The notes below the pieces were generated by a model. The model was not told the origin of the DNA and did not search any database. It saw only the letters and a program-made list of their open reading frames with translations. The position numbers and the translations under genes are program-made. Of a stretch of 64,000 bases of DNA, positions 1-64,000 are shown piece by piece (position 1 is the first letter of the stretch; each line of letters starts with the position of its first letter). The DNA comes from a virus. The stretch is from positions 1 to 64,000 of the IMG/VR virus record IMGVR_UViG_3300042013_000045; one strand, written 5' to 3'.

Positions 1-34
1 TCAGCGGGTTAGACGTGATCATGTTGGTTATTCC

Positions 35-169
35 TTATACAGCGGCAGTTGGGTTAGCGCGAGCGCGCAGGGTTTCTACTTCTTTCTTCAGGTCTTTGCC
101 GTCGCGACGGCATTTCATGAAGATCGCCCCCAAGGCGAATCCGATGGCGAATACAGTCAGATCTTTCAT
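35..169 (-). CDS. small membrane protein (44 aa, MKDLTVFAIGFALGAIFMKCRR...)
   Basis: Read manually, below the ORF-track cutoff. AGGAG RBS, one N-terminal hydrophobic helix and a basic tail. Confidence 0.65.
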   Translation of the reverse strand: MKDLTVFAIGFALGAIFMKCRRDGKDLKKEVETLRARANPTAAV

Positions 170-193
170 GTTAGTCTCCTCAGACCAGGGGTA

Positions 194-637
194 TTAGCTA
201 ATGCGCTTGCTAGGCGCGGTCAGCTTGAACAGGGTTTCCAAACGGGAACCGATGTTGTCAGCTGGGTTGTGCAAGGTTACCAACTGGCAGAACCGATCCA
301 CCTCGAGGGAGCCCGATGGGATTACAGTGTTGCGCAGTTCCATGCAAGCGTTGCTTACCAGAACAAAGGCACTACCATTGTCCGGGGTGTAGCGTTCGAA
401 GATGACGATGGTACCGGCACGGGTACCGATCATCAGCATACGGCGAGCATCACGACCTTCTACAGTCGATGCTTGAATCTGGCCAGGTGCCAGCTCAACA
501 GCGCAAGCACCGTTGAAGTAGTCACCATGTTTCCACTCAGGGTTGTAAGGAACATGAGTGACCTGACCCAGAACGTTCTCGAAAGATTGTTCGAAGTAGG
601 ATTTCTCTACAGCTACAGCAGCGTTAGAACCGTTCAT
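194..637 (-). CDS. hypothetical early protein
   Basis: ORF 194..745, with the start moved to ATG 637 because it has a GGAG RBS and lies downstream of the promoter-like motif at 689-715. Confidence 0.7.
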   Translation of the reverse strand: MNGSNAAVAVEKSYFEQSFENVLGQVTHVPYNPEWKHGDYFNGACAVELAPGQIQASTVEGRDARRMLMIGTRAGTIVIFERYTPDNGSAFVLVSNACMELRNTVIPSGSLEVDRFCQLVTLHNPADNIGSRLETLFKLTAPSKRIS

Positions 638-688
638 GTTGAATCTCCATTGATCAGGGTTAGGAATAGAAAGATTAGTCTCGCTATT

Positions 689-715
689 CACATGTACAAT
701 GTATGACTGAAATAA
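689..715 (-). promoter_or_regulatory. putative early (virion RNAP) promoter TTATTTCAGTCATACATTGTACATGTG
   Basis: Same motif recurs at 58857 and 59250. Resembles the phiKZ early TATATTAC element. Confidence 0.6.
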
Positions 716-737
716 TTTCGAATCGAATACATACAGC

Positions 738-783
738 ATAGACACCTACTCCCAGGGCTTACGCTCCGGGAGTAGGTGTCTAT
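738..783 (-). terminator. long hairpin, likely terminator of the head-protein operon
   Basis: 16-bp inverted repeat ATAGACACCTACTCCC/GGGAGTAGGTGTCTAT right after the stop at 787. Confidence 0.65.
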
Positions 784-786
784 TGT

Positions 787-2037
787 TTACCGCTTCTTGG
801 CAGAACGGGTGATGGCATCCGCCGCGTCATTCAAGCCACGGACGATGAAGTACAGCACGGTGAAGCCACCGTTCATGCATTCCCAACCCAGGCGATCCAG
901 CTCGGAGATCAGGCGCACAGCGACTTTGGCTTGAGGGCCACCGCGTACATCTGCCTTGAGCTTCTTGACCAGAGTCTCGTGGTCACGCCATTTCTTTGGA
1001 GCGTTAGAACGCACACTGGCCGATTTGGTAGCGACGTCCTTGAGCTTGGTCAGCGCATTAACCATCTCAGGGATTTCGATGTTACGCTTGCTCGAACCAG
1101 TGACGACCATGTAAACGCCCGCACCGATAGAACCGAACAGCGAAGCAACCATCGCACCTTTGGTAGCCTTAGGCCAGCTCACGTTCAAGGAAGCGCCGTA
1201 AGCCCAGTTGCCCAGACCCTCAGCGCCCTTGATGTTGAACTTCTTCACGTTGAGCTTACGGTAGCCCATGGTGAAGGTTTCGTCGAACTTGTCGTAGACA
1301 GTCTTGGCGACGTTGTTCATGGCAGCGATTTGATGCAGGGCCTTGTCGGCAGCATTTTCGTCAGACCAGTCGGTGTTGTAAGCAATCTGAGCCGCCTTGG
1401 CAGCAACGGAGATGGCTTCTTCGCCAGCCTTCAACAGACCATCAACGATGGTGGCCGTGTCACTGGCAGCTTTCGCTAGGTTCTGTGCGATCTCACCGTC
1501 AACGGTGAAGATCTGTTGCAGGCCGTGCATACTGATCTTGGTCTTGCCGTCGTAGTTCTTCAGGACAGCAATGCGATCGTTCATGTTCGGGATTTCACGG
1601 TTCAAGATACCGAGGTGGTCCCACATGTCTTTTACCGAGTACGACTCGAGAGTCACGTTCAGGGCGCTTTCCAGACCGACCGACAGTTCACGCAGCTGAG
1701 CAACGGTAGGGGCTACACGTTCCTTCGCATCGCCGAAGCCTTCCAGACCGGTGGACTTCAGCTTGAAGCCGTTGTAACGGCCTGCAACAGCGTTTACCAG
1801 GGCGATAGCGCTATCGAGCTGCTCGTGGCTCACTTCGACGGCGTCGTTCAACTGGTCGGCTTGTGCGTCGATCAGCTGGATGTCCTGTTCCACAGCGATA
1901 CGGTCTTCCACGTATTGCTCAGGGGTCAGGTCGTTGGCCTCTTGTACAAGAGTCTCCAACAGATCGCCGGAAGTCTCTTCCGCTTCCATTTCTTCCAACG
2001 AGACCGACAGAGCGGCCTTCAGTGCGTCTTTACTCAT
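787..2037 (-). CDS. virion internal head protein (protease-processed paralog family)
   Basis: Acidic N-terminal propeptide with VSLEE, TGLEG, VGLES and VTLES motifs. Close to the prohead protease gene. Confidence 0.65.
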   Translation of the reverse strand: MSKDALKAALSVSLEEMEAEETSGDLLETLVQEANDLTPEQYVEDRIAVEQDIQLIDAQADQLNDAVEVSHEQLDSAIALVNAVAGRYNGFKLKSTGLEGFGDAKERVAPTVAQLRELSVGLESALNVTLESYSVKDMWDHLGILNREIPNMNDRIAVLKNYDGKTKISMHGLQQIFTVDGEIAQNLAKAASDTATIVDGLLKAGEEAISVAAKAAQIAYNTDWSDENAADKALHQIAAMNNVAKTVYDKFDETFTMGYRKLNVKKFNIKGAEGLGNWAYGASLNVSWPKATKGAMVASLFGSIGAGVYMVVTGSSKRNIEIPEMVNALTKLKDVATKSASVRSNAPKKWRDHETLVKKLKADVRGGPQAKVAVRLISELDRLGWECMNGGFTVLYFIVRGLNDAADAITRSAKKR

Positions 2038-2055
2038 GGTGATACGTCCTTAATT

Positions 2056-3384
2056 TTAAGCGCTAGCCTTATCGGCCTTCGGTGGTTTTGCTTTCGACAG
2101 CACCTGGTTGGCCATGGTAGTGACACCGCGGTACACGAATGTAGCGTGGTCTTCCATCATGGTGGCCAGAAGCTTGGCCAAGAACATGTATTGCGACACA
2201 CTGCGACGAGCCGACTTGTGCAGATCCAACAACTCACGATAAATCACTTTATCGAACTTGCCGGTTTCTTCATCGATGGTTTTGTTGTAAGCGTCATCCA
2301 GGTCATCGGACATCCGAGCAACACGCTCACCCATCGAAGCAGCCATCTGTGCAAATCGAACACTCTGTTGGTTCAGGACTTGCGCCCGATCTAAGACCTT
2401 GACGAAGTCATTCAACTCGACAGCGCCTTTGGTCTTCTTCAACCCTTCGTCAAACTTCTTCTGACCTTCGGTCATGGTGAAACCTGCAACACCGCTTGCA
2501 GTCTTCGGAACACCGCCGATGGCCCAACCGTGAAGCGTGCCGTTGGCGATACCCGTTACAAGGTTGTTTTCATCGCCGGCTTTGGTGGTAAAGGTTTCAC
2601 TACCACCTTCGTTCTTAACGATCTTCGGATAGCCTCGCTTGTCCAGCTGCACAATACGGTTGCCCAGCAGGTCAAACTTGGTCAGATCTTCGAAGTCATT
2701 GCGCTGAAGGATGCCTTCGTCGAAATAATCGATGTTCTCCCTGATCGTCTCCACAGAGCCGCTGACGCACGCTTCACGGAAACGGCGACTCAGGTCTGTC
2801 GAGCGTTGGAAAAGCGCTTGGTAGTGCTTCTCGCAAGTCTCAACGAACTTTACATCGTCGTCGATACACGCGGTGAACGAAGCGACCGGCTTATTCCCTT
2901 TGGTCAGGAAACGATACGTGTCAATGGAGTCAAGCAGGATCGGATCGCCAGTGATGATCTCCCCCTTGGCTTTGATCTTCTGCTTGATCTCGAACAGGTT
3001 CTTGCCAAACGTTTTAAGGTTCAGCGAAACAGCACCAAAGGTACGCTTCATGGCCTGTAGGAGATCGGACTCCAGAGAAGGTTGTTGTAGGGCTGCCAGG
3101 GTACGATGAGCATCCTCTACTACGGTCGGGCCAGTGGCACGGCTAGCAGCGGTCTCAAGGTCATTGTCAGCCAACCATTGCTTGTAGTCGTTCTCAACGA
3201 TCATCATGTCGACCACGTTACCGTCAGCCAAGGTGAATTTCGTCACCAAGGCTTCCAACGTGATCCGACTGTCCGCCAAGACGGCCATGTCGATCAACGA
3301 CTCCATCGCTGGAATAAGAGTAGGTTCCGATTCCAGAGACAGGCTACCGGCCAAGATCTCATTGATGGACTTCATGGATGTCAC
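2056..3384 (-). CDS. virion head protein (protease-processed)
   Basis: LSLES, PAMES and PSLES cleavage-type motifs in the N-terminus. Its start overlaps the protease stop. Confidence 0.6.
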   Translation of the reverse strand: MTSMKSINEILAGSLSLESEPTLIPAMESLIDMAVLADSRITLEALVTKFTLADGNVVDMMIVENDYKQWLADNDLETAASRATGPTVVEDAHRTLAALQQPSLESDLLQAMKRTFGAVSLNLKTFGKNLFEIKQKIKAKGEIITGDPILLDSIDTYRFLTKGNKPVASFTACIDDDVKFVETCEKHYQALFQRSTDLSRRFREACVSGSVETIRENIDYFDEGILQRNDFEDLTKFDLLGNRIVQLDKRGYPKIVKNEGGSETFTTKAGDENNLVTGIANGTLHGWAIGGVPKTASGVAGFTMTEGQKKFDEGLKKTKGAVELNDFVKVLDRAQVLNQQSVRFAQMAASMGERVARMSDDLDDAYNKTIDEETGKFDKVIYRELLDLHKSARRSVSQYMFLAKLLATMMEDHATFVYRGVTTMANQVLSKAKPPKADKASA

Positions 3385-4187
3385 CAGTTCATTGCAGCAG
3401 GAACAAAGATCCGGACAGGCTTCTCGATCTCAGCAACGAGAGTGAGCAATTGGCTGTGAGCACTTTCCATCGCTACGCCACAACCAACGCCGGTAGATTC
3501 GGCAGCGATTTCTTGGCGCAGGGTATCGGTGAAGAAGCACATTTCCAGATCGGCGTGTTTGTCCATCGACAGACCCAACGATTCCATTGCTGGAGTGATG
3601 CCTTGCAGCATCGAGTTGGATTTGCTGGCCGGGGCCATGCCTGGTTCGTTGACCACGTCCCACGTAACAATCTTCTTGAGCATCTTGGTCTTGCGACCAC
3701 TCAGGATCTTGTCTTCCGTGAAGGAACGGATGGAGAAGCAGACGTCTTCTTCCGGGTTCTGGAACTGTTTCTCGAGCCATGCACTGGCTGCGCCGGATTC
3801 CTTGGTCAGACCCATGATCAGGATAATGTTGTTACCCTGTTCATCCTTGTGCCCGTCAAAGGACAAGGAGATCTTGGAATAATGCGCACACAGGTTCGGT
3901 TCGAACAGATCGTTGACACGGGTGAACCATTGCAGCTGGGTCATGCCCGGTTGGAACCGAGGGTGACCGTTCTCACCGCGCAGGCGTTTGTTATCGACGC
4001 GACGCATCAGCTCGGCACTGTTCTCGAACAGCATCTTCGCATGTTCAAACGAGTAGTACCAACCAGCAGCGTTGAAAGCGTTCAGTGCACCAAGGATCAC
4101 CCAACGGTAACCATTGGCATCGACCTTGAGGTCTTGTACCTTGTTCACGCCATGGATAGCGGCGCATTGAAAAACAACATTAGTCAT
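3381..4187 (-). CDS. prohead protease (phiKZ gp175-like)
   Basis: GENGHP, FSIRS and WDVVNEPG motifs of T4 gp21/phiKZ gp175-type proteases. C-terminal AMES candidate autocleavage sites. Confidence 0.85.
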   Translation of the reverse strand: MTNVVFQCAAIHGVNKVQDLKVDANGYRWVILGALNAFNAAGWYYSFEHAKMLFENSAELMRRVDNKRLRGENGHPRFQPGMTQLQWFTRVNDLFEPNLCAHYSKISLSFDGHKDEQGNNIILIMGLTKESGAASAWLEKQFQNPEEDVCFSIRSFTEDKILSGRKTKMLKKIVTWDVVNEPGMAPASKSNSMLQGITPAMESLGLSMDKHADLEMCFFTDTLRQEIAAESTGVGCGVAMESAHSQLLTLVAEIEKPVRIFVPAAMNW

Positions 4188-4198
4188 GGAATGACCCC

Positions 4199-4924
4199 TT
4201 AAGTACGAAGTGTTCTCTCAGTTCGTTCTACTCGGTCGCCAGGGTTTACGATAGCGCTGGTCATACCTTCGTCGAAACGGGAACCCGTGATTTTTGCGAT
4301 GGTGTTGGTCGCACCGAAACTCACGTTCCGCAGCGGCACAATGGTTGGAGGGTTCTGAGAGATTTCTTCTTTTGTTTCCACGATCTGGCGGTAGTACCGT
4401 TTCAGATCATTGGGATCACGGCAGATGGTGCTCACAATGATTTCCATCACGGTAGGTGTAGAACCTACGACCACACCCGCGTGGTAAGCACTGGATTCAA
4501 AGAGATTGCCCAGTTCGTCATAGCTGACGTACCATGGCACCCGACCCTTGGCGATGATCTCGTCATAGATCCGGTACATGAGGTTGTCGATCTTCAACAA
4601 CTCAAGTTGGCTGATTACGCGGTCACCTGCCTCATACTGAAGCTCCAGATACTCCACGTCATCAATGATAACGGTGTTCACCAACGTGGGCTCGGTACGA
4701 ATAGGCGCGCAGATCATGGCCGACATGAAGTACTTGTCTTCCAGAACAATCGCACAAATACCCACTAAGGTGATCTCGTCTTCGAAGGTTGCGAGATCAC
4801 GCTGAGGGAACCGAGCCGGGATATACATTTTGACTGGTTTGTTACACACCACTGAACCTTCGTCAGTGATGTCGCATGCAGCATGCACGCGCGCAGGGTC
4901 ACGTTCAAACTGGCTCGATTTCAT
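4199..4924 (-). CDS. conserved phiKZ-like protein (gp176-like by position)
   Basis: 241-aa ORF between the protease and the RNAP subunit genes. Confidence 0.6.
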   Translation of the reverse strand: MKSSQFERDPARVHAACDITDEGSVVCNKPVKMYIPARFPQRDLATFEDEITLVGICAIVLEDKYFMSAMICAPIRTEPTLVNTVIIDDVEYLELQYEAGDRVISQLELLKIDNLMYRIYDEIIAKGRVPWYVSYDELGNLFESSAYHAGVVVGSTPTVMEIIVSTICRDPNDLKRYYRQIVETKEEISQNPPTIVPLRNVSFGATNTIAKITGSRFDEGMTSAIVNPGDRVERTERTLRT

Positions 4925-4945
4925 TTTCTATCCACCTGAGAATAA

Positions 4946-4967
4946 CCGGAGGGTTTGACCCCTCCGG
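4946..4967. terminator. intergenic hairpin
   Basis: CCGGAGGG-tttgac-CCCTCCGG. Confidence 0.4.
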
Positions 4968-4978
4968 CTACGATTGGG

Positions 4979-6328
4979 TTATGCAGCGCAGATCAGGAGC
5001 TGACTAGCGAACCAGTTGTTGACGTACTTGATAGTCGCCAGCAATGCGATTTCGCGAGGGTCGGCTTCTGCACCGAACTGAACGCCCACACGGTTGATGA
5101 TCATGATCACGGAACGGGCATCGGACTCGGCGTAGAACACTGCACAGGCGATGTCGGTGATGACCTGGTACAGATCAGCACAACGCGCTTCGTTCAGCTT
5201 GTCGATTTCCAGACGCAGACGGTCGCGCAGGATTTGCTTGTCCACGCCACTGTCGAGACTCATGATCTCAATGGTGAACGCAGTGTTGATCACATCACGA
5301 GTGATGCCGAACATTTCGTTCTGGGTCTTCAACGCACGCAGGTTCATCTCGCGGTTGTAGATTGCTTCCAGAGCAGTCTTGTTCTCGATCAGTTGACCGG
5401 CGGTGTAACGACGACCAGCCATTTCGTTACCCAGCAGGGCTTCAGGCGTCAAGCCTTTGTCCAGCAGAGCACGGTAGGCTTCACCCATGACAACAGCTTG
5501 GGTGATGGAGGTCTTGGTTGGGAGGTACAACGTGCCCAGTTCACGAACGCGGCGGTAGTTCTCGATCTTCGAGAGTACCATGGCGCCGGAGGCTTGCAGC
5601 AGCTTGTTGATTTCGGTCTGATAGTCGTTCAGACCCATCTTCACGCCTTCTCCCGGCTCGTTGTAGATAGCCTGGGCCACGACCATTACGCCAGCGGCAT
5701 AATCGAAGTCGATGTCGCCGAACGCTTTACGACCAGCCAGTACGTCCATGACGGTGGCGTAGCCTTCGTTGTTGTTCAGGGACAACAGTGCATGCAGATC
5801 GTCGTCAACGCCGGACATGCCGGTCTTGGCAGCCGAGATCACGTCATCAATCAGCATGATGTTGATAACACGGGCAGGTGGATAAACCAGTTCACGCGTG
5901 TTGTAACGCTGAGCCATGCCGAAGATGCCTTGGTTGGTGTAGACGGCAGGCACTTCTTTCATCACGATCTCGTACGGCGAGCAAGCTGCCACACGACGAC
6001 CTTCTACAGAGTCAGTGACCTTGGCCACCAGCTCTTTGACGTGAGGGATCACGACGTTGCGAGCATTGTCCAAGACCATGCCCACGGATTCAGACGCCAG
6101 CTTCACCAGGTCGGCCATGGCCAGTTGGTGAGCGACTTCTTTGGAACGTTCGCAGACCAGACCCACGAGGTCAGAATCAGCATTCAGTTCGACATCCAGG
6201 CCCGCACGGTTACAAGCCATCATCAGGCTCATCAGCGGGGTGTTGTCTTTCGGCAGCAGGCGTTTGCCTTGCTCCAGCAACTTCTGCGCTACAGGCAGAG
6301 CCGCTTCGACGCTAACGCGGTTAAGCAT
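4979..6328 (-). CDS. conserved phiKZ-like protein (gp177-like by position)
   Basis: Long ORF with strongly biased codons. ATG 6328 follows GAGGG. Confidence 0.65.
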   Translation of the reverse strand: MLNRVSVEAALPVAQKLLEQGKRLLPKDNTPLMSLMMACNRAGLDVELNADSDLVGLVCERSKEVAHQLAMADLVKLASESVGMVLDNARNVVIPHVKELVAKVTDSVEGRRVAACSPYEIVMKEVPAVYTNQGIFGMAQRYNTRELVYPPARVINIMLIDDVISAAKTGMSGVDDDLHALLSLNNNEGYATVMDVLAGRKAFGDIDFDYAAGVMVVAQAIYNEPGEGVKMGLNDYQTEINKLLQASGAMVLSKIENYRRVRELGTLYLPTKTSITQAVVMGEAYRALLDKGLTPEALLGNEMAGRRYTAGQLIENKTALEAIYNREMNLRALKTQNEMFGITRDVINTAFTIEIMSLDSGVDKQILRDRLRLEIDKLNEARCADLYQVITDIACAVFYAESDARSVIMIINRVGVQFGAEADPREIALLATIKYVNNWFASQLLICAA

Positions 6329-6515
6329 TTTTAGCACCCTCGATGGAGTTGTTGATTTCGCTGGCAGCCAGAGCAGCGAGAGTGCGCTCAGTCACAGGCA
6401 CGCCGTCGAGGTGGTTGGAGATCAGATTGCCGGACACGTTGGCGATTACTTCGGTCGACAGCTGAACGCAGTTCGCCACCAACGCAAGATTATCAAAGGC
6501 GATAGAAGTGCTCAT
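6321..6515 (-). CDS. small hypothetical protein (MSTSIAFDNL...)
   Basis: Fills the gap in the operon and has an AGGA RBS. Its stop overlaps the next start. Confidence 0.6.
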   Translation of the reverse strand: MSTSIAFDNLALVANCVQLSTEVIANVSGNLISNHLDGVPVTERTLAALAASEINNSIEGAKNA

Positions 6516-6583
6516 GAGAAAATTCCTGTGTGTTTCAATTTGCTGTAAGGAGAACCAGGGGCCTCTCGACCCCCGGCTGTCTA

Positions 6584-9500
6584 CTACGTTCTGTCGTTGC
6601 TCATCCACATCTCAGCAGCCTTCTCACCAATCGCGGTCAAGACCGAGATCGTCATACCGAGAATGATTGCTGACAACACGATCCGGTCAATTACAGACTT
6701 GGCGCCGAAGATTGCGTTCAGAGGTGTACCATCTTCCGTTTCGTTAATCCCGGAAAGACGATGACCAATTACGGTCTTCATCTGGTTACAGAACACAGCC
6801 TTGTCGCCTACGCCCATGCCTTCTTGGTACGTGATGTAGACTTTGATTGCAACGTGGTCAAGGTCAAGACCATTCCCATCAATGCGCAGGGACTGGTCGA
6901 CTTGACCAGTGATGTTGGCTTTAGCCAAACGTTTCGACTTCTTCCGTCGATCTCGATCACCGGCCTGAACAATGGCCGTCAGTGTTTCCGACATGTCGTC
7001 CGGATCACCGTGGTAGAAGACCTCAATCTTGGTGACTTTACCTACAGCACCAGCGCGTGGTGTGTGGTTACCCATCCCCGCAAGTGTTTCGAGATCGTCA
7101 TCATTGAACAGTCCAGAATCGGCCGCTACAGCATCCACAATCGTGCATAAGATACTCTGGATATCCGTGGTATCGCCGACTTTTACGAGGTTGTAGATCT
7201 GCTGATCCGCACGAGCCACAATGGTTTTCACCTTGGTGACACTTGCAGTCAACTGACTTGACAACCAGTCATCGATGGCCGAGGAGTCTTCCAGGGTATA
7301 CGACGCTTCCATCAAAGCAGTCTTGGCAATCACACCAGCCTTCCACATCACTTGACGCGGATGGAAACGGCTCGGTTTGAAGAAGCCCTTGTTGTACTTG
7401 ATGATGTCGCCTTTGGCTACCTTGTCACCCAGCTTGAACGTGGTGGCCTGCTCCTGAGGATAGACCGCACCGTTCGAGATCCCGTACTGCGTGGTCAGGT
7501 CGATATGCTCGAAGCTGCCATCGTCATACTGGATCACCAAATGCTCAGCCGACGCCTCTACCACTTCACCGCCTTGTTCAGCGGACTGGGCAAAGATGTC
7601 ATCCACACGGTGAGCGATCACAGAATCGTAACCAGTGCTCAACGGAGATTCACGATAACCCTGAGTAGCGATTACGTGAGACTGTTGAATCCCGATGAAG
7701 TTAACCCGCTTAGGGTCGTCTCGGTCGGAGCAAGGGGAGATCAATGCCGCAGTCGATACCATGGAACTGGCACCGTCTTCACCCGGAACAAACGTACGCA
7801 CTGTACCGCGCACACTGGTCAGGTTAGCGTTCGGTGTCATGTAGGTAATCACCGCCACGTCACCGGAGTCCACCGTCGATTCGGAGATGAAGCCCAAATC
7901 ACTTTCCTTGTACAGACGTGCCTCCGCTGTCATGGAACGGGAACTACGACCACCGCGACCACCGTAAGTGATGATCTCTTTCTGCTTCAGGTTCTGGATC
8001 GGGTTGATGTCATCCACCAATGCAGCCGCCGGGTCTTGAACGATGTTCGTCCAGACTTCGTGAGGCTTCATGGAGACCGAGTTGTTGTTCGAAGCAGTCC
8101 GCGAGTTGTAGACACGAATCGACTTCACCAGTTCGGAGTACACCGCCCCAGGAATCCGCTCGTACCCCTTGGCACGTTCCAGACCATCGAAACTTGCATC
8201 GTCCAACTTGGCTGGCACGTAACGCGTGATCAACATTTCGGTCGCACGCAACAGCAACGGGATGTACTCAGTCGGTTCCTTCATCCACTCAAGGACGCCT
8301 TTGGTAATCGGGTCGACGAACATGGCGTTCATCAAGTCCAACTCACGCAGGTAACGCAGACCGATGTTGTTTGCATCCAAGACGTTGAAGTACACGTCCT
8401 TCTCGTTGAAACTGTGACGGCTGAACTGACGCAGTTGCTTGTGGTACTGGAGGAAACCCCCGAACACCAAACTGTTACGCAGGTCGGTCTTATCGAAGAC
8501 CAGCGTCTCATCAAGGAACTTCAGTGCGTACTCATCATCGGACATGGTCAGACGATCACCCAGACCCACCACACGGTACTTGGCTTTGGTCAGTTCCAAC
8601 AACGAGTTGAAACCAATCAGGTAACCGAGCACAGCGCCGATTGGGATGGTCTTGCCAAAGATGCTCACTTCCGCCACAGACACAGGAGCCTTCTCTTTCG
8701 AGAGACCGAGGATGTCCTCAATCTGACCCAAGGTCTTCAAGTCATCCGATACGGAGTTGACGTGGTAGAAGACATCGTTCTTGTCCAACACAACGAACTG
8801 TTTGCCATTACGGCCCACAACAGTCATGCCTTTGTACTTCGCCTCAACAGCGTCGATCTCGTCCTGAGTGAACAGTTTCGATTTCGCCCGGTTCTTGTAG
8901 TCGAACCAGAACTGATTACCGCTGCAAGTGAACGCCATCAGACGCGACGCCAACACCGTGTAGATCCGTGGCAAGTCAACGGAGTAATCCGCTACGTTCG
9001 CCAACCGGATGTCTGTCACGGTAGTGTTATCTTTGTCCTGACCTTGCTCAACAATGATCCGGGAGATCCAACCGTCGTAGTTGAACACCGACCGCATGGA
9101 ACGATCCACGAAGATCTTGCTGTAGTAGGACGAGAGCGCCACACGGGAGTGGTTGATCTTGCGGATAGGGACGTCAGCCTTTTGAGCCCGCAGACGATAA
9201 CGTTGACCGTTAGAGACGTACACACCACGCTTATCAACAACCGGCACACGAATCTGCACCGTCGATGGTTTACCAGTGACCGGAGTGAACTGGATGGTGT
9301 GGATCTCGTAATTGCTCACGGCATCTTCAACGACCCGCACGGTATAACCCGTGACCGCAATACCCGCCTTCTGCACAGACAGCACGCAGTTGAGGATATC
9401 TTTCTTCATCACCTTTTCGATGTACTGACTGTCCATCATTTCGACGGTCGAATGCAGCATCGATTTGTCTTTAACAGCATCGGTATCAGGGTAAGCAGTA

Positions 9501-11035
9501 GTTTCTGCAAACACCAGATCCTCATCGGTGATGACCATGGCTTCTTCCAGTGTCTCGGAATCGTCCCATGGGTTCTTGATGTGCTTGTACGATTGCGCCA
9601 GACGTTGCATCCGACGGTACTCGCCCGCAGTGACCAAGTTCTTGTCCACCAACTCTTCCAGCTTGGAGTCAATCGAACTGGTCAGCGTTTGTTCAATGTT
9701 ACGGTTACCGACGGCCTGAGGGATTTCCTCAGTGACGGTGTTGGCTGTCTCAATGATCAGCTCGCCGTCTTCGTCGGTCATGATGGCCTTTTCTTCCTTG
9801 GCAGCCATCTTGTCCAGATCTTCCGACAGGGTCTCTTCTTCATCAACCAGCAGACCATGGACGTCGGTGTTCTTGAGGATCTGAATGTCGGTCTCTTGCT
9901 CTTCGACTTGTTCAGACTCAGCCTTCTCGAGTTCGTCGGCTTCCTCCTCTTCACTGTTGATCTTGACGCCGTTGTCCAGCACAGGGTTAGTGGCTTGGAT
10001 CAGCTTGATCATCAGACCGAGGAAACGCACCTGCATGATCTTAGGATCAAGACCTACCGACGCAGCGGCTTCCAGAGACACGTCATCATGACCGAGGTAC
10101 TCATTGGTGCCGTCAGTGAAGTTAATGTCCATGCCAGTGTCAGAGACGTGGTTAACCTTACCTTCTTTGGTCACCCACGCACCGTCTGCATCCAACGAAG
10201 TGAAAGACACCACTAGGTCAGGTTGAACAACGGTAGCCTGACCGACGTCTTCCAACGATACAGTCTTGTCTCGGCGCCACGAGTTCAGCTTACCGAGGTT
10301 GATTACAATCCAACCAGTGTCTTTGCGCAGGATCAAGTTCGTGGTGGCAAACTTCTCAGGGTTCAGACGACCCATCGGAGTGCTTTCACGATTGCTGCCC
10401 AACCACGTGAACACGTCAAGCAGATCCAGACGCTCACGGGAGTTGAACATCTTGGCCAGTTCAGGGGTCATGCGCTTTTCAGCACGACGCATGTCAGCCA
10501 GACTCGGCAGCACCTTCGGCACGTCCAACACGATGAAGTGATGCCGTTCGTTCAAGGTGTTCAGCGAGTTTATCTTGTCCCACTCGGTGTTACGGATGTT
10601 CTTCCAATACCAGTAACGCGACAGAGCCGAACGCATGTACTTGTACATCAGACCCAAGAACGAGTAGTTGACCACGACCATGTTCAACACTTCGCGGGTT
10701 GCCATCTCGTAATCGTTCATCGGACGGATTTGCATGTTCTGACGACGATACTGTTGTTGCATCGGACCAGGCAAGACATACGTCGACCGCGGGTTGCCTT
10801 CCATCGTGGACAACTTGGTGACGTGATCAATGTAGACCAGTCGCTGAGCAGACATGATGAAAGGGTTTTCGCGGGTAGGGCCCAGTTCGGTTTCACTTTC
10901 TGGAAGGTAGTGCAGGACACTACCTCGTGGCAGCGCCAGTCGCTCGATCCTTCGGATCTTTGGGGTCAGAAGATGTTCAGGTCGAAAGAGACCGAACAGT
11001 CTAATGTACCGTTCGTACGGGAGCATTACTGCCAT
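6584..11035 (-). CDS. virion RNA polymerase beta subunit, N-terminal part (phiKZ gp178-like)
   Basis: 1483 aa. Beta-subunit-like motifs DRDDPKRVNF, TLEDS and GVGDK...NQMKTV. Adjacent to the beta-prime piece. Confidence 0.9.
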   Translation of the reverse strand: MAVMLPYERYIRLFGLFRPEHLLTPKIRRIERLALPRGSVLHYLPESETELGPTRENPFIMSAQRLVYIDHVTKLSTMEGNPRSTYVLPGPMQQQYRRQNMQIRPMNDYEMATREVLNMVVVNYSFLGLMYKYMRSALSRYWYWKNIRNTEWDKINSLNTLNERHHFIVLDVPKVLPSLADMRRAEKRMTPELAKMFNSRERLDLLDVFTWLGSNRESTPMGRLNPEKFATTNLILRKDTGWIVINLGKLNSWRRDKTVSLEDVGQATVVQPDLVVSFTSLDADGAWVTKEGKVNHVSDTGMDINFTDGTNEYLGHDDVSLEAAASVGLDPKIMQVRFLGLMIKLIQATNPVLDNGVKINSEEEEADELEKAESEQVEEQETDIQILKNTDVHGLLVDEEETLSEDLDKMAAKEEKAIMTDEDGELIIETANTVTEEIPQAVGNRNIEQTLTSSIDSKLEELVDKNLVTAGEYRRMQRLAQSYKHIKNPWDDSETLEEAMVITDEDLVFAETTAYPDTDAVKDKSMLHSTVEMMDSQYIEKVMKKDILNCVLSVQKAGIAVTGYTVRVVEDAVSNYEIHTIQFTPVTGKPSTVQIRVPVVDKRGVYVSNGQRYRLRAQKADVPIRKINHSRVALSSYYSKIFVDRSMRSVFNYDGWISRIIVEQGQDKDNTTVTDIRLANVADYSVDLPRIYTVLASRLMAFTCSGNQFWFDYKNRAKSKLFTQDEIDAVEAKYKGMTVVGRNGKQFVVLDKNDVFYHVNSVSDDLKTLGQIEDILGLSKEKAPVSVAEVSIFGKTIPIGAVLGYLIGFNSLLELTKAKYRVVGLGDRLTMSDDEYALKFLDETLVFDKTDLRNSLVFGGFLQYHKQLRQFSRHSFNEKDVYFNVLDANNIGLRYLRELDLMNAMFVDPITKGVLEWMKEPTEYIPLLLRATEMLITRYVPAKLDDASFDGLERAKGYERIPGAVYSELVKSIRVYNSRTASNNNSVSMKPHEVWTNIVQDPAAALVDDINPIQNLKQKEIITYGGRGGRSSRSMTAEARLYKESDLGFISESTVDSGDVAVITYMTPNANLTSVRGTVRTFVPGEDGASSMVSTAALISPCSDRDDPKRVNFIGIQQSHVIATQGYRESPLSTGYDSVIAHRVDDIFAQSAEQGGEVVEASAEHLVIQYDDGSFEHIDLTTQYGISNGAVYPQEQATTFKLGDKVAKGDIIKYNKGFFKPSRFHPRQVMWKAGVIAKTALMEASYTLEDSSAIDDWLSSQLTASVTKVKTIVARADQQIYNLVKVGDTTDIQSILCTIVDAVAADSGLFNDDDLETLAGMGNHTPRAGAVGKVTKIEVFYHGDPDDMSETLTAIVQAGDRDRRKKSKRLAKANITGQVDQSLRIDGNGLDLDHVAIKVYITYQEGMGVGDKAVFCNQMKTVIGHRLSGINETEDGTPLNAIFGAKSVIDRIVLSAIILGMTISVLTAIGEKAAEMWMSNDRT

Positions 11036-12662
11036 GATTAAACCGTCCTGTTAAATTGGTTAGTACATAAGCGATGGTGTCGTAGTCGAACGAAGCCATC
11101 AGCTTACCGTCAGAGGTGAGCCAAGTCTGGGCAGAGCTCAGTTGACGTTCGTTCTCAGCGATCGCTTCATTGGACATGACGAAGGTTGCAGAACCAGTGT
11201 CACCGTCGAAGTCAGCTGTCAGCTGTGCAAGTTTGGTACTGTGTGGCGACTGGGTGTCCATATAGGACGTCGAGCCTTCCAACGGGAACTCAAGGGCGAC
11301 GTGTTCGTCATCCTCGTATGGTTGCCAGTTCTCGTCGAGCTCAACCCGCTTCTCGCCTACGATCGTGGTCTTGGTGTAGACACGGCTCGGGTAAATCGAA
11401 CCCACGCCGGTAATCGGGTAACGACAGATCTGAACGAAGTACTTGTTCCAGCGGCTATAGCCGCACAGGTACAACATCTCCACCAGCGTCATTGGCTTGA
11501 CCAAGTTACGGTCGTAGCCTTTAGGTAGTTGGTCGATGTCGTAGAAGATCTTGAACGTGCCGTCAGTGCCTTTGTAGATCAGGCCGAGGTAGTAACCCTC
11601 GATCTCCACTGGGCGATTACGGTTGTCCACCAACTGGTACGCATCAATGACGGAGTTCAAGCCGTCTTTGGTTGTCCACTGGTCACGAGTCTCGGGTTTC
11701 AGAGAGACCCACTCAGGACGCAGGGTTTGTTTGTTGATCAGTTGAGCCTGACCTTCACCGGAGTCGAAGATCTTGCCGAACGTACGGCGCAGTTGGTGGA
11801 TGGTAATCGGGGTAAGTCCCTTGATCACCTGGAAGAGCCCCAGAGACGTCGCATCGAAACCCGGTGCGTTGGTGTCAGCAAGGTTGGCAATCGACGTGTC
11901 CATCACGGAGAGGACGTTACGGGTGCCATAGACGACACGACGCGAAGCCCACTTGTCCAAGATGAAGCCGTTCTTACCCGAGAGCATCCCTTCGATGAGC
12001 TCGTAGATCTCCATCAGCGTGTTGGTCAACGCATTCCGCGCAATGTCCAACGCCGGCGATTCCATGTTACTGGAAATAGGGATCGTGTTACTGATCGAGA
12101 GTGCACGGTAATAAAGGTCGTGGATCTCGTTCTTGCTGACCGTACCGTTCTCGTTGATTTCAATGTCACGCAAGCCAGCCGGAATCACCGGGATGTACTG
12201 AGTGGTAGCCGTGGCGCGATAGCGGTTGATCAACTCAACGCGCAGCATCCGAGTAGGCGACTTACTCTTGCGCAACTCCAAGGTCAGGAAGTGCTCCATG
12301 AAGAAGCTGTAACCGGTACGAGCGTTCTCGCTTTTGTCCGCCACGAAGTCTTTCAAGGCAGGGTCAAAGATCGCTGTCTCACGCCCGCTGAGTACACCCT
12401 TATAGATGCTCTTCAACGAGATCAAGTCTCGGTAGATCTTCGGGTGCAGGATGTGCACTTTCAGGTCGATGTACGAAAACGTGTTGTCCCGCGAATCAGA
12501 ACCTACCCGCCCAAAGATCTCCGTGGAGTACAAACCGTCAGGGTGGAAATCACTACTGGCACCGTCGTAGATGTCCAGACTGGTCACGGGACGAGCCGTC
12601 CTCAGTCTTTCTTTCGTGAGTACCATGGGCCAGATCTTGGCGGGCACCTCTGCGTATTTCAT
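11001..12662 (-). CDS. virion RNA polymerase beta-prime subunit with catalytic motif (phiKZ gp180-like)
   Basis: DGLYSTEIFG, IPVIPAGLR and the catalytic ADFDGD motif. Confidence 0.92.
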   Translation of the reverse strand: MKYAEVPAKIWPMVLTKERLRTARPVTSLDIYDGASSDFHPDGLYSTEIFGRVGSDSRDNTFSYIDLKVHILHPKIYRDLISLKSIYKGVLSGRETAIFDPALKDFVADKSENARTGYSFFMEHFLTLELRKSKSPTRMLRVELINRYRATATTQYIPVIPAGLRDIEINENGTVSKNEIHDLYYRALSISNTIPISSNMESPALDIARNALTNTLMEIYELIEGMLSGKNGFILDKWASRRVVYGTRNVLSVMDTSIANLADTNAPGFDATSLGLFQVIKGLTPITIHQLRRTFGKIFDSGEGQAQLINKQTLRPEWVSLKPETRDQWTTKDGLNSVIDAYQLVDNRNRPVEIEGYYLGLIYKGTDGTFKIFYDIDQLPKGYDRNLVKPMTLVEMLYLCGYSRWNKYFVQICRYPITGVGSIYPSRVYTKTTIVGEKRVELDENWQPYEDDEHVALEFPLEGSTSYMDTQSPHSTKLAQLTADFDGDTGSATFVMSNEAIAENERQLSSAQTWLTSDGKLMASFDYDTIAYVLTNLTGRFNHGSNAPVRTVH

Positions 12663-12737
12663 GATCTTTCCCTTTATAGAAGGTTTTTTAAACAGTTGGT
12701 ATGAACAGCGGCTTGGATATGCAAGCCCAATGGAGAG

Positions 12738-15700
12738 ATGTCCATGGCCAAGAAAGACAAGGTTGACACAGGTAATATCGATCTTGACGACTTTGACTTC
12801 GACATCCCGGAGTTTGATTCCCCGGATGTCGACACAACCTCAAGAAAGCCTATTACACGCGCCCTGAAGGGTGCAATCCGTGGTGTCAAAGAGAATATCA
12901 AAGACCCATCGACGCTTCGTCGGTTCGTCTCGATGGCTATGCCAGAAGGTTATGGCCTCGCAGCCGATACCCTCGATAGCGCACTAACTGACACTAAAGA
13001 ACTATACGATAAGATCACAGGAGACTCTCCGGAACTTATCCGCAACAGTAAATCCTTCGGTCGCAAGGTTTCTAACAAGCTGGGTAAGGTTATTCCTGAC
13101 AAGCTGAAGAAGAAGCTAGACGCGGCTATGGAGGAAGATCCGTACGCTGCACCGGTGAAATCCGATAAGCAGTTGCGTGAAGAAAAAGAGAATGGTGACA
13201 TTGCTGCCCTCGCCGACTTGATGAAGTCGAAGGCTGCTGTGGATGAAGTCCGCAGTAAGAATGAGGAAGCCAGCAAGCTTGAGGAGAAAGGCCTCGAGAA
13301 CGCACGTCACCAATCCTCCACCAAGTTTCTGAGTTCCATCAACCGCGGGATTGCCCGTCTGGTTGGGTATCAGGACTCGATCAACCTCAAGTTCCAACAG
13401 AAATCTCTTGAGCTGCAATATCGTCAGTACTCGACGACTAAACAGCTGACTGACTTGATGGCCATCGCCACCGAGAAACAGTACAAGATCCTTGAGGAGA
13501 TCAAACACAACACTGCGCTGCCTGAACAGATCAAGTACAAGAACAGCAAAGAGTTGCTGGGGACATTGGCGAAGCAGCGACTGCTTGGTGGTGCACTCAA
13601 TACGGTATCAAACTTCACGCAGAACTATCGCAAGCAAGCGATGGATAACGTGGCAGGGATGGTTCAGGGGTTTATCTCACCCCTGAAAGATGCTCAATCC
13701 ATGACCGAGGGCATGGACAAGAGTGATCTGGCTGGCTGGGCGATGGGTAAGCAGGCTAGCGATACGCTGCTCAACCATGCTGCAATGCACATCAACCCAA
13801 TCCTTGAGAAGAATGACAAGCTGAAACGTGGCAGTGAGGTGTTGAAGAACAAACTCACCGGGGTTCCACAGAAGCTCAACGAATACGCTCAATCTGAGAC
13901 TGAAGGTTCTGGCCCTAAAGCCATGTTCACTCAGATCCTCAAGACCCTGATGCCGAAGTTTGGCTTGGACGCTCGTGCCGGTGGTACGAGCGTTCTTGAA
14001 ATGGACGAGATGGCGGGCTTCGACAAGATTGCCCGACGTACTCTGATCGAGATCATTCCAGGTCACCTGGCTGAGATCGCACATTGGACCAAAGCGGCTG
14101 CCACAGGGGAAGTGGGCGAGAAACAAGTTTACAGCGTAGTGCGCAGTGGATTCACCACAGAGAGTGAAAACCTGAAAGACGCTAAGCGTCAGATCATGTC
14201 CAGCTCCGAGCGGGACTCCTTGAGGTCTTCCACGGAAGAGTTCATGAAGACCATCGGTGGTGACCAACTTTCCTCGAAAGCACAGCGCATCCTTAAACGT
14301 AAGATCTTGGACGAGGTTGCCAACGGTAAAGACCTGAAACCTGATCGTTTGGCAGACCCTGCAAACTACCCAGGGGAAGATCCCGAGGCCGTTGATGAAA
14401 TCAACTCCTTGCTGGTTGATACATTCGATCTGGATTGGGCAGGCAACATGTCCAATCAGTCTACCGAAGGTAAAGCTCAGTTTAACGAAATGCGACAGCA
14501 GTTCCTTCGGCTGGCCAGTATGGTTCCTGCTGTTGGGGACCGTATCCGTATTCTGAGCGACACCATGGGTAAAGATACCTTCCGTAAACTCGGCTACATT
14601 GAGAAGAACGGACGGGAAGACCGGATCGACCACAGCAAGATCTGGAACTCGGTGTTCGATGATGAAGAAACTACCCAGGGTGGTCCAACTCCAGCAGGAA
14701 GTAAGAAAATTATTCCGGGTCCTGGCGGTAATCCTGGTCCTGGTCCTCGTGGAGCTGGCGACGATACTCTCGCTCTTATACGTGCTGCCCTTAACGGCGA
14801 TCGAGCTGATGATGCTGCTGGTAAGAAAGGAGGAGGACGACCCCCCAAAGTAAACTTGGACAAGTACCTCGGCGCCAAGTCGCAACTGATCGGCATCTTG
14901 ATCGATAGCCACAAAGAACAGAAGGCGATCCATGAGATCCTTGCTGGGTGGCAGATCACCGGGATGGTAAACAACTGCTGCGGTGACCATCCAGTCGTAC
15001 CGTCGGCAGGTGCCAAAAGTTCCTTCTTCAAACGCTTCGGTCGTACTGGGGAGGCTGCTCGCAGTCTGTCCACTCGTATCGGTGCTGGCGTGGGTGGTTT
15101 GGCTGGCAGACTGGGTGGTGGTGCTCTGGGTCTTGGCTGGGGTGGCGCTAAGCTGGCTGGCAAGACCTACTGGGGCGCACTCAAGGGGTCTGCTAAGCTC
15201 GGCCTAGGCTCAGCGAAGCTGATGGGTCAAGCCGGTCTGATGGGCCTGAGAGGGCTCGGTGCTGGCTACAGCGGTGTGACAGGTGGGATTGGTGCAGTTG
15301 GTCGAGCAGGCAGTTGGTTAGGCGATTCCTTGCGCACTGGTCATGAACGTTTCACAGGCAAGTTCAACCCAATGATGGATTCCGCTCAGGCTAAACTGGC
15401 TTCGGTTCGTGAAGGTGCTGGCGGGATGGTCGATGATGCTAAGGCGAAGATCAAGAACCTGTACCTGAAGGGCGAGCAGAGTCCGCGGTTGTTGGCTTGG
15501 AAGTTGAAAGCTGGCATGTACCGCGACAAAGCATCCGGTAAAGTCATCGCCAAGTGGGATGACGTTAAAGGAGACGTTCTGGAAGGCAAGGACACGGTGG
15601 CTCTGAAGTACGAAGAGTTCGTCAAGTCCGGTGGTCTGGTTGACGTGAAAGGTCGTGTGGTCAAGAAGGTTGGCAGCGTTGCTGAGATGGCTAAGTTGCA

Positions 15701-18700
15701 TGCAGAGAACGCTAAGTTCAGCGCAACGACTGGTTTCAACAAGGCTAGCGGTGGTTTGAAAGGGCTGATGACCGGAATGGTATCTGGTGGGATGTCTACA
15801 CTGACCGCTCCGTACCGCATGATGGGCAAGGTCGCAATGGCCCCTATCCGTAAAGCCATGAAGTTCTTCTCTGGCGGTAAAGCTGGTGGCGACATTACCA
15901 GTCAACTGACCGGTGACCATGACAAGGACGTGATCATCCTCAACACACGTCAAGCTCAAGTCCAGTACGACATCTATACCTTGCTCAAGCGTAAGCTGGG
16001 TGGTGAAGATGAGCGTAAGGGTTCTTGGAAAGACATCTTCAAACGTCGCAAGGCAGAAGAAGAAGCCAAGAAGTCTGGCGTACAAGAAGGTAAATTCGGT
16101 GGCCCTGGTCTGTTTGGTAAGGGTGGCATGTTGGCTGGACTCTTCGGCGCGAAGAAGGGTAAGTACGACAAGACGGGTGAACCTGAAGAGAAGGAAGACG
16201 ACGACGGGTTGGGCATTGAAGATGCTGCTGACCTGTTGGGTGGTGGCGGAGATGAAGGGAAGGAAGGTAGACGCGGTCGTCGAGGCCGTGGCCGTAATGG
16301 CAAGAAGCTGGGCCGCATGGGCAAGATGTGGCAAGGTACCAAGAACTTCGGGGGCAAACTCACTGGCAAGCTCGGTAAGTTTGGCAAAATTCTCCGCGGT
16401 GGTGCCAAAGCTGCTGGCTGGCTGGGCAAGGGCGCATGGAACGTTGGTAAGGGTGCTCTGAAGGTCGGTAAGTTCGCCTTGAACAACCCATTGACTCGGT
16501 TTGCATTGAAAGGTGCAGGTCGGATTGCGTTGGGTGCTCTGGTTGGTGCAGGTAGTCTGATCAGCGCTCCTGTGATTGGGTTTGCTTTGGCTGCATGGAC
16601 GGCGTACGAGATCGGTTCGTGGCTGTGGAGTCGTTACAAAGACAAGTTCCCACCACTGACGCGTCTGCGGTTTGCTCAATACGGTCTGAGTCCTCGTAAG
16701 GACACGAAGAACTTGGACAAAGCGTTTGCCCTCGAGAAACTGTTCGCGAAGAACGCTCGAGTAGAAGAAAGCGGTGCAGTGTCCATCAACATGAGAGCAA
16801 TCCCGGCTGAAGAGTTTGGGGCAGTGTTGGGGTTCAAGATCGATCCTGAAGATGAAGAGTCGGTAGAGAAACTGAAGAAGGCGATGATCTGGATCAATGG
16901 TCGTTTCAAGACCACGTTCTCGGCTCACGTTGCTCAGATGTTCAAGCTGACCAAGTCCATGGAACTCGATGCCGTTGACCAGAAGGTGGTGGGTCAACAA
17001 GCCGTAGACTTCCTCGACGCAACTCGACTGGCCGATGCTGCTGACCAGTTCGACGTAATGACTTCTCCATTCGAAGATGACCTGACCGAAGATTCGGGCG
17101 ACGTGAAAGATTGGTTTAAGTCTGCACGTAGCGACGCAGTTGATGCGGCTAAGGAAGACAACGAGAAAGAGAAGAGCAAGCTTGCTCAAGATGCGACCGC
17201 GATTGCCGCAATGGCTCCGGGTAAAGAGAAAGACGCTGCAATGTCGGACTTGGCTAAGCGTCAAGAGAAGGCTGGTGATGTGGCCGGTATGACCAGGACG
17301 ATGATGGCTGGTACTGCGGGTGCTGCTGCGATCGCAATGGCTGCAAATGCCGATGGGAAGTTCACACCGACCATTGGACTGGAGCAGGCTGTGGCTGGCG
17401 GGGCGAAAGTAATCTCGTCCGCGAGTATGTCCTCTGATCCATCGCACAAGCGTTTGGATTACGGTAACCCTGTGCGTTACAAAACGTACGGCTTGACCGA
17501 ACTGGCAGAAAGCAAAGTTGTTCAGTTGGCGCAATTGGAAAGCGAGTCCTTCCCTCAGGTGAAGTACGATGCTCAGAAGCGGGCCATGATCAATGACGAA
17601 CAAGCCCTGTTCAAGAAGTTCGTGGAGATCTTCGGTCTGGCAGGTAAGAATCAGGACGATGGATACGTCTGGTTCTACCGTCGTTACTTGGTGGCGTTCC
17701 TGAAGTACTGCACAGCGGTACGTGCGCGGGCATCCATTGACGCAGCAGAAGCGGTTACCCGTTTGAGTAACGATGATTTGCTGGGTGCTTTGAAGGAGAT
17801 GGTGGCGGCTACAACCGAAGATGGACAATCGGTCTGGGACGTCAAAGAGTCGCCGTGGGAAGGTTACTGGTTGAACAACGACCGCACCTCGGTGGATTCC
17901 AACCTCACGGGTTTGGCACAGCGTGCTGCTCCAACCGTTCTGTCTGAAGCTGGGTTCACGAAAGCGGCTCAGGTCAAAGGCAAGGATGGTAAGGTCATTG
18001 AGACCGATCCAACGCAAACTAATCGTCCTGCGGGGACAACTGGCACCACGGGCGTAATGGCTCCAGTGGCAGGTAACACCCCTGCGGATGGTGGTGGTTT
18101 TGGTGGGTGGCTGTCGGGTCTCTTCGGCGGCAGTAAAGCTCCCCAACAAGGTAGTGTGAATAACGCTACTGGTAAACCGTCGACACCTGTCGGGATCTTC
18201 CCAACGGGTGGTGGTCCTGCTTCTGGTAACAGTGGCAGTGCGTTGGGCGGTGCAGGTGGCGCTTACACAGGTTCTCCTAACGGTGCTACATCGATCGACA
18301 ATGCTGGGTCAGTCAACCACATGGGTGGCGGTGGTGGCGGTGACATTAACGCTATCCCTACGCCGAATGGAGATGGGTGGGAGGCTAACAAAGCAACCAT
18401 TCTGGCTGCTGCGAAGATGGTGGGGGTCGATCCTGAATTGGCATCCTCTATTGCAGGTGTAGAGTCCAACTACATTCCAACGGCACGTCCGTATTCGAAG
18501 AAGCTGGGTAAATACCTGTCTTCGGCTGCGGGCTACTATCAGGTCATTAAGGGGACATGGAAGAGCTTGATGGAACGGTACGGTGACAAGTACGGTATCA
18601 ACAAGAATGCCACCGCAATGGACCCACGGGCTAACGCCTTACTGGGGCTGTCGTACATCAAGGAGAACTACGACATCCTGAAAGCGAAGATCGGCCGTAA

Positions 18701-19463
18701 GGTCACGGACACTGACGTATACCTGGCTCACTTCTTGGGGTCTGGCGGGGCTAAGCGGTTCCTCGTTGCACCACCGGGTGATCCGGCGATCAACCACGTC
18801 AGCGCTGAACAAGCAGCGGCTAACCCTACGATCTTCTATGGTCCTAACGGTCGGCCTAACACTGTTGCTGAAGTCTACAACAGTTTCAGTAACAAGCTTC
18901 AGAAGCACCGTAAACCGAACGCTGCGCAAGAGATGGCTTCCATCCCTGGCTTGGGTAAAACTTCCACTCCAGCGGCTGAAGGTGCCTCGGGTTCCGCCAC
19001 TCCAGAAGCAGGTGGTGGCAGTTTCGATCCGGCTAACACACCGGCTCCGAAGTCCTCGCCTCCGTCCATGGCACAACCAGCTGGCTCTAACATCAGTCCT
19101 CCCACCAGCGTGTCTGAACCAACTCCGAGTCCTGCTGCTGAAGCAGGTAGTACGACGCGGGTGTCTCAGGCAGCCCAGAACATCGGCCGTCAGGCTGAGC
19201 TGGCTAACGTCCAATCCTCGAGTAACGCAGAAGCAATGTCCAACAACTTCGGTGGTGTGGAAGGCGTACTGCGTGAATCGTTGCAAGTGGCGAAAGACTC
19301 TGACGCTAAACTGGCAGAGTTGGTGGAACTGGTTAACAAGCTGGCAGGCAATGCAGGCCCTGGTGCCAATGCAGAGCCGACTTCTCCAACCCGTCAAACG
19401 ACCGCTAGCACTGCGCCCCGCGCCGCTCCTAGCGGTGTCGTCAAAGTGTCTAAGACGACGTGA
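12738..19463 (+). CDS. giant tail protein / tape measure with C-terminal lytic transglycosylase (phiKZ gp181-like)
   Basis: 2241 aa, helical and Gly/Lys-rich. SLT motifs GVES, SAAGYYQ and YLAHFLG near the C-terminus. Confidence 0.85.
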   Translation: MSMAKKDKVDTGNIDLDDFDFDIPEFDSPDVDTTSRKPITRALKGAIRGVKENIKDPSTLRRFVSMAMPEGYGLAADTLDSALTDTKELYDKITGDSPELIRNSKSFGRKVSNKLGKVIPDKLKKKLDAAMEEDPYAAPVKSDKQLREEKENGDIAALADLMKSKAAVDEVRSKNEEASKLEEKGLENARHQSSTKFLSSINRGIARLVGYQDSINLKFQQKSLELQYRQYSTTKQLTDLMAIATEKQYKILEEIKHNTALPEQIKYKNSKELLGTLAKQRLLGGALNTVSNFTQNYRKQAMDNVAGMVQGFISPLKDAQSMTEGMDKSDLAGWAMGKQASDTLLNHAAMHINPILEKNDKLKRGSEVLKNKLTGVPQKLNEYAQSETEGSGPKAMFTQILKTLMPKFGLDARAGGTSVLEMDEMAGFDKIARRTLIEIIPGHLAEIAHWTKAAATGEVGEKQVYSVVRSGFTTESENLKDAKRQIMSSSERDSLRSSTEEFMKTIGGDQLSSKAQRILKRKILDEVANGKDLKPDRLADPANYPGEDPEAVDEINSLLVDTFDLDWAGNMSNQSTEGKAQFNEMRQQFLRLASMVPAVGDRIRILSDTMGKDTFRKLGYIEKNGREDRIDHSKIWNSVFDDEETTQGGPTPAGSKKIIPGPGGNPGPGPRGAGDDTLALIRAALNGDRADDAAGKKGGGRPPKVNLDKYLGAKSQLIGILIDSHKEQKAIHEILAGWQITGMVNNCCGDHPVVPSAGAKSSFFKRFGRTGEAARSLSTRIGAGVGGLAGRLGGGALGLGWGGAKLAGKTYWGALKGSAKLGLGSAKLMGQAGLMGLRGLGAGYSGVTGGIGAVGRAGSWLGDSLRTGHERFTGKFNPMMDSAQAKLASVREGAGGMVDDAKAKIKNLYLKGEQSPRLLAWKLKAGMYRDKASGKVIAKWDDVKGDVLEGKDTVALKYEEFVKSGGLVDVKGRVVKKVGSVAEMAKLHAENAKFSATTGFNKASGGLKGLMTGMVSGGMSTLTAPYRMMGKVAMAPIRKAMKFFSGGKAGGDITSQLTGDHDKDVIILNTRQAQVQYDIYTLLKRKLGGEDERKGSWKDIFKRRKAEEEAKKSGVQEGKFGGPGLFGKGGMLAGLFGAKKGKYDKTGEPEEKEDDDGLGIEDAADLLGGGGDEGKEGRRGRRGRGRNGKKLGRMGKMWQGTKNFGGKLTGKLGKFGKILRGGAKAAGWLGKGAWNVGKGALKVGKFALNNPLTRFALKGAGRIALGALVGAGSLISAPVIGFALAAWTAYEIGSWLWSRYKDKFPPLTRLRFAQYGLSPRKDTKNLDKAFALEKLFAKNARVEESGAVSINMRAIPAEEFGAVLGFKIDPEDEESVEKLKKAMIWINGRFKTTFSAHVAQMFKLTKSMELDAVDQKVVGQQAVDFLDATRLADAADQFDVMTSPFEDDLTEDSGDVKDWFKSARSDAVDAAKEDNEKEKSKLAQDATAIAAMAPGKEKDAAMSDLAKRQEKAGDVAGMTRTMMAGTAGAAAIAMAANADGKFTPTIGLEQAVAGGAKVISSASMSSDPSHKRLDYGNPVRYKTYGLTELAESKVVQLAQLESESFPQVKYDAQKRAMINDEQALFKKFVEIFGLAGKNQDDGYVWFYRRYLVAFLKYCTAVRARASIDAAEAVTRLSNDDLLGALKEMVAATTEDGQSVWDVKESPWEGYWLNNDRTSVDSNLTGLAQRAAPTVLSEAGFTKAAQVKGKDGKVIETDPTQTNRPAGTTGTTGVMAPVAGNTPADGGGFGGWLSGLFGGSKAPQQGSVNNATGKPSTPVGIFPTGGGPASGNSGSALGGAGGAYTGSPNGATSIDNAGSVNHMGGGGGGDINAIPTPNGDGWEANKATILAAAKMVGVDPELASSIAGVESNYIPTARPYSKKLGKYLSSAAGYYQVIKGTWKSLMERYGDKYGINKNATAMDPRANALLGLSYIKENYDILKAKIGRKVTDTDVYLAHFLGSGGAKRFLVAPPGDPAINHVSAEQAAANPTIFYGPNGRPNTVAEVYNSFSNKLQKHRKPNAAQEMASIPGLGKTSTPAAEGASGSATPEAGGGSFDPANTPAPKSSPPSMAQPAGSNISPPTSVSEPTPSPAAEAGSTTRVSQAAQNIGRQAELANVQSSSNAEAMSNNFGGVEGVLRESLQVAKDSDAKLAELVELVNKLAGNAGPGANAEPTSPTRQTTASTAPRAAPSGVVKVSKTT

Positions 19464-19469
19464 TGGTCC

Positions 19470-19500
19470 GAGTGAGGGGGAAACCCCTCACTCTCTTTTT
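19470..19500 (+). terminator. intrinsic terminator
   Basis: GAGTGAGGGG-GAAA-CCCCTCACTC followed by a T tract. Confidence 0.75.
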
Positions 19501-19505
19501 ACAGG

Positions 19506-21575
19506 ATGCAGAATATGGCAACGACATCCATCAACGATGCGAGTTGGGTCAAGTCGTCTTTCCTGCTACCCGCTGATGCCATCCTTGGTGACGGTGGGAG
19601 TATTCGACGTATCTACTCCACGGCGATGCAGAAGGCTTCTGATACAACCCTCGGTGGTAACTTTGTCCTCAACCCGTTGCCCCAGTTCACGCGTTATGCT
19701 GACATCAAGCACAACAACACGTTCTCGGACAACCGTGGTAAAGCGACCAAGATCAATGCAGGCCGGATGCCGAAGTCCAACTCGACATCTGACAAAGCTT
19801 CAAACGGCTTAGGCCGGGTGTACAGTGAGAAGTTCGACGACAACATGCAGCGGGTTCACTTCCGTTGTGGTGTAGCGCAGTTCAACGACCTGTACTCGTA
19901 TTACACCAACTATTATTCCGTTCCTGCGGCGACCATGGCTCGTACTGGTCGAACGGCAGGGTTCTTCTACAACCTGGGTTGGGCTCTGGGTAGTGTGGCA
20001 TCGATTCCGTTGATGCCGTTCATCATGGCAGGGAAGGCGCTCAAGTTTGCATTGCGTCGACCAGCTTCGAAGTACTACTACCTCAAACCCACCATGTACC
20101 CGTATTGGCACGCCGTGTCCTCCATGGTCAACGGTCTTGCGGCTAACATGGGGATCATCCCGCGTCCTATTGCTGATAGCGCATCCATGCTCTTCGACAA
20201 AGAAGAGAAGATCAGTAAGGCTGACGTACTGGCTTTCCACAAAATGATGCCGAGTATCTACCGAGTCAACGGTGGTATCGACATCTTTGCGGTGGCACAG
20301 CGCGGACAGCGTCTGGTCAACGATCGTCGAGACTTGCTCGACGGTGAACTGGATGGTGTCGGCGATTACGGTCAAGTCCAAAAGATCATGCAAAAGCGTC
20401 TCTTCGGTGACGACTTGGCAACGGTCTACTCCAACATGAAGCAGCCGTCCTTGGAAGAGTACGGTAAGGTCTGGCGTGAATCAGCCGAGCTCGGTAAGTT
20501 CTCTGATAAGGACGTGGGGGATAGCTTCGAGAAGAGTCAGCGTGGTGACGGGGTTTGGGAGCGGGCTAAAGTCGCTTACGACTCCGAGAAGCGCATGGGT
20601 TCTGAGTTCGTTAGTTTCCGGGTGGATTACACTGGGACACAAACGGAGTCCTTCTCCAGCCAAACCAAAGAGTCTTCGATCTCCCAGCAGATCAACTCCT
20701 TGGCCGCCAGTAACCGAGAGACTCGTTTCTCGATGGCTGACGGTAACATCGATGCGACGGGGATTGCGAGTGCAGCCCTGGGCGCTTTGAAAGGGTTTGC
20801 TTCAGGGGTAGCAGAAGGGTTCGGTGTGCAGGGTCTGGCGCAACTCTCGGGTTCGGCATTCGCTGACATCCCGAAGGTGTACGACAGCTCGTCCTGCGAC
20901 TTCAACAAGACCACCTTCACCATCCCGCTCCGTTCTCCATACGGTGACCCAATGTCCCGTTTGCAGAACATCTTCGTTCCACTGTGTGCGTTGTTTGCGA
21001 TGGCGGTTCCACTGTCCACTGGTAAGCAGTCGTATACCTCCCCGTTCTTGGTGGAGTGCTTCAACCAAGGCCGTACGCACATTCGTCTGGGGATCATCTC
21101 CTCGTTCAGTGTGACGCGTGGCGTGGGTGATATAGGTTGGACGAACCAAGGACACTTCTTGGGTTGCGACGTAACCATCACGGTGGATGACTTGTCAGGT
21201 GTGATGCACATGCCGTTACAGGCAGGTTACACCATGACCGAGAAAGTGATTCAGGGCGCTGGTTACGCCATTGGTTCCATTGCAGATCAGGTCGCTGGTA
21301 CTACCACCGGCGGTGAGACAGGTTCCGCGTTGGCTTCGGCTACACTCGGTTCAACCTATGACGATGATAACGCCTACACGGATTACATGGCCATTCTCTC
21401 TGGTATGCCTCTGGAAGCTGAAATCAACACGGCACGTAAGTGGGCTGTTCGCATGGCTCGCCAACAAGCCAAGTTCGACGATCTCACCTCGCCGAACCGC
21501 ATGGTAATGTCCGCCATGTCTGGTATGACGGGCGACGTCTGGAAGGCTCTGAGTCTTTCGACCGACCGTAACTAA
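19506..21575 (+). CDS. virion tail/baseplate structural protein (phiKZ gp182-like)
   Basis: 689-aa ORF directly after the gp181-like gene. Confidence 0.7.
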   Translation: MQNMATTSINDASWVKSSFLLPADAILGDGGSIRRIYSTAMQKASDTTLGGNFVLNPLPQFTRYADIKHNNTFSDNRGKATKINAGRMPKSNSTSDKASNGLGRVYSEKFDDNMQRVHFRCGVAQFNDLYSYYTNYYSVPAATMARTGRTAGFFYNLGWALGSVASIPLMPFIMAGKALKFALRRPASKYYYLKPTMYPYWHAVSSMVNGLAANMGIIPRPIADSASMLFDKEEKISKADVLAFHKMMPSIYRVNGGIDIFAVAQRGQRLVNDRRDLLDGELDGVGDYGQVQKIMQKRLFGDDLATVYSNMKQPSLEEYGKVWRESAELGKFSDKDVGDSFEKSQRGDGVWERAKVAYDSEKRMGSEFVSFRVDYTGTQTESFSSQTKESSISQQINSLAASNRETRFSMADGNIDATGIASAALGALKGFASGVAEGFGVQGLAQLSGSAFADIPKVYDSSSCDFNKTTFTIPLRSPYGDPMSRLQNIFVPLCALFAMAVPLSTGKQSYTSPFLVECFNQGRTHIRLGIISSFSVTRGVGDIGWTNQGHFLGCDVTITVDDLSGVMHMPLQAGYTMTEKVIQGAGYAIGSIADQVAGTTTGGETGSALASATLGSTYDDDNAYTDYMAILSGMPLEAEINTARKWAVRMARQQAKFDDLTSPNRMVMSAMSGMTGDVWKALSLSTDRN

Positions 21576-21580
21576 GCAGG

Positions 21581-21623
21581 CAGCATACATCCCCGGAGCG
21601 CAGTGCTCCGGGGATGTATGCTG
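21581..21623. repeat. GC-rich palindrome at a convergent gene junction
   Basis: CAGCATACATCCCCGGAGC-gcagt-GCTCCGGGGATGTATGCTG. Confidence 0.8.
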
Positions 21624-22637
21624 TTAGCGTAGGGAAGCTACGGACAACGGGTACTGATCACGACACAGGTTGTACGTGCTGGTCAGGGGGAAGTTCACCG
21701 ACATCTGGATCGGATCACGCAACGCAGGGATGTAGGTCAGCAGCTTACGTGCATCGGTACTCATCCCAGCCAGTGCAGCCAGGTTAAAGATCGGTGCAGG
21801 ATCAACCGGACGTTTGAAGTAACACCAGTTGGCATCCATCGCCACCAATGCAGCCTGCAAGTCGACAGCCTTCTGCGGATAATCCTTGATCTCCCATTCA
21901 GGCGTGATCCGGAATGCGCTCAGGAAGTTCTTAATGTACTCCGGATTATGACCCACCACTTCATCAGGGGTCAGGATGTCTACCATCACCTCGTGGGATT
22001 CAAGACTGCCTTGGTTCATAACCGTGTCGGAGGCGTACACCATCGACCAGTGCATGACTTCAGCATCGACGTTAGGTTGCAACGAGTACGTGATGTCCGG
22101 GTAGTCGTATTTGACAGCCGAACTGATCGCAGAACCCCAAACCGCAGACTCCATGCCGATGTCAATGGCGGTCAGGATCGTAGGGTTGCCTGTAAGGCCT
22201 CCAGCAAGCCCTAGGAGCTGTTTAAGGCCGCCGTCCTTATCACCGGTCATTACTCGGGTCACGCCGTCGGAGGACACCTTAACCTTGTCCATAACCTCAG
22301 GGCTTACACCCATGTACTCAGCAGCCCCGTCCATCAACGGGCCACCGTATTCCGCCATCAGGGCTTGCTTGTTGATCCCCCACCCCTGAAGACCTTGAGC
22401 CAACAACTCTTTACCACTGACGCCGGACTGCTTGAGTTGAATGAGGTTAGTCACCCCGTTAAGGATACCCTGCTTACCCCCAGCAAAGTTGATGAGGTTC
22501 TTCCCCACGTTCTTCGCAGCTTCGAATACCTTGTTGACGGGGACGGAGTTTGTGATCTTGTAGACGTCCTGTGTGACCAGTTCTTCTTTGCCATTGGTTT
22601 TAAACAGGGGTGTGGAAATCAGAGACATCTTGGTCAC
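21624..22637 (-). CDS. hypothetical protein, possibly virion structural
   Basis: 337-aa ORF with no recognised motif. Confidence 0.6.
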   Translation of the reverse strand: MTKMSLISTPLFKTNGKEELVTQDVYKITNSVPVNKVFEAAKNVGKNLINFAGGKQGILNGVTNLIQLKQSGVSGKELLAQGLQGWGINKQALMAEYGGPLMDGAAEYMGVSPEVMDKVKVSSDGVTRVMTGDKDGGLKQLLGLAGGLTGNPTILTAIDIGMESAVWGSAISSAVKYDYPDITYSLQPNVDAEVMHWSMVYASDTVMNQGSLESHEVMVDILTPDEVVGHNPEYIKNFLSAFRITPEWEIKDYPQKAVDLQAALVAMDANWCYFKRPVDPAPIFNLAALAGMSTDARKLLTYIPALRDPIQMSVNFPLTSTYNLCRDQYPLSVASLR

Positions 22638-22639
22638 CC

Positions 22640-22691
22640 AAAAAGAAAGAAAAAAGAAAGGTACACCATGAGGGGATCACTCCCCTCATGG
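22640..22691 (-). terminator. intrinsic terminator
   Basis: CCATGAGGGG/CCCCTCATGG hairpin with a long T-rich tract on the minus strand. Confidence 0.75.
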
Positions 22692-22704
22692 CATCAGCCG
22701 AACC

Positions 22705-23280
22705 TTACTTTGCAGCAGGCTCTTGTTCGCGCTCTGGCTGATCTTTGACCCGATCGATGTACTCGATCAGTTCATTCTTGATCACATCCAGATTGCCGCT
22801 AGCCAGCAGCGTTTCACGCAGGGTCTGCCAGAACTCGATCTGCCATTCATGGCGTTTCGGTACGTGGATGGCCCCGCCGAAGTTGTAGTAGTGCACCAGC
22901 GGCAACGTGTTGTTGATCAGCTCTTGTTGCAGCTGAGGGTTCTTCGCCAGTTTCTCCACCATGCCCAGTTTGAACATTTTGGTGAACAGGGTGAAGTGGA
23001 CGGTCTCGAGCTCTTTGCCCTTCTTGCGGGAATCGTGACCGTTCATGACGCGGAACAGGTCTTGATTGCAGCCGGTCTTCAGGAAGTGCCACAGGCCTTC
23101 AAGGGTACGGAAGCGACCGTAGTAAGGGTGTTCAATGTTGCATTCCTGGAAGTTGCTGAGATCGCGTCCCAGTTTGACACGACCGCGGGTAAACACGTTG
23201 ATGTGTGTCTTACCATCTTCTTCGGGGTCAAACGTTGCTGTCACAGCGACAGCGATCTTCGAAAGGTTGGGGGTGGTCAT
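22705..23280 (-). CDS. possible NADAR/YbiA-like protein
   Basis: LSNF, FRTLEG and KLAKNPQLQQELI pattern. ATG 23280 has an AGGA RBS. Confidence 0.45.
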   Translation of the reverse strand: MTTPNLSKIAVAVTATFDPEEDGKTHINVFTRGRVKLGRDLSNFQECNIEHPYYGRFRTLEGLWHFLKTGCNQDLFRVMNGHDSRKKGKELETVHFTLFTKMFKLGMVEKLAKNPQLQQELINNTLPLVHYYNFGGAIHVPKRHEWQIEFWQTLRETLLASGNLDVIKNELIEYIDRVKDQPEREQEPAAK

Positions 23281-23311
23281 AATGAGTTTTCCTGGTACAA
23301 ATGCGGTTAAG

Positions 23312-23791
23312 TTATTCGTCATCTGGAGCATGATCGACGCCATCATCTGGATCTTCGAATTTGCCATCCATGAAGGACGGATCAAGTTCTTCAGTTGACT
23401 TGCGGTTTGTAAGACTGTCGATTTCGGCCAGCGGATTCTTTACGAACCCAGTGTCAACAGTGGTAGTAGTTCCGCCGCGCCATTCCATATCAATGGTGAT
23501 GCGATAACGAATGGGCCCAATAACCTGCACCGCCTTTTGGAACGTCTTCCATGTCATGCTCGACCGAGAGATGGCACGATTGAAGTTATTACGTTCTTGA
23601 CCAATGTCTTTCGCGTTCTTTGGTACCCTTGAGAACGGAGACTGGAGGAACATGGTCAAACGGCGGTTCCACATCTGAGAACCGATGTCTCGGCTCTCTA
23701 AAATCTTACGAAAGAGTTTCGTTAATGGATTGGCTGCCTCGTTGACGAGTTTATCGTCTGCCTCCATCATCCTGCGTTGCTCTTTGCTCAT
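23312..23791 (-). CDS. hypothetical protein
   Basis: 159-aa ORF, basic core with acidic tail. Confidence 0.65.
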   Translation of the reverse strand: MSKEQRRMMEADDKLVNEAANPLTKLFRKILESRDIGSQMWNRRLTMFLQSPFSRVPKNAKDIGQERNNFNRAISRSSMTWKTFQKAVQVIGPIRYRITIDMEWRGGTTTTVDTGFVKNPLAEIDSLTNRKSTEELDPSFMDGKFEDPDDGVDHAPDDE

Positions 23792-23826
23792 GAGTGTGAT
23801 CCATTAGGTTGATAGCACTGGGAATG

Positions 23827-24306
23827 TCAGTTACATGCGGTCTTGATACCGGTAAGGATCGAGTCCACATCTCTCAGCACGGAGTTGTACATACGTTGAT
23901 AATAGTCGCGGTCTTCTTCTGGCAACTTATTGAAGCCAGAGACGATGCGCTTCATCCGGGGTTTATTATCAGCAAACCATGCTTTCATGTCGACCACGTA
24001 ACCCGCTTCGGTCATGTAGTCGTCGAGGACATAAAAGTCTTCAACGCGTACAGCCGATTTCCAAGCCTCTGGAACGTAAGCTTCGGTGTCGACGATGCGG
24101 CCACACTCTGCGAGCCACTCACTTAATTGCTTAGGTGATTTGCTGGAGAGCTTGAGGCGAACCGTCATGGCGCTACGCACGCTGTATCGTTTGATTACTT
24201 CATCGGTGAGTACTCCTAGGTTGAATTCAATACGGGAATGAATGTCTTCGGGGATTTGAACTTCGGGTTTAGCGAACCCAAAGAAGTCCTTAACTGCGTT
24301 CCACAT
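23827..24306 (-). CDS. hypothetical protein
   Basis: 159-aa ORF with an AAGGGA RBS. Confidence 0.65.
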   Translation of the reverse strand: MWNAVKDFFGFAKPEVQIPEDIHSRIEFNLGVLTDEVIKRYSVRSAMTVRLKLSSKSPKQLSEWLAECGRIVDTEAYVPEAWKSAVRVEDFYVLDDYMTEAGYVVDMKAWFADNKPRMKRIVSGFNKLPEEDRDYYQRMYNSVLRDVDSILTGIKTACN

Positions 24307-24382
24307 GGATAGTATCCCTTGCTTCGAAAGGGTTTTACTGGGGGATTCTATGATTAACTGCCGTTTTCACGGGGATACCGAA

Positions 24383-24928
24383 ATGACCAATGAAATCAAT
24401 CCGGTCCTTGAGGGAGATTACCTGCCAATCGACAAATTCTCGGTGGTAGATAAAGCTCCAGTTACCGTTGACCATTCTACAGAACCTGCTGATGTCATTA
24501 AGACTACGCAGAGTATTCGCCTTAAAATTCTGGCGAGTCGTCTGTCGAAGGGGATCAACGATGATGCCAAGGAACTGAATCTCGACTTACAACTGTTGCG
24601 TGACCTTGACCAAGCCGCTCTCACCACTCGTAAGATCGACGTGGAAGAACGTGCTGTCAACGAGTCTGAACGCGTCAGCGAACAAACGAACGCCTTGCTC
24701 AAGATGCTGGATGGCAAGAACCCATTTGCTGTGGATCTCACCACAGGCTCCGTGCGTGCTGACCTCAGTGGTCGTCCGCGTGAAGCAGCCTTGCCAGAAC
24801 CAGTCATCGTACCGGGCCACATGCGCCAAGGTACCGAGAACCTCAACTACGCTGACTACGTCAACGACCCTGACGATGATTCGGACAGGTTGGGTGACGG
24901 AGACGAGGAAGAGGAAGAAGAGTTGTAA
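24383..24928 (+). CDS. hypothetical protein with acidic tail
   Basis: ATG after GGGGA and typical codon bias. Its 3' end overlaps the convergent gene. Confidence 0.65.
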   Translation: MTNEINPVLEGDYLPIDKFSVVDKAPVTVDHSTEPADVIKTTQSIRLKILASRLSKGINDDAKELNLDLQLLRDLDQAALTTRKIDVEERAVNESERVSEQTNALLKMLDGKNPFAVDLTTGSVRADLSGRPREAALPEPVIVPGHMRQGTENLNYADYVNDPDDDSDRLGDGDEEEEEEL

Positions 24929-25656
24929 CTGCCCGGTGTAAAGAAGCAGAAGTCCACCACAGGCAAATGCTCGAGGTGAATGAACTCTTCCAGCACCATG
25001 GCATGCAGACTCGGTTTGTCCAGCTTGTTCAACGATTCGTCATCCTCAATGTCATACTCCTCCGGCGCACTGATGTGTAGCCGGGGGAGTATGACCGTCA
25101 TCTCGTTAGCTCGCCGGAACAATAGCTCCTCAGCGTGCACACGAAACCACGCGTCGAAGTCGTACGTGACCCAGCCATTGAACATGGCTTTGAATTCAGT
25201 AGGACCTAGTTTCTGCGTGTTGATCCGACGGGAGTTGATGTGCACGATCGGAGGGATCAGTACGCCGAGCACTTCCACCATGGCTTCAATCACCGGACCA
25301 GGCAAGATGTACGGCCATGTGTTGAGCGTGATGGTCACCCGTGTCACGTTCACACCACGTTCGATTCGCTCCATGAGCGTTTCGATGTGAGTGATCAGGA
25401 CAATAGGTATCCCAGTAACAATGCTCTTTTTAAGCGTGTCCAGATCGCGCTTGGCGTAAGCTTTTTGAAACTCCTCGTTTGTAACCATGCCATTGGTGAG
25501 GGTCTCGAAGTCATCAAGCTCTCGGATTTGGTATCCATTACGAACCGCCTGAAGTGCTGCTTCTCCATTAAGCTGCAAGAGAGTGCCGAACCGTGTGTCG
25601 TACAGTGCGTCAATGTCTAGCAGCAGCCTATGCTCCTGGTCATCGCTGGGATTCAT
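24856..25656 (-). CDS. conserved phiKZ-like hypothetical protein
   Basis: 266 aa with N-terminal LLLDIDALYDTR (DxD motif). Confidence 0.65.
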   Translation of the reverse strand: MNPSDDQEHRLLLDIDALYDTRFGTLLQLNGEAALQAVRNGYQIRELDDFETLTNGMVTNEEFQKAYAKRDLDTLKKSIVTGIPIVLITHIETLMERIERGVNVTRVTITLNTWPYILPGPVIEAMVEVLGVLIPPIVHINSRRINTQKLGPTEFKAMFNGWVTYDFDAWFRVHAEELLFRRANEMTVILPRLHISAPEEYDIEDDESLNKLDKPSLHAMVLEEFIHLEHLPVVDFCFFTPGSYNSSSSSSSPSPNLSESSSGSLT

Positions 25657-26219
25657 GTGTCCTTATCTCCAGTAGATGATGTAGGGCCGAAAACAAGTGG
25701 ATCTTCGCTGAACTCCAGCGGAGAGATGCTGAGGATATAAACGAAGAGAGTCCACGGAGTGTCGGTGAACACACTCTGCAAGAAAGCTGGGTCAGCCGCA
25801 CGTTCCTTCAACTCACCGTCGATCAGCTTCGCTTTGAACGGCCAGCATAAAGCGTAAGCCAGATCGGACATGAAGGTCTCTTTGTGAGCAGATGCCATGT
25901 CAACGATCATGTTCATGTATGCGGTGCCGTTGAGAACGTAGTCCACGATGTTCTCGTTGACCTTGGCTGGAGCCTCAGGCATTTCACCTTCTTCTGTCCC
26001 CAGACTGCCTGGCATGATGTTCTGCCAGATCTCCGCGACCTTGTCTTCCGTGGCGATCAGACCCCAACGGATCATCCTGCACTCCCCCACAAAGACTTCC
26101 AGCTCACTGACGAACTCAGGGTTGAAATGTGCACGGGTACGGTCAGACGCAAAAATACGATGCCACTGGGTAGCGGCATCGACAAGGTTGCGGAGGTTTA
26201 CATTGCTTTGTGCAGCCAT
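25653..26219 (-). CDS. hypothetical protein
   Basis: 188-aa ORF coupled to its neighbours. Confidence 0.65.
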   Translation of the reverse strand: MAAQSNVNLRNLVDAATQWHRIFASDRTRAHFNPEFVSELEVFVGECRMIRWGLIATEDKVAEIWQNIMPGSLGTEEGEMPEAPAKVNENIVDYVLNGTAYMNMIVDMASAHKETFMSDLAYALCWPFKAKLIDGELKERAADPAFLQSVFTDTPWTLFVYILSISPLEFSEDPLVFGPTSSTGDKDT

Positions 26220-26221
26220 TG

Positions 26222-26926
26222 TTAAACCTCGTCGAGATTGGTATCCAGTAGCATGCCGCGGAACAAGATGGCAGTGTTACTGGTAGCTTTGGTGACTTGG
26301 CCATCCACAGTGACGTCGTCAATGCTGGCTTCACCGTGTTCAATCAGTTGCCGGTCGAACTCAAGCTGAGCGCCTTCGTCGCCGCCACGAATCTTGATCT
26401 CTTCGATCAGTGTCATTTCAAGGTTCTGAGCCAGTTGGGCCTGAACCTCTGGGAAGGAGATCTTCGACCCCTTCGATTTCCCTGTAACCTGCCCAGACAT
26501 CTCATCAACGTGACGAGCATCCTCAGGGATAGAGGACTTCTTAGTCAGCATCTGTGCTTGACGTCGCACTATCATATCCAAGACTGGATATTCATTCGGG
26601 GTCAAGTACACTGCGCCCGTTTGAGGGTCAGTGATCCACAGACGCTGGAAAAGTTTGAGACCGACCATCTCAGCCACGAGCATCAGATTGTCCATCGTGA
26701 TACGGGTGCTGTCCATTGGTGGTGACACAAATGGAATGATCTCTTGTTGTTCACGCTCAACGTCGTCTTTAGGCTTTCTGAGTGACCGAACGTACTGGTC
26801 GAACTCAACGTCGTTCATGGCGTCAAGCCGCTCGCGGGTTACTGTAGGGTTGTAGGGATCGCCTGGGATTACCATGGAGATACCATTCACGATGAAATCA
26901 GTTACCTGCTTGCGAGTAACAGCCAT
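26222..26926 (-). CDS. virion RNA polymerase beta subunit, C-terminal part (phiKZ gp149-like)
   Basis: RRQAQMLTKK...SGQVTGKSKGSKISFPEVQ...IKIRGGD corresponds to the conserved C-terminal region of beta. Confidence 0.75.
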   Translation of the reverse strand: MAVTRKQVTDFIVNGISMVIPGDPYNPTVTRERLDAMNDVEFDQYVRSLRKPKDDVEREQQEIIPFVSPPMDSTRITMDNLMLVAEMVGLKLFQRLWITDPQTGAVYLTPNEYPVLDMIVRRQAQMLTKKSSIPEDARHVDEMSGQVTGKSKGSKISFPEVQAQLAQNLEMTLIEEIKIRGGDEGAQLEFDRQLIEHGEASIDDVTVDGQVTKATSNTAILFRGMLLDTNLDEV

Positions 26927-26930
26927 GACA

Positions 26931-27218
26931 TTAGCCTCGTGGCAGATCGTTATCGAGGATCACTTCCAGTACCAGCTTCTTGAAGTGACGCAGCCAGTCT
27001 TCTGGGCTGATGTCGTCGATCAGGCAGGTGCGGGCCGAGATGGTGCTGATGTTCAGCCGGGACAGCTCATCGCGCCAGTAGCGGTTCAGTTCACGCAGTA
27101 CGCCGGGGGTATCGTCGCTGCGTTGGACGAAGGCGCGAGTGAATCGCATAGCGGCCGCAGGGTTGGAGACAGCAATAGCATCAGCTACGCTCCCTACCAG
27201 GTTATCTACTTGAGACAT
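26931..27218 (-). CDS. hypothetical protein
   Basis: 95-aa ORF with a GAGGA RBS. Confidence 0.65.
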   Translation of the reverse strand: MSQVDNLVGSVADAIAVSNPAAAMRFTRAFVQRSDDTPGVLRELNRYWRDELSRLNISTISARTCLIDDISPEDWLRHFKKLVLEVILDNDLPRG

Positions 27219-27244
27219 GTTGTGTTCCTCGTGTGTGGGGGATA

Positions 27245-27267
27245 ACCGGACTGAAAGACAGTCCGGT
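27245..27267. terminator. hairpin after uvsX
   Basis: ACCGGACTG-aaaga-CAGTCCGGT. Confidence 0.45.
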
Positions 27268-27297
27268 CTCAGATTATTGGTACGAACGCTTTATTGA

Positions 27298-28926
27298 TTA
27301 CGCGGCTTGGGCAGTACGGGCGGCTTTGTTAGCCATCTTGGCAGCCAGTGCAGCCTTCAATGCAGCAGGGTTTACAACAGCGGTCACAGCTTCAGCGCCG
27401 GCGGCTTCAGCAGTGGTAGCCACTTGTGCCGAACCTAGGCTCACTTGAGCTTTGGTCAGGCTGTGTGGGTTACCAGCCTGCTTGTCCTTCAAGGCCTTGG
27501 CCTCGTCGTACCAGTAAGGGTGGTAGGTGCCAGCACGGATGTTCAACATGTCCATGGACGAGAGGAACGGGTACTTCTGGTCGGACTCTTCTTCCAATGG
27601 AACCCAGTAACCGCGGGTGTCCATCAGCAGTTCCCAGTCATAGCCCTTGGCAGTGATGTCGTTGTACAGCTCACGTGGGTGGCAGTACAGACCTTCTTCC
27701 ATGTCGTGCCACAGGTTACGCATCATGCACAGCTCGGCTGTGATGTTCATGGCGCGAGCCAAGCGGTAGTCGTCTTCCAACAGGGAACGAACCGTGGTGC
27801 GTTGCAGGATGCGCTCTGGATAGAGGTCCAGGCGGTAGTACTGCTTGCCTTTGGCGTTCTTGCCTTCTTTGTCGCTGATGCCGTAGTAGTCGTAGCCTTT
27901 GCAGTAGTTGAACTCGGTCAGCTCTGGCTTGACGCCTTCGGACTGAGACACCACCACGTCGTACGGGATGCCGGACGGACCAGACTTACCACGCAGGTTC
28001 ACCAACGTGATGCAGATCAGGTCAGTGTCGCCTTTGAGATCGTCGTCGCTGTTGCGAGGGTACTCTGGCATCTTGTCGTTGAGCATCGGCGACAAGTGTA
28101 CGCAGTACCAGCAGTTCGCAGTCAGGAAGCTGAAGTTCTCTGGAACCTTCTTGAGCTTGAGGTCGCCCTTGAGGAACTTGAGCTTCTTCACGTTCGGCTT
28201 GTACATGTCCAGCTGGTATTCCTGACCGACGTGTGCGGTCATCAGCAGGTGTACGCCGGAGGAGCTGGTCACACCAGTCACTTGGTCGATCAGCTGCGAC
28301 TTGGCACCGGCGCCTTTCATGGCCACCATGTTCAAGTCTTTGTGGCCTACGTCAGACTTCTCGTACATCGCCATGATGCCTTCAGTCTGAAGACCCGACA
28401 GCGAATCGAGGAAGGCCAGCGTAGGCGTAGGGATCTTGACGTACTCGCCAGTGGAATCGTCCACGAACGGCGTAGTGATCATGATCTCTTTGTCAGAGCG
28501 ACGGTCGGCGGAGTATTCACGGATGAAGTTCCACCACTCGTTACCGTTGTAGACCGTGGCATCAGAGAACGCCAGACGGCACAGGTCAACGAGGTCTTTA
28601 CCGAACAAGTTCTCGAATTGACTGAAGATGTCATGGATACGCTTGACGGAGAGTGTGTTCTCGGAGTCGTGCGCCATCATGATGGCACAGGCAATCCGGT
28701 TCATGACAGAACCCAGCTGGAATAGCGAGATTACCGTCTTGAACATGTTGGGCAGACCCGCTACCCCGGTGAAATGATTGAGACCGCCGCAGAGAATGTG
28801 CTCACCTCTCCGGCCTTTGTAGAACTTACCGGTCTGGATGTCAAACCCAGCACCAATGTTCCACATAGGACGCAACGAGGGGGCTTTCTTCATTTTGGCA
28901 AAGGGATCTTTCATGTGTTGCTCCAT
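27298..28926 (-). CDS. uvsX: UvsX/RecA-like recombinase (phiKZ gp152-like)
   Basis: Walker A-like GLPNMFKT, HDSE, Walker B AFLDS and the downstream TAHVG motif. Confidence 0.8.
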   Translation of the reverse strand: MEQHMKDPFAKMKKAPSLRPMWNIGAGFDIQTGKFYKGRRGEHILCGGLNHFTGVAGLPNMFKTVISLFQLGSVMNRIACAIMMAHDSENTLSVKRIHDIFSQFENLFGKDLVDLCRLAFSDATVYNGNEWWNFIREYSADRRSDKEIMITTPFVDDSTGEYVKIPTPTLAFLDSLSGLQTEGIMAMYEKSDVGHKDLNMVAMKGAGAKSQLIDQVTGVTSSSGVHLLMTAHVGQEYQLDMYKPNVKKLKFLKGDLKLKKVPENFSFLTANCWYCVHLSPMLNDKMPEYPRNSDDDLKGDTDLICITLVNLRGKSGPSGIPYDVVVSQSEGVKPELTEFNYCKGYDYYGISDKEGKNAKGKQYYRLDLYPERILQRTTVRSLLEDDYRLARAMNITAELCMMRNLWHDMEEGLYCHPRELYNDITAKGYDWELLMDTRGYWVPLEEESDQKYPFLSSMDMLNIRAGTYHPYWYDEAKALKDKQAGNPHSLTKAQVSLGSAQVATTAEAAGAEAVTAVVNPAALKAALAAKMANKAARTAQAA

Positions 28927-29000
28927 GTTATAGACACCTCAACGAGAGGTTAGTGCAAACGATATGAACGAATACTTTCTTTTAACCCGGAGTCATCCTG

Positions 29001-29837
29001 ATGCAAGATAATCTCTACCCCGAATTTGACCATGTCTCCCTTGAAGAGCTGGGGCGTCTGGTCAATGTAGTGTCTCTGGAGTCTGCTGCTTCCCCGCAGT
29101 TCTTCATGGACACCAAGGCTCGTTTTACACAGTTCTTCGGCAAGGCTGACTCTTTCTTCAAACACTTGAAGTTTGAAGTGCTTGGCGTGGGTAAAGTTGA
29201 CGCGTCGCCAATGATGCGTTCGATCAACAAAGTGGGGTTCGTGGATTCGTCTGAGAAGCCTGTGGTCGTGCCACAAGGTTTCATCGGTCTGTGGGTGCCT
29301 TACGCTGCCGACCTGTACGACGCCATGAAAGCATCGGGTCGTCTCACGCAGATCACCTCTGACTTCAACACCTGTCTCGGCAAGTTGGTAAGCGATCCTG
29401 AGCTGCTCAAGAGCGTCAACGGCATTCCGTACACCGGTGCTTACGATGTGGGTCTGTACGGCAAGATGGAAGTCCTCAACAAGAAGTACTTCGAGGTCAA
29501 CAACGAATCCATCACCCGTCCTCTGAGCGGCGTGTTGGAACGTGTGGCCGACATCCCGCTGGTGCAGAACACCGTCAACGACTGCGCCTCCTTCGACCGC
29601 TCCAACCCAGCAGCCATCATCATCAAGGCCATTGGTCGTTCGATGGAGATGAGCCGTCGTTTGATGCCTATGCTGGAAGACGGTGATGGCCAAGTGTCCA
29701 AGCCAGTGCGTGAGCAACTGATCGCCCTGACCTACTCCATCGCCAAAGAGGTCGAAGCATACTCGATCCTTCTGTACCGTCTGCGTCAGTTCAAACTGAG
29801 CGTAGAAGAAAGCGTGCGTGCAATCGACAAGGCGTGA
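29001..29837 (+). CDS. virion head protein (gp153-like)
   Basis: N-terminal VSLEE and VSLES protease sites. Confidence 0.65.
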   Translation: MQDNLYPEFDHVSLEELGRLVNVVSLESAASPQFFMDTKARFTQFFGKADSFFKHLKFEVLGVGKVDASPMMRSINKVGFVDSSEKPVVVPQGFIGLWVPYAADLYDAMKASGRLTQITSDFNTCLGKLVSDPELLKSVNGIPYTGAYDVGLYGKMEVLNKKYFEVNNESITRPLSGVLERVADIPLVQNTVNDCASFDRSNPAAIIIKAIGRSMEMSRRLMPMLEDGDGQVSKPVREQLIALTYSIAKEVEAYSILLYRLRQFKLSVEESVRAIDKA

Positions 29838-29842
29838 TAGCC

Positions 29843-29883
29843 GCATAGACGATGGGAGCAGCATGCGCTGCTCCCATCTATGC
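29843..29883. repeat. palindrome at a convergent gene junction
   Basis: GCATAGAcgATGGGAGCAGC...GCTGCTCCCATCTATGC. Confidence 0.7.
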
Positions 29884-29888
29884 CGTAC

Positions 29889-30269
29889 TCATGCAAATCC
29901 GTGCGCTTGTTCGGCCATCCGTAACACTTTTGCAGTATCGCGGATCATTGATTCACGATCCATGTATCTCAGCCACTTCGGCACCGTACCGTAGATAGCT
30001 TCGACTGCCAGCTTTTCATTACCCTGAAGATGGTGCTCCTTAACCTCTTCCACCGTCTTGTCTTTCCAGACCTTACGGCACATCAGCATGGGGAGGATCA
30101 ATGCGTTGGCGTTGTTCACCAGGTAGAACAACCTGTTGCACTCTTCCAACACCGTATCATCAGGGCTGTAATTGCGTATCAGGCGAAAGTACAACGTCGC
30201 CATGAACAACGTACGCTTTGTATTTACCCAAAATCCGTTTGCTTGATTCATCGCTACAGACTGGATCAT
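29889..30269 (-). CDS. hypothetical protein
   Basis: 126-aa ORF downstream of the RNase H gene. Confidence 0.6.
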   Translation of the reverse strand: MIQSVAMNQANGFWVNTKRTLFMATLYFRLIRNYSPDDTVLEECNRLFYLVNNANALILPMLMCRKVWKDKTVEEVKEHHLQGNEKLAVEAIYGTVPKWLRYMDRESMIRDTAKVLRMAEQAHGFA

Positions 30270-30279
30270 ATACAGCTCA

Positions 30280-31815
30280 CTATTTCACCATCTTGAAGTT
30301 ACCAAACACACTAGCCCAGATGCCGACGTCGTCAGTGGTTTCGATCACCGTTGCATAACGGAAGACCTCATCACTCTCGCGCCAGGTAATCACGACCACT
30401 CGCTCGACGGAATCAGCGAGTGCAGCTAATGCATTCCTACGAATGATGTCGTTGCCCATGATCATCCGCACTTTCGCACGGCTGACTGGAACCACGTCCA
30501 TCTCCCGAAGCACACTGACTTTCCCGGTATTGTAGTTGACGGTCAGGTCCAGACACTTGGTCGTGGAATTGATCTCCTTACGGATTTTCCGCTCGACAAC
30601 GCCCTTCTTTTCGGTGGCTTCATATAGTAGGTCGGTGATGTCAGTCACGGCAATGGACTTATCTTTCGCGAGGTAGCGATCGAGTTTGTCCGTCAGGCTG
30701 ACGATGTTATCCAGGTTGTAGTGAGCCAACCCTGTGGGTGTAACATGGTGTACGACTGGCACCTTGTTATTGGTGCTGATCGACATGGTAGCCTTGTTCT
30801 TGCGGAACACGCTTGCCCCAAACCGCAGGATGTCGGCGTAAATCGTTGGGTTTGTAATGTTGCTAAGCGCCCCGATGAATAAATGACCGAGTTGGCGCTT
30901 ATCCTGTTCAATGTAATGATCGCGAAGTTTCTCGAGAACAGGGTCTTGCTCTTTCAGATACAGCACCGCGTTTGCAGCGTCAGCCTGTGGCTTCGCAACG
31001 TCTTCGTCGTCACCATGTTCACCTGTCCAGTAAACATGACGCCCGCACGCAGATTTGTTCGCTTCGTCAGCTAGCGAGCTGAAATACCACTTAGCATGGC
31101 AAAAGATGCGATTGTACTTGGCTTTGGGCTTCCAATACCCGTCTGGTTTATCTTCAAAGGAGTACTTGATGTCAGAACCGTTCAGGCCGATGGAGTTACC
31201 CTTACCAGCCCACTGGTCTGCCATCTCATTGCCAGCATGACCGTTATGACCCTTGATCCACGCCAGCTCTACCTCGGTTTGTTGTTCTTTGAACCGCGTC
31301 AACAGGGAGGCGATATCCTTCCAGTCTTCTAAGTTCGAAACTTCTTCCCCGTTACGCTTGCGCCACCCAGCGGACTGCCACTTGTCGAGATTCAGATTGA
31401 TCCCTTTGACAACGTACTCACTGTCCGAATAGATCTTCGTGTGGCTCAGCCCTTTATCCAGGGCATACTCCAATGCTTCCTTTGCGGCAAGCAGTTCGGT
31501 ATGGTTATTGCTCTTGGCCTTTGACACACCGCCAAAGCGATCAACGTAGTTGACCACTTTTACCATGGCAGCGCCTTCCTTCTCTTCCACATAGCCGGCG
31601 GCTGTGGGGATGGCCTTTGGGTTACCCGATCCTTTGGTTGGTAAGTCACTGGCGGAATACACATACCCGTGTAAGCCCCAACCGCCAGCTTTTTCATTGT
31701 TGTAGAACCCACCGTCCGCATAAAGCACTGCCTTGTGCGGAACAGCAGCTAGCTCCTTAATCCCCGGCATTGCTTCCTTCCCAATAGAGTCGACATCAAT
31801 GGTTTCCGAACTCAT
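30280..31815 (-). CDS. rnhA: ribonuclease HI with C-terminal extension (phiKZ gp155-like)
   Basis: YADGG, NNHTEL, IYSDSEY and WIKGHNGHAGNEMAD motifs. Confidence 0.9.
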   Translation of the reverse strand: MSSETIDVDSIGKEAMPGIKELAAVPHKAVLYADGGFYNNEKAGGWGLHGYVYSASDLPTKGSGNPKAIPTAAGYVEEKEGAAMVKVVNYVDRFGGVSKAKSNNHTELLAAKEALEYALDKGLSHTKIYSDSEYVVKGINLNLDKWQSAGWRKRNGEEVSNLEDWKDIASLLTRFKEQQTEVELAWIKGHNGHAGNEMADQWAGKGNSIGLNGSDIKYSFEDKPDGYWKPKAKYNRIFCHAKWYFSSLADEANKSACGRHVYWTGEHGDDEDVAKPQADAANAVLYLKEQDPVLEKLRDHYIEQDKRQLGHLFIGALSNITNPTIYADILRFGASVFRKNKATMSISTNNKVPVVHHVTPTGLAHYNLDNIVSLTDKLDRYLAKDKSIAVTDITDLLYEATEKKGVVERKIRKEINSTTKCLDLTVNYNTGKVSVLREMDVVPVSRAKVRMIMGNDIIRRNALAALADSVERVVVITWRESDEVFRYATVIETTDDVGIWASVFGNFKMVK

Positions 31816-31863
31816 GTTATATCACCGATACATTTTGAAAAACAAGATAGGTAGGAAAGCCTG

Positions 31864-32211
31864 CTATTTACAGGTCTCCATGTGTCGAGCGATGTCTTCC
31901 GCTAAGTAGCGTTGCTCATCCACGATGTACTTCTTGAGGTTCTCAGCATGGGACAAAGCCAGTTCGGTCATCTCTTCTGGGTCGGATAGAGCCTCAGCGC
32001 TGATCTTGGGGGGTAACGGTTCGCTGTGGCCAATGTGCGGTTTTCGAGTGAATGCGCCGCAGCGCTGCTTGCCCGACTCTATCTCCAAGGAGTAGTTGAA
32101 GGACCGGTTGTCTGTGTATTGAATGATGGCACATGAGCCAAGCGAGATCAAAACCAGAACCGTTGCCAATACCTTGGCGGATGCTGTCATATCCCTGAAT
32201 GTCATCTGCAT
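31864..32211 (-). CDS. lipoprotein, candidate o-spanin
   Basis: Signal peptide VLATVLVLISLGSC (lipobox-like) and a Pro-rich stretch. Confidence 0.5.
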   Translation of the reverse strand: MQMTFRDMTASAKVLATVLVLISLGSCAIIQYTDNRSFNYSLEIESGKQRCGAFTRKPHIGHSEPLPPKISAEALSDPEEMTELALSHAENLKKYIVDEQRYLAEDIARHMETCK

Positions 32212-32215
32212 TACC

Positions 32216-32671
32216 TTATTGTGGATTTAGCCGTTTCCATCGTTCTACGAAAGCTGCTGATGGAGGGCGTGTGGTTGGGGTCGGGTCTGGCTTAGGCTTA
32301 CCCGGATCTGGTGTCTTCTGGATTGCGGCTCCAGTTGACTGACGTTTGTTTGGCTCGTCCTTAAGCGCAAGATACTTATCTCGCCACCAATCGATGTTGT
32401 CCTTCTGTTCTGCCGCGTGGGCTGTCATGTCCGTGAGTTGCGAATTAACGTGGTTATACTTCTGTTCTGAGACTGCCAGCTGGGACTCTTGGTCCTTCAC
32501 GATGATGTATAAGTTGACGAAAAGCACAGTCATCACGGTAAAGCCAATCGACACCAGGATAAATGACAAATTCTCACGAACAAACTGTCTGAAGGTCCTG
32601 TCCCTTAGCCACATTTCCTTAACAAAGAGAAACAAAGCGTGAAACAGCTTCATCAATGAGAGAAGCGTCAT
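32216..32671 (-). CDS. membrane protein, candidate i-spanin
   Basis: Transmembrane helix, then a coiled coil and a Pro-rich linker. Directly upstream of the lipoprotein gene. Confidence 0.5.
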   Translation of the reverse strand: MTLLSLMKLFHALFLFVKEMWLRDRTFRQFVRENLSFILVSIGFTVMTVLFVNLYIIVKDQESQLAVSEQKYNHVNSQLTDMTAHAAEQKDNIDWWRDKYLALKDEPNKRQSTGAAIQKTPDPGKPKPDPTPTTRPPSAAFVERWKRLNPQ

Positions 32672-32754
32672 CGGTTTCCTTAAAATGTTATGACTGGTTT
32701 AGTTATTTTTAACGATTGTCATAGATTAGGTGGCGATCAATCCCGGAGAAACCA

Positions 32755-34116
32755 ATGTACGAGTTAAAGGCATTCGCCCATATCGGGGCGCTGGTTGATA
32801 ACAACAGGGCAGTCGTCGCACCGATTGGTGAGCTGGCTCCAAACGCTATCACGTATTCCCGTGAAAAGGAGTACTACAGTACCGCAACAGCACCGGGCCA
32901 GGGCCTTGTAGTCTTTTCCTCGAAACGTGACGGTGTGCCAGAGAAGACCAGTTCGGTCTTGGCTGAATCGCTGATCAACGTCTCGAAGTGGGCTTACGCT
33001 CAAGCACTGTCCGGTAGCTTCACCTCCAACCCTGAATCGTTCCGTACCCGCTTCATTGTAGAGTTTGGTCAGACCTACAGCTTGTACGCCACAGGTACCA
33101 TGGTTAAGGCGTCTGACAACGTCTACATGCCGAGCTACATCGAAGTCCGTGACGTCGTCGATGACGACCTGCGCTACCGTGTCTGGTACGCCTCGGAAGC
33201 CTTCGAGCAACAGTACGACGAATACGAGATCAAGGTCGTTGGTCCGATCGACGAACTCGACGTATTCTTCCAAGGTTCTGTGACCGTGGCAGAAGCGCTT
33301 GTCGCTCGTACGCAGGACGTGACGTTCGAACAAGTCCAAGCGGTCAAGGGCGGCTATCCTGAGACCTACGTGCGCAGTGAGATGTTCGAGTGGTACGACC
33401 CGAACAACGCCGCTATCGAAGCGCGTAAGCCGACTTACTGGAACGTCGTGATCTACGGTGTCGCCGGTAACAACATCGACGCCATCAAGGAAGCGCTGCG
33501 TGAGTACATCCTCTCGCACAGTACGCACACCAAGGACGAGTGGGCGGTCATCTTCCCGGAGATCTTCACGGCCACTGAGTTCATCTTCGTTCCGCTCTAT
33601 GGCTACCCATCTATCACCAACAAGATCCTCACCACTGGTCTGCTGAGCTCCATCACCAAGATGAAGAACGGCATGGCAGAGCTGAAGCGTCTGACTCGTG
33701 GTGAAGGCTATACTGACGAGTGGTTGGAAGAGCACGGCGAAATCGTGGGCATCAGTCACAAGGCTGCTAACGCTGCTGTGATCGGTGGTCCGAAGAACCG
33801 TGACGGCGTCGTCGAACTGTACATGCGTTACCCGGACTACATCAACGTGTTGTCCACGGGTAACGACTTCATGCGTATGAAGCCTGAGACCCGTCGCTTC
33901 GTGTTGGCTATGGAAGACATGTTCCGTACCGCCGATGACATGACTCCGGATTCGTCCATCCCTGTGAAGTTCTCTCGGATGACACGCGATGGTGTGCTGT
34001 ACCTTGTGCAGACCGTGGACAAGTTCCAGATGCTGGTCGTAAGCCGTTACTCCTATGAAGACGCTGGTATTGGTCTGCCTAGTGATGTCAACGAGCCACA
34101 GATTCCACCGATCTAA
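32755..34116 (+). CDS. virion structural protein (gp157-like)
   Basis: 453 aa, GGAG RBS and strong codon bias. Confidence 0.65.
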   Translation: MYELKAFAHIGALVDNNRAVVAPIGELAPNAITYSREKEYYSTATAPGQGLVVFSSKRDGVPEKTSSVLAESLINVSKWAYAQALSGSFTSNPESFRTRFIVEFGQTYSLYATGTMVKASDNVYMPSYIEVRDVVDDDLRYRVWYASEAFEQQYDEYEIKVVGPIDELDVFFQGSVTVAEALVARTQDVTFEQVQAVKGGYPETYVRSEMFEWYDPNNAAIEARKPTYWNVVIYGVAGNNIDAIKEALREYILSHSTHTKDEWAVIFPEIFTATEFIFVPLYGYPSITNKILTTGLLSSITKMKNGMAELKRLTRGEGYTDEWLEEHGEIVGISHKAANAAVIGGPKNRDGVVELYMRYPDYINVLSTGNDFMRMKPETRRFVLAMEDMFRTADDMTPDSSIPVKFSRMTRDGVLYLVQTVDKFQMLVVSRYSYEDAGIGLPSDVNEPQIPPI

Positions 34117-34167
34117 AGAGACGGCATAGAGCCCCGAGCGTAATGCTCGGGGCTCTATGCCGTCTCT
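34117..34167. repeat. palindrome at a convergent gene junction
   Basis: AGAGACGGCATAGAGCCCCGAGC-gtaat-GCTCGGGGCTCTATGCCGTCTCT, a 23-bp perfect stem. Confidence 0.8.
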
Positions 34168-34667
34168 TAGCGCAGGACTGCGTTGAAGTGTATGGCCATC
34201 GTGATGTGGGTCGGATCGCTTTTCTGGTTCGGTGCGCCGGACTCGTCGATCGATGCGCCGATGATCAAGGCTTCAGTCAATAACCAATGGCCGATCAGGA
34301 CGTCAGCCATGTACTGGTTCATTTGACCAGAGATCACACCTTGACTGCTCAAAGCATTCTCGAGCGTGCCCTTACGGTTGGTCTCTTCGATGAACTCTTT
34401 GATGTCGACGTACAGTGTAGCCAGCCCGGTAGGACCAGCGAGATCGCCAGCGTGTACCGGATAGGTGAAGGTGATGCTCCAGCCTTCACGCCCTGGTTCT
34501 TGCAGTGTGGAGTTCGCGTCCGGGAACGAGACCTCAGGGTTACTTGGGGTGTAGAAGCTGATTTCAGGGCTACCGGACAACAAACGCTTGACGAGTGCGT
34601 GCTGTTTGGCGTTTGACCCAACCTGATCCAGTTCATCGAGAACGAACACTTGTTTAACGAGGCTCAT
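34167..34667 (-). CDS. hypothetical protein
   Basis: 166-aa ORF, ATGA-coupled to the upstream gene. Confidence 0.6.
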   Translation of the reverse strand: MSLVKQVFVLDELDQVGSNAKQHALVKRLLSGSPEISFYTPSNPEVSFPDANSTLQEPGREGWSITFTYPVHAGDLAGPTGLATLYVDIKEFIEETNRKGTLENALSSQGVISGQMNQYMADVLIGHWLLTEALIIGASIDESGAPNQKSDPTHITMAIHFNAVLR

Positions 34668-35104
34668 GAAAGTCTTTCTCCTTTGACATCTTTGATACGT
34701 GGGGATGACTGGCCTGCACCCGGCATGGGTACCGCACCGGCGTATGGATCTACTTCTACTTTCGGTTGCTCGAACTTCAAGTAGCCAGGCATGGAACGAC
34801 CCAACAACTTCTCGATACCTTCACGACCCATTACCTTGGCCACTTCAACGAAAGGACAGACAACATCAGACGATCTAGTGCTGATACACAGGCCGTGCTT
34901 CTCCCAGTACTCCCAGGGTGGTGTGACGATGCTGCCGTGGTAATGAGGGACGAACTCTTTATTGAAGAGGTGGCTGGCTTTATCCAAGTCGCACCACTTC
35001 TGTTCATCAGGGATCTGTGAACTGGTTCCCGTACAGCCAATGACGAATGACCACGTCGTCGGTTTAAGCAGGTTGAAGTGCCACTGGATCTCTTGGGGCG
35101 TCAT
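34664..35104 (-). CDS. hypothetical protein
   Basis: 146-aa ORF with a GAGGTG RBS. Confidence 0.6.
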   Translation of the reverse strand: MTPQEIQWHFNLLKPTTWSFVIGCTGTSSQIPDEQKWCDLDKASHLFNKEFVPHYHGSIVTPPWEYWEKHGLCISTRSSDVVCPFVEVAKVMGREGIEKLLGRSMPGYLKFEQPKVEVDPYAGAVPMPGAGQSSPRIKDVKGERLS

Positions 35105-35115
35105 TGCTCACCTCG

Positions 35116-37587
35116 TTACGTGATCACCACGTGTTCATTGTAGACGCGCTTGAGCGTGACGTGAGAGTCATCGATCACCGCAATCTGGCTATTGGGGAAA
35201 CTGTTCTGACCTTCAAAGTCATGACTGATGTAGAAGATCTGCGAGAACCGCTCATCGTCAATCAGTTCCTTCATAGTCATGATCAGATTGTGGGCATGGA
35301 CCTGATCGAAGGCACGGGCAGGTTCATCAAGGTACAACGGATAGCCATCGAGGTTCATGAACTTGTACACGACTAACCGGAACGCTTGGTTAATGATGTC
35401 CAGGATGCTGTCTGAGCCGAGACTGATGTCAGGGATCATGTTCTCTTGGTTATGGATGTACATCGGGAACTTGTAGTCCAGTTCGCCCTCTTCCAAGTTG
35501 ATATTGTCCAGCGCAAGGTTGTAACCCCACACCGAAGCGATCACTTCGTTGATCTTGGCAATGAACGTGTTGATGAAAACCAGGATCTGCTCGGCAATGA
35601 GGCCATCCTTCGGAGAAAGCATCTTCTCCAAGATCCGCAGCGAGACTTCTTCGTTCTTTGCCTCTTCCAACGTCTTGGTGATGTCCTTCACGATCCCTGC
35701 CTGCATCTCTGCTTCGGTCAGGGAGGTTTCCAACATAGCCAAGGACACTTGGTACTTCTTAACGAGGCTGGTGATCTCTTCATTGAAGGTGAAGTCGATC
35801 ATCCGGGTGAACTGGCTCTCTTGCTGACCTTGCATGTCCAACAACTCACCTTGCAGTGTGTCGAAGTTGATGCGATCGCGGTAGTAACGCTCCACAACGT
35901 TCAACTGACGCTGTGTGACGTTGATGTTACCTTGGATGGTACTGATCCGGTTGGTCAGCGTGGTGTGTAACTCACGCAGACTGCCCGACTTGTCCATCTT
36001 CTCGATCTGGTTGAGCTTTTCAACCAAAGGCAGCAGTTCATACGTCAGTTGACCGATACGCATGGCCTTCTCAGAGTCCCGAACGTAGTCACGGCAGACA
36101 GGAATCAGCTCACGGCCACGAACAACGCCCCCATTCTCAATGAACAGGTTCCACAACCCAGCCAACCACGGGTATTCGTTACGCAACTGATCGATCACGT
36201 ACAGTTTGTCAGTCGCACCCTTCGCTTCTGTCAGGTAACCACGCACGTTAGCCATTTTGGCTTCCATGTTGGTCTTGAACATCTGACCTTTGCGCAGTGT
36301 TTCACGCAGATCGGTCTCTTCGTTCGCATTGACGCCTTCTTTGAACGTGTGTCCGCAGTTAGGACAGCCAATGTCGTGACAGTTAGCGATGTGATTGAGC
36401 CGGTACTCGACTTCACTGATCCGGCTAGTACCTTGAGCGTAAGTATCCTGATAACCCTGAAGCTCCTGCTGACGCTTGTAGACCTCGTCACGACTATAAG
36501 TCTCAGACAGGCCAGGCATCACGTCGTGCAGGGCTGTCATGACCTCATCAACGGCGCTCAGCTGCTGTGGAGTCTTGGCAAACAGCTCATGGTCAAGGTT
36601 CGTGGTGAAAGAACCCCGCAGTTTCTCGATCTCTTGCTGCCGAGTGTCGATTTCCTGCTTGAGTTCCACAGGATCGACGTCATCGAGGATGCTGATCTCG
36701 TGCATCTGCTTGTCAACCAACTGATGCTGCTCAGAAACCTCATGCAGTGCAGCCGTCAGAGCCCGTAACTCACCTTTGAGGTGGTCAACTTGCTCGGAGA
36801 CCTCATGCATCGACTGCCCAGTGACCTGCTTAGGCGGCTTCAGGTCGATGGCCAGCATCTGATCCACCGTGGATTCGATACGACCGTTCAAATAACTGAT
36901 GCCATCACGGATCGAGTCGTAACTGGTCTTGGCTAACTCCATGTCCAACTGGGTATACAACTCAGACAGACGATCACGCATCTCCAAGGACTGCTTGTTG
37001 AGCTGGTCGATGTCTTTGTCGTCGAGTTTCTTCGCCACTTCGTTGACCAGACGGCCCGATTGGTGGTTGATGATCACGCCAGCAGCATGCAGACCCTTCT
37101 TGACACGCTGGTGCAGCTTGATCACGTAGTCGAAGTCAGAGGAAGACAGCTTGGTGATCCAGTCACGGCGCTGTTGAGGCCCCATGGAAGTGAACTTGAG
37201 CTGACCGGACAGGACGTCGTGCAGTTCTTGGTTCATCTGGAAGTGTTGTTTGATCAATTCTTTCTGCGTAGCCCCGGTGAACCCTTCATTGAGGTTCTCA
37301 CCGTCGACAATGAACCAATGCTCAGGTGACTTACCGGTAAAGATGGTACGCAACTCGTACTCATGGCCGTTACCGATGCAGTGAAGGATCTTGTAACCGT
37401 CCTTGAGGAAGTCACTGGCTTGCGGTGCTACTACTGTGAAGCCAATTCGCAACAGGCTGGACTTACCAGACCCGTTTGTCCCCAGTACAATTTGAGTTTT
37501 CATCGATGGATTGATCTCAAGGGTTTCAATTCCCTTGACATGGAATCTCTTACAACGATGAAGAACGAGCTTTGTTATGAATAGCAT
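35116..37587 (-). CDS. sbcC: SbcC/Rad50-like SMC ATPase (phiKZ gp165-like)
   Basis: Walker A GTNGSGKS, coiled coil with CPNC zinc hook, SLGS signature, YLDEP and ISHD. Start taken at MLFITK. Confidence 0.88.
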   Translation of the reverse strand: MLFITKLVLHRCKRFHVKGIETLEINPSMKTQIVLGTNGSGKSSLLRIGFTVVAPQASDFLKDGYKILHCIGNGHEYELRTIFTGKSPEHWFIVDGENLNEGFTGATQKELIKQHFQMNQELHDVLSGQLKFTSMGPQQRRDWITKLSSSDFDYVIKLHQRVKKGLHAAGVIINHQSGRLVNEVAKKLDDKDIDQLNKQSLEMRDRLSELYTQLDMELAKTSYDSIRDGISYLNGRIESTVDQMLAIDLKPPKQVTGQSMHEVSEQVDHLKGELRALTAALHEVSEQHQLVDKQMHEISILDDVDPVELKQEIDTRQQEIEKLRGSFTTNLDHELFAKTPQQLSAVDEVMTALHDVMPGLSETYSRDEVYKRQQELQGYQDTYAQGTSRISEVEYRLNHIANCHDIGCPNCGHTFKEGVNANEETDLRETLRKGQMFKTNMEAKMANVRGYLTEAKGATDKLYVIDQLRNEYPWLAGLWNLFIENGGVVRGRELIPVCRDYVRDSEKAMRIGQLTYELLPLVEKLNQIEKMDKSGSLRELHTTLTNRISTIQGNINVTQRQLNVVERYYRDRINFDTLQGELLDMQGQQESQFTRMIDFTFNEEITSLVKKYQVSLAMLETSLTEAEMQAGIVKDITKTLEEAKNEEVSLRILEKMLSPKDGLIAEQILVFINTFIAKINEVIASVWGYNLALDNINLEEGELDYKFPMYIHNQENMIPDISLGSDSILDIINQAFRLVVYKFMNLDGYPLYLDEPARAFDQVHAHNLIMTMKELIDDERFSQIFYISHDFEGQNSFPNSQIAVIDDSHVTLKRVYNEHVVIT

Positions 37588-37653
37588 TATTAAGACGCCT
37601 TCGTAAATCCTAAATAATAGGTAGACCGCGTTATCTTTAACAAAGGGTGGTTT

Positions 37654-38496
37654 ATGGCAGATGAATCGAGCACTCCGTTTGACAATGGAGCCAGTCAGTT
37701 CCGTTGTGTAGCCCTTGGAGTGGCTGCGGAGAACAAGGCACTCAAGAGCAACATGCTCCAAGTCTCCCCGATCGAGAAACTCTCGTTCACTGACGGTGAG
37801 ATCACGCCCAAAGTTGACACGGTTGAGTACAACGGGCAGGACAGTGCAGGTAACCAGGTCAGTGGTAACGCGTTTGTGGGTGGGACGATCAATGCCACAT
37901 GGCTGCCTGACTCCAACCGCAGGACTCCTCCGGACATTCGGCGTTCCATGCGGATCTCCCTGTGGCAGTTTGCAGGCAACGATAAGTGGTACTGGCGGGA
38001 CATGGGTCTGGACAGCGACCAACTGCGCCTAGAGACCGTTGTGTGGGTCTTCAGCGCTGATCCTGGTGCTCCGATCGCAGACGACTTGAACAACTGCTAC
38101 TTCCTTGAGATCTCTGCACACAACAAGACGGTCACTTTCTCCACCTCGATGGCCAATGGCGAGTTCTGCACGTACGACACGCAGTACGATCTGGCCAATG
38201 GGAAGATCGTGACACAGGACAACTTGGGTAACAGCACGTTGTTCGACAGCAAGAACACCAACTTGCGCATGGTCAATGCTAACGGCACCTTCATTGAGTT
38301 GAACAAACAGGACATCAATGCCAAAGCCCCGATGAACATCAACGCTGAAGCTGGGCGTGATGTGAACATCAAGGCGGGGAACAACCTCAACGTGAAAGCA
38401 GGGGTCATGGCGGTCATTGATGGCGGTGGTTCTGTCCTCACATTGCAGGCTGGCGGCACAACCCTCAAGACACCGAAGTTCTCGGGAGTTAGTTAA
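37654..38496 (+). CDS. baseplate central spike (phiKZ gp164-like)
   Basis: C-terminal beta-helix-type repeats (INAKA, INAEA, VNIKA, LNVKA), followed by a PAAR gene. Confidence 0.75.
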   Translation: MADESSTPFDNGASQFRCVALGVAAENKALKSNMLQVSPIEKLSFTDGEITPKVDTVEYNGQDSAGNQVSGNAFVGGTINATWLPDSNRRTPPDIRRSMRISLWQFAGNDKWYWRDMGLDSDQLRLETVVWVFSADPGAPIADDLNNCYFLEISAHNKTVTFSTSMANGEFCTYDTQYDLANGKIVTQDNLGNSTLFDSKNTNLRMVNANGTFIELNKQDINAKAPMNINAEAGRDVNIKAGNNLNVKAGVMAVIDGGGSVLTLQAGGTTLKTPKFSGVS

Positions 38497-38759
38497 TGGC
38501 ACTTGTATCCTTGATAGGCATCGACCAAGCAGGCGACACCATTGTCGGTCCGGGAAATCCCAACTGGACGTGGAACGGAGTACCGATCTCCATCGTAGGG
38601 GACACCATCAAACCCCACAAAGCGGGTCCACACATCGCAGCCAAGATTACAGTAGGCAGTCCATGGATGACCATTGAAGGGATTCCAGTCACACGCGCTG
38701 GCAGTGCTGCTTCGTGTGGAGACGTCGCCACTGGCTCTGCCCCAATGGACATTCCTTAG
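38496..38759 (+). CDS. PAAR-like spike tip protein
   Basis: 87 aa with PISIVGD, PH...H and PVTRAGSAASCG. Stop/start overlap with the spike gene. Confidence 0.8.
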   Translation: MALVSLIGIDQAGDTIVGPGNPNWTWNGVPISIVGDTIKPHKAGPHIAAKITVGSPWMTIEGIPVTRAGSAASCGDVATGSAPMDIP

Positions 38760-38766
38760 CACGCGT

Positions 38767-38801
38767 CATAGAGCCCGGAGCATCACGCTCCGGGCTCTAT
38801 G
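38767..38801. repeat. palindrome at a convergent gene junction
   Basis: CATAGAGCCCGGAGC-atcac-GCTCCGGGCTCTATG. Confidence 0.8.
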
Positions 38802-38804
38802 CTG

Positions 38805-40079
38805 TCACGGTGTCACAGGAGGCGGTACAATCGCAACCGATTCATTGCTCCACTGCACCAAGTCACCACGGTGATAACTCTGCGACCAGTCAGACTGACG
38901 GGCTTCAGTGGTCAAGAGACGATCCTCGTTCTCGATCTGTGTGAACACTCGGCGTTGCACCAAGTTGTTGTCGATACAAAGAACGAATACACCGTCTTCT
39001 TCAAAGCTCACGTACGAGGGCAACTTGCCCAGTTCAGTGCGCAGTGGGAACAACGGTTGTTCGTGCCAGTAGAAGCGCCCTGGAAGGGACGTGTTCTCGG
39101 TCTTGAAGTGTTTGACGGACAGGCCGGGGGTTTCGATCTCGATCAGGAACGACTGACTGAGGGTCAGCAGCTCTTTGATGCAGTCGTCGGAGTTGAACCC
39201 AATGCTGTCATAGATCGAAGGGTCATCGTCTTTCACGATATGGAAGCGTTCCATCGACGACATGTCAATCGTCCGACGCGATTCCATGTAACGTTCCCAA
39301 TACGGGATACGGTTCATGAGGACCTTGACCGATTTATCCCCGATCACCTTCAAGTCTTCAGTGACCATGTGCAGGTAACCACCGATGCTGATGGCCACCA
39401 CTTTACCCGTAGCGTCAAACGGTAGCTTAATGAAAGCCGAGTCGCTCAACTTACCCACAGGGTTCGGGTGGTAGATCATGTCCGCGGTGATCGTGTGCGT
39501 CTTGATCTTGCCAACGGATTCAAAGCTCAACAGGCCGAGGGTGGCGTTGTTACTCTTACGGAACGTGACGCCACCGTCTTTGATGTACAGACCATCTTGG
39601 TCGGCATCAACCCGGTGCATCAATCCATTGACCGTTGCCAACGCATGAGACTGTGAGGCGATGTAATCGGTCTTCTCACGGGTCAACCAGATGTCGGTCT
39701 TGTCAGCGTCGGTGGTGTCGTTGAACGGCGAGCCTAGGGCCACACAGAGCGTTGCAGAGAAACCTGCTTGCCATGGGTCGCGGGCCAAGACGTTCTTACG
39801 GATGATCTTCGGAATCCCGGATTGAGTCGGGAGTGCAGTGTTGGCGTTATCAGTTAACCATTCTGCCACGGTGGGGTCAGTTGCCAAGGTCACGATCAAC
39901 CGCTCTGCATCCTTCAGACGCAGAGTGATTGGTCCAGTGATGGCAAAGTGGGTGAGAACCAAGTAGGCCTCTTTATAGTCACGCAGCAGACTCTTTACCT
40001 TATACGAGGAGAGATCTTTTTCTTCGAAGGCGCTGCCACGAGCTCTGGACTTGAGCAGTCCTGCTGTTAATTGGTACAT
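38805..40079 (-). CDS. probable virion structural protein
   Basis: 424-aa ORF with a GGGAGA RBS, within the tail gene region. Confidence 0.6.
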   Translation of the reverse strand: MYQLTAGLLKSRARGSAFEEKDLSSYKVKSLLRDYKEAYLVLTHFAITGPITLRLKDAERLIVTLATDPTVAEWLTDNANTALPTQSGIPKIIRKNVLARDPWQAGFSATLCVALGSPFNDTTDADKTDIWLTREKTDYIASQSHALATVNGLMHRVDADQDGLYIKDGGVTFRKSNNATLGLLSFESVGKIKTHTITADMIYHPNPVGKLSDSAFIKLPFDATGKVVAISIGGYLHMVTEDLKVIGDKSVKVLMNRIPYWERYMESRRTIDMSSMERFHIVKDDDPSIYDSIGFNSDDCIKELLTLSQSFLIEIETPGLSVKHFKTENTSLPGRFYWHEQPLFPLRTELGKLPSYVSFEEDGVFVLCIDNNLVQRRVFTQIENEDRLLTTEARQSDWSQSYHRGDLVQWSNESVAIVPPPVTP

Positions 40080-40226
40080 TTATCGGTTCTCTCCCAATAA
40101 TGGTATGTTACTTGTTTAATAACCATATATTAAACAGCGATCTTTTTAAAAACTGATTCTGGAATCTGGGTGCATCGAGTCGGCTAAATCGCTACGAGAA
40201 GGTGAAACCGTAACGGAGAGTAATTC

Positions 40227-42602
40227 ATGAGTACTGTAATTCCAATCTACCCGTTCGACCCGGATGGTGATGCGGTCACGAACTTGGTGCACGAGCAACA
40301 GCCGCTGGAGTCCAATGGAGTCTTTGACAACTTCTACTTGATTCCACGTGCCGCACCGTTCTACGCAGGAAGCGTGCAGTTGGTTCTGTATCCAGGCGCC
40401 ATCCCGCTGATTGAAGGTAAGCACTACAACTTCGGTCACCACTTCAAGGATGCTTCGCATACCATTGGGCAGGCGATTTACGGCTCTATCACGTTCTATG
40501 ACCGTGACATGAAGGGCATCGTCGACATGACCTACCAGACCCTTGGTGGTGCATGGACTCTCGACGAGGCTACTATTCTCGAGATTCTCGAGAACGAAGT
40601 CCGTAACCCGCGCATCACGTCGTGGGAAACCATCGTTGAGTTGCCGTTCCAATTCCCGGTTGTCAACCACAAGTTCGACATTGAAGACTTCGTCGGCATG
40701 TCGGAAGTGACTACTGAACTGGCCGGTATCAAACAAGCCCTGGAAGACAAGGGCGGTGGCGCGATCGACGAGCACATTCAGAACAAGGCGAACCCGCACG
40801 AAGTGACCAAGACGCAAGTCGGTCTCGGTTTGGTGGACAACTTCCCGACAGCCTCTGTCGCTGAAGCCCAAGCGGCAACGCTCAACACCCGCTTTATGAC
40901 GCCTCTGCGTACCCGTCAAGCAATCGAGGCTGTCGCCTTGTCTGCCCTGACTGCGCACACCGGTGATCTGAACAACCCTCACCAAACCACCAAAGCCCAC
41001 GTCGGCCTCGGTCTGGTGCAGAACTACCAGCTGGCCTCTCAGGCTGAAGCTGAAGCTGCATCGAGCAACGCCCGTTACATGACTCCACTGCGAGTGCGTG
41101 AAGCGGTAGACGCTCTGGTAGGGACAGCGTTCACGGCTCACGTCGGTAACCTGAACAACCCGCACCAAGTGAACAAAGGCCACGTTGGTCTGGGCTCTGT
41201 CCAGAACTACGGTGTTGCGGCTCCAGCGGATGCGACCACCGGTACGTCCAACGTACTGTACATGACGCCTCTGCAAACCCGTAACGCGATTGCTGCGTTT
41301 GCCGGTAACAAGATTGACACTCACGCTGCTGACTTCAACAACCCACACGCGACTTCCAAGACGCACGTAGGTTTGGGGTTGGTACAGAACTTCGGCATCG
41401 CTACTGAAGCAGAAGCCCGTGATGCGACGTTGGCCACCAAGTACATGACGCCGCTGGGTGTCCGTCAGGCGATCAACGAACTGGTGGGTGATGCAGCCAT
41501 CGGTGAGCACGTTACCAACTTCAACAACCCTCACCAGGTCACGGCTGCTCAAGTCGGGGCTCCGTCGATTGCTGAGTTCAACAACGCTCTCGATCTCAAG
41601 CTGGACTCGGGTGATGCTGCGGCTAACGCCTTGGCTGTGTACGGCATGAACCAACCTGCTTTGCAGGCGTGGATCTATTCTCTGCCGTCGGGTAATGCTG
41701 ACAAGCTGGAGAACCGTTCGTTTGCTCAGGTCATGTCGGAAGTGCTGGCTGGTAAAGCGGCTGACTCCTTCCTGCTGAACGGCAAGACGTACGCTGACAT
41801 CTTGGAAGACATCGGTGATGCCACCGCGTCGAGCTCGATCCAGTACTCCATCCCTGATCTGCCTCTGGTAGTCGATGGGGCTAACGGTGAGATTGCTCCT
41901 CCTCCAAGCTGGTTGATGTTCGGTACGTTCAAGATCCCAGTCGGTTCTACCATCTGCGATCTGTCCCTGCACCTGACTGGGGGCCGTAACGATGAAGCAT
42001 TGATCGACGAGTTGCAGTCCAGCTGCTTCTTGAACGTCTCGGCGACCACCGAGTTCCCTGATGGCGGTGTGTTGACCATCGGTGTGAAGCACGCTCAGGT
42101 TCGTCACTTGAACAAAGTCGACAGTCCGATCACCCTCGCTTACCGTCCGGTGGGCAATGGTGCTAACGCTGCGGTCGAGCTGTGGATTCGTTCTGCCTCT
42201 ACCCGCACTCAGGTCACTGTCACTGAGTTGTCCTTGAACCGCTTCAACGTAGCAACGATGTCGTCGCCTGAGCTGTTGAGCGACTTGATCACCGTGCGTC
42301 CGGCGGGTGTGCTTGACTGTGAGGTCATCACTGACGGTAGCGCTGAGTTTGCTGCTGATAAAGCTGCACTCGCTGCGTTCATTGCTCGTCGTGATAACCC
42401 GCACGTGGTTACCAAAACCCAAGTCGGTTTGGGGAGTGTGCCTAACTACGCAGAGGCCACACAGGCTGAAGCCTTGGCTGGTACTGTCACCAACAAACTG
42501 ATGACGCCGAAGCTGACTAAGGATTCCATCGACGCCAGTAACGACGCGATCCTCACGGCGGTGACTGATACGCTGAACGAACTGATTCTGGACTTCAGCT
42601 AA
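40227..42602 (+). CDS. tail fibre-associated protein with NPH repeats (phiKZ gp146-like)
   Basis: Six NPHx(V/T)...(Q/H)VG repeats, most followed by LG and ...MTP. Confidence 0.75.
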   Translation: MSTVIPIYPFDPDGDAVTNLVHEQQPLESNGVFDNFYLIPRAAPFYAGSVQLVLYPGAIPLIEGKHYNFGHHFKDASHTIGQAIYGSITFYDRDMKGIVDMTYQTLGGAWTLDEATILEILENEVRNPRITSWETIVELPFQFPVVNHKFDIEDFVGMSEVTTELAGIKQALEDKGGGAIDEHIQNKANPHEVTKTQVGLGLVDNFPTASVAEAQAATLNTRFMTPLRTRQAIEAVALSALTAHTGDLNNPHQTTKAHVGLGLVQNYQLASQAEAEAASSNARYMTPLRVREAVDALVGTAFTAHVGNLNNPHQVNKGHVGLGSVQNYGVAAPADATTGTSNVLYMTPLQTRNAIAAFAGNKIDTHAADFNNPHATSKTHVGLGLVQNFGIATEAEARDATLATKYMTPLGVRQAINELVGDAAIGEHVTNFNNPHQVTAAQVGAPSIAEFNNALDLKLDSGDAAANALAVYGMNQPALQAWIYSLPSGNADKLENRSFAQVMSEVLAGKAADSFLLNGKTYADILEDIGDATASSSIQYSIPDLPLVVDGANGEIAPPPSWLMFGTFKIPVGSTICDLSLHLTGGRNDEALIDELQSSCFLNVSATTEFPDGGVLTIGVKHAQVRHLNKVDSPITLAYRPVGNGANAAVELWIRSASTRTQVTVTELSLNRFNVATMSSPELLSDLITVRPAGVLDCEVITDGSAEFAADKAALAAFIARRDNPHVVTKTQVGLGSVPNYAEATQAEALAGTVTNKLMTPKLTKDSIDASNDAILTAVTDTLNELILDFS

Positions 42603-42610
42603 TAGTGCCA

Positions 42611-42649
42611 GGCTCACTGCATGTAACAGTGCAGTGAGTCTTTGTTTTT
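42611..42649 (+). terminator. intrinsic terminator
   Basis: GGCTCACTGCA...TGCAGTGAGTC followed by TTTGTTTTT. Confidence 0.65.
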
Positions 42650-42678
42650 GACAGCTCAACCGACGATGGAGTCGTACA

Positions 42679-44127
42679 ATGAGTACCCGACCTTTAATTG
42701 CTAAGTACCCGTTGGATAAGACGGGTACCTCGCCGACGAACAAAGTCATCGGCGAGGTCCGTGAACTCAACGGTTCGCGCGATCGTGCTTTCGTTCCATT
42801 CGGTGGGCCGTTCTACACCGAAAGCTTTAAGATCATCAACAACGACACTGGCCTTCCGCTGGTTCCGGTTGATGACTACATCCTGTGCCAACCGTTCCAA
42901 CAAGCGGCGCTGCGTACCGGTAAAGATGTCCAGTGCGTGGTCTGGATCAAACTGCCTGCACCGATCACCGTTCGCTACGAGTATCAAGTAGTCGGTGGTG
43001 AGTACAGCTGGAACATCGAAGCCTTGGTGCAGATGATCAACGAGATCGATCTCGATGGCCGTCCTGTACAATGGGGTTCGATCATTGGTAAGCCTACTGC
43101 TTATCCGCCGGCTCCTCACATCCACGACATCGGCGACAGCTACGGCTGGGAATACGTGGTCTTCCAACTGGAAGGCATCCGTAATGCGATCCTCGTAGGT
43201 GACGAAGCGTCTCACGATGAACTGCGTCAACAGATGCAAGCGATTCGTGACGAATTGGAGTTGCTGATTGCAGCGGTGGACGACAAGGTCGATCTTCACA
43301 TTGCGGACTATGCTAACCCACACCGGGTGACCAAGCTGCAAGTGGGGTTGGGTCAGGTCCAGGACTTCCCGATTGCGTCTGCCTCGGAAGCGTTGGCTGG
43401 TACAGCGACTAACCGTTACATGACGCCAGCCCTGACCACCACGCTGATCAACCGTCTGATCGACGAGCAACTCGGCGCTCACATCGCTGACAAGAACAAC
43501 CCGCACAACACCACCAAAGCACAGGTGGGTCTGGGTTCGGTCTTGAACTACGGTGTGGCTACCACTGGCGAAGCACAAGCCGGTGCGGTCAACGACAAGT
43601 ACATGACTCCTGCGCTGACCAAGGCTGCGATCATGTTCGTTGTGGGCGATGCGTTCAACACTCATGTGGCGAACACCAACAATCCTCACGGTACCACTGC
43701 TACTCAAGTGGGCTTGGGTCTGGTACAGAACTACGGCGTAGCAACAACCGCTGAAGCTCTGGCAGGGACTGCGACCAACAAGTACATGACGCCTCAGTTG
43801 ACGAACGCGGCTATCAAGGCAACCGCCTCGGATGCTCTGATCGCCCACATCGCGGACAAGGGTAACCCACACGGTACTACGGCAGCTCAGGTTGGTCTCG
43901 GTAACCTCCCGAACGCCATCACCCGGAGCCGCTTCAGTAACTCTGACGCTCAACTGCTGACCGCTGGCAGCATGTTCGATCACGTGAACTCGGGTGACCA
44001 CGATGCTCGTTACAACCCGAAAAACAACGTGAGCGTGGATGGTAGTATCCATATCTCCGGTGGTCGTGGTTACGTTGCGATCAGCGGCGGGTGGCGTCAA
44101 TTCTGGCCGGCTCAGTGGGTCGGTTAA
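42679..44127 (+). CDS. tail fibre protein with NPH repeats (phiKZ gp145-like)
   Basis: Paralogous N-terminus and four NPH...QVGLG repeats. Short C-terminus ending GGWRQFWPAQWVG. Confidence 0.75.
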   Translation: MSTRPLIAKYPLDKTGTSPTNKVIGEVRELNGSRDRAFVPFGGPFYTESFKIINNDTGLPLVPVDDYILCQPFQQAALRTGKDVQCVVWIKLPAPITVRYEYQVVGGEYSWNIEALVQMINEIDLDGRPVQWGSIIGKPTAYPPAPHIHDIGDSYGWEYVVFQLEGIRNAILVGDEASHDELRQQMQAIRDELELLIAAVDDKVDLHIADYANPHRVTKLQVGLGQVQDFPIASASEALAGTATNRYMTPALTTTLINRLIDEQLGAHIADKNNPHNTTKAQVGLGSVLNYGVATTGEAQAGAVNDKYMTPALTKAAIMFVVGDAFNTHVANTNNPHGTTATQVGLGLVQNYGVATTAEALAGTATNKYMTPQLTNAAIKATASDALIAHIADKGNPHGTTAAQVGLGNLPNAITRSRFSNSDAQLLTAGSMFDHVNSGDHDARYNPKNNVSVDGSIHISGGRGYVAISGGWRQFWPAQWVG

Positions 44128-44171
44128 ATAGAGCCTCATTTTATAGTTAAGTCTATAGTGAGGAGTATCCC

Positions 44172-44681
44172 ATGTTACGCAAGTTGACCGATTTCCAGTT
44201 TATAGGTATCACCGAAGAGCGGTTGGCGGTTGACGCGCTGTTGGACAGTCTCTACCCGTACGATCAGGGTTTGATCAAGATCGTACGGGACGGGGGCATG
44301 CACGACGCATTCAGTATCATGGATGTGCTGGAACATGAAGACAAGCCGTTGAAGATCGAAGGGATTGAACGGTTGAACCGCATTCTGTATTCAGAGTGCC
44401 AACGACTGGGCGGCAACTTCGGTCACTACGGGCCTGTCACCTGTCATCTATTCAGGTCCCCTAAGGACTCCATCAGTTTCCCCATGCATGAGGATCTCGA
44501 CGATGTCGTGGTTCACATGGTCAAAGGGAAGAAGATCTTTGAATCTCCCTCAGGCGACCTCGAGTTACTTGAGGGGGAATCCATTTTTATCCCACGTGGC
44601 ACTAAGCACCGGGCGATCAACGTCGAAGCGTCAGTGATGTTGAGTTTTGGTATTGAGCGCTTCATCGTCGAGAAACTCTGA
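44172..44681 (+). CDS. JmjC/cupin-type Fe(II)/2OG oxygenase
   Basis: FPMHED...KGKK...FIPRGTKH gives an HxD...H triad, as in the YcfD/ROX class. Confidence 0.7.
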   Translation: MLRKLTDFQFIGITEERLAVDALLDSLYPYDQGLIKIVRDGGMHDAFSIMDVLEHEDKPLKIEGIERLNRILYSECQRLGGNFGHYGPVTCHLFRSPKDSISFPMHEDLDDVVVHMVKGKKIFESPSGDLELLEGESIFIPRGTKHRAINVEASVMLSFGIERFIVEKL

Positions 44682-45719
44682 ATGCAATCGAAAACGATCT
44701 ACGTCAAAACCACAGGTACATGCAACCTCAACTGCTCCCACTGCTTTACCAACGGGAAGTCTGGCGACAAGACCCAGTTCTGCCCCGATAGCGTGGGAGA
44801 CTGGGTTGCTGACTTTATGTCACGTTACCCGGAAGGTACGCACTACCACATGGAATTCCATGGTGGCGAGCCGTTCTTGGTTCCGGTTGCTAAGCTGAAG
44901 CAGTTTGCAGACAAGTTCCACGACAATGAAAACGTTTCCATGTGCGCCAACAGTAACCTGACGTTTAAAATTACAGATGAGCACATTAATTTCATTAAAA
45001 CATATTTTAACAGTTATATAGGCACAAGTTGGGATCATTGGATCAGATGGTCCAATCAGAAACAACTCGACCTGTGGAAGAGCAACCTCAAGTTGCTGGG
45101 TAGTCACGGGATTGGGATTGGTCTGAAGGTCTCGGTTAGCCGTGAACTGATTAAGATGTCAGCTGACTGGTTCATTGATCAGCTGGAAAGCTTCGGTGTA
45201 GAGGAAGCGTCCCTGGAGCGGTTGACCTTGGATGGCAGTGCTAACGAGAACCCAGACATCTTCCCCGATAACGAGGAACAGGATAACTGGTATCTGGCAG
45301 TGTATCAGCGCTACCACGAACGCCAGCCTACTGTCCGTATTCGCACCATGGACATCATCAAGGCAAAGCTCAAGCACAACATCGTCAAAGTCGACACCAG
45401 TTGCCGCAACTGCGAGCAGAACTTGGTGACGATCAACTCCAGCGGTACGTTGGGTGGCTGTCCCAACGTGGCTACACAGAAACACCACGCAAAACTCTCC
45501 GATGGCGTTACTGCTTTCCTTGAGTCAGACAGCCGCACGGATGACATCGTCAAGGAACTCTCCTTTGGCGAGACGTGCATGACCTGTGACGTGTTCGATC
45601 TGTGTGGTGGTGACTGTCACCGGTTGCCGTGGCAAGGTTCGCGCTGTGGGGGTTTGAAGAATACCTTGCGCTTCCTGTCCGGTCGTGTGCAGACCACCAA
45701 TCTAATTTTCAAGGGGTAG
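44682..45719 (+). CDS. radical SAM/SPASM protein 1
   Basis: CNLNCSHC, FHGGEP and C-terminal CMTCDVFDLCGGDC. Confidence 0.9.
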   Translation: MQSKTIYVKTTGTCNLNCSHCFTNGKSGDKTQFCPDSVGDWVADFMSRYPEGTHYHMEFHGGEPFLVPVAKLKQFADKFHDNENVSMCANSNLTFKITDEHINFIKTYFNSYIGTSWDHWIRWSNQKQLDLWKSNLKLLGSHGIGIGLKVSVSRELIKMSADWFIDQLESFGVEEASLERLTLDGSANENPDIFPDNEEQDNWYLAVYQRYHERQPTVRIRTMDIIKAKLKHNIVKVDTSCRNCEQNLVTINSSGTLGGCPNVATQKHHAKLSDGVTAFLESDSRTDDIVKELSFGETCMTCDVFDLCGGDCHRLPWQGSRCGGLKNTLRFLSGRVQTTNLIFKG

Positions 45720-45722
45720 AAC

Positions 45723-46259
45723 ATGGCTACTGATATTCTTCGGCAACATGTGGCGAACGTGGCGAACGCCTACGTCCGTAACAATGCCAACTCGGGCATC
45801 TCTTGGGGGACGAACAACTACCCAGGTGGTTCCCTAGGGTGGTTTGCTGGCGACACTAACGGTATCGCACAGGCGTTCGATGCTAACTGGATCGCTGGGG
45901 GTGATGCTTCGGCATCCAACGTCGCGGCGCACCTGCGTAACTTCGCGAACCTCTTCGGCGGTATCCGTCTTACACGCATCGTGATCTATTACCTGGACTA
46001 TCGTTACGGCACCACGGTGCAGTACGACGGTACAGCAATTGCCAACACGATCTACGGTGTGGGCGATTACGCTTCTGGTGCTGCGCTGCCTGGTTTGGCT
46101 GGCGGTGCTGACATGGACTTGAACAACCTGAACGCCTGTGGCAATAGCCTGTGGAACAGCTACTACGCTAACGCCCGGAACACAGTCCTTACTCTTACCA
46201 ACACTATCTGCCACACCAGCTGCCATGACAACTGTCACTGTGCACGCGGGCGTCGCTGA
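45723..46259 (+). CDS. Gly/Asn-rich protein with C-terminal CHxx repeats, candidate modification substrate
   Basis: Ends in CHTSCHDNCHCARGRR and sits among the modifying-enzyme genes. Confidence 0.7.
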   Translation: MATDILRQHVANVANAYVRNNANSGISWGTNNYPGGSLGWFAGDTNGIAQAFDANWIAGGDASASNVAAHLRNFANLFGGIRLTRIVIYYLDYRYGTTVQYDGTAIANTIYGVGDYASGAALPGLAGGADMDLNNLNACGNSLWNSYYANARNTVLTLTNTICHTSCHDNCHCARGRR

Positions 46260-46271
46260 GGAGCCATTGTC

Positions 46272-47039
46272 GTGACAGACCTCGCCCCAAGCAATCCCAA
46301 TGAAGTGCTGGTAACCATCCCAATCCCTCCGGCCATCCTGCGTCGTAAGTTCACAGAACCGGACTTGCTGTTCGTCATTGATTACGACAACAGCAAGTTC
46401 AAAGGTAAGATGATGATCACTTACCTGTCCAACCTGAACATCAATTGCAAGTTGCAGCTGAATGACTCGGTGAATGCGTTGGAGCTGCTGTCGCAGTACT
46501 TGCGGATCACTACACTGGTCACCATTAGCGACATGGAACACCTGGCCATGCAGATGCTGTTGGCCTATTGCGGTAAACCTCACATGTTGGACTTCGACCC
46601 TGCGGAGTTCATTGCAGCGAACGATGACATCCTGACTGTGTGGAAACGTCGCTTGTTCCAACTGCCGTTGTTTGCCATGCACGTCCTGAAGAAGTTCGAG
46701 GATTACCTCGAGCAGTTCCCAGAAGACGATGATGACGGGATGTACGGTATCAACTACGTGCACTTGATCAAGCATGAAGACTTCGCCATCCTGATGCACG
46801 GTTACACCGATGACCTGCTGACCAAGAACACCACGCTCTTCAACGAGTACCTGTTCGCCGGCAAGAACTTGTTCCACTACTTCGCAGTTCAAAGCAATCC
46901 GCTCTTCATGGGCGTGTTGTCGTTGCAGGACGAAGCATCCTTCAACCTGATGAAGCCTGCGCTGGCAGAGGCTGCTAAGCAGTTGGAGCTGGTAGTGCCG
47001 ACGATCCAATTGAGGATTGCCAATGTACCATCTATTTGA
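46272..47039 (+). CDS. hypothetical protein of the radical SAM cluster
   Basis: GTG start with a GAGGAG RBS, 255 aa. Confidence 0.7.
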   Translation: MTDLAPSNPNEVLVTIPIPPAILRRKFTEPDLLFVIDYDNSKFKGKMMITYLSNLNINCKLQLNDSVNALELLSQYLRITTLVTISDMEHLAMQMLLAYCGKPHMLDFDPAEFIAANDDILTVWKRRLFQLPLFAMHVLKKFEDYLEQFPEDDDDGMYGINYVHLIKHEDFAILMHGYTDDLLTKNTTLFNEYLFAGKNLFHYFAVQSNPLFMGVLSLQDEASFNLMKPALAEAAKQLELVVPTIQLRIANVPSI

Positions 47040-48075
47040 TTCGGTCTACGTCGATACGCACTCGCGCATTGATCGTACACAGGACGTTATCACCATCGGC
47101 AATCAACTGGGTTACGAATACTTCCCAGATGAACGTGCGGTGGTCGGTAAGCAACTGGCTTTCGCTGAGAGCCTGGACGACGTGACCCCTGAAGCCTTCG
47201 TAGAAATGTTCACGTTGGCCAAAGCGTCGAAGAAGGCCACGGTCTTCTGTTGCGGTGGAACGTACCTGAGGCTGTACACGCTGTTGGTGAAAGCTCTGCT
47301 GCCTGCGGTGGATCTGGAAACCTTCAAGTGGATCATGCTCTGCAAGAAGGCCACGTTCAACACCACCTTGACCAACATCCGCAAACCTGTGGTTGATGTG
47401 ATCGGTTCGGTGACGATCACTGGCAAAGTCATTGAAGAGCTGTACGCCTTCGAAGACCCACTGCTGCCTGCAATGCAGGAAGTGATCCTTCAGGACAAGA
47501 CCACCCTGTCGCTCGAATGGCGCATCTTGCGCTTGAAGACTGACCAACGGGTCGGCATGCTGCCAAAGGTGCTCAAACGCATCCTGCACCGCATTGCATT
47601 GGCTAACACGCATGACGCCTTGGATGTCTGGGGTCGTGTACTTACCGAACCAGAGAACTGGGAATTCGGTGGCTGTGACTTCGACAGTCTGTTGAACGCT
47701 CCTACGGTGTTCGAAGGGTCGATGGCGTTGCAGTTCTCCAACAACCCAATGTTCCTTCAACCGAACCTGTTCGATCAAGAACCGTCGGATGACTGGATCA
47801 AAGGTTTGTTGTCTGAACTGATCCCAATGCTGGCTCACTGTGACGAAGGCCCAACGGCCGGGCGCACCAAGTTGATCCTCAAGCTGTTGCAAGAGCAGGT
47901 CAACCTGTACAACCCAGAAGTTTGTCTCGAACGCGTGATGACCATGTTCCACGGTCCAAAGCGTCTGGCACTTCCAAACCGAGATTCCGGCAAGTACGAC
48001 GAGAACTTGATCCGGTACATCCTACGAACTGACGTGGTTATTTTGAAGGCCTGCGTCGAAGGAGCTGAATGGTGA
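47023..48075 (+). CDS. hypothetical protein of the radical SAM cluster
   Basis: ATG 47023 with a GAGGA RBS. Overlaps both neighbours. Confidence 0.7.
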   Translation: MYHLFDSVYVDTHSRIDRTQDVITIGNQLGYEYFPDERAVVGKQLAFAESLDDVTPEAFVEMFTLAKASKKATVFCCGGTYLRLYTLLVKALLPAVDLETFKWIMLCKKATFNTTLTNIRKPVVDVIGSVTITGKVIEELYAFEDPLLPAMQEVILQDKTTLSLEWRILRLKTDQRVGMLPKVLKRILHRIALANTHDALDVWGRVLTEPENWEFGGCDFDSLLNAPTVFEGSMALQFSNNPMFLQPNLFDQEPSDDWIKGLLSELIPMLAHCDEGPTAGRTKLILKLLQEQVNLYNPEVCLERVMTMFHGPKRLALPNRDSGKYDENLIRYILRTDVVILKACVEGAEW

Positions 48076-49070
48076 GTAATCTTATCCCACTCGTGGACAT
48101 CTTGCAGGATAAGAAGGGCAAGTACAAGGAAGCTCACTTGATCCTTTTTGAGCGCTGCAACATGCGCTGCTCGTTTTGCCACCAGGACCACGACTCGGAA
48201 GTCGGGATGAGTGGGGAAGATGTACTTGCTAAAGTGGACACGTTCATCATGAACTCCGATCCTAATGACGCCTATGTGGTGAACATTACGGGTGGTGAGT
48301 TGTTCATGGACGACGTCCCTGATGAACTGTTCGAATACTACTTCTTGGCCGGTAAGGCGATCCTGCAACGCTTCGAGGACGTCAAGCTGGTCTTTGGTAC
48401 GAACCTCGTTTATCAGAACACGGCCCGCGTTCGTCGTTTGATGCAGCGACTGCATCCATTCGGTCACGCCTGTCTGGCAACCTCGTACGATCCTGCTGGG
48501 CGGTTCAACGGGGAGCAGCGTAAGTTGTTCCTTGAGAACCTGATGGAGTTCGAGGCGATGATTGAGACTGTCAACGTGGTCATCACACGACAGAACATCG
48601 ACATCTTCTTGAAAGGCCAAGAGGGGCCTGAGTTCGACGTCATGGTCGCAGGCTTCGATGTCTACTTCGACCATTACATCCCGAGTACGCGTTACGAAGA
48701 GCATCAGCCTACAGAACACGCGATCAGCGAACTGTACCTGAGGCTCAATGAACGTTACCCCAACTCCTATCCGATCAAAGCATGGAAAGAGAACCAATTC
48801 AACGACACCACTTGCCGGTCTACCAAGATCATCAACAGCAATGGCATCGTGACCACGTGTTGGTCTGAAGCGGGGAAAGACTCTGTGCTGGATGAAGGAC
48901 AGGGCTTGGCGTTGAAACAAGCGGCCGAAGATCGGTTCCTTGAGAAGTACAACTGTCTGGCGTGTGAGTATTACCAGCGGTGCGGTTTGCGTTGCTTCTT
49001 GCATCACAGCTTTGTTGAAGACGGCTCAGACGAGTGTCAGATCAAAGTTATGTTCGACAAGGTATTGTGA
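48069..49070 (+). CDS. radical SAM/SPASM-like protein 2
   Basis: CNMRCSFC, TGGE and C-terminal CLACEYYQRCGLRC. Confidence 0.88.
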   Translation: MVSNLIPLVDILQDKKGKYKEAHLILFERCNMRCSFCHQDHDSEVGMSGEDVLAKVDTFIMNSDPNDAYVVNITGGELFMDDVPDELFEYYFLAGKAILQRFEDVKLVFGTNLVYQNTARVRRLMQRLHPFGHACLATSYDPAGRFNGEQRKLFLENLMEFEAMIETVNVVITRQNIDIFLKGQEGPEFDVMVAGFDVYFDHYIPSTRYEEHQPTEHAISELYLRLNERYPNSYPIKAWKENQFNDTTCRSTKIINSNGIVTTCWSEAGKDSVLDEGQGLALKQAAEDRFLEKYNCLACEYYQRCGLRCFLHHSFVEDGSDECQIKVMFDKVL

Positions 49071-49077
49071 AGTGTCT

Positions 49078-49107
49078 AGGACTAGGGGATATCCCCTAGT
49101 CCTCTTT
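49078..49107 (+). terminator. hairpin inside the cluster
   Basis: Perfect palindrome AGGACTAGGGGATATCCCCTAGTCCT followed by CTTT. Confidence 0.55.
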
Positions 49108-49129
49108 ATCTATTACTTGAGTAACTGCC

Positions 49130-49327
49130 ATGAACCAATTCGAATTGTCTGCTGATGGATACGAATCTGCTGTAGCTTGGTTGAACGACAATGGTCATAG
49201 TGCGCACCTAGACTCCGACCGGGCTCCGATGGATGGTTACACGATCATCACCCTGGCCAACTCGCTGAAGAACAACGCGACTGTACAGACCCAGGCTTTC
49301 CTGCGTCCAGTTCTGCAAGCCTGCTAA
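49130..49327 (+). CDS. small hypothetical protein
   Basis: 65-aa ORF filling the gap before rSAM 3. Confidence 0.5.
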   Translation: MNQFELSADGYESAVAWLNDNGHSAHLDSDRAPMDGYTIITLANSLKNNATVQTQAFLRPVLQAC

Positions 49328-49338
49328 GAGGCAACACC

Positions 49339-50433
49339 GTGAACCTGATTATCAAACCGACCGTAGCGTGTAACTTTAAGTGCACGTTCTGTTCCAGCAC
49401 TCATCTCTCTGAAGAACCCAAAGACATCGTTGAGTTGGAGGACATCGAAGCCTTCATCAAACGTTATCCTCACACCAGCACCATCATCGTCAACGGAGGC
49501 GATCCGCTGATGATGCCTCCGTCGTACTACTACTCGATCATGGAGATCTTGGACAAGTACGAGTGTCCTGCCATTCTGTCGTTCACCAGTAACCTCTGGG
49601 CGTTCTACAAGAAGCCTGAGATGTGGGCACCTCTGTTCAAGCTTGACCGAGTAGGGGTGACCACCTCGTTCCAATACGGCGACAAACGCCTGAAGGGTGA
49701 CGGGACTGTGTTCACGGAAGAAGAGTTCATTGCTGTCAGTGATCTGTTCTTGGAGCACGTGGGTTATCGTCCGGACTTCATTGCCGTGATCGACACCGAC
49801 AACGCTCACACCGTTCTCGACACTGTACGGCTTGCTCAGCGACTGGACGTCGAAGCCAAGGTCAACTACGTCTCAGCATCCGGGCCAGAGGTGACCAAGA
49901 AAGGCATCACGATGGGCAGCATCAATCACATGTATGCTCAAGCGGATATCTACGAGCAGTACTTGTCGATCTACGATGCCGGTCTCATGAAGTGGGAATA
50001 CAACACCAAGCAGATGGTCAAGCGCCTGAACCTAGGTACCACGACCTGTCCCTTGGCGCGTCACTGTGATGAAGGCATTCGTGCACTGCAACCGGGGAAG
50101 AACTATTACTCCTGTGGCAGCTTTGGAGATGACAACGAATACCCAATCGACTTCGGCAAGGAAATGGCGGGTGAGTTCTTCACTCCACTGCGCAATGAGG
50201 AAGCGCTGCATTCCATGAAGGAGTCGTGCAATGTCTGTCCTATGTTCTCAATCTGCAATGGCTGTCGTAAGACCATCGCTGATACCAAACGCCTAGGGCT
50301 GGTTGAGCATCACTGCAAGAAGATGAAGTCCCTTGCTCCACGTATCATCGACGCCAACGGCATGACCGGCATTCTCGAGCCGACGCCGTACGAAGATGAA
50401 TCCATCCAACTGATTCCACTCATCGCAATGTAA
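49339..50433 (+). CDS. radical SAM/SPASM protein 3
   Basis: KPTVACNFKCTFC, NGGDP and C-terminal CNVCPMFSICNGC. Confidence 0.9.
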   Translation: MNLIIKPTVACNFKCTFCSSTHLSEEPKDIVELEDIEAFIKRYPHTSTIIVNGGDPLMMPPSYYYSIMEILDKYECPAILSFTSNLWAFYKKPEMWAPLFKLDRVGVTTSFQYGDKRLKGDGTVFTEEEFIAVSDLFLEHVGYRPDFIAVIDTDNAHTVLDTVRLAQRLDVEAKVNYVSASGPEVTKKGITMGSINHMYAQADIYEQYLSIYDAGLMKWEYNTKQMVKRLNLGTTTCPLARHCDEGIRALQPGKNYYSCGSFGDDNEYPIDFGKEMAGEFFTPLRNEEALHSMKESCNVCPMFSICNGCRKTIADTKRLGLVEHHCKKMKSLAPRIIDANGMTGILEPTPYEDESIQLIPLIAM

Positions 50434-50443
50434 AGAGAGCACC

Positions 50444-51370
50444 ATGAAGCCAGCAATCAATGTCTCCCTCAACGTTTCGTATTACTGTAACTTCCGGTGC
50501 TCTTTCTGTTACTTGACTGAAGAACAACTTGGTGACCGTACCAAGGTGAACCTCGAGCTGCTAGCTTCACGGATCGATGAGATCTTGGCATACTACACCA
50601 TCGAGCACGTAGACCTGTATGGCGGAGAAGTCCTGCTGTTACCCAAGGCGTATCTGCTCGGCATCAAAGAGATCCTCCATGCACGCGGTATCACCGACAT
50701 CGTGTTGATCACGAACCTCTCGCTCGTCAATGAGATCGCTAACGATCCAGACTTTGAGATCTCGGTCTCTTACGACTTCGGGGCGAGAGAGAAGGCAGAT
50801 GAAGTCCTCGGTAATATGTTCATGCTGGAGAATCGGTTCACTGTCTTGACGCTGGCCTCTCGTGCGTTCTTAGACACGGTATCGGTCGACGAGTACGTTG
50901 ACACCATGAACCTGTTAAACCGTCTCAAAACGGCTGAGATCAAGCCGTACAGCAGTAACCAAGCCAACGATCACGCAGTACAGTTTGATGAATTCGAAAA
51001 CTTCGTCTGGGCAGTGATAAACCACCCTAACCGCGAGTTCTATTTCGAGAACCGCAGTCAGGTGAAAGAAGCTGTAGAGACTGGCAACCGTAATGCCTTC
51101 AGTGACAACCACATCTACATCACTCCGACGGGCGACTTCGCCGTCCTTGAGTTCGATGGTAAGGATCGTGAGTTCTTCCTGAAGGTAGACGGGATGGCGG
51201 GCTACCGGGCGTGGTGTGATGCAGAGAAGAAGCGGGTCAATGCGAACCCGTACTGCCAAGCGTGCCCTTACAATGGCAAGTGTCTCTCTGAGCACTTAAG
51301 AGAAGTCGTGACCTTGGAACATTCCTGTAATGGGTTCAAAGGTCTACTAGACAGGTGGGCAGCACAATGA
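50444..51370 (+). CDS. radical SAM protein 4
   Basis: CNFRCSFC, YGGE and C-terminal CQACPYNGKC. Confidence 0.88.
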   Translation: MKPAINVSLNVSYYCNFRCSFCYLTEEQLGDRTKVNLELLASRIDEILAYYTIEHVDLYGGEVLLLPKAYLLGIKEILHARGITDIVLITNLSLVNEIANDPDFEISVSYDFGAREKADEVLGNMFMLENRFTVLTLASRAFLDTVSVDEYVDTMNLLNRLKTAEIKPYSSNQANDHAVQFDEFENFVWAVINHPNREFYFENRSQVKEAVETGNRNAFSDNHIYITPTGDFAVLEFDGKDREFFLKVDGMAGYRAWCDAEKKRVNANPYCQACPYNGKCLSEHLREVVTLEHSCNGFKGLLDRWAAQ

Positions 51371-52404
51371 TGGTACAACACCGGCAACGGTTGGAGATCA
51401 CCCTCGATATCTTCCGGGGGTGTAAGCACGCTTGTTCGGGGTGCATGATCGACAAGGCTATCGGCGGGGATGTGACTGACATTCCTGAACTGTTGGACTT
51501 GATCAAGGAGATGACGGCTGCGGGTTACGTGGCATTCGACTTAGGTGTGGGTCCGACGGACTACATGTCTTCAGACAACACCGCGGAAGTCATGACCAAC
51601 CCGGTCTTCAACGAGATGGCTCAACTGTTTCACCAGATAACGTTTAACGCAGCCTTTCTTGAGAAGGACTTGGAACAGTACGCTAGCATGTGTGCTGACA
51701 TCGATGAGGCAGCACCGGGTAAGGCCATTCGTTTCCTTATTCCTGCTGCCCCGACGTTCTTCAAGTCTGACAAGTTCGGCAACATGATCAAGATGAAGCT
51801 TGAGTTTATCAAGAACGCTATGAAGTCAGCGTACTTGAACGAAGCTGGCTTTGTGGTGAACTGCACTACGGAGACGGTTGGTGAGGATTTCGATGTCCGC
51901 ATGATGGATGGCTTTGAAGTAGAGTTCCCGGTGGACAAGGATGACATCCTAAACATCCCTTACGGGCGCTCTCCGAACAAAGACCTGATGCTGGCACAGA
52001 ACATCAAGCGGATCAGTCACCGCATCAGTGAGTTCTATGCCAAGTTGAACGGTATCGATGAACGTCGACGCAACCCCGACCTCCATTACGACACGGGGAC
52101 GATGGTCAACCTGCTGTACACCGGCGGTAAGTTGTATTGGGTGCCGTTCCTTAAGGATGACTGTCCGTTCATTGACGACGACTTTACGATCCCACGCCCC
52201 TGGACTATGGATAACCTGCTGGCAGTCCGTAGCAAGGCTCTGGAGAGTTCTCTGGAGTACTTGGAGGACACGCCGTGCATGAACTGCGTCTATGTCAGTA
52301 GTTGTGCTGAGAAAGGCATCACCAGCATCATGAAGAAGATGGCGATCAAAGATTGCCTAGTGGGGTTACAACATGCTTTCCCAACAGATCTCGATGTCGT
52401 TTAA
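51367..52404 (+). CDS. divergent radical SAM-like protein 5
   Basis: CKHACSGC, GPTD in place of GGE, and C-terminal CMNCVYVSSC. Confidence 0.7.
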   Translation: MMVQHRQRLEITLDIFRGCKHACSGCMIDKAIGGDVTDIPELLDLIKEMTAAGYVAFDLGVGPTDYMSSDNTAEVMTNPVFNEMAQLFHQITFNAAFLEKDLEQYASMCADIDEAAPGKAIRFLIPAAPTFFKSDKFGNMIKMKLEFIKNAMKSAYLNEAGFVVNCTTETVGEDFDVRMMDGFEVEFPVDKDDILNIPYGRSPNKDLMLAQNIKRISHRISEFYAKLNGIDERRRNPDLHYDTGTMVNLLYTGGKLYWVPFLKDDCPFIDDDFTIPRPWTMDNLLAVRSKALESSLEYLEDTPCMNCVYVSSCAEKGITSIMKKMAIKDCLVGLQHAFPTDLDVV

Positions 52405-53407
52405 CATCTCGCTCGAGGTATTGACGGGGTGTCGTTACAGTTGTGCGGGGTGTACGGTTGAGAAGAACTTTGCACCCTTGGATGTGTCCGAGAAAGACAC
52501 CGACGATCTAGTAGTTATGCTCGATGATCTGATTGCTGATGGGTATCGGTTGTTGGAGTTCCGAGTGGGGCCGACGGATATCATCTCTGCGGATAATGGG
52601 TTCCCTGCATTGAAGCATCGTTTGACGCGTGAGTTCGGCAAGCGCTACAAGGCGTTGAACTTGAACATGGCGATGCTTCACGATGAAGGCTTAGTAGAGC
52701 TGGCAGAGATCTTGGACGAAGTCATTCCTGGAAAGCTGCTCAGCGTTACTCTACCCATCACATTAAAAAATACACACAACGACAAGTACATTGGTGAATT
52801 GAAAAAAAGAGTGCTGTATTTTAAGGGACTGTTGAAGACTGTAAACTTCAACAGGATCTATCTCACTTTGAATGTGGGGGAAGAAAACCTAAAGCACTTG
52901 AGCACTGAGAGTTATGATCATGCCCATGAACTTGACTTAGGTGTCGATCTTGTAGTGGAGTTCCCGTTCGCTCATTCAAGGAAGGGGTTCGGTAACCTGC
53001 TGGTCGTGGATGAGTTCAAGGCTGATCTGGTAGAGTTCGTGGACTTCATGAAGACACGGGTTAACACAAGGGGCTTTCGTCCATTGCAACCTGCAATCTT
53101 AGAAGGTTTCGAATTCACCTATCGGGGAGGGCTTCTGTACTCTGTCCCCGTGGTCGTGGAGAGCCTTCCGATGTTCCATCCGATGTTTGTGGTGGATCGT
53201 CCGTGGACCGCCCAGAGCATCTACGCCTACAAGGAGCAACATTACTACAACAACCTCGAGACGTTCCTAGAACACCCCGAGTGTGGTGACTGCATGTTCC
53301 TAGACCATTGCGCACGTGGGGACGTCCATCGGATCATGAACTTGATCGGGACTGACAAGTGCCTGACTGATTCCAAGAATAGATGGGAATACTTCCACCC
53401 GGAGTAA
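52373..53407 (+). CDS. divergent radical SAM-like protein 6 (paralog of 5)
   Basis: CRYSCAGC, GPTD and C-terminal CGDCMFLDHC. Confidence 0.7.
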   Translation: MLSQQISMSFNISLEVLTGCRYSCAGCTVEKNFAPLDVSEKDTDDLVVMLDDLIADGYRLLEFRVGPTDIISADNGFPALKHRLTREFGKRYKALNLNMAMLHDEGLVELAEILDEVIPGKLLSVTLPITLKNTHNDKYIGELKKRVLYFKGLLKTVNFNRIYLTLNVGEENLKHLSTESYDHAHELDLGVDLVVEFPFAHSRKGFGNLLVVDEFKADLVEFVDFMKTRVNTRGFRPLQPAILEGFEFTYRGGLLYSVPVVVESLPMFHPMFVVDRPWTAQSIYAYKEQHYYNNLETFLEHPECGDCMFLDHCARGDVHRIMNLIGTDKCLTDSKNRWEYFHPE

Positions 53408-53410
53408 ACT

Positions 53411-53848
53411 ATGCTCAATCCTGATGACATCATGATCACTGACGGCGTCGAGATTCCGCACTGGTTGTTAGATGAAGCAATGTGCTTGGAGAACCGTAAG
53501 TTCATTGAGGTCGAGAACATCGTCGACTTCACATGGAACTACCTCCGTGCTTACGCTCTCAAGCACCCTCTCGTGAATAAGCCGATCCGTCCGTGTGCCA
53601 GTCACATCAACATTGGCCATCATGGGGTGACACCTCACAACCACGAACCCCATGCGTTCACCTCCGTCCTGTACTTATTGGATGCTGAGGGTGAGCTGCG
53701 GTTCTGGGATAACGTTGATCTGTCCATCACACCCAAAGAGGGACGGTTCGTTATGTTCCCTGGTCACATCACCCATTACGTCGAAGCATCCAAGCAAGCC
53801 GAACTTCGCATCTCGCTGGTAACCAACTATGAATACTACCCGACATGA
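53411..53848 (+). CDS. putative Fe(II)/2OG oxygenase (TIGR02466-like)
   Basis: PHNH...TSVLYL...MFPGHITHYV...RISL. Confidence 0.7.
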   Translation: MLNPDDIMITDGVEIPHWLLDEAMCLENRKFIEVENIVDFTWNYLRAYALKHPLVNKPIRPCASHINIGHHGVTPHNHEPHAFTSVLYLLDAEGELRFWDNVDLSITPKEGRFVMFPGHITHYVEASKQAELRISLVTNYEYYPT

Positions 53849-54275
53849 GTACAAGGATTACCAGGAGCTGTACCAACTCCTGGTGACCGACCATCCTGAT
53901 GCGTTTGCCAACATGGAGATCGTTGAAGAAGAAGAACTCGTGCACAACGCACTGAAGTACTTCGACCATGCGACCTTCCCTTTGATTTACCCGGCCAAGA
54001 GTTATGCCGTGGCGATCATCTACGCTTACAAGATCAAAGAGGTCTACGGTGTTCCTGTTCTTACTACCCTGGATGACCCGGATCTGTTCCTTGGTCAAGA
54101 CCCTTACTTCGTACCGTACTCAGCGGACAAGGCGACGTATACGGACATTATCGCTCATCTCCAGGATCGACCAAACTTCCTCAATGAAGGATGGGCACCC
54201 CAAACCGTGAAGTACTTCTACGCCGAGTGTACGGCTGAAGGGATTGAAAAGTTGCAAGAGGAGTTCTGCAAATGA
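53829..54275 (+). CDS. hypothetical protein of the radical SAM cluster
   Basis: 148 aa, overlaps both neighbours. Confidence 0.7.
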   Translation: MNTTRHEYKDYQELYQLLVTDHPDAFANMEIVEEEELVHNALKYFDHATFPLIYPAKSYAVAIIYAYKIKEVYGVPVLTTLDDPDLFLGQDPYFVPYSADKATYTDIIAHLQDRPNFLNEGWAPQTVKYFYAECTAEGIEKLQEEFCK

Positions 54276-54838
54276 ACATCATCCAGCCATGGAAGATCGA
54301 GATCGGTCATGTCAACGTCAATGGCACCCCTTGGGACATGACTGAATTCGCCACAGAAGTGTTCAACCTGAACCTGATGACCGGTGGGCAACAAGAGACC
54401 CAGGTCAGCTTGGGTTCTGGCCTCTGTCCCATCATTCTGGAGATGCGTGACACTCTCATTACGCCGCTGGTCAAAGAGTTCGCACGGAATCAGCTTGGGT
54501 ACATCCTGCGAGACGGTGAGTTCGAAGTCGAGACCAACGCCAAGTGGATTCCCAAAGGCGAAGGTCTCTATCCTCACCAGCACTCCAGTTCGATCCTGTC
54601 GGTCATTGTCTACCCACAGGACTCCAAGTCTGGGTTGAACTTCTTTGACCCTCGCACGAATGCTGGTCGTGGGTTTCCTCGTGAGATCCGTGATGAACAC
54701 TTTGCCCGTTATGCCATCTCGCCTAAAGCCGGCGATGTGTTCATCTTCCCCAGTTACCTTCAGCACAGCGTTTCGTATGTAGAAGAAGACATCCGTCTCT
54801 CGCTGTTGCATGAATACTATCCACATTCCACTCGCTGA
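54272..54838 (+). CDS. putative Fe(II)/2OG oxygenase (TIGR02466-like)
   Basis: PHQH...SVIVYP...FDPR...IFPSYLQHSV...RLSL. Confidence 0.78.
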   Translation: MNIIQPWKIEIGHVNVNGTPWDMTEFATEVFNLNLMTGGQQETQVSLGSGLCPIILEMRDTLITPLVKEFARNQLGYILRDGEFEVETNAKWIPKGEGLYPHQHSSSILSVIVYPQDSKSGLNFFDPRTNAGRGFPREIRDEHFARYAISPKAGDVFIFPSYLQHSVSYVEEDIRLSLLHEYYPHSTR

Positions 54839-54846
54839 GAGCTCTC

Positions 54847-55395
54847 ATGGAAATCATACAACCTTGGCAAGTCAAGATTGCCCGTGTCAACATCGCTGAG
54901 TTTGTAGACCTCGAAGGTCTGGCTGGCGAGATCCATCAACTGCACTGCCTGTCCCCTCGGGAGTCTGCGACGCCGTACCCAGTCACACCCGCTGAGTTCC
55001 CGCTGATCTGCGCGGCACGTGACGGTATCATCACTGACAAGGTCAGCGAATACATCGAAGAAGCCTTCGGTGTAAGTCCTCTGGGGATGGTGATCGACAC
55101 CTTTGGCAAGTGGTTCGGTAAAGGGGAAGAGCTGGGTTCTCACCTGCACGGCAACTCCAATGTGACCAGTGTGTTCTATCCGTACGAATACAGCACGGGC
55201 ATGATGCTGATGGACCCTCGCTTCAACGCACAGCGCGGTTACTCGCGTCGTGTCCGTGATACCCACTTCGGGGATTACAATGCACGGCCTAAAGCTGGCG
55301 ATCTCTGGATCGTACCGAGCTACGTGCAGCACAGCATCCCTACGGTGAAGGACGATCTGCGTATCTCCCTCATCAACGACTTCCACTTCATTTAA
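54847..55395 (+). CDS. putative Fe(II)/2OG oxygenase (paralog of the previous gene)
   Basis: SHLH...SVFYP...MDPR...VPSYVQHSI...RISL. Shares the IIQPW N-terminus. Confidence 0.78.
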   Translation: MEIIQPWQVKIARVNIAEFVDLEGLAGEIHQLHCLSPRESATPYPVTPAEFPLICAARDGIITDKVSEYIEEAFGVSPLGMVIDTFGKWFGKGEELGSHLHGNSNVTSVFYPYEYSTGMMLMDPRFNAQRGYSRRVRDTHFGDYNARPKAGDLWIVPSYVQHSIPTVKDDLRISLINDFHFI

Positions 55396-55404
55396 GGAAC
55401 GACC

Positions 55405-56052
55405 ATGTCTGAAGCAGATGAGCTTTACACTGGCGTTGACCGTGGCGAGTTCCTGATCTCCCGTCTTGCCACCGCTGACGGTGTGTTCACGGAAGTCAAT
55501 GCCCGCATCAAGAAGGTCTCGGTCTTCAACTACGGCAGTCAGTATGCGTACGCGCTACTCGGCTACCAGATCGAGTACTGGCTCAAGGATGAGAAGGCTC
55601 CGTACGACGGTGGCACTCCACGACTGTACCGTCCAGCAGGCCGTCCTGATTACACCACGTTGTACATGCGCATCAAGGTCAGCTCGACTGTCAAGATGCT
55701 GTACCTCGAAGACGCGATCATCAACGACTTCATCACCTCGAAGGCTCAGTTGAACTCGTTGTTCCTCGAGAGTTACGACGAAGCGGCTGCACAGCAAATC
55801 ACCAGCATGGGTATCTATCGCCGGGTGAAGGCTACTGACGTGGAATACAAGAACTGTTTCCACACCACACGCTATGAGTCTTCCACAACGGCACCCCTGA
55901 CGCTCACTGAGCAATGGATGTCGTACGTGGGCCGTGTCTATCTGACCGAAGGCGATGAACAGGTGCGTTACATCCGTGACAAGCCGTTCGTGAGCCTCAA
56001 GGACATGATCGACTCTTTGGTTGCTGACTTCACGGCATCCATCCCTACCTAA
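55405..56052 (+). CDS. hypothetical protein
   Basis: 215 aa with an AAGGA RBS, last gene before the endolysin. Confidence 0.7.
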   Translation: MSEADELYTGVDRGEFLISRLATADGVFTEVNARIKKVSVFNYGSQYAYALLGYQIEYWLKDEKAPYDGGTPRLYRPAGRPDYTTLYMRIKVSSTVKMLYLEDAIINDFITSKAQLNSLFLESYDEAAAQQITSMGIYRRVKATDVEYKNCFHTTRYESSTTAPLTLTEQWMSYVGRVYLTEGDEQVRYIRDKPFVSLKDMIDSLVADFTASIPT

Positions 56053-56063
56053 AAGGAGGCGGT

Positions 56064-56825
56064 ATGGCCGTCGATTTGAAACAACTGCAAGCCGACCTGA
56101 AGAACGTGGGTCTCTTGCCTGCTGAACCGGATGGCAAGTGGGGTCCAAAGTCCCACGGTGCGTTCCTTAAGGCTCGTGCTCTGGTGGCACGCTCCGATGT
56201 GTCGGTCGCCAAGATGTCCGCTCAACTGGTCAGTCTCTGTAAAGCCCCTGCATGGTCGGCTAAGCAGACTCCTCAGTTCGTCTCCCGCGTCAAAGAGATC
56301 GTAGCAGCTCTTGGGATGCCGTCTACGGGCGTTGATGACCTCATGGCATGCATCGCATGGGAATCGGGTGAGTCCTTCTCTGCGGGCATCGTGAACAAGG
56401 CTGGGTCTGGTGCTACTGGTCTGATTCAGTTCATGCCAGGCACTGCGATCGTCTACTTCAACTCGGCTGCTGAGATTGCCAAGATGTCGGAGATCCAGAA
56501 GAAGGAAGCAGGTCTGAAAGCCTGCCGTACTCTGGCCGCCATGTCCGACGTGCAGCAACTGGACTACGTCCTCAAGTACTTCCAACCGTACAAAGGCAGG
56601 TTGAAGAATCTCGGGGATTTATACATGAGCATTTTATGGCCGCTGGGTATCGGCAAAGACGACAGCTACGTGTTGTGGACTGCCGAAGGTCGTCCGACCA
56701 CGTTCCGTCAGAACTCCGGTCTCGATGTGAACAAGGATGGCGCGATTACTCGTGCTGAGTGTCTGGTCAAGGTCAATGACAAGTTGACCAAAGGTCTGCA
56801 CCCTGACTACCTGCGTGCTGCATAA
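56064..56825 (+). CDS. endolysin (peptidoglycan-binding-like N-terminus plus lytic transglycosylase)
   Basis: DGKWGPKS, catalytic WESG, GATGLIQFMP and C-terminal DVNKDGAIT. AGGAGG RBS. Confidence 0.85.
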   Translation: MAVDLKQLQADLKNVGLLPAEPDGKWGPKSHGAFLKARALVARSDVSVAKMSAQLVSLCKAPAWSAKQTPQFVSRVKEIVAALGMPSTGVDDLMACIAWESGESFSAGIVNKAGSGATGLIQFMPGTAIVYFNSAAEIAKMSEIQKKEAGLKACRTLAAMSDVQQLDYVLKYFQPYKGRLKNLGDLYMSILWPLGIGKDDSYVLWTAEGRPTTFRQNSGLDVNKDGAITRAECLVKVNDKLTKGLHPDYLRAA

Positions 56826-56876
56826 AGAAAAAAGAAAGAAGGCTACACCCACCAGCCATTGCGGCTGGTGGGTGTA
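56824..56876 (-). terminator. terminator at a convergent junction
   Basis: TACACCCACCAGCC/GGCTGGTGGGTGTA hairpin with a minus-strand T-rich tract. Confidence 0.75.
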
Positions 56877-56891
56877 TGCCGTCAGGAGGGC

Positions 56892-56984
56892 TTATTTACG
56901 GAAGCGTGACTTGGTGCTGAACGCGATATCCATGGTGATGTACCATGCTACGCCGAGCGCGCCGATGATGATGATGTTACGCAT
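56892..56984 (-). CDS. 30-aa membrane peptide MRNIIIIGALGVAWYITMDIAFSTKSRFRK
   Basis: Read manually. AGGAG RBS and one hydrophobic helix. Confidence 0.55.
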   Translation of the reverse strand: MRNIIIIGALGVAWYITMDIAFSTKSRFRK

Positions 56985-57001
56985 GGTGAATCTCCTGATG
57001 C

Positions 57002-57253
57002 TTACGAGCAGATGGATAGTTCGGGTTCTTTGAGGAAGTTGCAGACACCGTCTTCACGACGGTAAGACAGTTCCAGGTAGTTGATCTCTTGAAGCAGCAC
57101 TAACATCTCTTGGAACTCCAAGGGACCAGCGCCACTGTCACGGCGAGCATCCTGACGGAGCTTGGCGTAACGGGCTTTCTTGAGGGCGACTTGGCGTTTG
57201 ATTTCTGTTACGTGCGGATCTACAGTCATGACTTGCTCCTTTTTATTCTTCAT
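57002..57253 (-). CDS. hypothetical protein (start may be 57229)
   Basis: ORF with AAGGAG before the internal ATG. Confidence 0.55.
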   Translation of the reverse strand: MKNKKEQVMTVDPHVTEIKRQVALKKARYAKLRQDARRDSGAGPLEFQEMLVLLQEINYLELSYRREDGVCNFLKEPELSICS

Positions 57254-57287
57254 CTTTGTCTGCTAAGTAGTCGAGGTTAGAAGTTGA

Positions 57288-57779
57288 TTAGTGCTTGGTG
57301 AGTGAAGAGTCAAAGAACATGCGATCACCAACGAATGGCATGTTGTTAGCTTCAATCACCATACCCCACACGTCCAGATCTCGGAGATCCTTAACAGTGC
57401 CGTCTGGGGTAACGTAAGTACCCTTCAGGCCGATTGGTGGGACGTAAGGTTGAGCAGAGAGCCTGCCCACTGCCCATGCTGCCTTTACCATGTACGCCAT
57501 CTGTTCGTCAGCCAACGGAAGATCGTCTGGCCATACCGCGTAACGCAGTACCATGGCAGCACCGTAGAAGCGCTTGATGTCATCTTCTTCACGAGGGGCG
57601 AAGTTCATCTCCTTCACCAACATGCCCATCATCAGCTGGGCAGGGGTCAACACCGGCGAGGCGTTGTTAGGGAACAGCTCCAGTGCCACTCTCATGGCAT
57701 CGGTTTGACCACCGCAGAACATGGATTCGTAAGCGGTGCGGATAGCGAGTTGCAGGCGGATCTGGGTAAGGGTCATCAT
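57288..57779 (-). CDS. hypothetical protein
   Basis: 163 aa with a GGAG RBS. Confidence 0.65.
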   Translation of the reverse strand: MMTLTQIRLQLAIRTAYESMFCGGQTDAMRVALELFPNNASPVLTPAQLMMGMLVKEMNFAPREEDDIKRFYGAAMVLRYAVWPDDLPLADEQMAYMVKAAWAVGRLSAQPYVPPIGLKGTYVTPDGTVKDLRDLDVWGMVIEANNMPFVGDRMFFDSSLTKH

Positions 57780-57811
57780 TGGGTTGAACTCCGGGATAGA
57801 TCAAAGGTTAG

Positions 57812-58003
57812 TTATTGTGCAGCGGTGAACTTGATGCCTTGCTTTGCCAGCTCTTCTTCGACGAGGTGCGGACTCTCGAACACAGCAGCATGGACTTCGA
57901 TCAAGGGTTTGCCTTCCTTAAGCAACCTGCTGGCGACATGCAGTTTAATCAACTGCAAAGCCATTGCGTAAGGAATCTCGGGGATGGTTTGGTTCTGTTG
58001 CAT
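57812..58003 (-). CDS. hypothetical protein
   Basis: 63 aa with a GGAGG RBS. Confidence 0.65.
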   Translation of the reverse strand: MQQNQTIPEIPYAMALQLIKLHVASRLLKEGKPLIEVHAAVFESPHLVEEELAKQGIKFTAAQ

Positions 58004-58021
58004 GTTGCCTCCGATGGCAGG

Positions 58022-58357
58022 TTAGGGGTAAGTCACTTGTTGCAGGAAGTCAGGGGAACCGTCAGTCATACGGTACACACGGGCTTTGAAGCAGGTTTCT
58101 TGTTGCAGCGAATCAGTGAACTGATCGTACATCCAGAGATCGTATTCAGTTGCACTGTTGAAGTAGATGACAGCAGGCTCTATGACCCACTCACCATCCA
58201 AGGCATAGCTGTAGTACATAACTCTGTACAGTGCTTCCTTCGGCCACAAAGCGTTATCCTTGCGGATTGCTTCAAGGCAGTTGTGGTGAGTCATGACGGC
58301 TCCGTTAACTGCGTCTGGGTAAAGGGTTTTTCGACCGGTACTGTAATTGCTGGTCAT
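58022..58357 (-). CDS. hypothetical protein
   Basis: 111-aa ORF in the minus-strand run of small genes. Confidence 0.55.
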   Translation of the reverse strand: MTSNYSTGRKTLYPDAVNGAVMTHHNCLEAIRKDNALWPKEALYRVMYYSYALDGEWVIEPAVIYFNSATEYDLWMYDQFTDSLQQETCFKARVYRMTDGSPDFLQQVTYP

Positions 58358-58535
58358 GACGCCACAGACGAGCCGCTTCCGGATCAGTAGGGGTGTTATC
58401 CAGCTTTACGCGTTTGTCGCGCAGATCAGTTAGTACAGCAATGAGCGCGGTAAGATCAGCCGCATCCATGCCTTTGTACTTCTCACCGCACACGCAAACA
58501 GCGTCGTGACAGTTAGGACAATAGGTGTAAGACAT
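58305..58535 (-). CDS. small Cys-rich, putative Zn-binding protein
   Basis: CPNC...CVC motif and a GGAGG RBS. Confidence 0.55.
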   Translation of the reverse strand: MSYTYCPNCHDAVCVCGEKYKGMDAADLTALIAVLTDLRDKRVKLDNTPTDPEAARLWRHDQQLQYRSKNPLPRRS

Positions 58536-58550
58536 CTAGCCTCCGTGTAT

Positions 58551-58820
58551 CTAGATTGTAAGCGCTCGTTCGTTAACCAATTCGAGGAATCGCTTAGTGA
58601 CCGTTGGAAGATCACTATAATGTTCCGTCTCGACAGCGGTGTTGTAGTACTCATTGGCCACCCGCCATCCGTGGTTGATCTTAAGATGAGTAACCTCAAG
58701 GTCGTACACCGGTGATTCTCCGATGTGATCCATCTGTACGTTGATCGTACAGATCCCTCGGACAGCGCAAGCGTGTTTGTAATGGTGCAGTGGGATACGC
58801 GGTTCAGGTTCCAGACTCAT
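58551..58820 (-). CDS. hypothetical early protein (MSLEPEPRIP...)
   Basis: AGGAG RBS before ATG 58820, downstream of the promoter motif. Confidence 0.65.
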   Translation of the reverse strand: MSLEPEPRIPLHHYKHACAVRGICTINVQMDHIGESPVYDLEVTHLKINHGWRVANEYYNTAVETEHYSDLPTVTKRFLELVNERALTI

Positions 58821-58856
58821 GCTAGTCTCCTGAAGACTAAGGTTATTAGTTGTACT

Positions 58857-58883
58857 CACCGCAGTAATGTATTGCTGAAATAA
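58857..58883 (-). promoter_or_regulatory. putative early promoter TTATTTCAGCAATACATTACTGCGGTG
   Basis: Repeat of the motif at 689. Confidence 0.6.
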
Positions 58884-58892
58884 AGTCGATTC

Positions 58893-58941
58893 AAAGAAAG
58901 AAAAAGAAACCATGTCCAGAGCCGAAGCCCCAGACATGTTT
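58893..58941 (-). terminator. intrinsic terminator with TTCG loop
   Basis: Imperfect hairpin CATGTC...GACATG with a minus-strand T-rich tract. Confidence 0.6.
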
Positions 58942-58944
58942 ACG

Positions 58945-59214
58945 TCACTTGATGTGCATTCCAATCGCTTCAAGGAACTTCTCATTGACCTCCGCCGGGT
59001 CAGTGTAGAAATCGCTGAAGCTATCGGACTCGTAGTGCCCCAGTGTAAGCAAGCCTAACGTTGTAGCTGGGCGTTGTCGCATTGATCCCGTCTGGATCTC
59101 GTAGGTCACTGTTTCACCATCGACGATCTTGAACACGTCGATGGTGTACGTGACACCGTCATCGCCCTGATGTTGGTAATGGTGCAAGACTTTCTTTTCG
59201 TTTGGCTTAGGCAT
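58945..59214 (-). CDS. hypothetical early protein
   Basis: 89 aa with an AAGGGGA RBS. Confidence 0.65.
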   Translation of the reverse strand: MPKPNEKKVLHHYQHQGDDGVTYTIDVFKIVDGETVTYEIQTGSMRQRPATTLGLLTLGHYESDSFSDFYTDPAEVNEKFLEAIGMHIK

Positions 59215-59249
59215 GGATGTTCCCCTTGGGTTGATAGCTCAGGTTATAC

Positions 59250-59276
59250 CACATCTACAATGTAGGATTGAAACTT
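59250..59276 (-). promoter_or_regulatory. putative early promoter AAGTTTCAATCCTACATTGTAGATGTG
   Basis: Third copy of the motif. Confidence 0.55.
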
Positions 59277-59277
59277 A

Positions 59278-59502
59278 TTACAATAGACCATTCAGGCAGA
59301 GCAGGTGACGGCCCAACGGTGCAATGATGGAGAACGCCAAGCAGGCTCCCATCAACAGGATAGACGCTACCATGTTCATCGACAGGTAGAAGGTCTCTCC
59401 GTGCTTCATCTGTTCTTTCTTGCGTTTCTCCACAACGTAGAACGTGACCACTCCCATGATCAAGAACATCGTTGCGAAGAATAGAGGCAGGGCAGCCTGC
59501 AT
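59278..59502 (-). CDS. small membrane protein with two transmembrane segments
   Basis: Two hydrophobic segments around a KRKK loop. Confidence 0.55.
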   Translation of the reverse strand: MQAALPLFFATMFLIMGVVTFYVVEKRKKEQMKHGETFYLSMNMVASILLMGACLAFSIIAPLGRHLLCLNGLL

Positions 59503-59507
59503 GGAGT

Positions 59508-59756
59508 TTATCGTACAAACCATGGCTGCACCTCCACCCACATGAACACGAGCTGACCCACGGCCATCAGGATCATCGCGTTCTTGACTAAGTGGATGAT
59601 CTCCCACCACACCGAGTCAGCGGTAACACGATAGAGGCCACGACTGTTGCGCAGCTTCTCTTCCCGGTAGGCAGTCATGTAAGTGATCCGCCACACCGAG
59701 GCAAAATAGATAACTAAGAAGAGTACTGCGAAGACTACGATACGATCAAACGACAT
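59508..59756 (-). CDS. small membrane protein with two transmembrane segments
   Basis: MSFDRIVVFAVLFLVIYF... with an AAGGGG RBS. Confidence 0.6.
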   Translation of the reverse strand: MSFDRIVVFAVLFLVIYFASVWRITYMTAYREEKLRNSRGLYRVTADSVWWEIIHLVKNAMILMAVGQLVFMWVEVQPWFVR

Positions 59757-59980
59757 GTGTTTCCCCTTGTAAGCGCATAAGTGCACCCAGGAGCGACGGT
59801 GACTGTGCACCTGTCGCTTGCCTGGCATGCTCCGGGGCTATGTTTAGACGTCATCCCCTACATTATGGTCAGGGTTGGTTTTTATTTACCATTTCCCATC
59901 TATTACGTTAGCGAGGATTATCAACGACACCATCATAGCGCACAGTTGCAGCCAGACTACTGGGACGATTAAATGTTTCA

Positions 59981-60181
59981 TTAGAACACCACGTGAACAT
60001 GTCGCTGCATTAGCCGCACTGTACACACCAGTACGGTCATTGCCATGATGACAGTCATTACCCTTAGGCTACCAATGGCGTCGTAGTGCCCTACATACCG
60101 CGATTTGCGAATTACACCTATCCCTGAGAGCATTCCCCAGAGGTTTAGTGCTAACATAACGAGTAACCCAGGTGAACTCAT
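59981..60181 (-). CDS. small membrane protein
   Basis: Two hydrophobic segments and an AAGGA RBS. Confidence 0.45.
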   Translation of the reverse strand: MSSPGLLVMLALNLWGMLSGIGVIRKSRYVGHYDAIGSLRVMTVIMAMTVLVCTVRLMQRHVHVVF

Positions 60182-60387
60182 GACGCTATCCTTAGTTTGC
60201 TTACCTATAGTGATCTAGAAGGCTCATTGTAAAATACCTTATAGTGGTAGCTACGCTACAGAGAAGCATCAGAAGTCGTCGCTTAAGCTCCTCCGCTAGC
60301 GCATTGCCTACACTACGTTCCGTCAATGCTTTTTATAGCACCAATTTAATCATTCAGAGGATTAGCCCAGACAGGATAAATTAACGA

Positions 60388-60415
60388 ATAAGAAAGGAGG
60401 AGCCGAAGCTCCCCC
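60388..60415 (-). terminator. terminator after the portal-like gene
   Basis: GGGGGAGC-TTCG-GCTCCTCC followed by TTTCTTAT on the minus strand. Confidence 0.65.
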
Positions 60416-60427
60416 AATCCAAAGGTG

Positions 60428-63400
60428 TTACTCGTCTTTATCTTTGTCCTTCTCTTCCTTCTCCTTCTTCGCTTTCTCTTCAGCAGTCGCAGCCTTATCA
60501 GCGTCGTCCAATTCCTTAGCGTCAGGGATCTCCACGTTACTGGCAAGATCAGCGTCGTCAGGCATTGGTTCGTCTGGTTCAGTCATGGTGCTCAGAGCAG
60601 CAGCCGCGTCTACGGTCTCCTGGTGCTCCTCGGGAAGCTCTTTCTCTTCCGCAGGTACTTCAGGTTCTACCGGTTCAGCGTCAGGAGCAGGTTCCTCTTC
60701 AACAGGAGGCTCAGGCTCTACAGGCGGTTCTTCCACAACAGGTTCTACCGGAGTCTCCTCAGCAACAGCTTCAGGTTCTTCGGCAGGCGGCTCTTCAGCC
60801 GGAGGTGCTTCTACATCAGGCACTTCAACGTCCGGTACCTCTGCATCCGGTTCTGCTGGTGGCTCCTCTACAACAGGGGCGTCATCAGCTGGCGGTTCTT
60901 CAGCAACATCAGGTAGCGGTGTATCTGTACCCAGATCCAGATCATCAGCAGGTGGAACTTCTGCTGCTGGTGCAGCGTCAGCGTCGGGGATAGGAACATC
61001 CTCAACCGGTGGCACTTCAGCGTCTACCTCTGGAATGGCTGCATTGTCTACCGCAGGGACTTCCGCATCAACAGCTGCGAGGTCATCAGCAGGAGCCTCA
61101 ACATCCGCAGGAGCAGCGAAGGCATCTACTTCAGCATCAGCACCCGGTTCAGCAGCAGCGGCTGCGTCATCGACTCCTGGCTCGGCGAGAGGATCAGTTG
61201 CATCCAGGCCATCTGCACTTTCAGCCAGAGCAGGATCTGCGTTTGGATCTGCATCAAGGCCAAGTTCAGCATTAGGATCGTCCAGGCCAAGCCCGTCATC
61301 GACGCCAGTGCCATCATCCAAGCCATCGCCACCGAGAGCATTTGGATCGGTGACATCGCCCAACTCAGCGTTAGGATCACCCAAACCATCATCACCCAGC
61401 TCGCCCGTACCGTCAAGACCATCTGTTCCTCCAGGGTTGTTAGCCAGTTCCTTGAGCTTCTCGATTTCAGCGATTTTAGCCGCCTTCTTCTCTTTGCCCT
61501 TCAGAGCCGACTTCATGTACTTCATGAGTGTGTTAGTGAGGCCTTCCATGTGCTTCTCGCTGACTTCCATGAAGTTGAACGACGGTGCATCGTCCTCATC
61601 CATGGTGGAGAAGATGTCCACTTCAGACATGATGTTACGCTGACGCAACCAGCGACGTTGGAACTCGGCCATGACGTTCTTCTTGACTGCCGGGAGAATG
61701 TCTTCCACGCCGACGTTGGCGTCGGTGATGAACATCTCTTCGGACAAGTGAGCGTCGATGATCTTTTCCAGACCCGCAGTGTAGGCGTCGTAAGCTTCCA
61801 TTTGCTTGGCGATGTCGTTGATCTCAGGACGAGGCAGCGACACTTCCAACGCCATGAGGAACTCATGGATGAACTCATCGATACCAGCTGAGTCGCGTTC
61901 GCCTTTGACGAGGTACTTCTTGTTCTCTGACACGATGTCACGCAGGAGATCCAAGAGGATGCCTGAGTTCAGGGAGTACTGACGAACGAAGTCGCACAGG
62001 AACGGTTCCAGCTTGTCCTGGTTCTGGATCACGCGCTTCAACAACATGAGGTTCTTCTGCACAACCGTAGTCGCGAAGTCCGCCTCGTTGATCCCGTCAG
62101 CCATTTCAGCACTGAGGCCAAACACTTGAAAGTGACGGTCACGGAAGGTCTTCTCAATCTCGCTGTCGATTGTACGAGCAGTGCCATCACGGCTGGAGAC
62201 ATCGAACTTGGTTTCAGGGTAACGGGTGTTCCCTTCGACGACCACGTTCACGCCATGGTTCTGGATCTGATCCGCCAAGCCCAGCGGGTGCGTCTGACCA
62301 ATGATCCGGGCAAAGCCTTCGGAGTTGACCTTCGCGTGTTCGCTGAGCAAGAACTCAACGGTTTCAGCCGGGTTCTCATCCTTAGGATCAAGGGTGATGG
62401 TGATGGTCTTGCCACCAGCAGCGTTGTTGATCGTGGCCAGCGTGTTCGACAGCATCAGAGCAGCACGGATCGAACCAAGGATCTTGGCATCTTCCAGCAG
62501 GGATTTACCCACACCGTATTCGTTGTACTCGAATGCGATGTACGTCAGCATCTCGGCAGGGACGTACAGCATGATCGTCTTCTGGCCTTTGAGGTGACGC
62601 GAAAACATGACCTGGTTGATGTGATCGGTACGGCTGATATTGTACTCACCTTCCATCACACCAGCACGCAGACGAGACAGCAGGTCACTTTCGATGGTCT
62701 CGGAGTGAATGCGGGTCATCTCTTCGATGATCTCGTTGTTGAGCGTGCCTTGACCCTCATGGCCACGACGAGCGGTCTGCAACACTTGGCTGCTGAACTG
62801 GTCGTTGCCATTAAGCTGATTGCGGATGTCGTCGTAGTAGTTATCGTGAGCCGTTACGTTCAGCGGGTTGCCGTTGATATCAAGCAGCACGAAGTACGCC
62901 ACGTGTTCAGCCGGGTTACCCGGTACGTGGATCGGGATCACCGACTCAGGCGACAAATGCATGACCACAGGGTGACCGTAGGTATCAGCCCCCACTTGGG
63001 TCTTGGTCAACACTGGCTGCACGGGGATGTGCTTGTAACGACGCTGACTGTAGAAGGCAGACTCGACTTCGTTCAGCGTGGACATCTTCTTATCAGAAGA
63101 AGCTTCCATCGACGGTGCAGATTCAGACGACGCTGACAACGACACGCTCTTGCCATCGTAACGGACAGTTGCGCCAGTCAACGGTTTGGCAGAAGCAGGC
63201 TGGGTAGGCCGCGCAGTGCGATTCAAACCACCCCGCAACTTGCCACCGTAGATACGACGGATCGACAACTTACGCTTGGTCTCGAGCACCATCGGACGCT
63301 TCAGGATGTTGGCGTTGTCGGTGACCACGAAGTTCTTGTCGTGTTTGCCAGCGATCAGGTTAAGTGCGTCGCAAGCACTCTTACGAGCGATGTTCTTGCT

Positions 63401-64000
63401 GTCATTGCTTTCCATCGATGGGAACGCAACGTGACTGTACTTGGCGTACTCCTCCACCTTCAAGCTTTCGAAGGAGACACCCGCTTGACCCTTGACTTGC
63501 GAAGGGAAGCCCAAAGCACCCCATGGAACATAGACGCCATCTTGACCCACCTCTTCTTTAAGGTGGTTCTCCAACGACACAACCGCAGCTTCCAGCGAAG
63601 CGCCCTTGTACTGATCCGTGTTGATGATCTGATCGATAGACGACTCAGGCATAATCAGGATCGGATACGAACCTTTCTCGAACAACACGTCATTAAGAAT
63701 CTTCGGCAAAAGCTTCGTAATTCTATAGGTGTCATCAAAGAACGACTGGACCTCCCGCAGCATGGGGCCAGTAAGGTTTGTATCCAAGTCATCATTGTTG
63801 ACGGAGTAGATGACCTTGGTGTCAGTCAGATCACCGGGAGAAATGGTAGCCGAGACGATGATCTGTCTGGCGTAGTCCATGTCCGGCAACACTTGGAACA
63901 TGTTCCGCGCGTCATTGATGCTGGCAATCGTTTTGTTGGCAACATGACTCAGCACACGCTGGTCAGGAATCCGGATGTTTTGACTGCCGCGGGCTGTCCC
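60428..64000 (-). CDS. probable portal protein (phiKZ gp129-like), 5'-truncated, with a long acidic low-complexity C-tail
   Basis: Frame stays open to the window end. LPDMDYARQIIVSATISPGDL and GVGKSLLE segments recall the phiKZ-family portal. Internal SLE/SME sites. Confidence 0.6.
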   Translation of the reverse strand, partial: GTARGSQNIRIPDQRVLSHVANKTIASINDARNMFQVLPDMDYARQIIVSATISPGDLTDTKVIYSVNNDDLDTNLTGPMLREVQSFFDDTYRITKLLPKILNDVLFEKGSYPILIMPESSIDQIINTDQYKGASLEAAVVSLENHLKEEVGQDGVYVPWGALGFPSQVKGQAGVSFESLKVEEYAKYSHVAFPSMESNDSKNIARKSACDALNLIAGKHDKNFVVTDNANILKRPMVLETKRKLSIRRIYGGKLRGGLNRTARPTQPASAKPLTGATVRYDGKSVSLSASSESAPSMEASSDKKMSTLNEVESAFYSQRRYKHIPVQPVLTKTQVGADTYGHPVVMHLSPESVIPIHVPGNPAEHVAYFVLLDINGNPLNVTAHDNYYDDIRNQLNGNDQFSSQVLQTARRGHEGQGTLNNEIIEEMTRIHSETIESDLLSRLRAGVMEGEYNISRTDHINQVMFSRHLKGQKTIMLYVPAEMLTYIAFEYNEYGVGKSLLEDAKILGSIRAALMLSNTLATINNAAGGKTITITLDPKDENPAETVEFLLSEHAKVNSEGFARIIGQTHPLGLADQIQNHGVNVVVEGNTRYPETKFDVSSRDGTARTIDSEIEKTFRDRHFQVFGLSAEMADGINEADFATTVVQKNLMLLKRVIQNQDKLEPFLCDFVRQYSLNSGILLDLLRDIVSENKKYLVKGERDSAGIDEFIHEFLMALEVSLPRPEINDIAKQMEAYDAYTAGLEKIIDAHLSEEMFITDANVGVEDILPAVKKNVMAEFQRRWLRQRNIMSEVDIFSTMDEDDAPSFNFMEVSEKHMEGLTNTLMKYMKSALKGKEKKAAKIAEIEKLKELANNPGGTDGLDGTGELGDDGLGDPNAELGDVTDPNALGGDGLDDGTGVDDGLGLDDPNAELGLDADPNADPALAESADGLDATDPLAEPGVDDAAAAAEPGADAEVDAFAAPADVEAPADDLAAVDAEVPAVDNAAIPEVDAEVPPVEDVPIPDADAAPAAEVPPADDLDLGTDTPLPDVAEEPPADDAPVVEEPPAEPDAEVPDVEVPDVEAPPAEEPPAEEPEAVAEETPVEPVVEEPPVEPEPPVEEEPAPDAEPVEPEVPAEEKELPEEHQETVDAAAALSTMTEPDEPMPDDADLASNVEIPDAKELDDADKAATAEEKAKKEKEEKDKDKDE

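Follow-up and report, generated by a model that had tools for sequence, protein, structure and literature searches.

A phage cassette of radical-SAM enzymes and iron oxygenases with a Cys-His-tailed protein as its putative substrate

The 64,000-nucleotide stretch of jumbo-phage DNA analyzed here (positions 1 to 64,000 of IMG/VR record IMGVR_UViG_3300042013_000045; hereafter the window) carries a 16-gene island that, with slightly better than even confidence, we read as a system for the enzymatic maturation, probably by crosslinking and hydroxylation, of a fiber-associated virion protein. Its genes encode radical-SAM (rSAM) enzymes and iron oxygenases with conserved catalytic residues, whose co-occurrence with, and adjacency to, the gene for one small protein, g03, are obligate. 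This protein ends in a Cys-His tail and is the putative substrate and a putative virion protein; one of its homologues is present in virions.

Gene content and surroundings of the island

The 16 open reading frames of the island (44172–56052) all lie on the plus strand, as do all features described below, and are separated by gaps of 0–59 nt or overlap by 4–32 nt. This layout agrees with the co-oriented, often overlapping genes of the original prediction, and motif and HMM checks bear out the gene classes that it listed: six CxxxCxxC rSAM proteins, one small cupin, three oxygenases of family PF13759, five unknowns and the Cys/His-tail protein g03. Searches against Pfam, PHROGs, NCBIfam and PADLOC also concur with it in that no kinase (nucleotide kinases included), glycosyltransferase, transporter or peptidase was found among the 16 genes. 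The cassette begins 44 nt downstream of a tail/fiber-type virion protein (paralog 1; 42679..44127, 482 aa; phrog_2163/13857), which matches phiKZ-type “tail tip/minor tail” proteins in tblastn searches. This gene is preceded by its paralog 2 (40227..42602, 791 aa; E 1e-139 to phrog_2163 and 1e-114 to phrog_13857), which is syntenic in phage DT01. The best phiKZ-type match is located at another tail-tip locus, one of five paralogous places, and the suggested correspondence to phiKZ gp144–146 is therefore tentative. Downstream lies a transglycosylase/endolysin-like gene (56064..56825; phrog_4928/196), matched in 244 phage records, several of them named transglycosylase, and weakly by Pfam SLT and PG_binding_1. 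The island is located between fiber-type genes and an endolysin-like gene, in agreement with the original prediction.

All six rSAM proteins contain the CxxxCxxC motif near the N-terminus and a Cys cluster at the C-terminus. PF04055 exceeds the Pfam cut-off in g08 and g09 only, falls below it in g02, g06 and g10, and gives no match in g11. Metal and SAM ligands are kept in 100% of the 48–95 orthologs examined per cassette enzyme. The core enzymes rSAM1–3 are radical SAM/SPASM proteins with seven or eight invariant C-terminal Cys in a SPASM pattern, whereas rSAM4–6 have only four. In rSAM1 (g02; 44682..45719, 345 aa), C14/C18/C21, GGE and eight C-terminal Cys are kept in all 95 orthologs, and in rSAM2 (g06; 48069..49070, 333 aa; PF04055 24.9 bits), the same holds in 87 for C30/34/37, GGE and seven C-terminal Cys. 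Conservation among the core enzymes is highest in rSAM3 (g08; 49339..50433, 364 aa; PF04055 43.5 bits), with 51–76% identity and eight invariant C-terminal Cys across 91 orthologs. The core enzyme rSAM4 (g09; 50444..51370, 308 aa; PF04055 39.6 bits) has one auxiliary-cluster motif, and its C15/19/22, GGE and four C-terminal Cys are invariant among orthologs. The remaining two are clade-specific. The non-canonical rSAM5 (g10; 51355..52404, 349 aa; PF04055 14.8 bits) has an invariant CxxxCxGC, GPTD instead of GGE and four C-terminal Cys, and is present in four to six copies in another cassette architecture. Its paralog rSAM6 (g11; 52373..53407, 344 aa; 24% identity to g10, E 3e-32) also has invariant Cys motifs.

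The small Fe(II) cupin g01 (44172..44681, 169 aa; core) is JmjC_2-like, with a PF08007 score of 23.1 bits (cut-off 22) that spans just 38 residues. Its H92, H106-x-D108, K121 and H146, which include an H-x-D...H triad, are invariant in 76 orthologs, and the gene is found at 55 of 61 loci and at most loci seeded on rSAM3. All three 2OG-Fe(II) oxygenases pass the PF13759 cut-off and contain H-x-H...H and an Arg. Oxygenase a (g12; 53411..53848, 145 aa) is clade-specific and exceeds the cut-off of 27 bits with both PF13759 (30.1) and PF13640 (29.4). Oxygenase b (g14; 54272..54838, 188 aa; PF13759 44.5 bits), with invariant H102-x-H104...H165 and R175, is common but not universal and is missing from the Atu_ph07 locus; oxygenase c (g15; 54847..55395, 182 aa; PF13759 30.2 bits) is its recent duplicate (36% identity, E 5e-42).

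The five unknowns have no match in Pfam or NCBIfam. The core protein g04 (46272..47039, 255 aa; phrog_20767), a helper candidate, is present wherever the long-bodied form of g03 occurs, and is mostly undetected at the phmmer threshold in a short-bodied two-paralog architecture, with one weak match (locus L113). Its ortholog alignment contains no conserved residues of catalytic type, and its confident AF2 model has no fold match. The near-core g05 (47017..48075, 352 aa) has a family member at the same position in 109 of 141 loci by iterated HMM search; fold comparison, too, gave no lead for it. The acidic core protein g13 (53829..54275, 148 aa; phrog_20737, E 1e-38), with invariant D24, D91 and E133, has a copy at most loci, Atu_ph07 included. 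Clade-specific are g16 (55405..56052, 215 aa), found in close relatives only, and g07 (49130..49327), a 65-aa ORF of uncertain coding status present at 6 of 61 loci. Between rSAM2 and g07, a hairpin with an 11-bp stem (49078..49103) is, judged from its sequence, a possible internal terminator or processing site.

The tail protein and its association with the enzymes

The core protein g03 (45723..46259, 178 aa) ends in three C-H-x-S/N units followed by R-G-R-R (ICHTSCHDNCHCARGRR; tail codons 46209–46256). Sequence comparisons revealed that C163, H164, S166, C167, H168, C171, H172, R175, G176, R177 and R178 are invariant, with a tail consensus of [V/I]-C-H-x-S-C-H-x-[S/N]-C-H-x-[S/N/A]-R-G-R-R. 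The family comprises 542 clusters at 50% identity, and the exact C-terminus CH..CH..CH..R.RR is found in 128 of 150 distant representatives. In contrast to this nearly invariant tail, the bodies share less than 30% identity at the extremes and vary in length between 127 and 461 aa. In some phages (loci L022/L064 and L081) the tail module is multiplied without extra enzymes, and this multiplication of an invariant tail resembles, by analogy, repeat-core precursors. The AF2 model shows a low-confidence exposed end (pLDDT 51–71) on a confident fold (86.8 in the body).

The enzymes and the tail protein travel together. For rSAM3, 260 related stretches were found in IMG/VR. With rSAM3 as the only seed, 60 of 80 loci contain a tail-motif ORF; where the flanks extend for 9 kb or more in both directions, the figure is 44 of 45. 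Homologous enzyme clusters thus usually contain the CHxxCH protein, whereas its usual absence would have spoken against the original prediction. In 50 of 59 and 52 of 57 loci (about 85–90%), no more than 60 nt separate the start of the tail gene from rSAM1. At locus L106, which has full flanks, rSAM1 is followed directly by g04 with no tail gene between them. The conserved core consists of the cupin, rSAM1, the tail protein, g04, g05, rSAM2, rSAM3, rSAM4 and g13, about nine of the 16 genes, with rSAM5/6, two oxygenases, g07 and g16 as clade-level additions. This core recurs in unrelated lineages, namely the phiKZ-like DT01 and RSF1/RSL2, the 490-kb, T4-core-bearing Atu_ph07, and marine contigs. 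Both the window and three divergent loci have fiber, baseplate or sheath genes next to the cassette.

A Cys/His array as invariant as this might just as well bind metal and require no modification (Zn, Fe, Cu or Fe-S, perhaps between subunits), with the enzymes directed at other targets, such as the neighboring fiber proteins. Phage fibers use His-metal sites, and the island follows fiber genes. In addition, the Cys and His residues follow an i, i+4, i+8 spacing in a tail modeled by AF2 as a short helix, so that the three Cys would share one face. We nevertheless consider this a minor possibility, since the cassette stays with the tail protein across phages that have unrelated fiber genes, the tail gene lies directly behind rSAM1 in most loci, and metal binding alone leaves the near-invariant fourth-position Ser/Asn and RGRR end unexplained.

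Virion evidence and known maturation systems

The g03 homologue of Atu_ph07, gp170 (296 aa, 31,894 Da; tail FCHSSCHASCHNSRSRR), is a published virion protein, identified by mass spectrometry of purified virions with eight unique peptides and 35% coverage; the cassette enzymes and gp169 were not detected in these data. Its abundance peaks in the top gel slice, the zone of 87–137 kDa proteins, far above its own 31.9 kDa. The gel buffer as described contained no reducing agent, and disulfides via the Cys-rich tail could therefore explain this high apparent mass. In the GenBank/RefSeq records of RSL2, RSF1, S13 and FLC6, the g03 homologue is named only “hypothetical protein”, whereas an RSL2 gene close by does bear a virion structural label, which speaks against a structural role. 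Furthermore, g03 homologues of 374–461 aa carry an N-terminal, Gly-rich PF21722/phrog_863 (“tail fiber assembly”) region. Together with the fiber and baseplate neighbors in divergent phages, gp170 and these fusions support the virion tip or adhesin part of the earlier proposal.

The closest NCBIfam models of rSAM1–3 are peptide or protein maturases (YhhB/AmcB/FxsB, PapB, anSME, DarE/DynA and, weakly, HxsB/HxsC), and all cassette rSAMs score far below the cut-off of any named rSAM/SPASM maturase family. HxsB and HxsC belong to the bacterial HXS antiphage system (HxsA/B/C/D), whose effector HxsA has basic HxS repeats that depend on rSAM maturation and, in the periplasm, bind DNA; the modification (+8 Da) was located within an S-H-R-S-S sequence (Li et al, Nat Commun 2026; PMC13128918). 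As is proposed for the cassette, several rSAMs with small partners mature a protein-sized substrate with tandem His-x-Ser/basic repeats. However, rSAM1 and rSAM2 match HxsB and HxsC weakly (scores 30.7 and 19.5, cut-offs 370 and 268) and do not belong to these families. In the phage repeat, each His is preceded by an invariant Cys; the repeat lies at the extreme C-terminus and ends in RGRR, on a protein without signal sequence or peptidoglycan-binding domain. The phage cassettes also encode between four and nine rSAMs, together with Fe oxygenases, and one homologue of the phage-encoded protein resides in the virion, whereas HXS is a bacterial periplasmic defense. The H-x-S units and basic end would suit a matured effector in host takeover or counter-defense, ejected or intracellular, rather than a structural fiber part, and ejection is compatible with the presence of gp170 in virions. 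This is a slighter possibility still: Pfam and NCBIfam revealed neither a signal peptide nor a peptidoglycan-binding domain nor any other domain of an effector, PADLOC matches are limited to the generic rSAM core, and the family fusions involve a fiber-assembly-like domain.

QhpD/QhpC and PapB/PapA are thioether systems. In Methanococcus voltae, the rSAM/SPASM enzyme CrpC, which has three Fe-S clusters, forms thioether (ranthionine) crosslinks on Cys of the adjacently encoded, protein-sized or repeat-motif substrate CrpA (2026; PMC13692751). The alignment of the cassette enzyme rSAM1 with the PapB model runs from end to end, but its score is 42.7 bits (cut-off 340). Acceptor motifs of the Cys-x3-Asp/Glu type are absent from the phage tail, where His follows each Cys, and the attached oxygenases, host and biological role also differ. 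Like rSAM3, anSME (TIGR03942; PDB 4K36–4K39) belongs to the minimal rSAM/SPASM enzymes (about 370 aa); its target is a Cys within a folded protein. It provides the best full-length NCBIfam alignment of rSAM3 and the sole solved relative found (4K36, E 2.7e-5, N-terminal 85 residues only), and the last tail unit of g03 is spaced like the sulfatase motif (Cys-x3-Arg). Scores nevertheless remain at 36.7–42 bits against a cut-off of 349, the phage protein has no sulfatase domain, and the +2 Pro/Ala of the motif is mostly absent (G/S/N in the logo). YhhB, AmcB, FxsB and GrrM are maturases of three-residue cyclophanes (triceptides), whose substrates are short peptides with leaders and repeated aromatic-x-x units, not folded virion proteins. 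The top NCBIfam matches of rSAM1 belong here, and His-x-Ser/Asn formally fits aromatic-x-x, but the scores (43–50 bits) are far from the cut-offs of 370–445, and cyclophane chemistry does not account for the invariant Cys.

The RiPP-like gene layout, the repeat-core tail and a weak NCBIfam match of rSAM4 to the mycofactocin maturase would also fit a sacrificial precursor, modified, cleaved and released as a RiPP or as a peptide-derived cofactor or metallophore, as for PQQ and mycofactocin. With neither peptidase nor exporter in the island, a conserved, confidently folded body (130–450 aa) in the g03 family and a homologue that persists in virions, this is very doubtful. Modification of phage DNA or nucleotides, or synthesis of a small-molecule cofactor, with the tail protein as an accessory, is hardly probable at all: rSAM enzymes occur in some phage DNA hypermodification pathways and dihydrofolate reductase genes are inserted in the RSF1 and RSL2 cassettes, but the reductase genes do not occur in the window, DT01 or Atu_ph07, no nucleotide-binding or base-exchange enzyme was found with Pfam and NCBIfam, and the nearest rSAM families are peptide maturases.

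Proposed maturation of the tail protein

Taken together, we infer a dedicated protein-maturation cassette, whose substrate would be the flexible C-terminal tail of g03. The four conserved rSAMs, three with the full SPASM pattern of Cys and one with a single auxiliary-cluster motif, would act on the three Cys-His-x-Ser units, most likely yielding thioether and/or His-centered carbon–carbon crosslinks, within or between chains. The JmjC-like cupin and PF13759 oxygenases may hydroxylate His, Arg, Ser or Asn. With no catalytic signature, g04, g05 and g13 probably hold or present the folded g03 body, and rSAM5/6 and the extra oxygenases are lineage-specific additions. Matured g03 would then become part of the virion, with the tail fibers or their vicinity as its probable location.

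The dedicated protein-modifying pathway of the original prediction gains from the tail-protein co-occurrence and the virion and fiber context, but the conserved core makes up only part of the island, and the modification itself is something that we infer. A literature search found no paper on this cassette, in line with the earlier view that no system of this kind has been characterized; HXS and CrpC/CrpA, however, are characterized cases of rSAM maturation of protein-sized substrates. The cassette, which probably serves the maturation of a virion protein, is widespread among phages yet unstudied.

Gene content and spread of the cassette

The + strand of the window, the first 64 kb of a linear, 172.8-kb IMG/VR phage record (~65% complete by CheckV), carries 16 ORFs (g01-g16) at 44172-56052, which overlap by 4-32 nt or are separated by gaps of 0-59 nt. 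This organization bears out the original prediction of 16 co-oriented genes, and the predicted gene content was recovered as well. Six radical-SAM proteins, rSAM1 to rSAM6 (g02, g06, g08, g09, g10, and g11), all contain a CxxxCxxC motif and a C-terminal Cys cluster; a cupin (g01) matches JmjC_2 marginally, and three oxygenases (g12, g14, g15) score above the PF13759 cut-off. The 178-aa tail protein g03 ends in a Cys/His-repeat C-terminus, ICHTSCHDNCHCARGRR, and five further proteins (g04, g05, g07, g13, g16) have no Pfam or NCBIfam family. Searches of Pfam, NCBIfam, PADLOC, and other libraries detected no kinase, glycosyltransferase, transporter, or peptidase in the island, which lies between two paralogous phiKZ-type tail/fibre proteins upstream and a transglycosylase-like gene downstream, a setting that may correspond to phiKZ gp144-146. 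A hairpin at 42610-42641 (+ strand), a second one with an 11-bp stem directly after rSAM2 (49078-49103, + strand), and a perfect palindrome with a 15-bp stem after the transglycosylase gene (56844-56876) may mark transcription-unit borders; the palindrome may also be a member of a palindrome family found at convergent gene ends. Among isolates, the nearest relative of the transglycosylase-like gene (56064-56825) is in Serratia phage PCH45 (56% identity, versus 41% for Pseudomonas phage pPa_SNUABM_DT01), and the history of this flank therefore differs from that of the cassette.

The genes form a conserved cassette rather than a chance cluster. We compared viral loci seeded on g03 (58 loci) or on rSAM3 alone (80 loci), scoring every ORF against the window proteins. 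The complete block is syntenic in DT01; a reduced version occurs in the Ralstonia phages RSF1 and RSL2, in their relatives from Burkholderia, in Sinorhizobium phage Phosso, and in Agrobacterium phage Atu_ph07, which is unrelated and has a 490-kb genome. The common core comprises the cupin, rSAM1, the tail protein, g04, rSAM2, rSAM3, rSAM4, and g13. With iterated HMM searches, g05 proved to be near-core (109 of 141 loci, position unchanged), and rSAM5/6, g12, g15, g07, and g16 are limited to the window's clade. In IMG/VR, 260 stretches are related to rSAM3. The cassette is thus a real, widespread phage system, and cultured hosts are available for the carriers DT01, RSL2/RSF1, FLC6/S13, and Atu_ph07.

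A second architecture (loci L113, L126, L127, L131, L135, and L054-L058) has two tandem tail proteins of 127-140 aa on the opposite strand and 4-6 additional rSAM5-like paralogs. At the phmmer threshold, most of these loci show no g04 homologue, and L113 gave a single weak match, whereas g04 is detected wherever a long-bodied g03 occurs. A marine T4-like genome described as carrying "12 radical SAM genes" (PMC5332604) probably has this second architecture. RSF1 (L002:7691-8980) and RSL2 (L143:7825-8974) contain two dihydrofolate-reductase-like genes between rSAM2 and rSAM3, and the RSF1 insert additionally holds an HNH endonuclease gene. The related Ralstonia phages RP12 and RP31 carry a different rSAM island at the corresponding position, behind their YomR-like fibre genes, encoding a 537-aa rSAM and anSME-like, MoaA-like, and MgoB-like proteins (PMC5468394, Supplementary Table 2), and this location may be a hot spot for rSAM islands.

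Radical-SAM enzymes, oxygenases, and candidate helper proteins

In all six radical-SAM proteins the CxxxCxxC motif lies near the N-terminus, and its Cys residues are conserved in 98-100% of orthologs (48-95 per enzyme), as are the C-terminal Cys residues and the GGE motif, which reads GGD in rSAM3 and GPTD in rSAM5/6. In rSAM5/6, Gly rather than an aromatic residue precedes the third Cys of CxxxCxxC. Against the PF04055 gathering cut-off of 29.5 bits, g08 (43.5) and g09 (39.6) score above and g02 (23.7), g06 (24.9), and g10 (14.8) below; g11 has no PF04055 match in Pfam. For the SPASM domain (TIGR04085/PF13186), we tested the seven-Cys pattern C-x9-15-G-x4-C ... C-x2-C-x5-C-x2-3-C ... C of two auxiliary 4Fe-4S clusters. 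It is present in rSAM1, rSAM2, and rSAM3, with 8, 7, and 8 invariant C-terminal Cys residues, and absent from rSAM4-6, which have four each; the SPASM HMM scores of rSAM1 (24.5 bits), rSAM2 (16.8), and rSAM3 (17.0) stay below the cut-off of 27 bits. Recognizable duplicates among the enzyme paralogs are limited to rSAM5/6 and g14/g15, and the paralogs are ancient.

The best NCBIfam matches of rSAM1 and rSAM3 are to YhhB/AmcB/FxsB, which are cyclophane-forming maturases, and to PapB, the anaerobic sulfatase-maturating enzyme (anSME), and DarE/DynA, followed by weaker matches to HxsB/HxsC. Several of these matches are full-length, yet their scores of ~20-50 bits fall short of cut-offs of 265-650, and the radical-SAM proteins therefore appear rSAM/SPASM-maturase-like while belonging to no named family. 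Their solved relatives, as found by sequence, are only anSME, the CteB-like 5WGG, and ChlB, all matched via their N-termini. Two other assignments were rejected: The PADLOC matches to pVip are confined to the generic rSAM core, and the long match spans of some rSAM3 homologues, which had suggested introns or inteins, owe their extra length only to the N-terminus of the adjoining paralog rSAM4.

The cupin g01 matches JmjC_2 (PF08007) over residues 126-163 only (23.1 bits, cut-off 22) and falls far short of known ROX enzymes in length; its iron triad H106-x-D108...H146 is invariant, and a Lys is also conserved. A match of residues 11-83 (44172-44360) to Vibrio peptide deformylase 2 (PDB, whole-sequence E 4e-5) was judged to be chance; the matching stretches score 15.7 and 9.1 bits, with independent E values of 0.097 and 10. 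The three oxygenases pass the PF13759 cut-off of 27 bits (g12 30.1, g14 44.5, g15 30.2) and score below the cut-off of TIGR02466 itself. Their metal-binding H-x-H...H residues and 2OG-binding Arg are 98-100% conserved, and in g14 orthologs H-x-H...H and R175 are invariant. Together, the cassette enzymes look active and resemble protein or peptide maturases.

Conserved residues of catalytic type are absent from the orthologs of g04, g05, and g13. For g04, a confident AF2 model gave no usable fold match (none in the PDB at E <= 0.001 with Foldseek; best Z 3.9 in a wide VIA-align search), and an ESM Atlas shape search with g03 and g04 gave TM <= 0.38, no usable match. A protein atlas search likewise gave no usable match for g05 and g13. 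A predicted complex of g03 and g04 scored 0.00, which we counted neither for nor against an interaction.

The Cys-His tail protein and its probable place in the virion

The tail protein is part of the system. Had the original prediction been wrong, homologous clusters should usually lack this CHxxCH protein. Among the 80 loci seeded on rSAM3 only, an ORF with the Cys-His motif was found in 60, and in 44 of the 45 whose flanks are full (at least 9 kb on both sides). The distance from rSAM1 to the start of the tail gene does not exceed 60 nt in 50 of 59 and 52 of 57 loci. The single exception, L106, has full flanks, and rSAM1 is followed directly by g04. Just after the cassette, L106 (13396-14078) contains two small ORFs that end in C-G-C-G-x-S-F, an IscA/HesB-like signature, which suggests that the phage encodes Fe-S carriers.

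When 1.84 billion representatives were searched with a profile, 542 clusters fell into the g03 family. Among the best 150 of these, 128 have the exact CH..CH..CH..R.RR end, 12 have the units with a different ending, and 10 are reduced variants, with the consensus [V/I]-C-H-[S/A/T]-S-C-H-x-[S/N]-C-H-x-[S/N/A]-R-[G/S]-R-R. The bodies preceding this tail diverge to less than 30% identity and vary in length (127-461 aa). In L022/L064 and L081 (3300011799_000001, 3300014697_000001), the tail module is multiplied and the enzyme set unchanged: One phage has three (CHxS)3 modules, and the other has ~13 CHxS units with SNVPV linkers. In the AF2 model of g03, the body is predicted with a pLDDT of 86.8 and the tail with 51-71. 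No fold outside its own family was found for the body (Foldseek against the PDB, none at E <= 0.001; wide VIA-align, best Z 4.9), and the sole matches in BFVD were members of the g03 family. A g03-alignment profile search of genome contigs with clade-specific patterns returned one 4.3-kb Dysosmobacter contig. Alternatively to being modified, the Cys-His units could, less probably, form a pure metal site, a reading to be set against the regular company of the tail with rSAM1 and the rest of the core.

Published proteomics place one family member in a virion. Homologue gp170 of Atu_ph07 is in the virion list at 31.89 kDa, with 35.16% coverage from 8 unique peptides (PMC6102473, Supplementary Table S5). 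The tail-bearing ORF of this phage (L003:7983-8873) encodes a 296-aa protein, for which a mass of 31,894 Da was computed, and the neighbours gp176 and gp177 likewise agree with that table, so the gp numbering is secure. The same list contains neither the rSAMs (gp165, gp168, gp171) nor the cupin (gp172) nor the g04 homologue (gp169) (PMC6102473). In the gel, gp170 occurs in fragments 1-9 and peaks in fragment 1, together with proteins of 87-137 kDa, whereas other ~30 kDa proteins peak in fragment 8 (PMC6102473). Because no reducing agent is listed for the loading buffer (PMC6102473), disulfides could explain this slow migration. The paper on Sinorhizobium AP-J-162 presents no proteome for that phage, and the records of RSL2, RSF1, S13, and FLC6 name the homologue merely "hypothetical protein." In the window, g03 (45723-46259) contains no Lys (0 of 178 residues) and no Glu, and the family averages 1.3% Lys, with Asn, Gly, Ala, Ser, and Thr at ~9-10% each; tryptic sites are therefore few, which may hide g03 from standard virion proteomics.

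The surroundings of the tail protein hint at a tie to the fibre apparatus. Three divergent cassette loci are flanked by fibre, baseplate, or sheath genes, an N-terminal PF21722 Gly_rich_2 domain matching phrog_863 "tail fiber assembly" occurs in homologues of 374-461 aa, and the structural cluster of Atu_ph07 (CDS 170-215) begins with gp170 (PMC6102473). A virion protein of this kind could also, with lower probability, be an effector that is ejected from the particle; the fibre-linked setting hints at a structural part.

A candidate maturation pathway and its relation to known systems

Enzymatic maturation of the g03 tail, by rSAM crosslinks and oxygenase hydroxylation with the aid of helper genes, is the explanation that we favour, if with little more than even confidence. 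As substrate, the tail would offer three Cys-His-x-Ser units, which the SPASM-type rSAM1-3 and rSAM4 would crosslink, in one chain or from chain to chain, through thioether bonds and/or C-C bonds centred on His; tail residues would be hydroxylated by the cupin and by the PF13759 oxygenases, and g04, g05, and g13 would probably be recognition or holding factors. The dedicated protein-modification system of the original prediction is upheld in part, by the co-occurrence of the tail protein in 44 of 45 loci; the clade-limited rSAM5/6, g12, g15, g07, and g16 fall outside what this supports.

A released RiPP or cofactor is a less fitting product. In a canonical RiPP cluster, a short precursor with a cleaved leader is accompanied by a peptidase or exporter; here, the candidate substrate is a folded protein (178 aa in the window), and the 16 genes yielded no match to a peptidase or transporter family in Pfam, NCBIfam, and other libraries. 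The closest characterized systems are the bacterial defence system HXS, in which HxsB, HxsC, and HxsD mature the HxS-repeat protein HxsA (PMC13128918, 2026), and CrpC/CrpA, in which an rSAM/SPASM enzyme equips a protein-sized, Cys-rich substrate with thioether crosslinks (PMC13692751, 2026). The phage proteins score 30.7 bits against the HxsB cut-off of 370 and 19.5 against the HxsC cut-off of 268 (TIGR03976-03979). HxsA has a signal/processing region, a peptidoglycan-binding domain, and tandem HxS repeats; g03, which has no Pfam or NCBIfam match, shares only the H-x-S units. The cassette also differs from both systems in its invariant Cys-His dyad and C-terminal RGRR end, number of rSAMs, attached oxygenases, and phage/virion setting. 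Scores are similarly low for anSME (TIGR03942; 42.0 and 36.7 against 349 bits), the ranthipeptide enzyme PapB (NF047865; 42.7 against 340), and the triceptide maturases YhhB (NF041707, 49.9), AmcB (NF041718, 48.0), and FxsB (TIGR04269, 42.8; cut-offs 370-445). In place of the anSME substrate motif C/S-x-P/A-x-R, the tail mostly has G/S/N at position +2, and the conserved tail lacks the Asp/Glu acceptors of the PapB motif Cys-x3-Asp/Glu. By these comparisons, the phage cassette is outside the HXS, CrpC/CrpA, anSME, PapB, and triceptide families. A full-text literature search found no functional study of it; phage papers merely list its genes, as accessory or "DNA repair/metabolism," and a role of the enzymes in DNA modification, the weakest alternative, sits beside an island with no detected kinase or glycosyltransferase.

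A bolder extension of enzymatic maturation, which we hold to be rather unlikely, is that radical chemistry welds a host-contact part of the virion, the tail being bonded covalently (C-S or C-C) to adjacent copies or to the fibre and then decorated by the oxygenases. If true, the bonds would be SDS- and heat-proof, and a fibre-tip module that is crosslinked by enzymes and possibly binds metal would be common to hundreds of large phages, a form of virion maturation for which no precedent is described. Phage virions mature by proteolysis, isopeptide bonds, and chaperones, and we found no description of radical-SAM chemistry in this process in the literature. The cassette offers four to nine uncharacterized rSAM subfamilies, a minimal JmjC-like cupin, and PF13759 oxygenases, genes for which are common in cyanophage genomes and have, to our knowledge, no known role there. 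All cassette enzymes would have one defined 16-residue candidate substrate in common, and their chemistry is therefore directly testable by co-expression and mass spectrometry. In soil, compost, freshwater, and the sea, large phages spend 6-14 kb on this cassette, and such an investment implies that selection strongly favours it, possibly for adsorption, passage through the envelope, or stability of the particle.

Follow-up and report, generated by a model that had tools for sequence, protein, structure and literature searches.

A phage protein family with an invariant C-terminal Cys-His tail, a candidate substrate of co-encoded radical SAM/SPASM enzymes

Radical SAM (rSAM) peptide maturation occurs in bacterial natural products and in a few host proteins, for example sulfatases; in virus particles we know of no case. 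The rSAM/SPASM enzyme anSME has no peptide-recognition domain and modifies the Cys of C-x-(P/A)-x-R in a whole protein. His-metal sites are present in T4 gp37, T4 gp12, and spike tips, and to our knowledge the described fibre and spike tip and gp38 systems have no dedicated modifying enzymes. Triceptides are three-residue cyclophane peptides, products of rSAM/SPASM enzymes (YhhB, HaaB, HtkB, FxsB, AmcB, ChlB), and each ring lowers the mass by 2 Da. The motif of the triceptides consists of an aromatic residue, X2, and X3, in which His is allowed (e.g., HNR, HAA, HTK); YhhB, HaaB, and HtkB, acting on HNR, HAA, and HTK, link His C2 to the C-beta of X3 (PMC11499958). Genes for rSAM enzymes have also been recorded in phages: Aeromonas phage 332-Vera carries eight within its structural cluster, a set called 'highly unusual' (PMC12390700); radical SAM is not mentioned in a survey of 224 jumbo phage genomes (PMC7824862); and phage genome papers list such rSAM genes without interpretation. 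No description of a Cys-His tail protein, or of rSAM maturation of a phage structural protein, was found in open-access papers and preprints.

The DNA analysed here (the window) is a stretch of 64,000 nucleotides, positions 1 to 64,000 of the viral record IMGVR_UViG_3300042013_000045 (IMG/VR). The phage is a jumbo phage related to Pseudomonas phage pPa_SNUABM_DT01 (DT01), and the order of the cluster described below matches DT01 gene for gene (Table 1). The protein of interest, here P1, had been described in an earlier note as a 178-aa protein ending in CHTS-CHDN-CHCA-RGRR, with a body rich in Gly, Asn, Ala, and aromatic residues that has one Cys, and as the product of a gene directly after rSAM1. 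All of this is borne out. Translation of the window gives 178 residues with the C-terminal end LTLTNTICHTSCHDNCHCARGRR, in which LTLTNTI directly precedes the tail; the composition is A26, N22, and G21, plus Y/W/F, with Lys 0 and Glu 0; Cys is found at positions 139, 163, 167, 171, and 173, C139 being the single Cys of the body. The TAG stop of rSAM1, which has radical SAM/SPASM features, is separated from the P1 ATG by a gap of 3 nt, with an AAGGGG Shine-Dalgarno-like site upstream of this ATG and within the 3' end of rSAM1; a gap of 12 nt lies between the P1 stop and the start of g6 (GTG at 46272).

The tail is not a chance occurrence, since the (CHxx)2CH DNA pattern has one match in the 172.8-kb viral record and none in the reversed control; for the two-unit CH DNA pattern, the P1 tail is the sole match in the window, against 0.25 expected. 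Terminator-like hairpins follow fibre gene 1 and rSAM2, and no terminator-like site was found between them (fibre 2 to rSAM2); P1 therefore probably shares a transcript with a fibre gene and the first enzymes. Judged from the sequence, the unit bounded by the two hairpins would comprise fibre 2, cupin, rSAM1, P1, g6, g7, and rSAM2.

Table 1 Features of the P1 gene cluster. Positions are those of the window; rSAM, radical SAM protein.
Feature	Position	Strand	Evidence
Tail-fibre-like protein 1 (phrog_2163 / phrog_13857)	40227..42602	+	PHROG match
Terminator-like hairpin 3' of fibre gene 1	42610..42641	+	
Tail-fibre-like protein 2	42679..44127	+	PHROG match; no terminator-like site before cluster
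Cupin / JmjC_2-like Fe oxygenase, 5' of rSAM1 in nearly all related loci	44172..44681	+	Pfam, locus comparison
rSAM1, radical SAM/SPASM enzyme	44682..45719	+	Pfam, PHROG, NCBIfam, Cys motifs, loci
P1, folded alpha/beta body and C-terminal tail	45723..46259	+	Translation, alignment, AF2
Tail coding region, C163-H-T-S-C-H-D-N-C-H-C-A-R-G-R-R178, invariant core of P1 family	46209..46256	+	Alignment, DNA pattern
g6 (phrog_20767), function unassigned, confident model	46272..47039	+	PHROG, fold search, loci
g7, 352-aa protein, frequent cluster member	47017..48075	+	Locus comparison
rSAM2, CNMRCSFC and C-terminal Cys cluster	48069..49070	+	Pfam, PHROG, NCBIfam, Cys motifs
Terminator-like hairpin 3' of rSAM2	49078..49103	+	
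rSAM3, SPASM-type; matched best by DynA and anSME in NCBIfam and by anSME among solved structures	49339..50433	+	
rSAM4, fewer auxiliary Cys	50444..51370	+	Pfam, NCBIfam, Cys motifs
rSAM5, divergent CxxxCxGC protein, missing from some related loci	51355..52404	+	Cys motif, loci
rSAM6, divergent CxxxCxGC protein, missing from some related loci	52373..53407	+	Cys motif, loci
oxy1, 2OG-Fe(II) oxygenase	53411..53848	+	
g14, conserved cluster member	53829..54275	+	Locus comparison
oxy2 and oxy3, paralogous oxygenase-like genes; DT01 homologues annotated 2OG-Fe(II) oxygenase	54272..55395	+	

A word-indexed search gave 50 homologues of P1, which are the basis of a 51-sequence alignment. In this alignment, C163, H164, S166, C167, H168, C171, H172, R175, G176, R177, and R178 are invariant, with bodies down to 33% identity; nearly invariant motifs are present in the body as well. 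A profile search of 1.84 billion representatives returned 537 clusters (50% identity) at E <= 0.001, 210 of them at E <= 1e-10. The family is large and phage-only, and the tail is its best-conserved part, with body divergence to about 26% identity; conservation of the tail among homologues had been set beforehand as a test of the earlier reading, which was thus not refuted.

Tail ends were compared in 200 proteins, a set that includes the best 150 of the 537 clusters at 50% identity. C-H-x-x-C-H-x-x-C-H-x-x-R-x-R-R is the exact C-terminal end of 178 of them; most of the other tails deviate little, by one added Gly, by a count of two or four units, or by truncation of the contig (P0096, two-unit variant, on a 3-kb contig that shows the same gene order and is too short for comparison of the enzyme set; P0169, four-unit variant). 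The logo of the 178 canonical tails reads [VI]-C-H-[STA]-S-C-H-x-[SN]-C-H-x-[SAN]-R-[G>S]-R-R; free variation is confined to X2 within each unit, and Ser at position -13 is kept at 93%. Among 51 distinct DNA tails, synonymous codons are mixed at the invariant Cys, His, and Arg, which argues for selection on the protein, and Ser at -13 uses AGY as well as TCN codons.

Bodies of 129, about 180, 257, 296, 364, and 453 aa carry the tail; two to five tandem core copies are present in some family proteins (multi-core tails in P0054 and L020); and some loci have two adjoining tail-bearing genes. Tandem short paralogues (L052-L056) each end in the tail. The tail, and not the body, is therefore the constant module. 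Such precursor-like variation in multi-core tails, tandem short paralogues, and varied bodies would support the tail as a substrate of the co-encoded enzymes. Multi-core and multi-precursor variants, a core at the C-terminus, and many tailoring enzymes would also fit P1 as a RiPP or cofactor precursor with a large folded leader (NHLP/Nif11 or PqqA/MftA logic), from which the modified tail would be cleaved to give a small product, e.g., a metallophore, redox cofactor, or toxin. We hold this to be very improbable: neither a protease nor an exporter is found among the conserved cluster genes, the body has the nearly invariant motifs of its own mentioned above, and in the predicted structure the first tail Cys directly terminates a beta-strand of the body.

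Genes for rSAM proteins are present in 57/57 IMG/VR loci with a canonical tail ORF, so that the search for homologues without rSAM genes, also named in the earlier note as a possible refutation, came back empty (0/57). In 47 of the 53 loci with enough flank, the gene immediately 5' of the tail ORF is the rSAM1 orthologue, and g6 is the gene immediately 3' of it in 47/54; in the remaining IMG/VR loci, another rSAM adjoins the tail gene. The usual order is cupin, rSAM1, P1, g6, rSAM2, rSAM3, rSAM4, and the recurrent core also has g14. Cultured carriers, found via rSAM1, include DT01, Ralstonia phage RSL2, and Agrobacterium phage Atu_ph07; a tblastn search with two diverged members of the P1 family gave no additional cultured phage. 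The recurrent core corresponds to ORF066-077 in RSL2 and to gp172-164 in Atu_ph07, in the same order as in DT01; a metagenomic phage has the same core order and an added B12-binding rSAM. The DT01 and RSL2 groups are phiKZ-like and Atu_ph07 is T4-like; many other carriers are uncultured marine and soil phages.

Two observations hint at a structural role: a fibre-like gene is located upstream of the cluster in most loci, and in one member of the family, P0144, the N-terminal part is a Gly_rich_2 domain (Pfam) and a PHROG for 'tail fiber assembly' is weakly matched. Docking of P1 on one conserved fibre C-terminus in all phages was considered and dropped, because the C-terminal domains encoded by the upstream fibre genes are of two unrelated kinds and, in some loci, the cluster is not preceded by a fibre gene.

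The AlphaFold2 model of P1, made with the 51-sequence alignment, has a confident alpha/beta body (pLDDT 87, pTM 0.81), in agreement with the earlier proposal of a folded body rather than a short leader; strand 156-163 ends at the first tail Cys, and the tail is modelled at lower confidence (helix 165-174, pLDDT 56-73). Among solved structures, no match was obtained with Foldseek PDB at E <= 0.001, and the best Z of VIA-align wide was 3.5; in the ESM Atlas, the best TM by shape was 0.35, and a feature search gave nothing for P1 or g6. The fold matched only viral predicted structures: those of the DT01 orthologue, Atu_ph07 gp170, a protein of an uncultured phage, and three proteins of 504-660 aa, all from a single uncultured myovirus. 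No family match was found in Pfam or NCBIfam (NCBIfam at E <= 0.1); the sole library match of P1 is phrog_35144 ('unknown function'; E 4.2e-6; residues 6-178 on profile positions 4-186 of 186), which is the group of RSL2 ORF068 (E 4e-128). The model of g6 (pLDDT 91.7) has no Foldseek match at E <= 0.001 and a best Z of 3.9; g6 as a degenerate rSAM was rejected, the anSME and ChlB rows at Z 2.9 being too weak.

The main rival to modification is a tail that stays unmodified and binds metal (Zn, Fe, or Cu; Cys3His3), perhaps on an oligomer axis and much like the metal sites at the tips of other phage fibres and spikes; the rSAMs and oxygenases would then act elsewhere, e.g., on fibre proteins or a small molecule. 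The predicted helix 165-174 carries Cys and His spaced i/i+4, on a helix a classical chelating geometry; the conserved C, H, and S/N (i, i+1, i+3, i+4) would fit one face of an alpha-helix and so explain the same logo. This rival, which we regard as unlikely, leaves several observations unexplained: the constant flanking of the tail ORF by rSAM1 and g6; the tandem multi-core tails and tandem short paralogues; the retention of Ser at -13 at its observed frequency across both codon families; and the 172.8-kb viral record, in which no further candidate substrate motif was found. Binding of c-type haem (C-x3-C-H) by the tail was also considered and was dropped because there is no haem lyase and assembly is cytoplasmic.

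A homologue of P1 has been detected in a virion preparation. Atu_ph07 gp170 is a protein of 296 aa (calculated mass 31,894 Da) that ends in FCHSSCHASCHNSRSRR and is encoded directly 3' of the rSAM1 orthologue gp171. In the virion proteomics of Atu_ph07, Gp 170 is listed as a hypothetical protein of 31.89 kDa with 8 unique peptides and 35.16% coverage (Table S5 of Attai et al. 2018, PMC6102473); it was present in gel bands 1-9 and most abundant in band 1 (PMC6102473). Between Gp 143 and Gp 181, the list has 170, 176, and 177 only (PMC6102473), and the cluster enzymes gp164-169, 171, and 172 are therefore absent from it. The preparation was PEG-purified and 128 proteins are listed (PMC6102473), some of which are probably contaminants. 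Band 1, the uppermost of the gel, is the region of proteins of 127-139 kDa (PMC6102473), and the peak of the 32-kDa gp170 in this band suggests an SDS- and heat-stable assembly or covalent links; since the loading buffer, as described, was without reductant (PMC6102473), the signal could come from disulfides via the tail. A point against a structural role is that ORF068 of RSL2 is only 'hypothetical' in RefSeq, whereas the neighbouring ORF065 is a 'virion structural protein'.

As gp170 was detected in the Atu_ph07 virion preparation, the folded domain of P1 probably belongs to the structure of the particle instead of being a leader. Virion presence of gp170 fits equally well with an unmodified, metal-binding tail; recovery of a homologue from virions at 35% coverage speaks against P1 as a precursor with a released tail. 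It bears likewise on a further reading, in which P1 serves the rSAMs as an accessory carrier of Fe-S clusters or metal, or as an electron donor, and is not their substrate. Up to six rSAM/SPASM proteins with several clusters each need Fe-S loading, and it is general knowledge that Cys-rich C-terminal tails can ligate clusters; but a helper found in virions from which the enzymes are absent is unexpected, P1 has no similarity to known scaffold families in Pfam or NCBIfam, and neither a Gly-rich structural-type fusion nor multi-core tails fit such a carrier, which we find very doubtful indeed. Tail release and the Fe-S carrier are both less likely than the substrate reading, given what was detected in virions, the absence of a protease, and the existence of fusions and multi-core forms.

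As for the enzymes, CxxxCxxC is located at residues 14, 30, 11, and 15 of rSAM1-4, each of which has a C-terminal Cys cluster, as in rSAM/SPASM proteins. rSAM1 has CNLNCSHC at residue 14 and, in its C-terminal third, eight more Cys; matches were obtained to Pfam Radical_SAM, the SPASM domain model (24.5 bits vs a cut-off of 27), and phrog_1802. The Pfam Radical_SAM gathering score is reached by rSAM3 and rSAM4 only. A full SPASM-type Cys pattern is present in rSAM1-3, and the rSAM core is right at the protein start; an N-terminal recognition domain is therefore lacking in these three proteins. In NCBIfam, rSAM1 is matched best by the cyclophane synthases YhhB, AmcB, and FxsB, then by PapB, anSME, DarE, and DynA; PapB is among the top matches of rSAM1, rSAM2, and rSAM4. 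The best NCBIfam scores of the rSAMs (37-50 bits vs cut-offs of 340-650) are all sub-threshold, and no reaction type can be assigned because family scores are far below the curated cut-offs. Two solved structures match rSAM1, both weakly: CteB (best; E 0.0032, rSAM core only) and ChlB; the match of rSAM3 to anSME is also weak. On sequence grounds, the rSAMs are assigned to the peptide- or protein-modifying SPASM branch, outside its curated families. The cupin just passes on Pfam JmjC_2 (23.1 bits vs a cut-off of 22), a family that takes in protein Arg and His hydroxylases. Prediction of a complex of P1 and rSAM1 (with three 4Fe-4S clusters and SAM) gave ipSAE 0.02 and 0.07 and a mark of 0.32, values that speak neither for nor against binding.

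The earlier note had likened the tail to several kinds of rSAM core peptide. For the H-x-x motif of the triceptides this likeness holds: there is a repeated motif, H-[STA]-S, H-x-[SN], and H-x-[SAN] conform to aromatic-X2-X3 in the 178 tails, and X2 is variable and X3 conserved. The enzyme matches point the same way (YhhB, AmcB, and FxsB; ChlB as one of the two solved structures), and FxsB substrates have their motif at the extreme C-terminus (from the family name), as P1 does. In contrast to the triceptides, the substrate here would be a folded 178-aa virion-type protein and not a short peptide; the P1 tail has an invariant Cys before each His; and four to six rSAMs and oxygenases are encoded, by a phage, instead of one maturase. 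rSAM1 reaches about 50 bits vs cut-offs of 370-445 (YhhB, 49.9 vs 445; AmcB, 48 vs 425; FxsB, 42.8 vs 370) and lies outside the curated cyclophane synthases (YhhB, AmcB, FxsB, GrrM).

For SCIFF and for His-Xaa-Ser peptides, the likeness is partial. With the SCIFF/ranthipeptide/sactipeptide systems (CteB/ScfB, PapB) and the CXXX-repeat system, P1 shares a Cys at every fourth residue, a C-terminal core, and an adjoining rSAM/SPASM maturase, and rSAM1 shares with them CteB as best solved match and, together with rSAM2 and rSAM4, the PapB matches. However, these systems have no counterpart to the invariant His of the P1 tail; SCIFF is about 45 aa long with six Cys, whereas P1 has 178 aa, three conserved tail Cys, and no precursor-model match; and rSAM1 scores 20.9 bits vs 425 for ScfB (TIGR03974) and 16.7 bits vs 350 for the CXXX-repeat maturase. 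The His-Xaa-Ser system (HxsA, HxsB, HxsC, HxsD) has H-x-S repeats and more than one rSAM, but its repeat has a period of 3, whereas that of the P1 tail has a period of 4 and each unit includes a Cys; neither HxsA nor HxsD was matched, and HxsB and HxsC reached 30.7 bits vs 370 and 19.5 bits vs 267.9, respectively.

With the anSME system, the third tail unit, C-H-x-(S/A/N)-R, shares the Cys-to-Arg spacing; rSAM1 and rSAM3 can be aligned to the anSME model from end to end, and among solved structures rSAM3 is matched best by anSME. Unlike in the anSME target motif, C/S-x-P/A-x-R of a sulfatase, position 3 of this unit is G, S, C, or N and not Pro/Ala; P1 has no sulfatase domain, and rSAM1 and rSAM3 score 42 and 36.7 bits vs the TIGR03942 cut-off of 349.45. 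Metal tips of phage fibres and spikes and T2-type gp38 adhesins resemble P1 as products of a small separate gene beside fibre genes, in their presence in the particle, which is probable for P1, and in their potential metal ligands, and one P1 family member has the Gly-rich domain and weak 'tail fiber assembly' PHROG match; in sequence and in fold, however, P1 resembles none of the solved fibre or adhesin structures.

The earlier interpretation is supported in part. On balance, we favour P1 as a virion structural protein, probably fibre-associated, with an exposed C-terminal tail on which the co-encoded rSAM/SPASM enzymes and Fe oxygenases are inferred to act. The alpha/beta body, which has a phage-specific fold, would be located in the particle of a jumbo phage like DT01, probably in contact with the tail fibre, and its last beta-strand (TLTLTNTI) would run into the exposed 16-residue tail (C-H-x-S/N/A)x3-R-G-R-R-COOH. 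The tail would be the substrate of the co-transcribed rSAMs, rSAM1 in the first place and rSAM2-4 as the other universally conserved ones; the cupin/JmjC-like and 2OG oxygenases probably also act on it. The chemistry may be radical crosslinking at the tail Cys and His, for which the options would be a His-to-C-beta cyclophane for each H-x-S/N/A triplet, thioethers of the tail Cys (as in SCIFF and PapB systems), and, in the last unit C-H-x-S/A-R, conversion of Cys to formylglycine (as by anSME); tail His, Asn, or Arg may also be hydroxylated. Such modification would yield a rigid, protease-resistant particle tip that is possibly metal-binding or covalently crosslinking. In a bolder form, which we consider conceivable and somewhat short of probable, several jumbo phage lineages would equip a virion protein at its C-terminus with a polycyclic Cys/His 'warhead' of a RiPP-like kind, by means of 4-6 dedicated rSAMs and Fe oxygenases; the role of this tip would be to recognise the host, to capture metal, or to anchor covalently in the particle.

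The reaction would be of a known kind, rSAM/SPASM maturation of a ribosomal Cys/His core, in what appears to be a new setting: a folded phage virion protein and an unusually large enzyme set. The system comprises one invariant 16-residue tail and at least four conserved rSAMs in hundreds of diverged phage lineages; three carriers, phages of Pseudomonas, Ralstonia/Burkholderia, and Agrobacterium, are cultured and genetically accessible. If the tail is modified, this would account for the 'highly unusual' rSAM gene sets of phages, and would represent a new class of post-translational chemistry on phage adsorption structures and a new enzyme-substrate set, in which Cys-His repeats on a folded protein are modified without a recognition domain. 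The 'warhead' reading, if true, would give the first radical-SAM-matured structural protein of any virus.

The stretch from fibre gene 2, the second of the tail-fibre-like genes upstream of the cluster, to the radical SAM-type gene rSAM2 is bracketed by two terminator-like hairpins (table), an arrangement of the sequence that points to a transcript shared by the first half of the island and a late structural gene. [quoted passage not shown] The source of the window is a 172.8-kb linear viral record (completeness estimate 65%); its close relatives originate from compost and soil metagenomes.

Features of the island and of related loci, with coordinates
Feature	Location	Description
Terminator-like hairpin	window 42610-42641	strong, 13 pairs
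Fibre C-terminal domain	window 43770-44127	Trp-rich kind
g6	window 46272-47039	
Terminator-like hairpin	window 49078-49103	strong, 11 pairs
rSAM5 and rSAM6	window 51355-53407	tandem paralogues, 349 and 344 aa
Expanded-core P1-family member	L020:9995-10678	227 aa
Short tail-bearing paralogue pairs	L052:935-1746; L053:9662-10473; L055:6118-6935	129-140 aa, side by side
B12-binding radical SAM protein	L064:16420-17985	521 aa, class B type

Only rSAM1 shows a tighter linkage than g6 to P1 (the protein with the Cys-His tail), and g6 lies directly 3' of P1. The AF2 model of g6 is highly confident (pLDDT 91.7) and matched no solved fold; its N-terminal beta/alpha units gave rows at Z 2.9 only against the solved radical SAM enzymes anSME and ChlB. 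Judged from the model, g6 could conceivably be a degenerate rSAM-like chaperone, but rows this weak do not support that reading.

In the divergent pair rSAM5 and rSAM6, the usual aromatic-containing CxxxCxxC is replaced by CxxxCxGC, and the C-terminal cluster is reduced to a short CxxCx5C...C. Neither matched a Pfam family; faint NCBIfam rows near E 0.07 were obtained for rSAM5 only. Many related loci are without the pair, and other loci hold up to six copies of such genes (L049, L052).

In two P1-family members, the L020 protein and P0054 (also 227 aa), the core recurs four or five times in tandem (VVCHxSCHxSCHSN...), much as in multi-core RiPP precursors; the surrounding cluster is otherwise standard. 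Pairs of short tail-bearing paralogues occur in L052, L053 and L055, followed directly 3' by runs of divergent rSAM genes, not by g6. A further related cluster, L064, has no fibre gene upstream; its P1 homologue carries a fused Pfam Gly_rich_2 domain, and the cluster also encodes a B12-binding radical SAM protein of a type whose members are usually methyltransferases.

In Ralstonia phages RP12/RP31 the corresponding site, behind two YomR-like fibre genes, holds a different rSAM set: a 537-aa rSAM, an 'arylsulfatase regulator' Fe-S oxidoreductase, a MoaA-like gene and an MgoB-like gene. Immediately 5' of the set lies a pair of ORFs (125 and 295 aa) that carry no annotation (PMC5468394, Table S2). 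These ORFs could be an alternative substrate.
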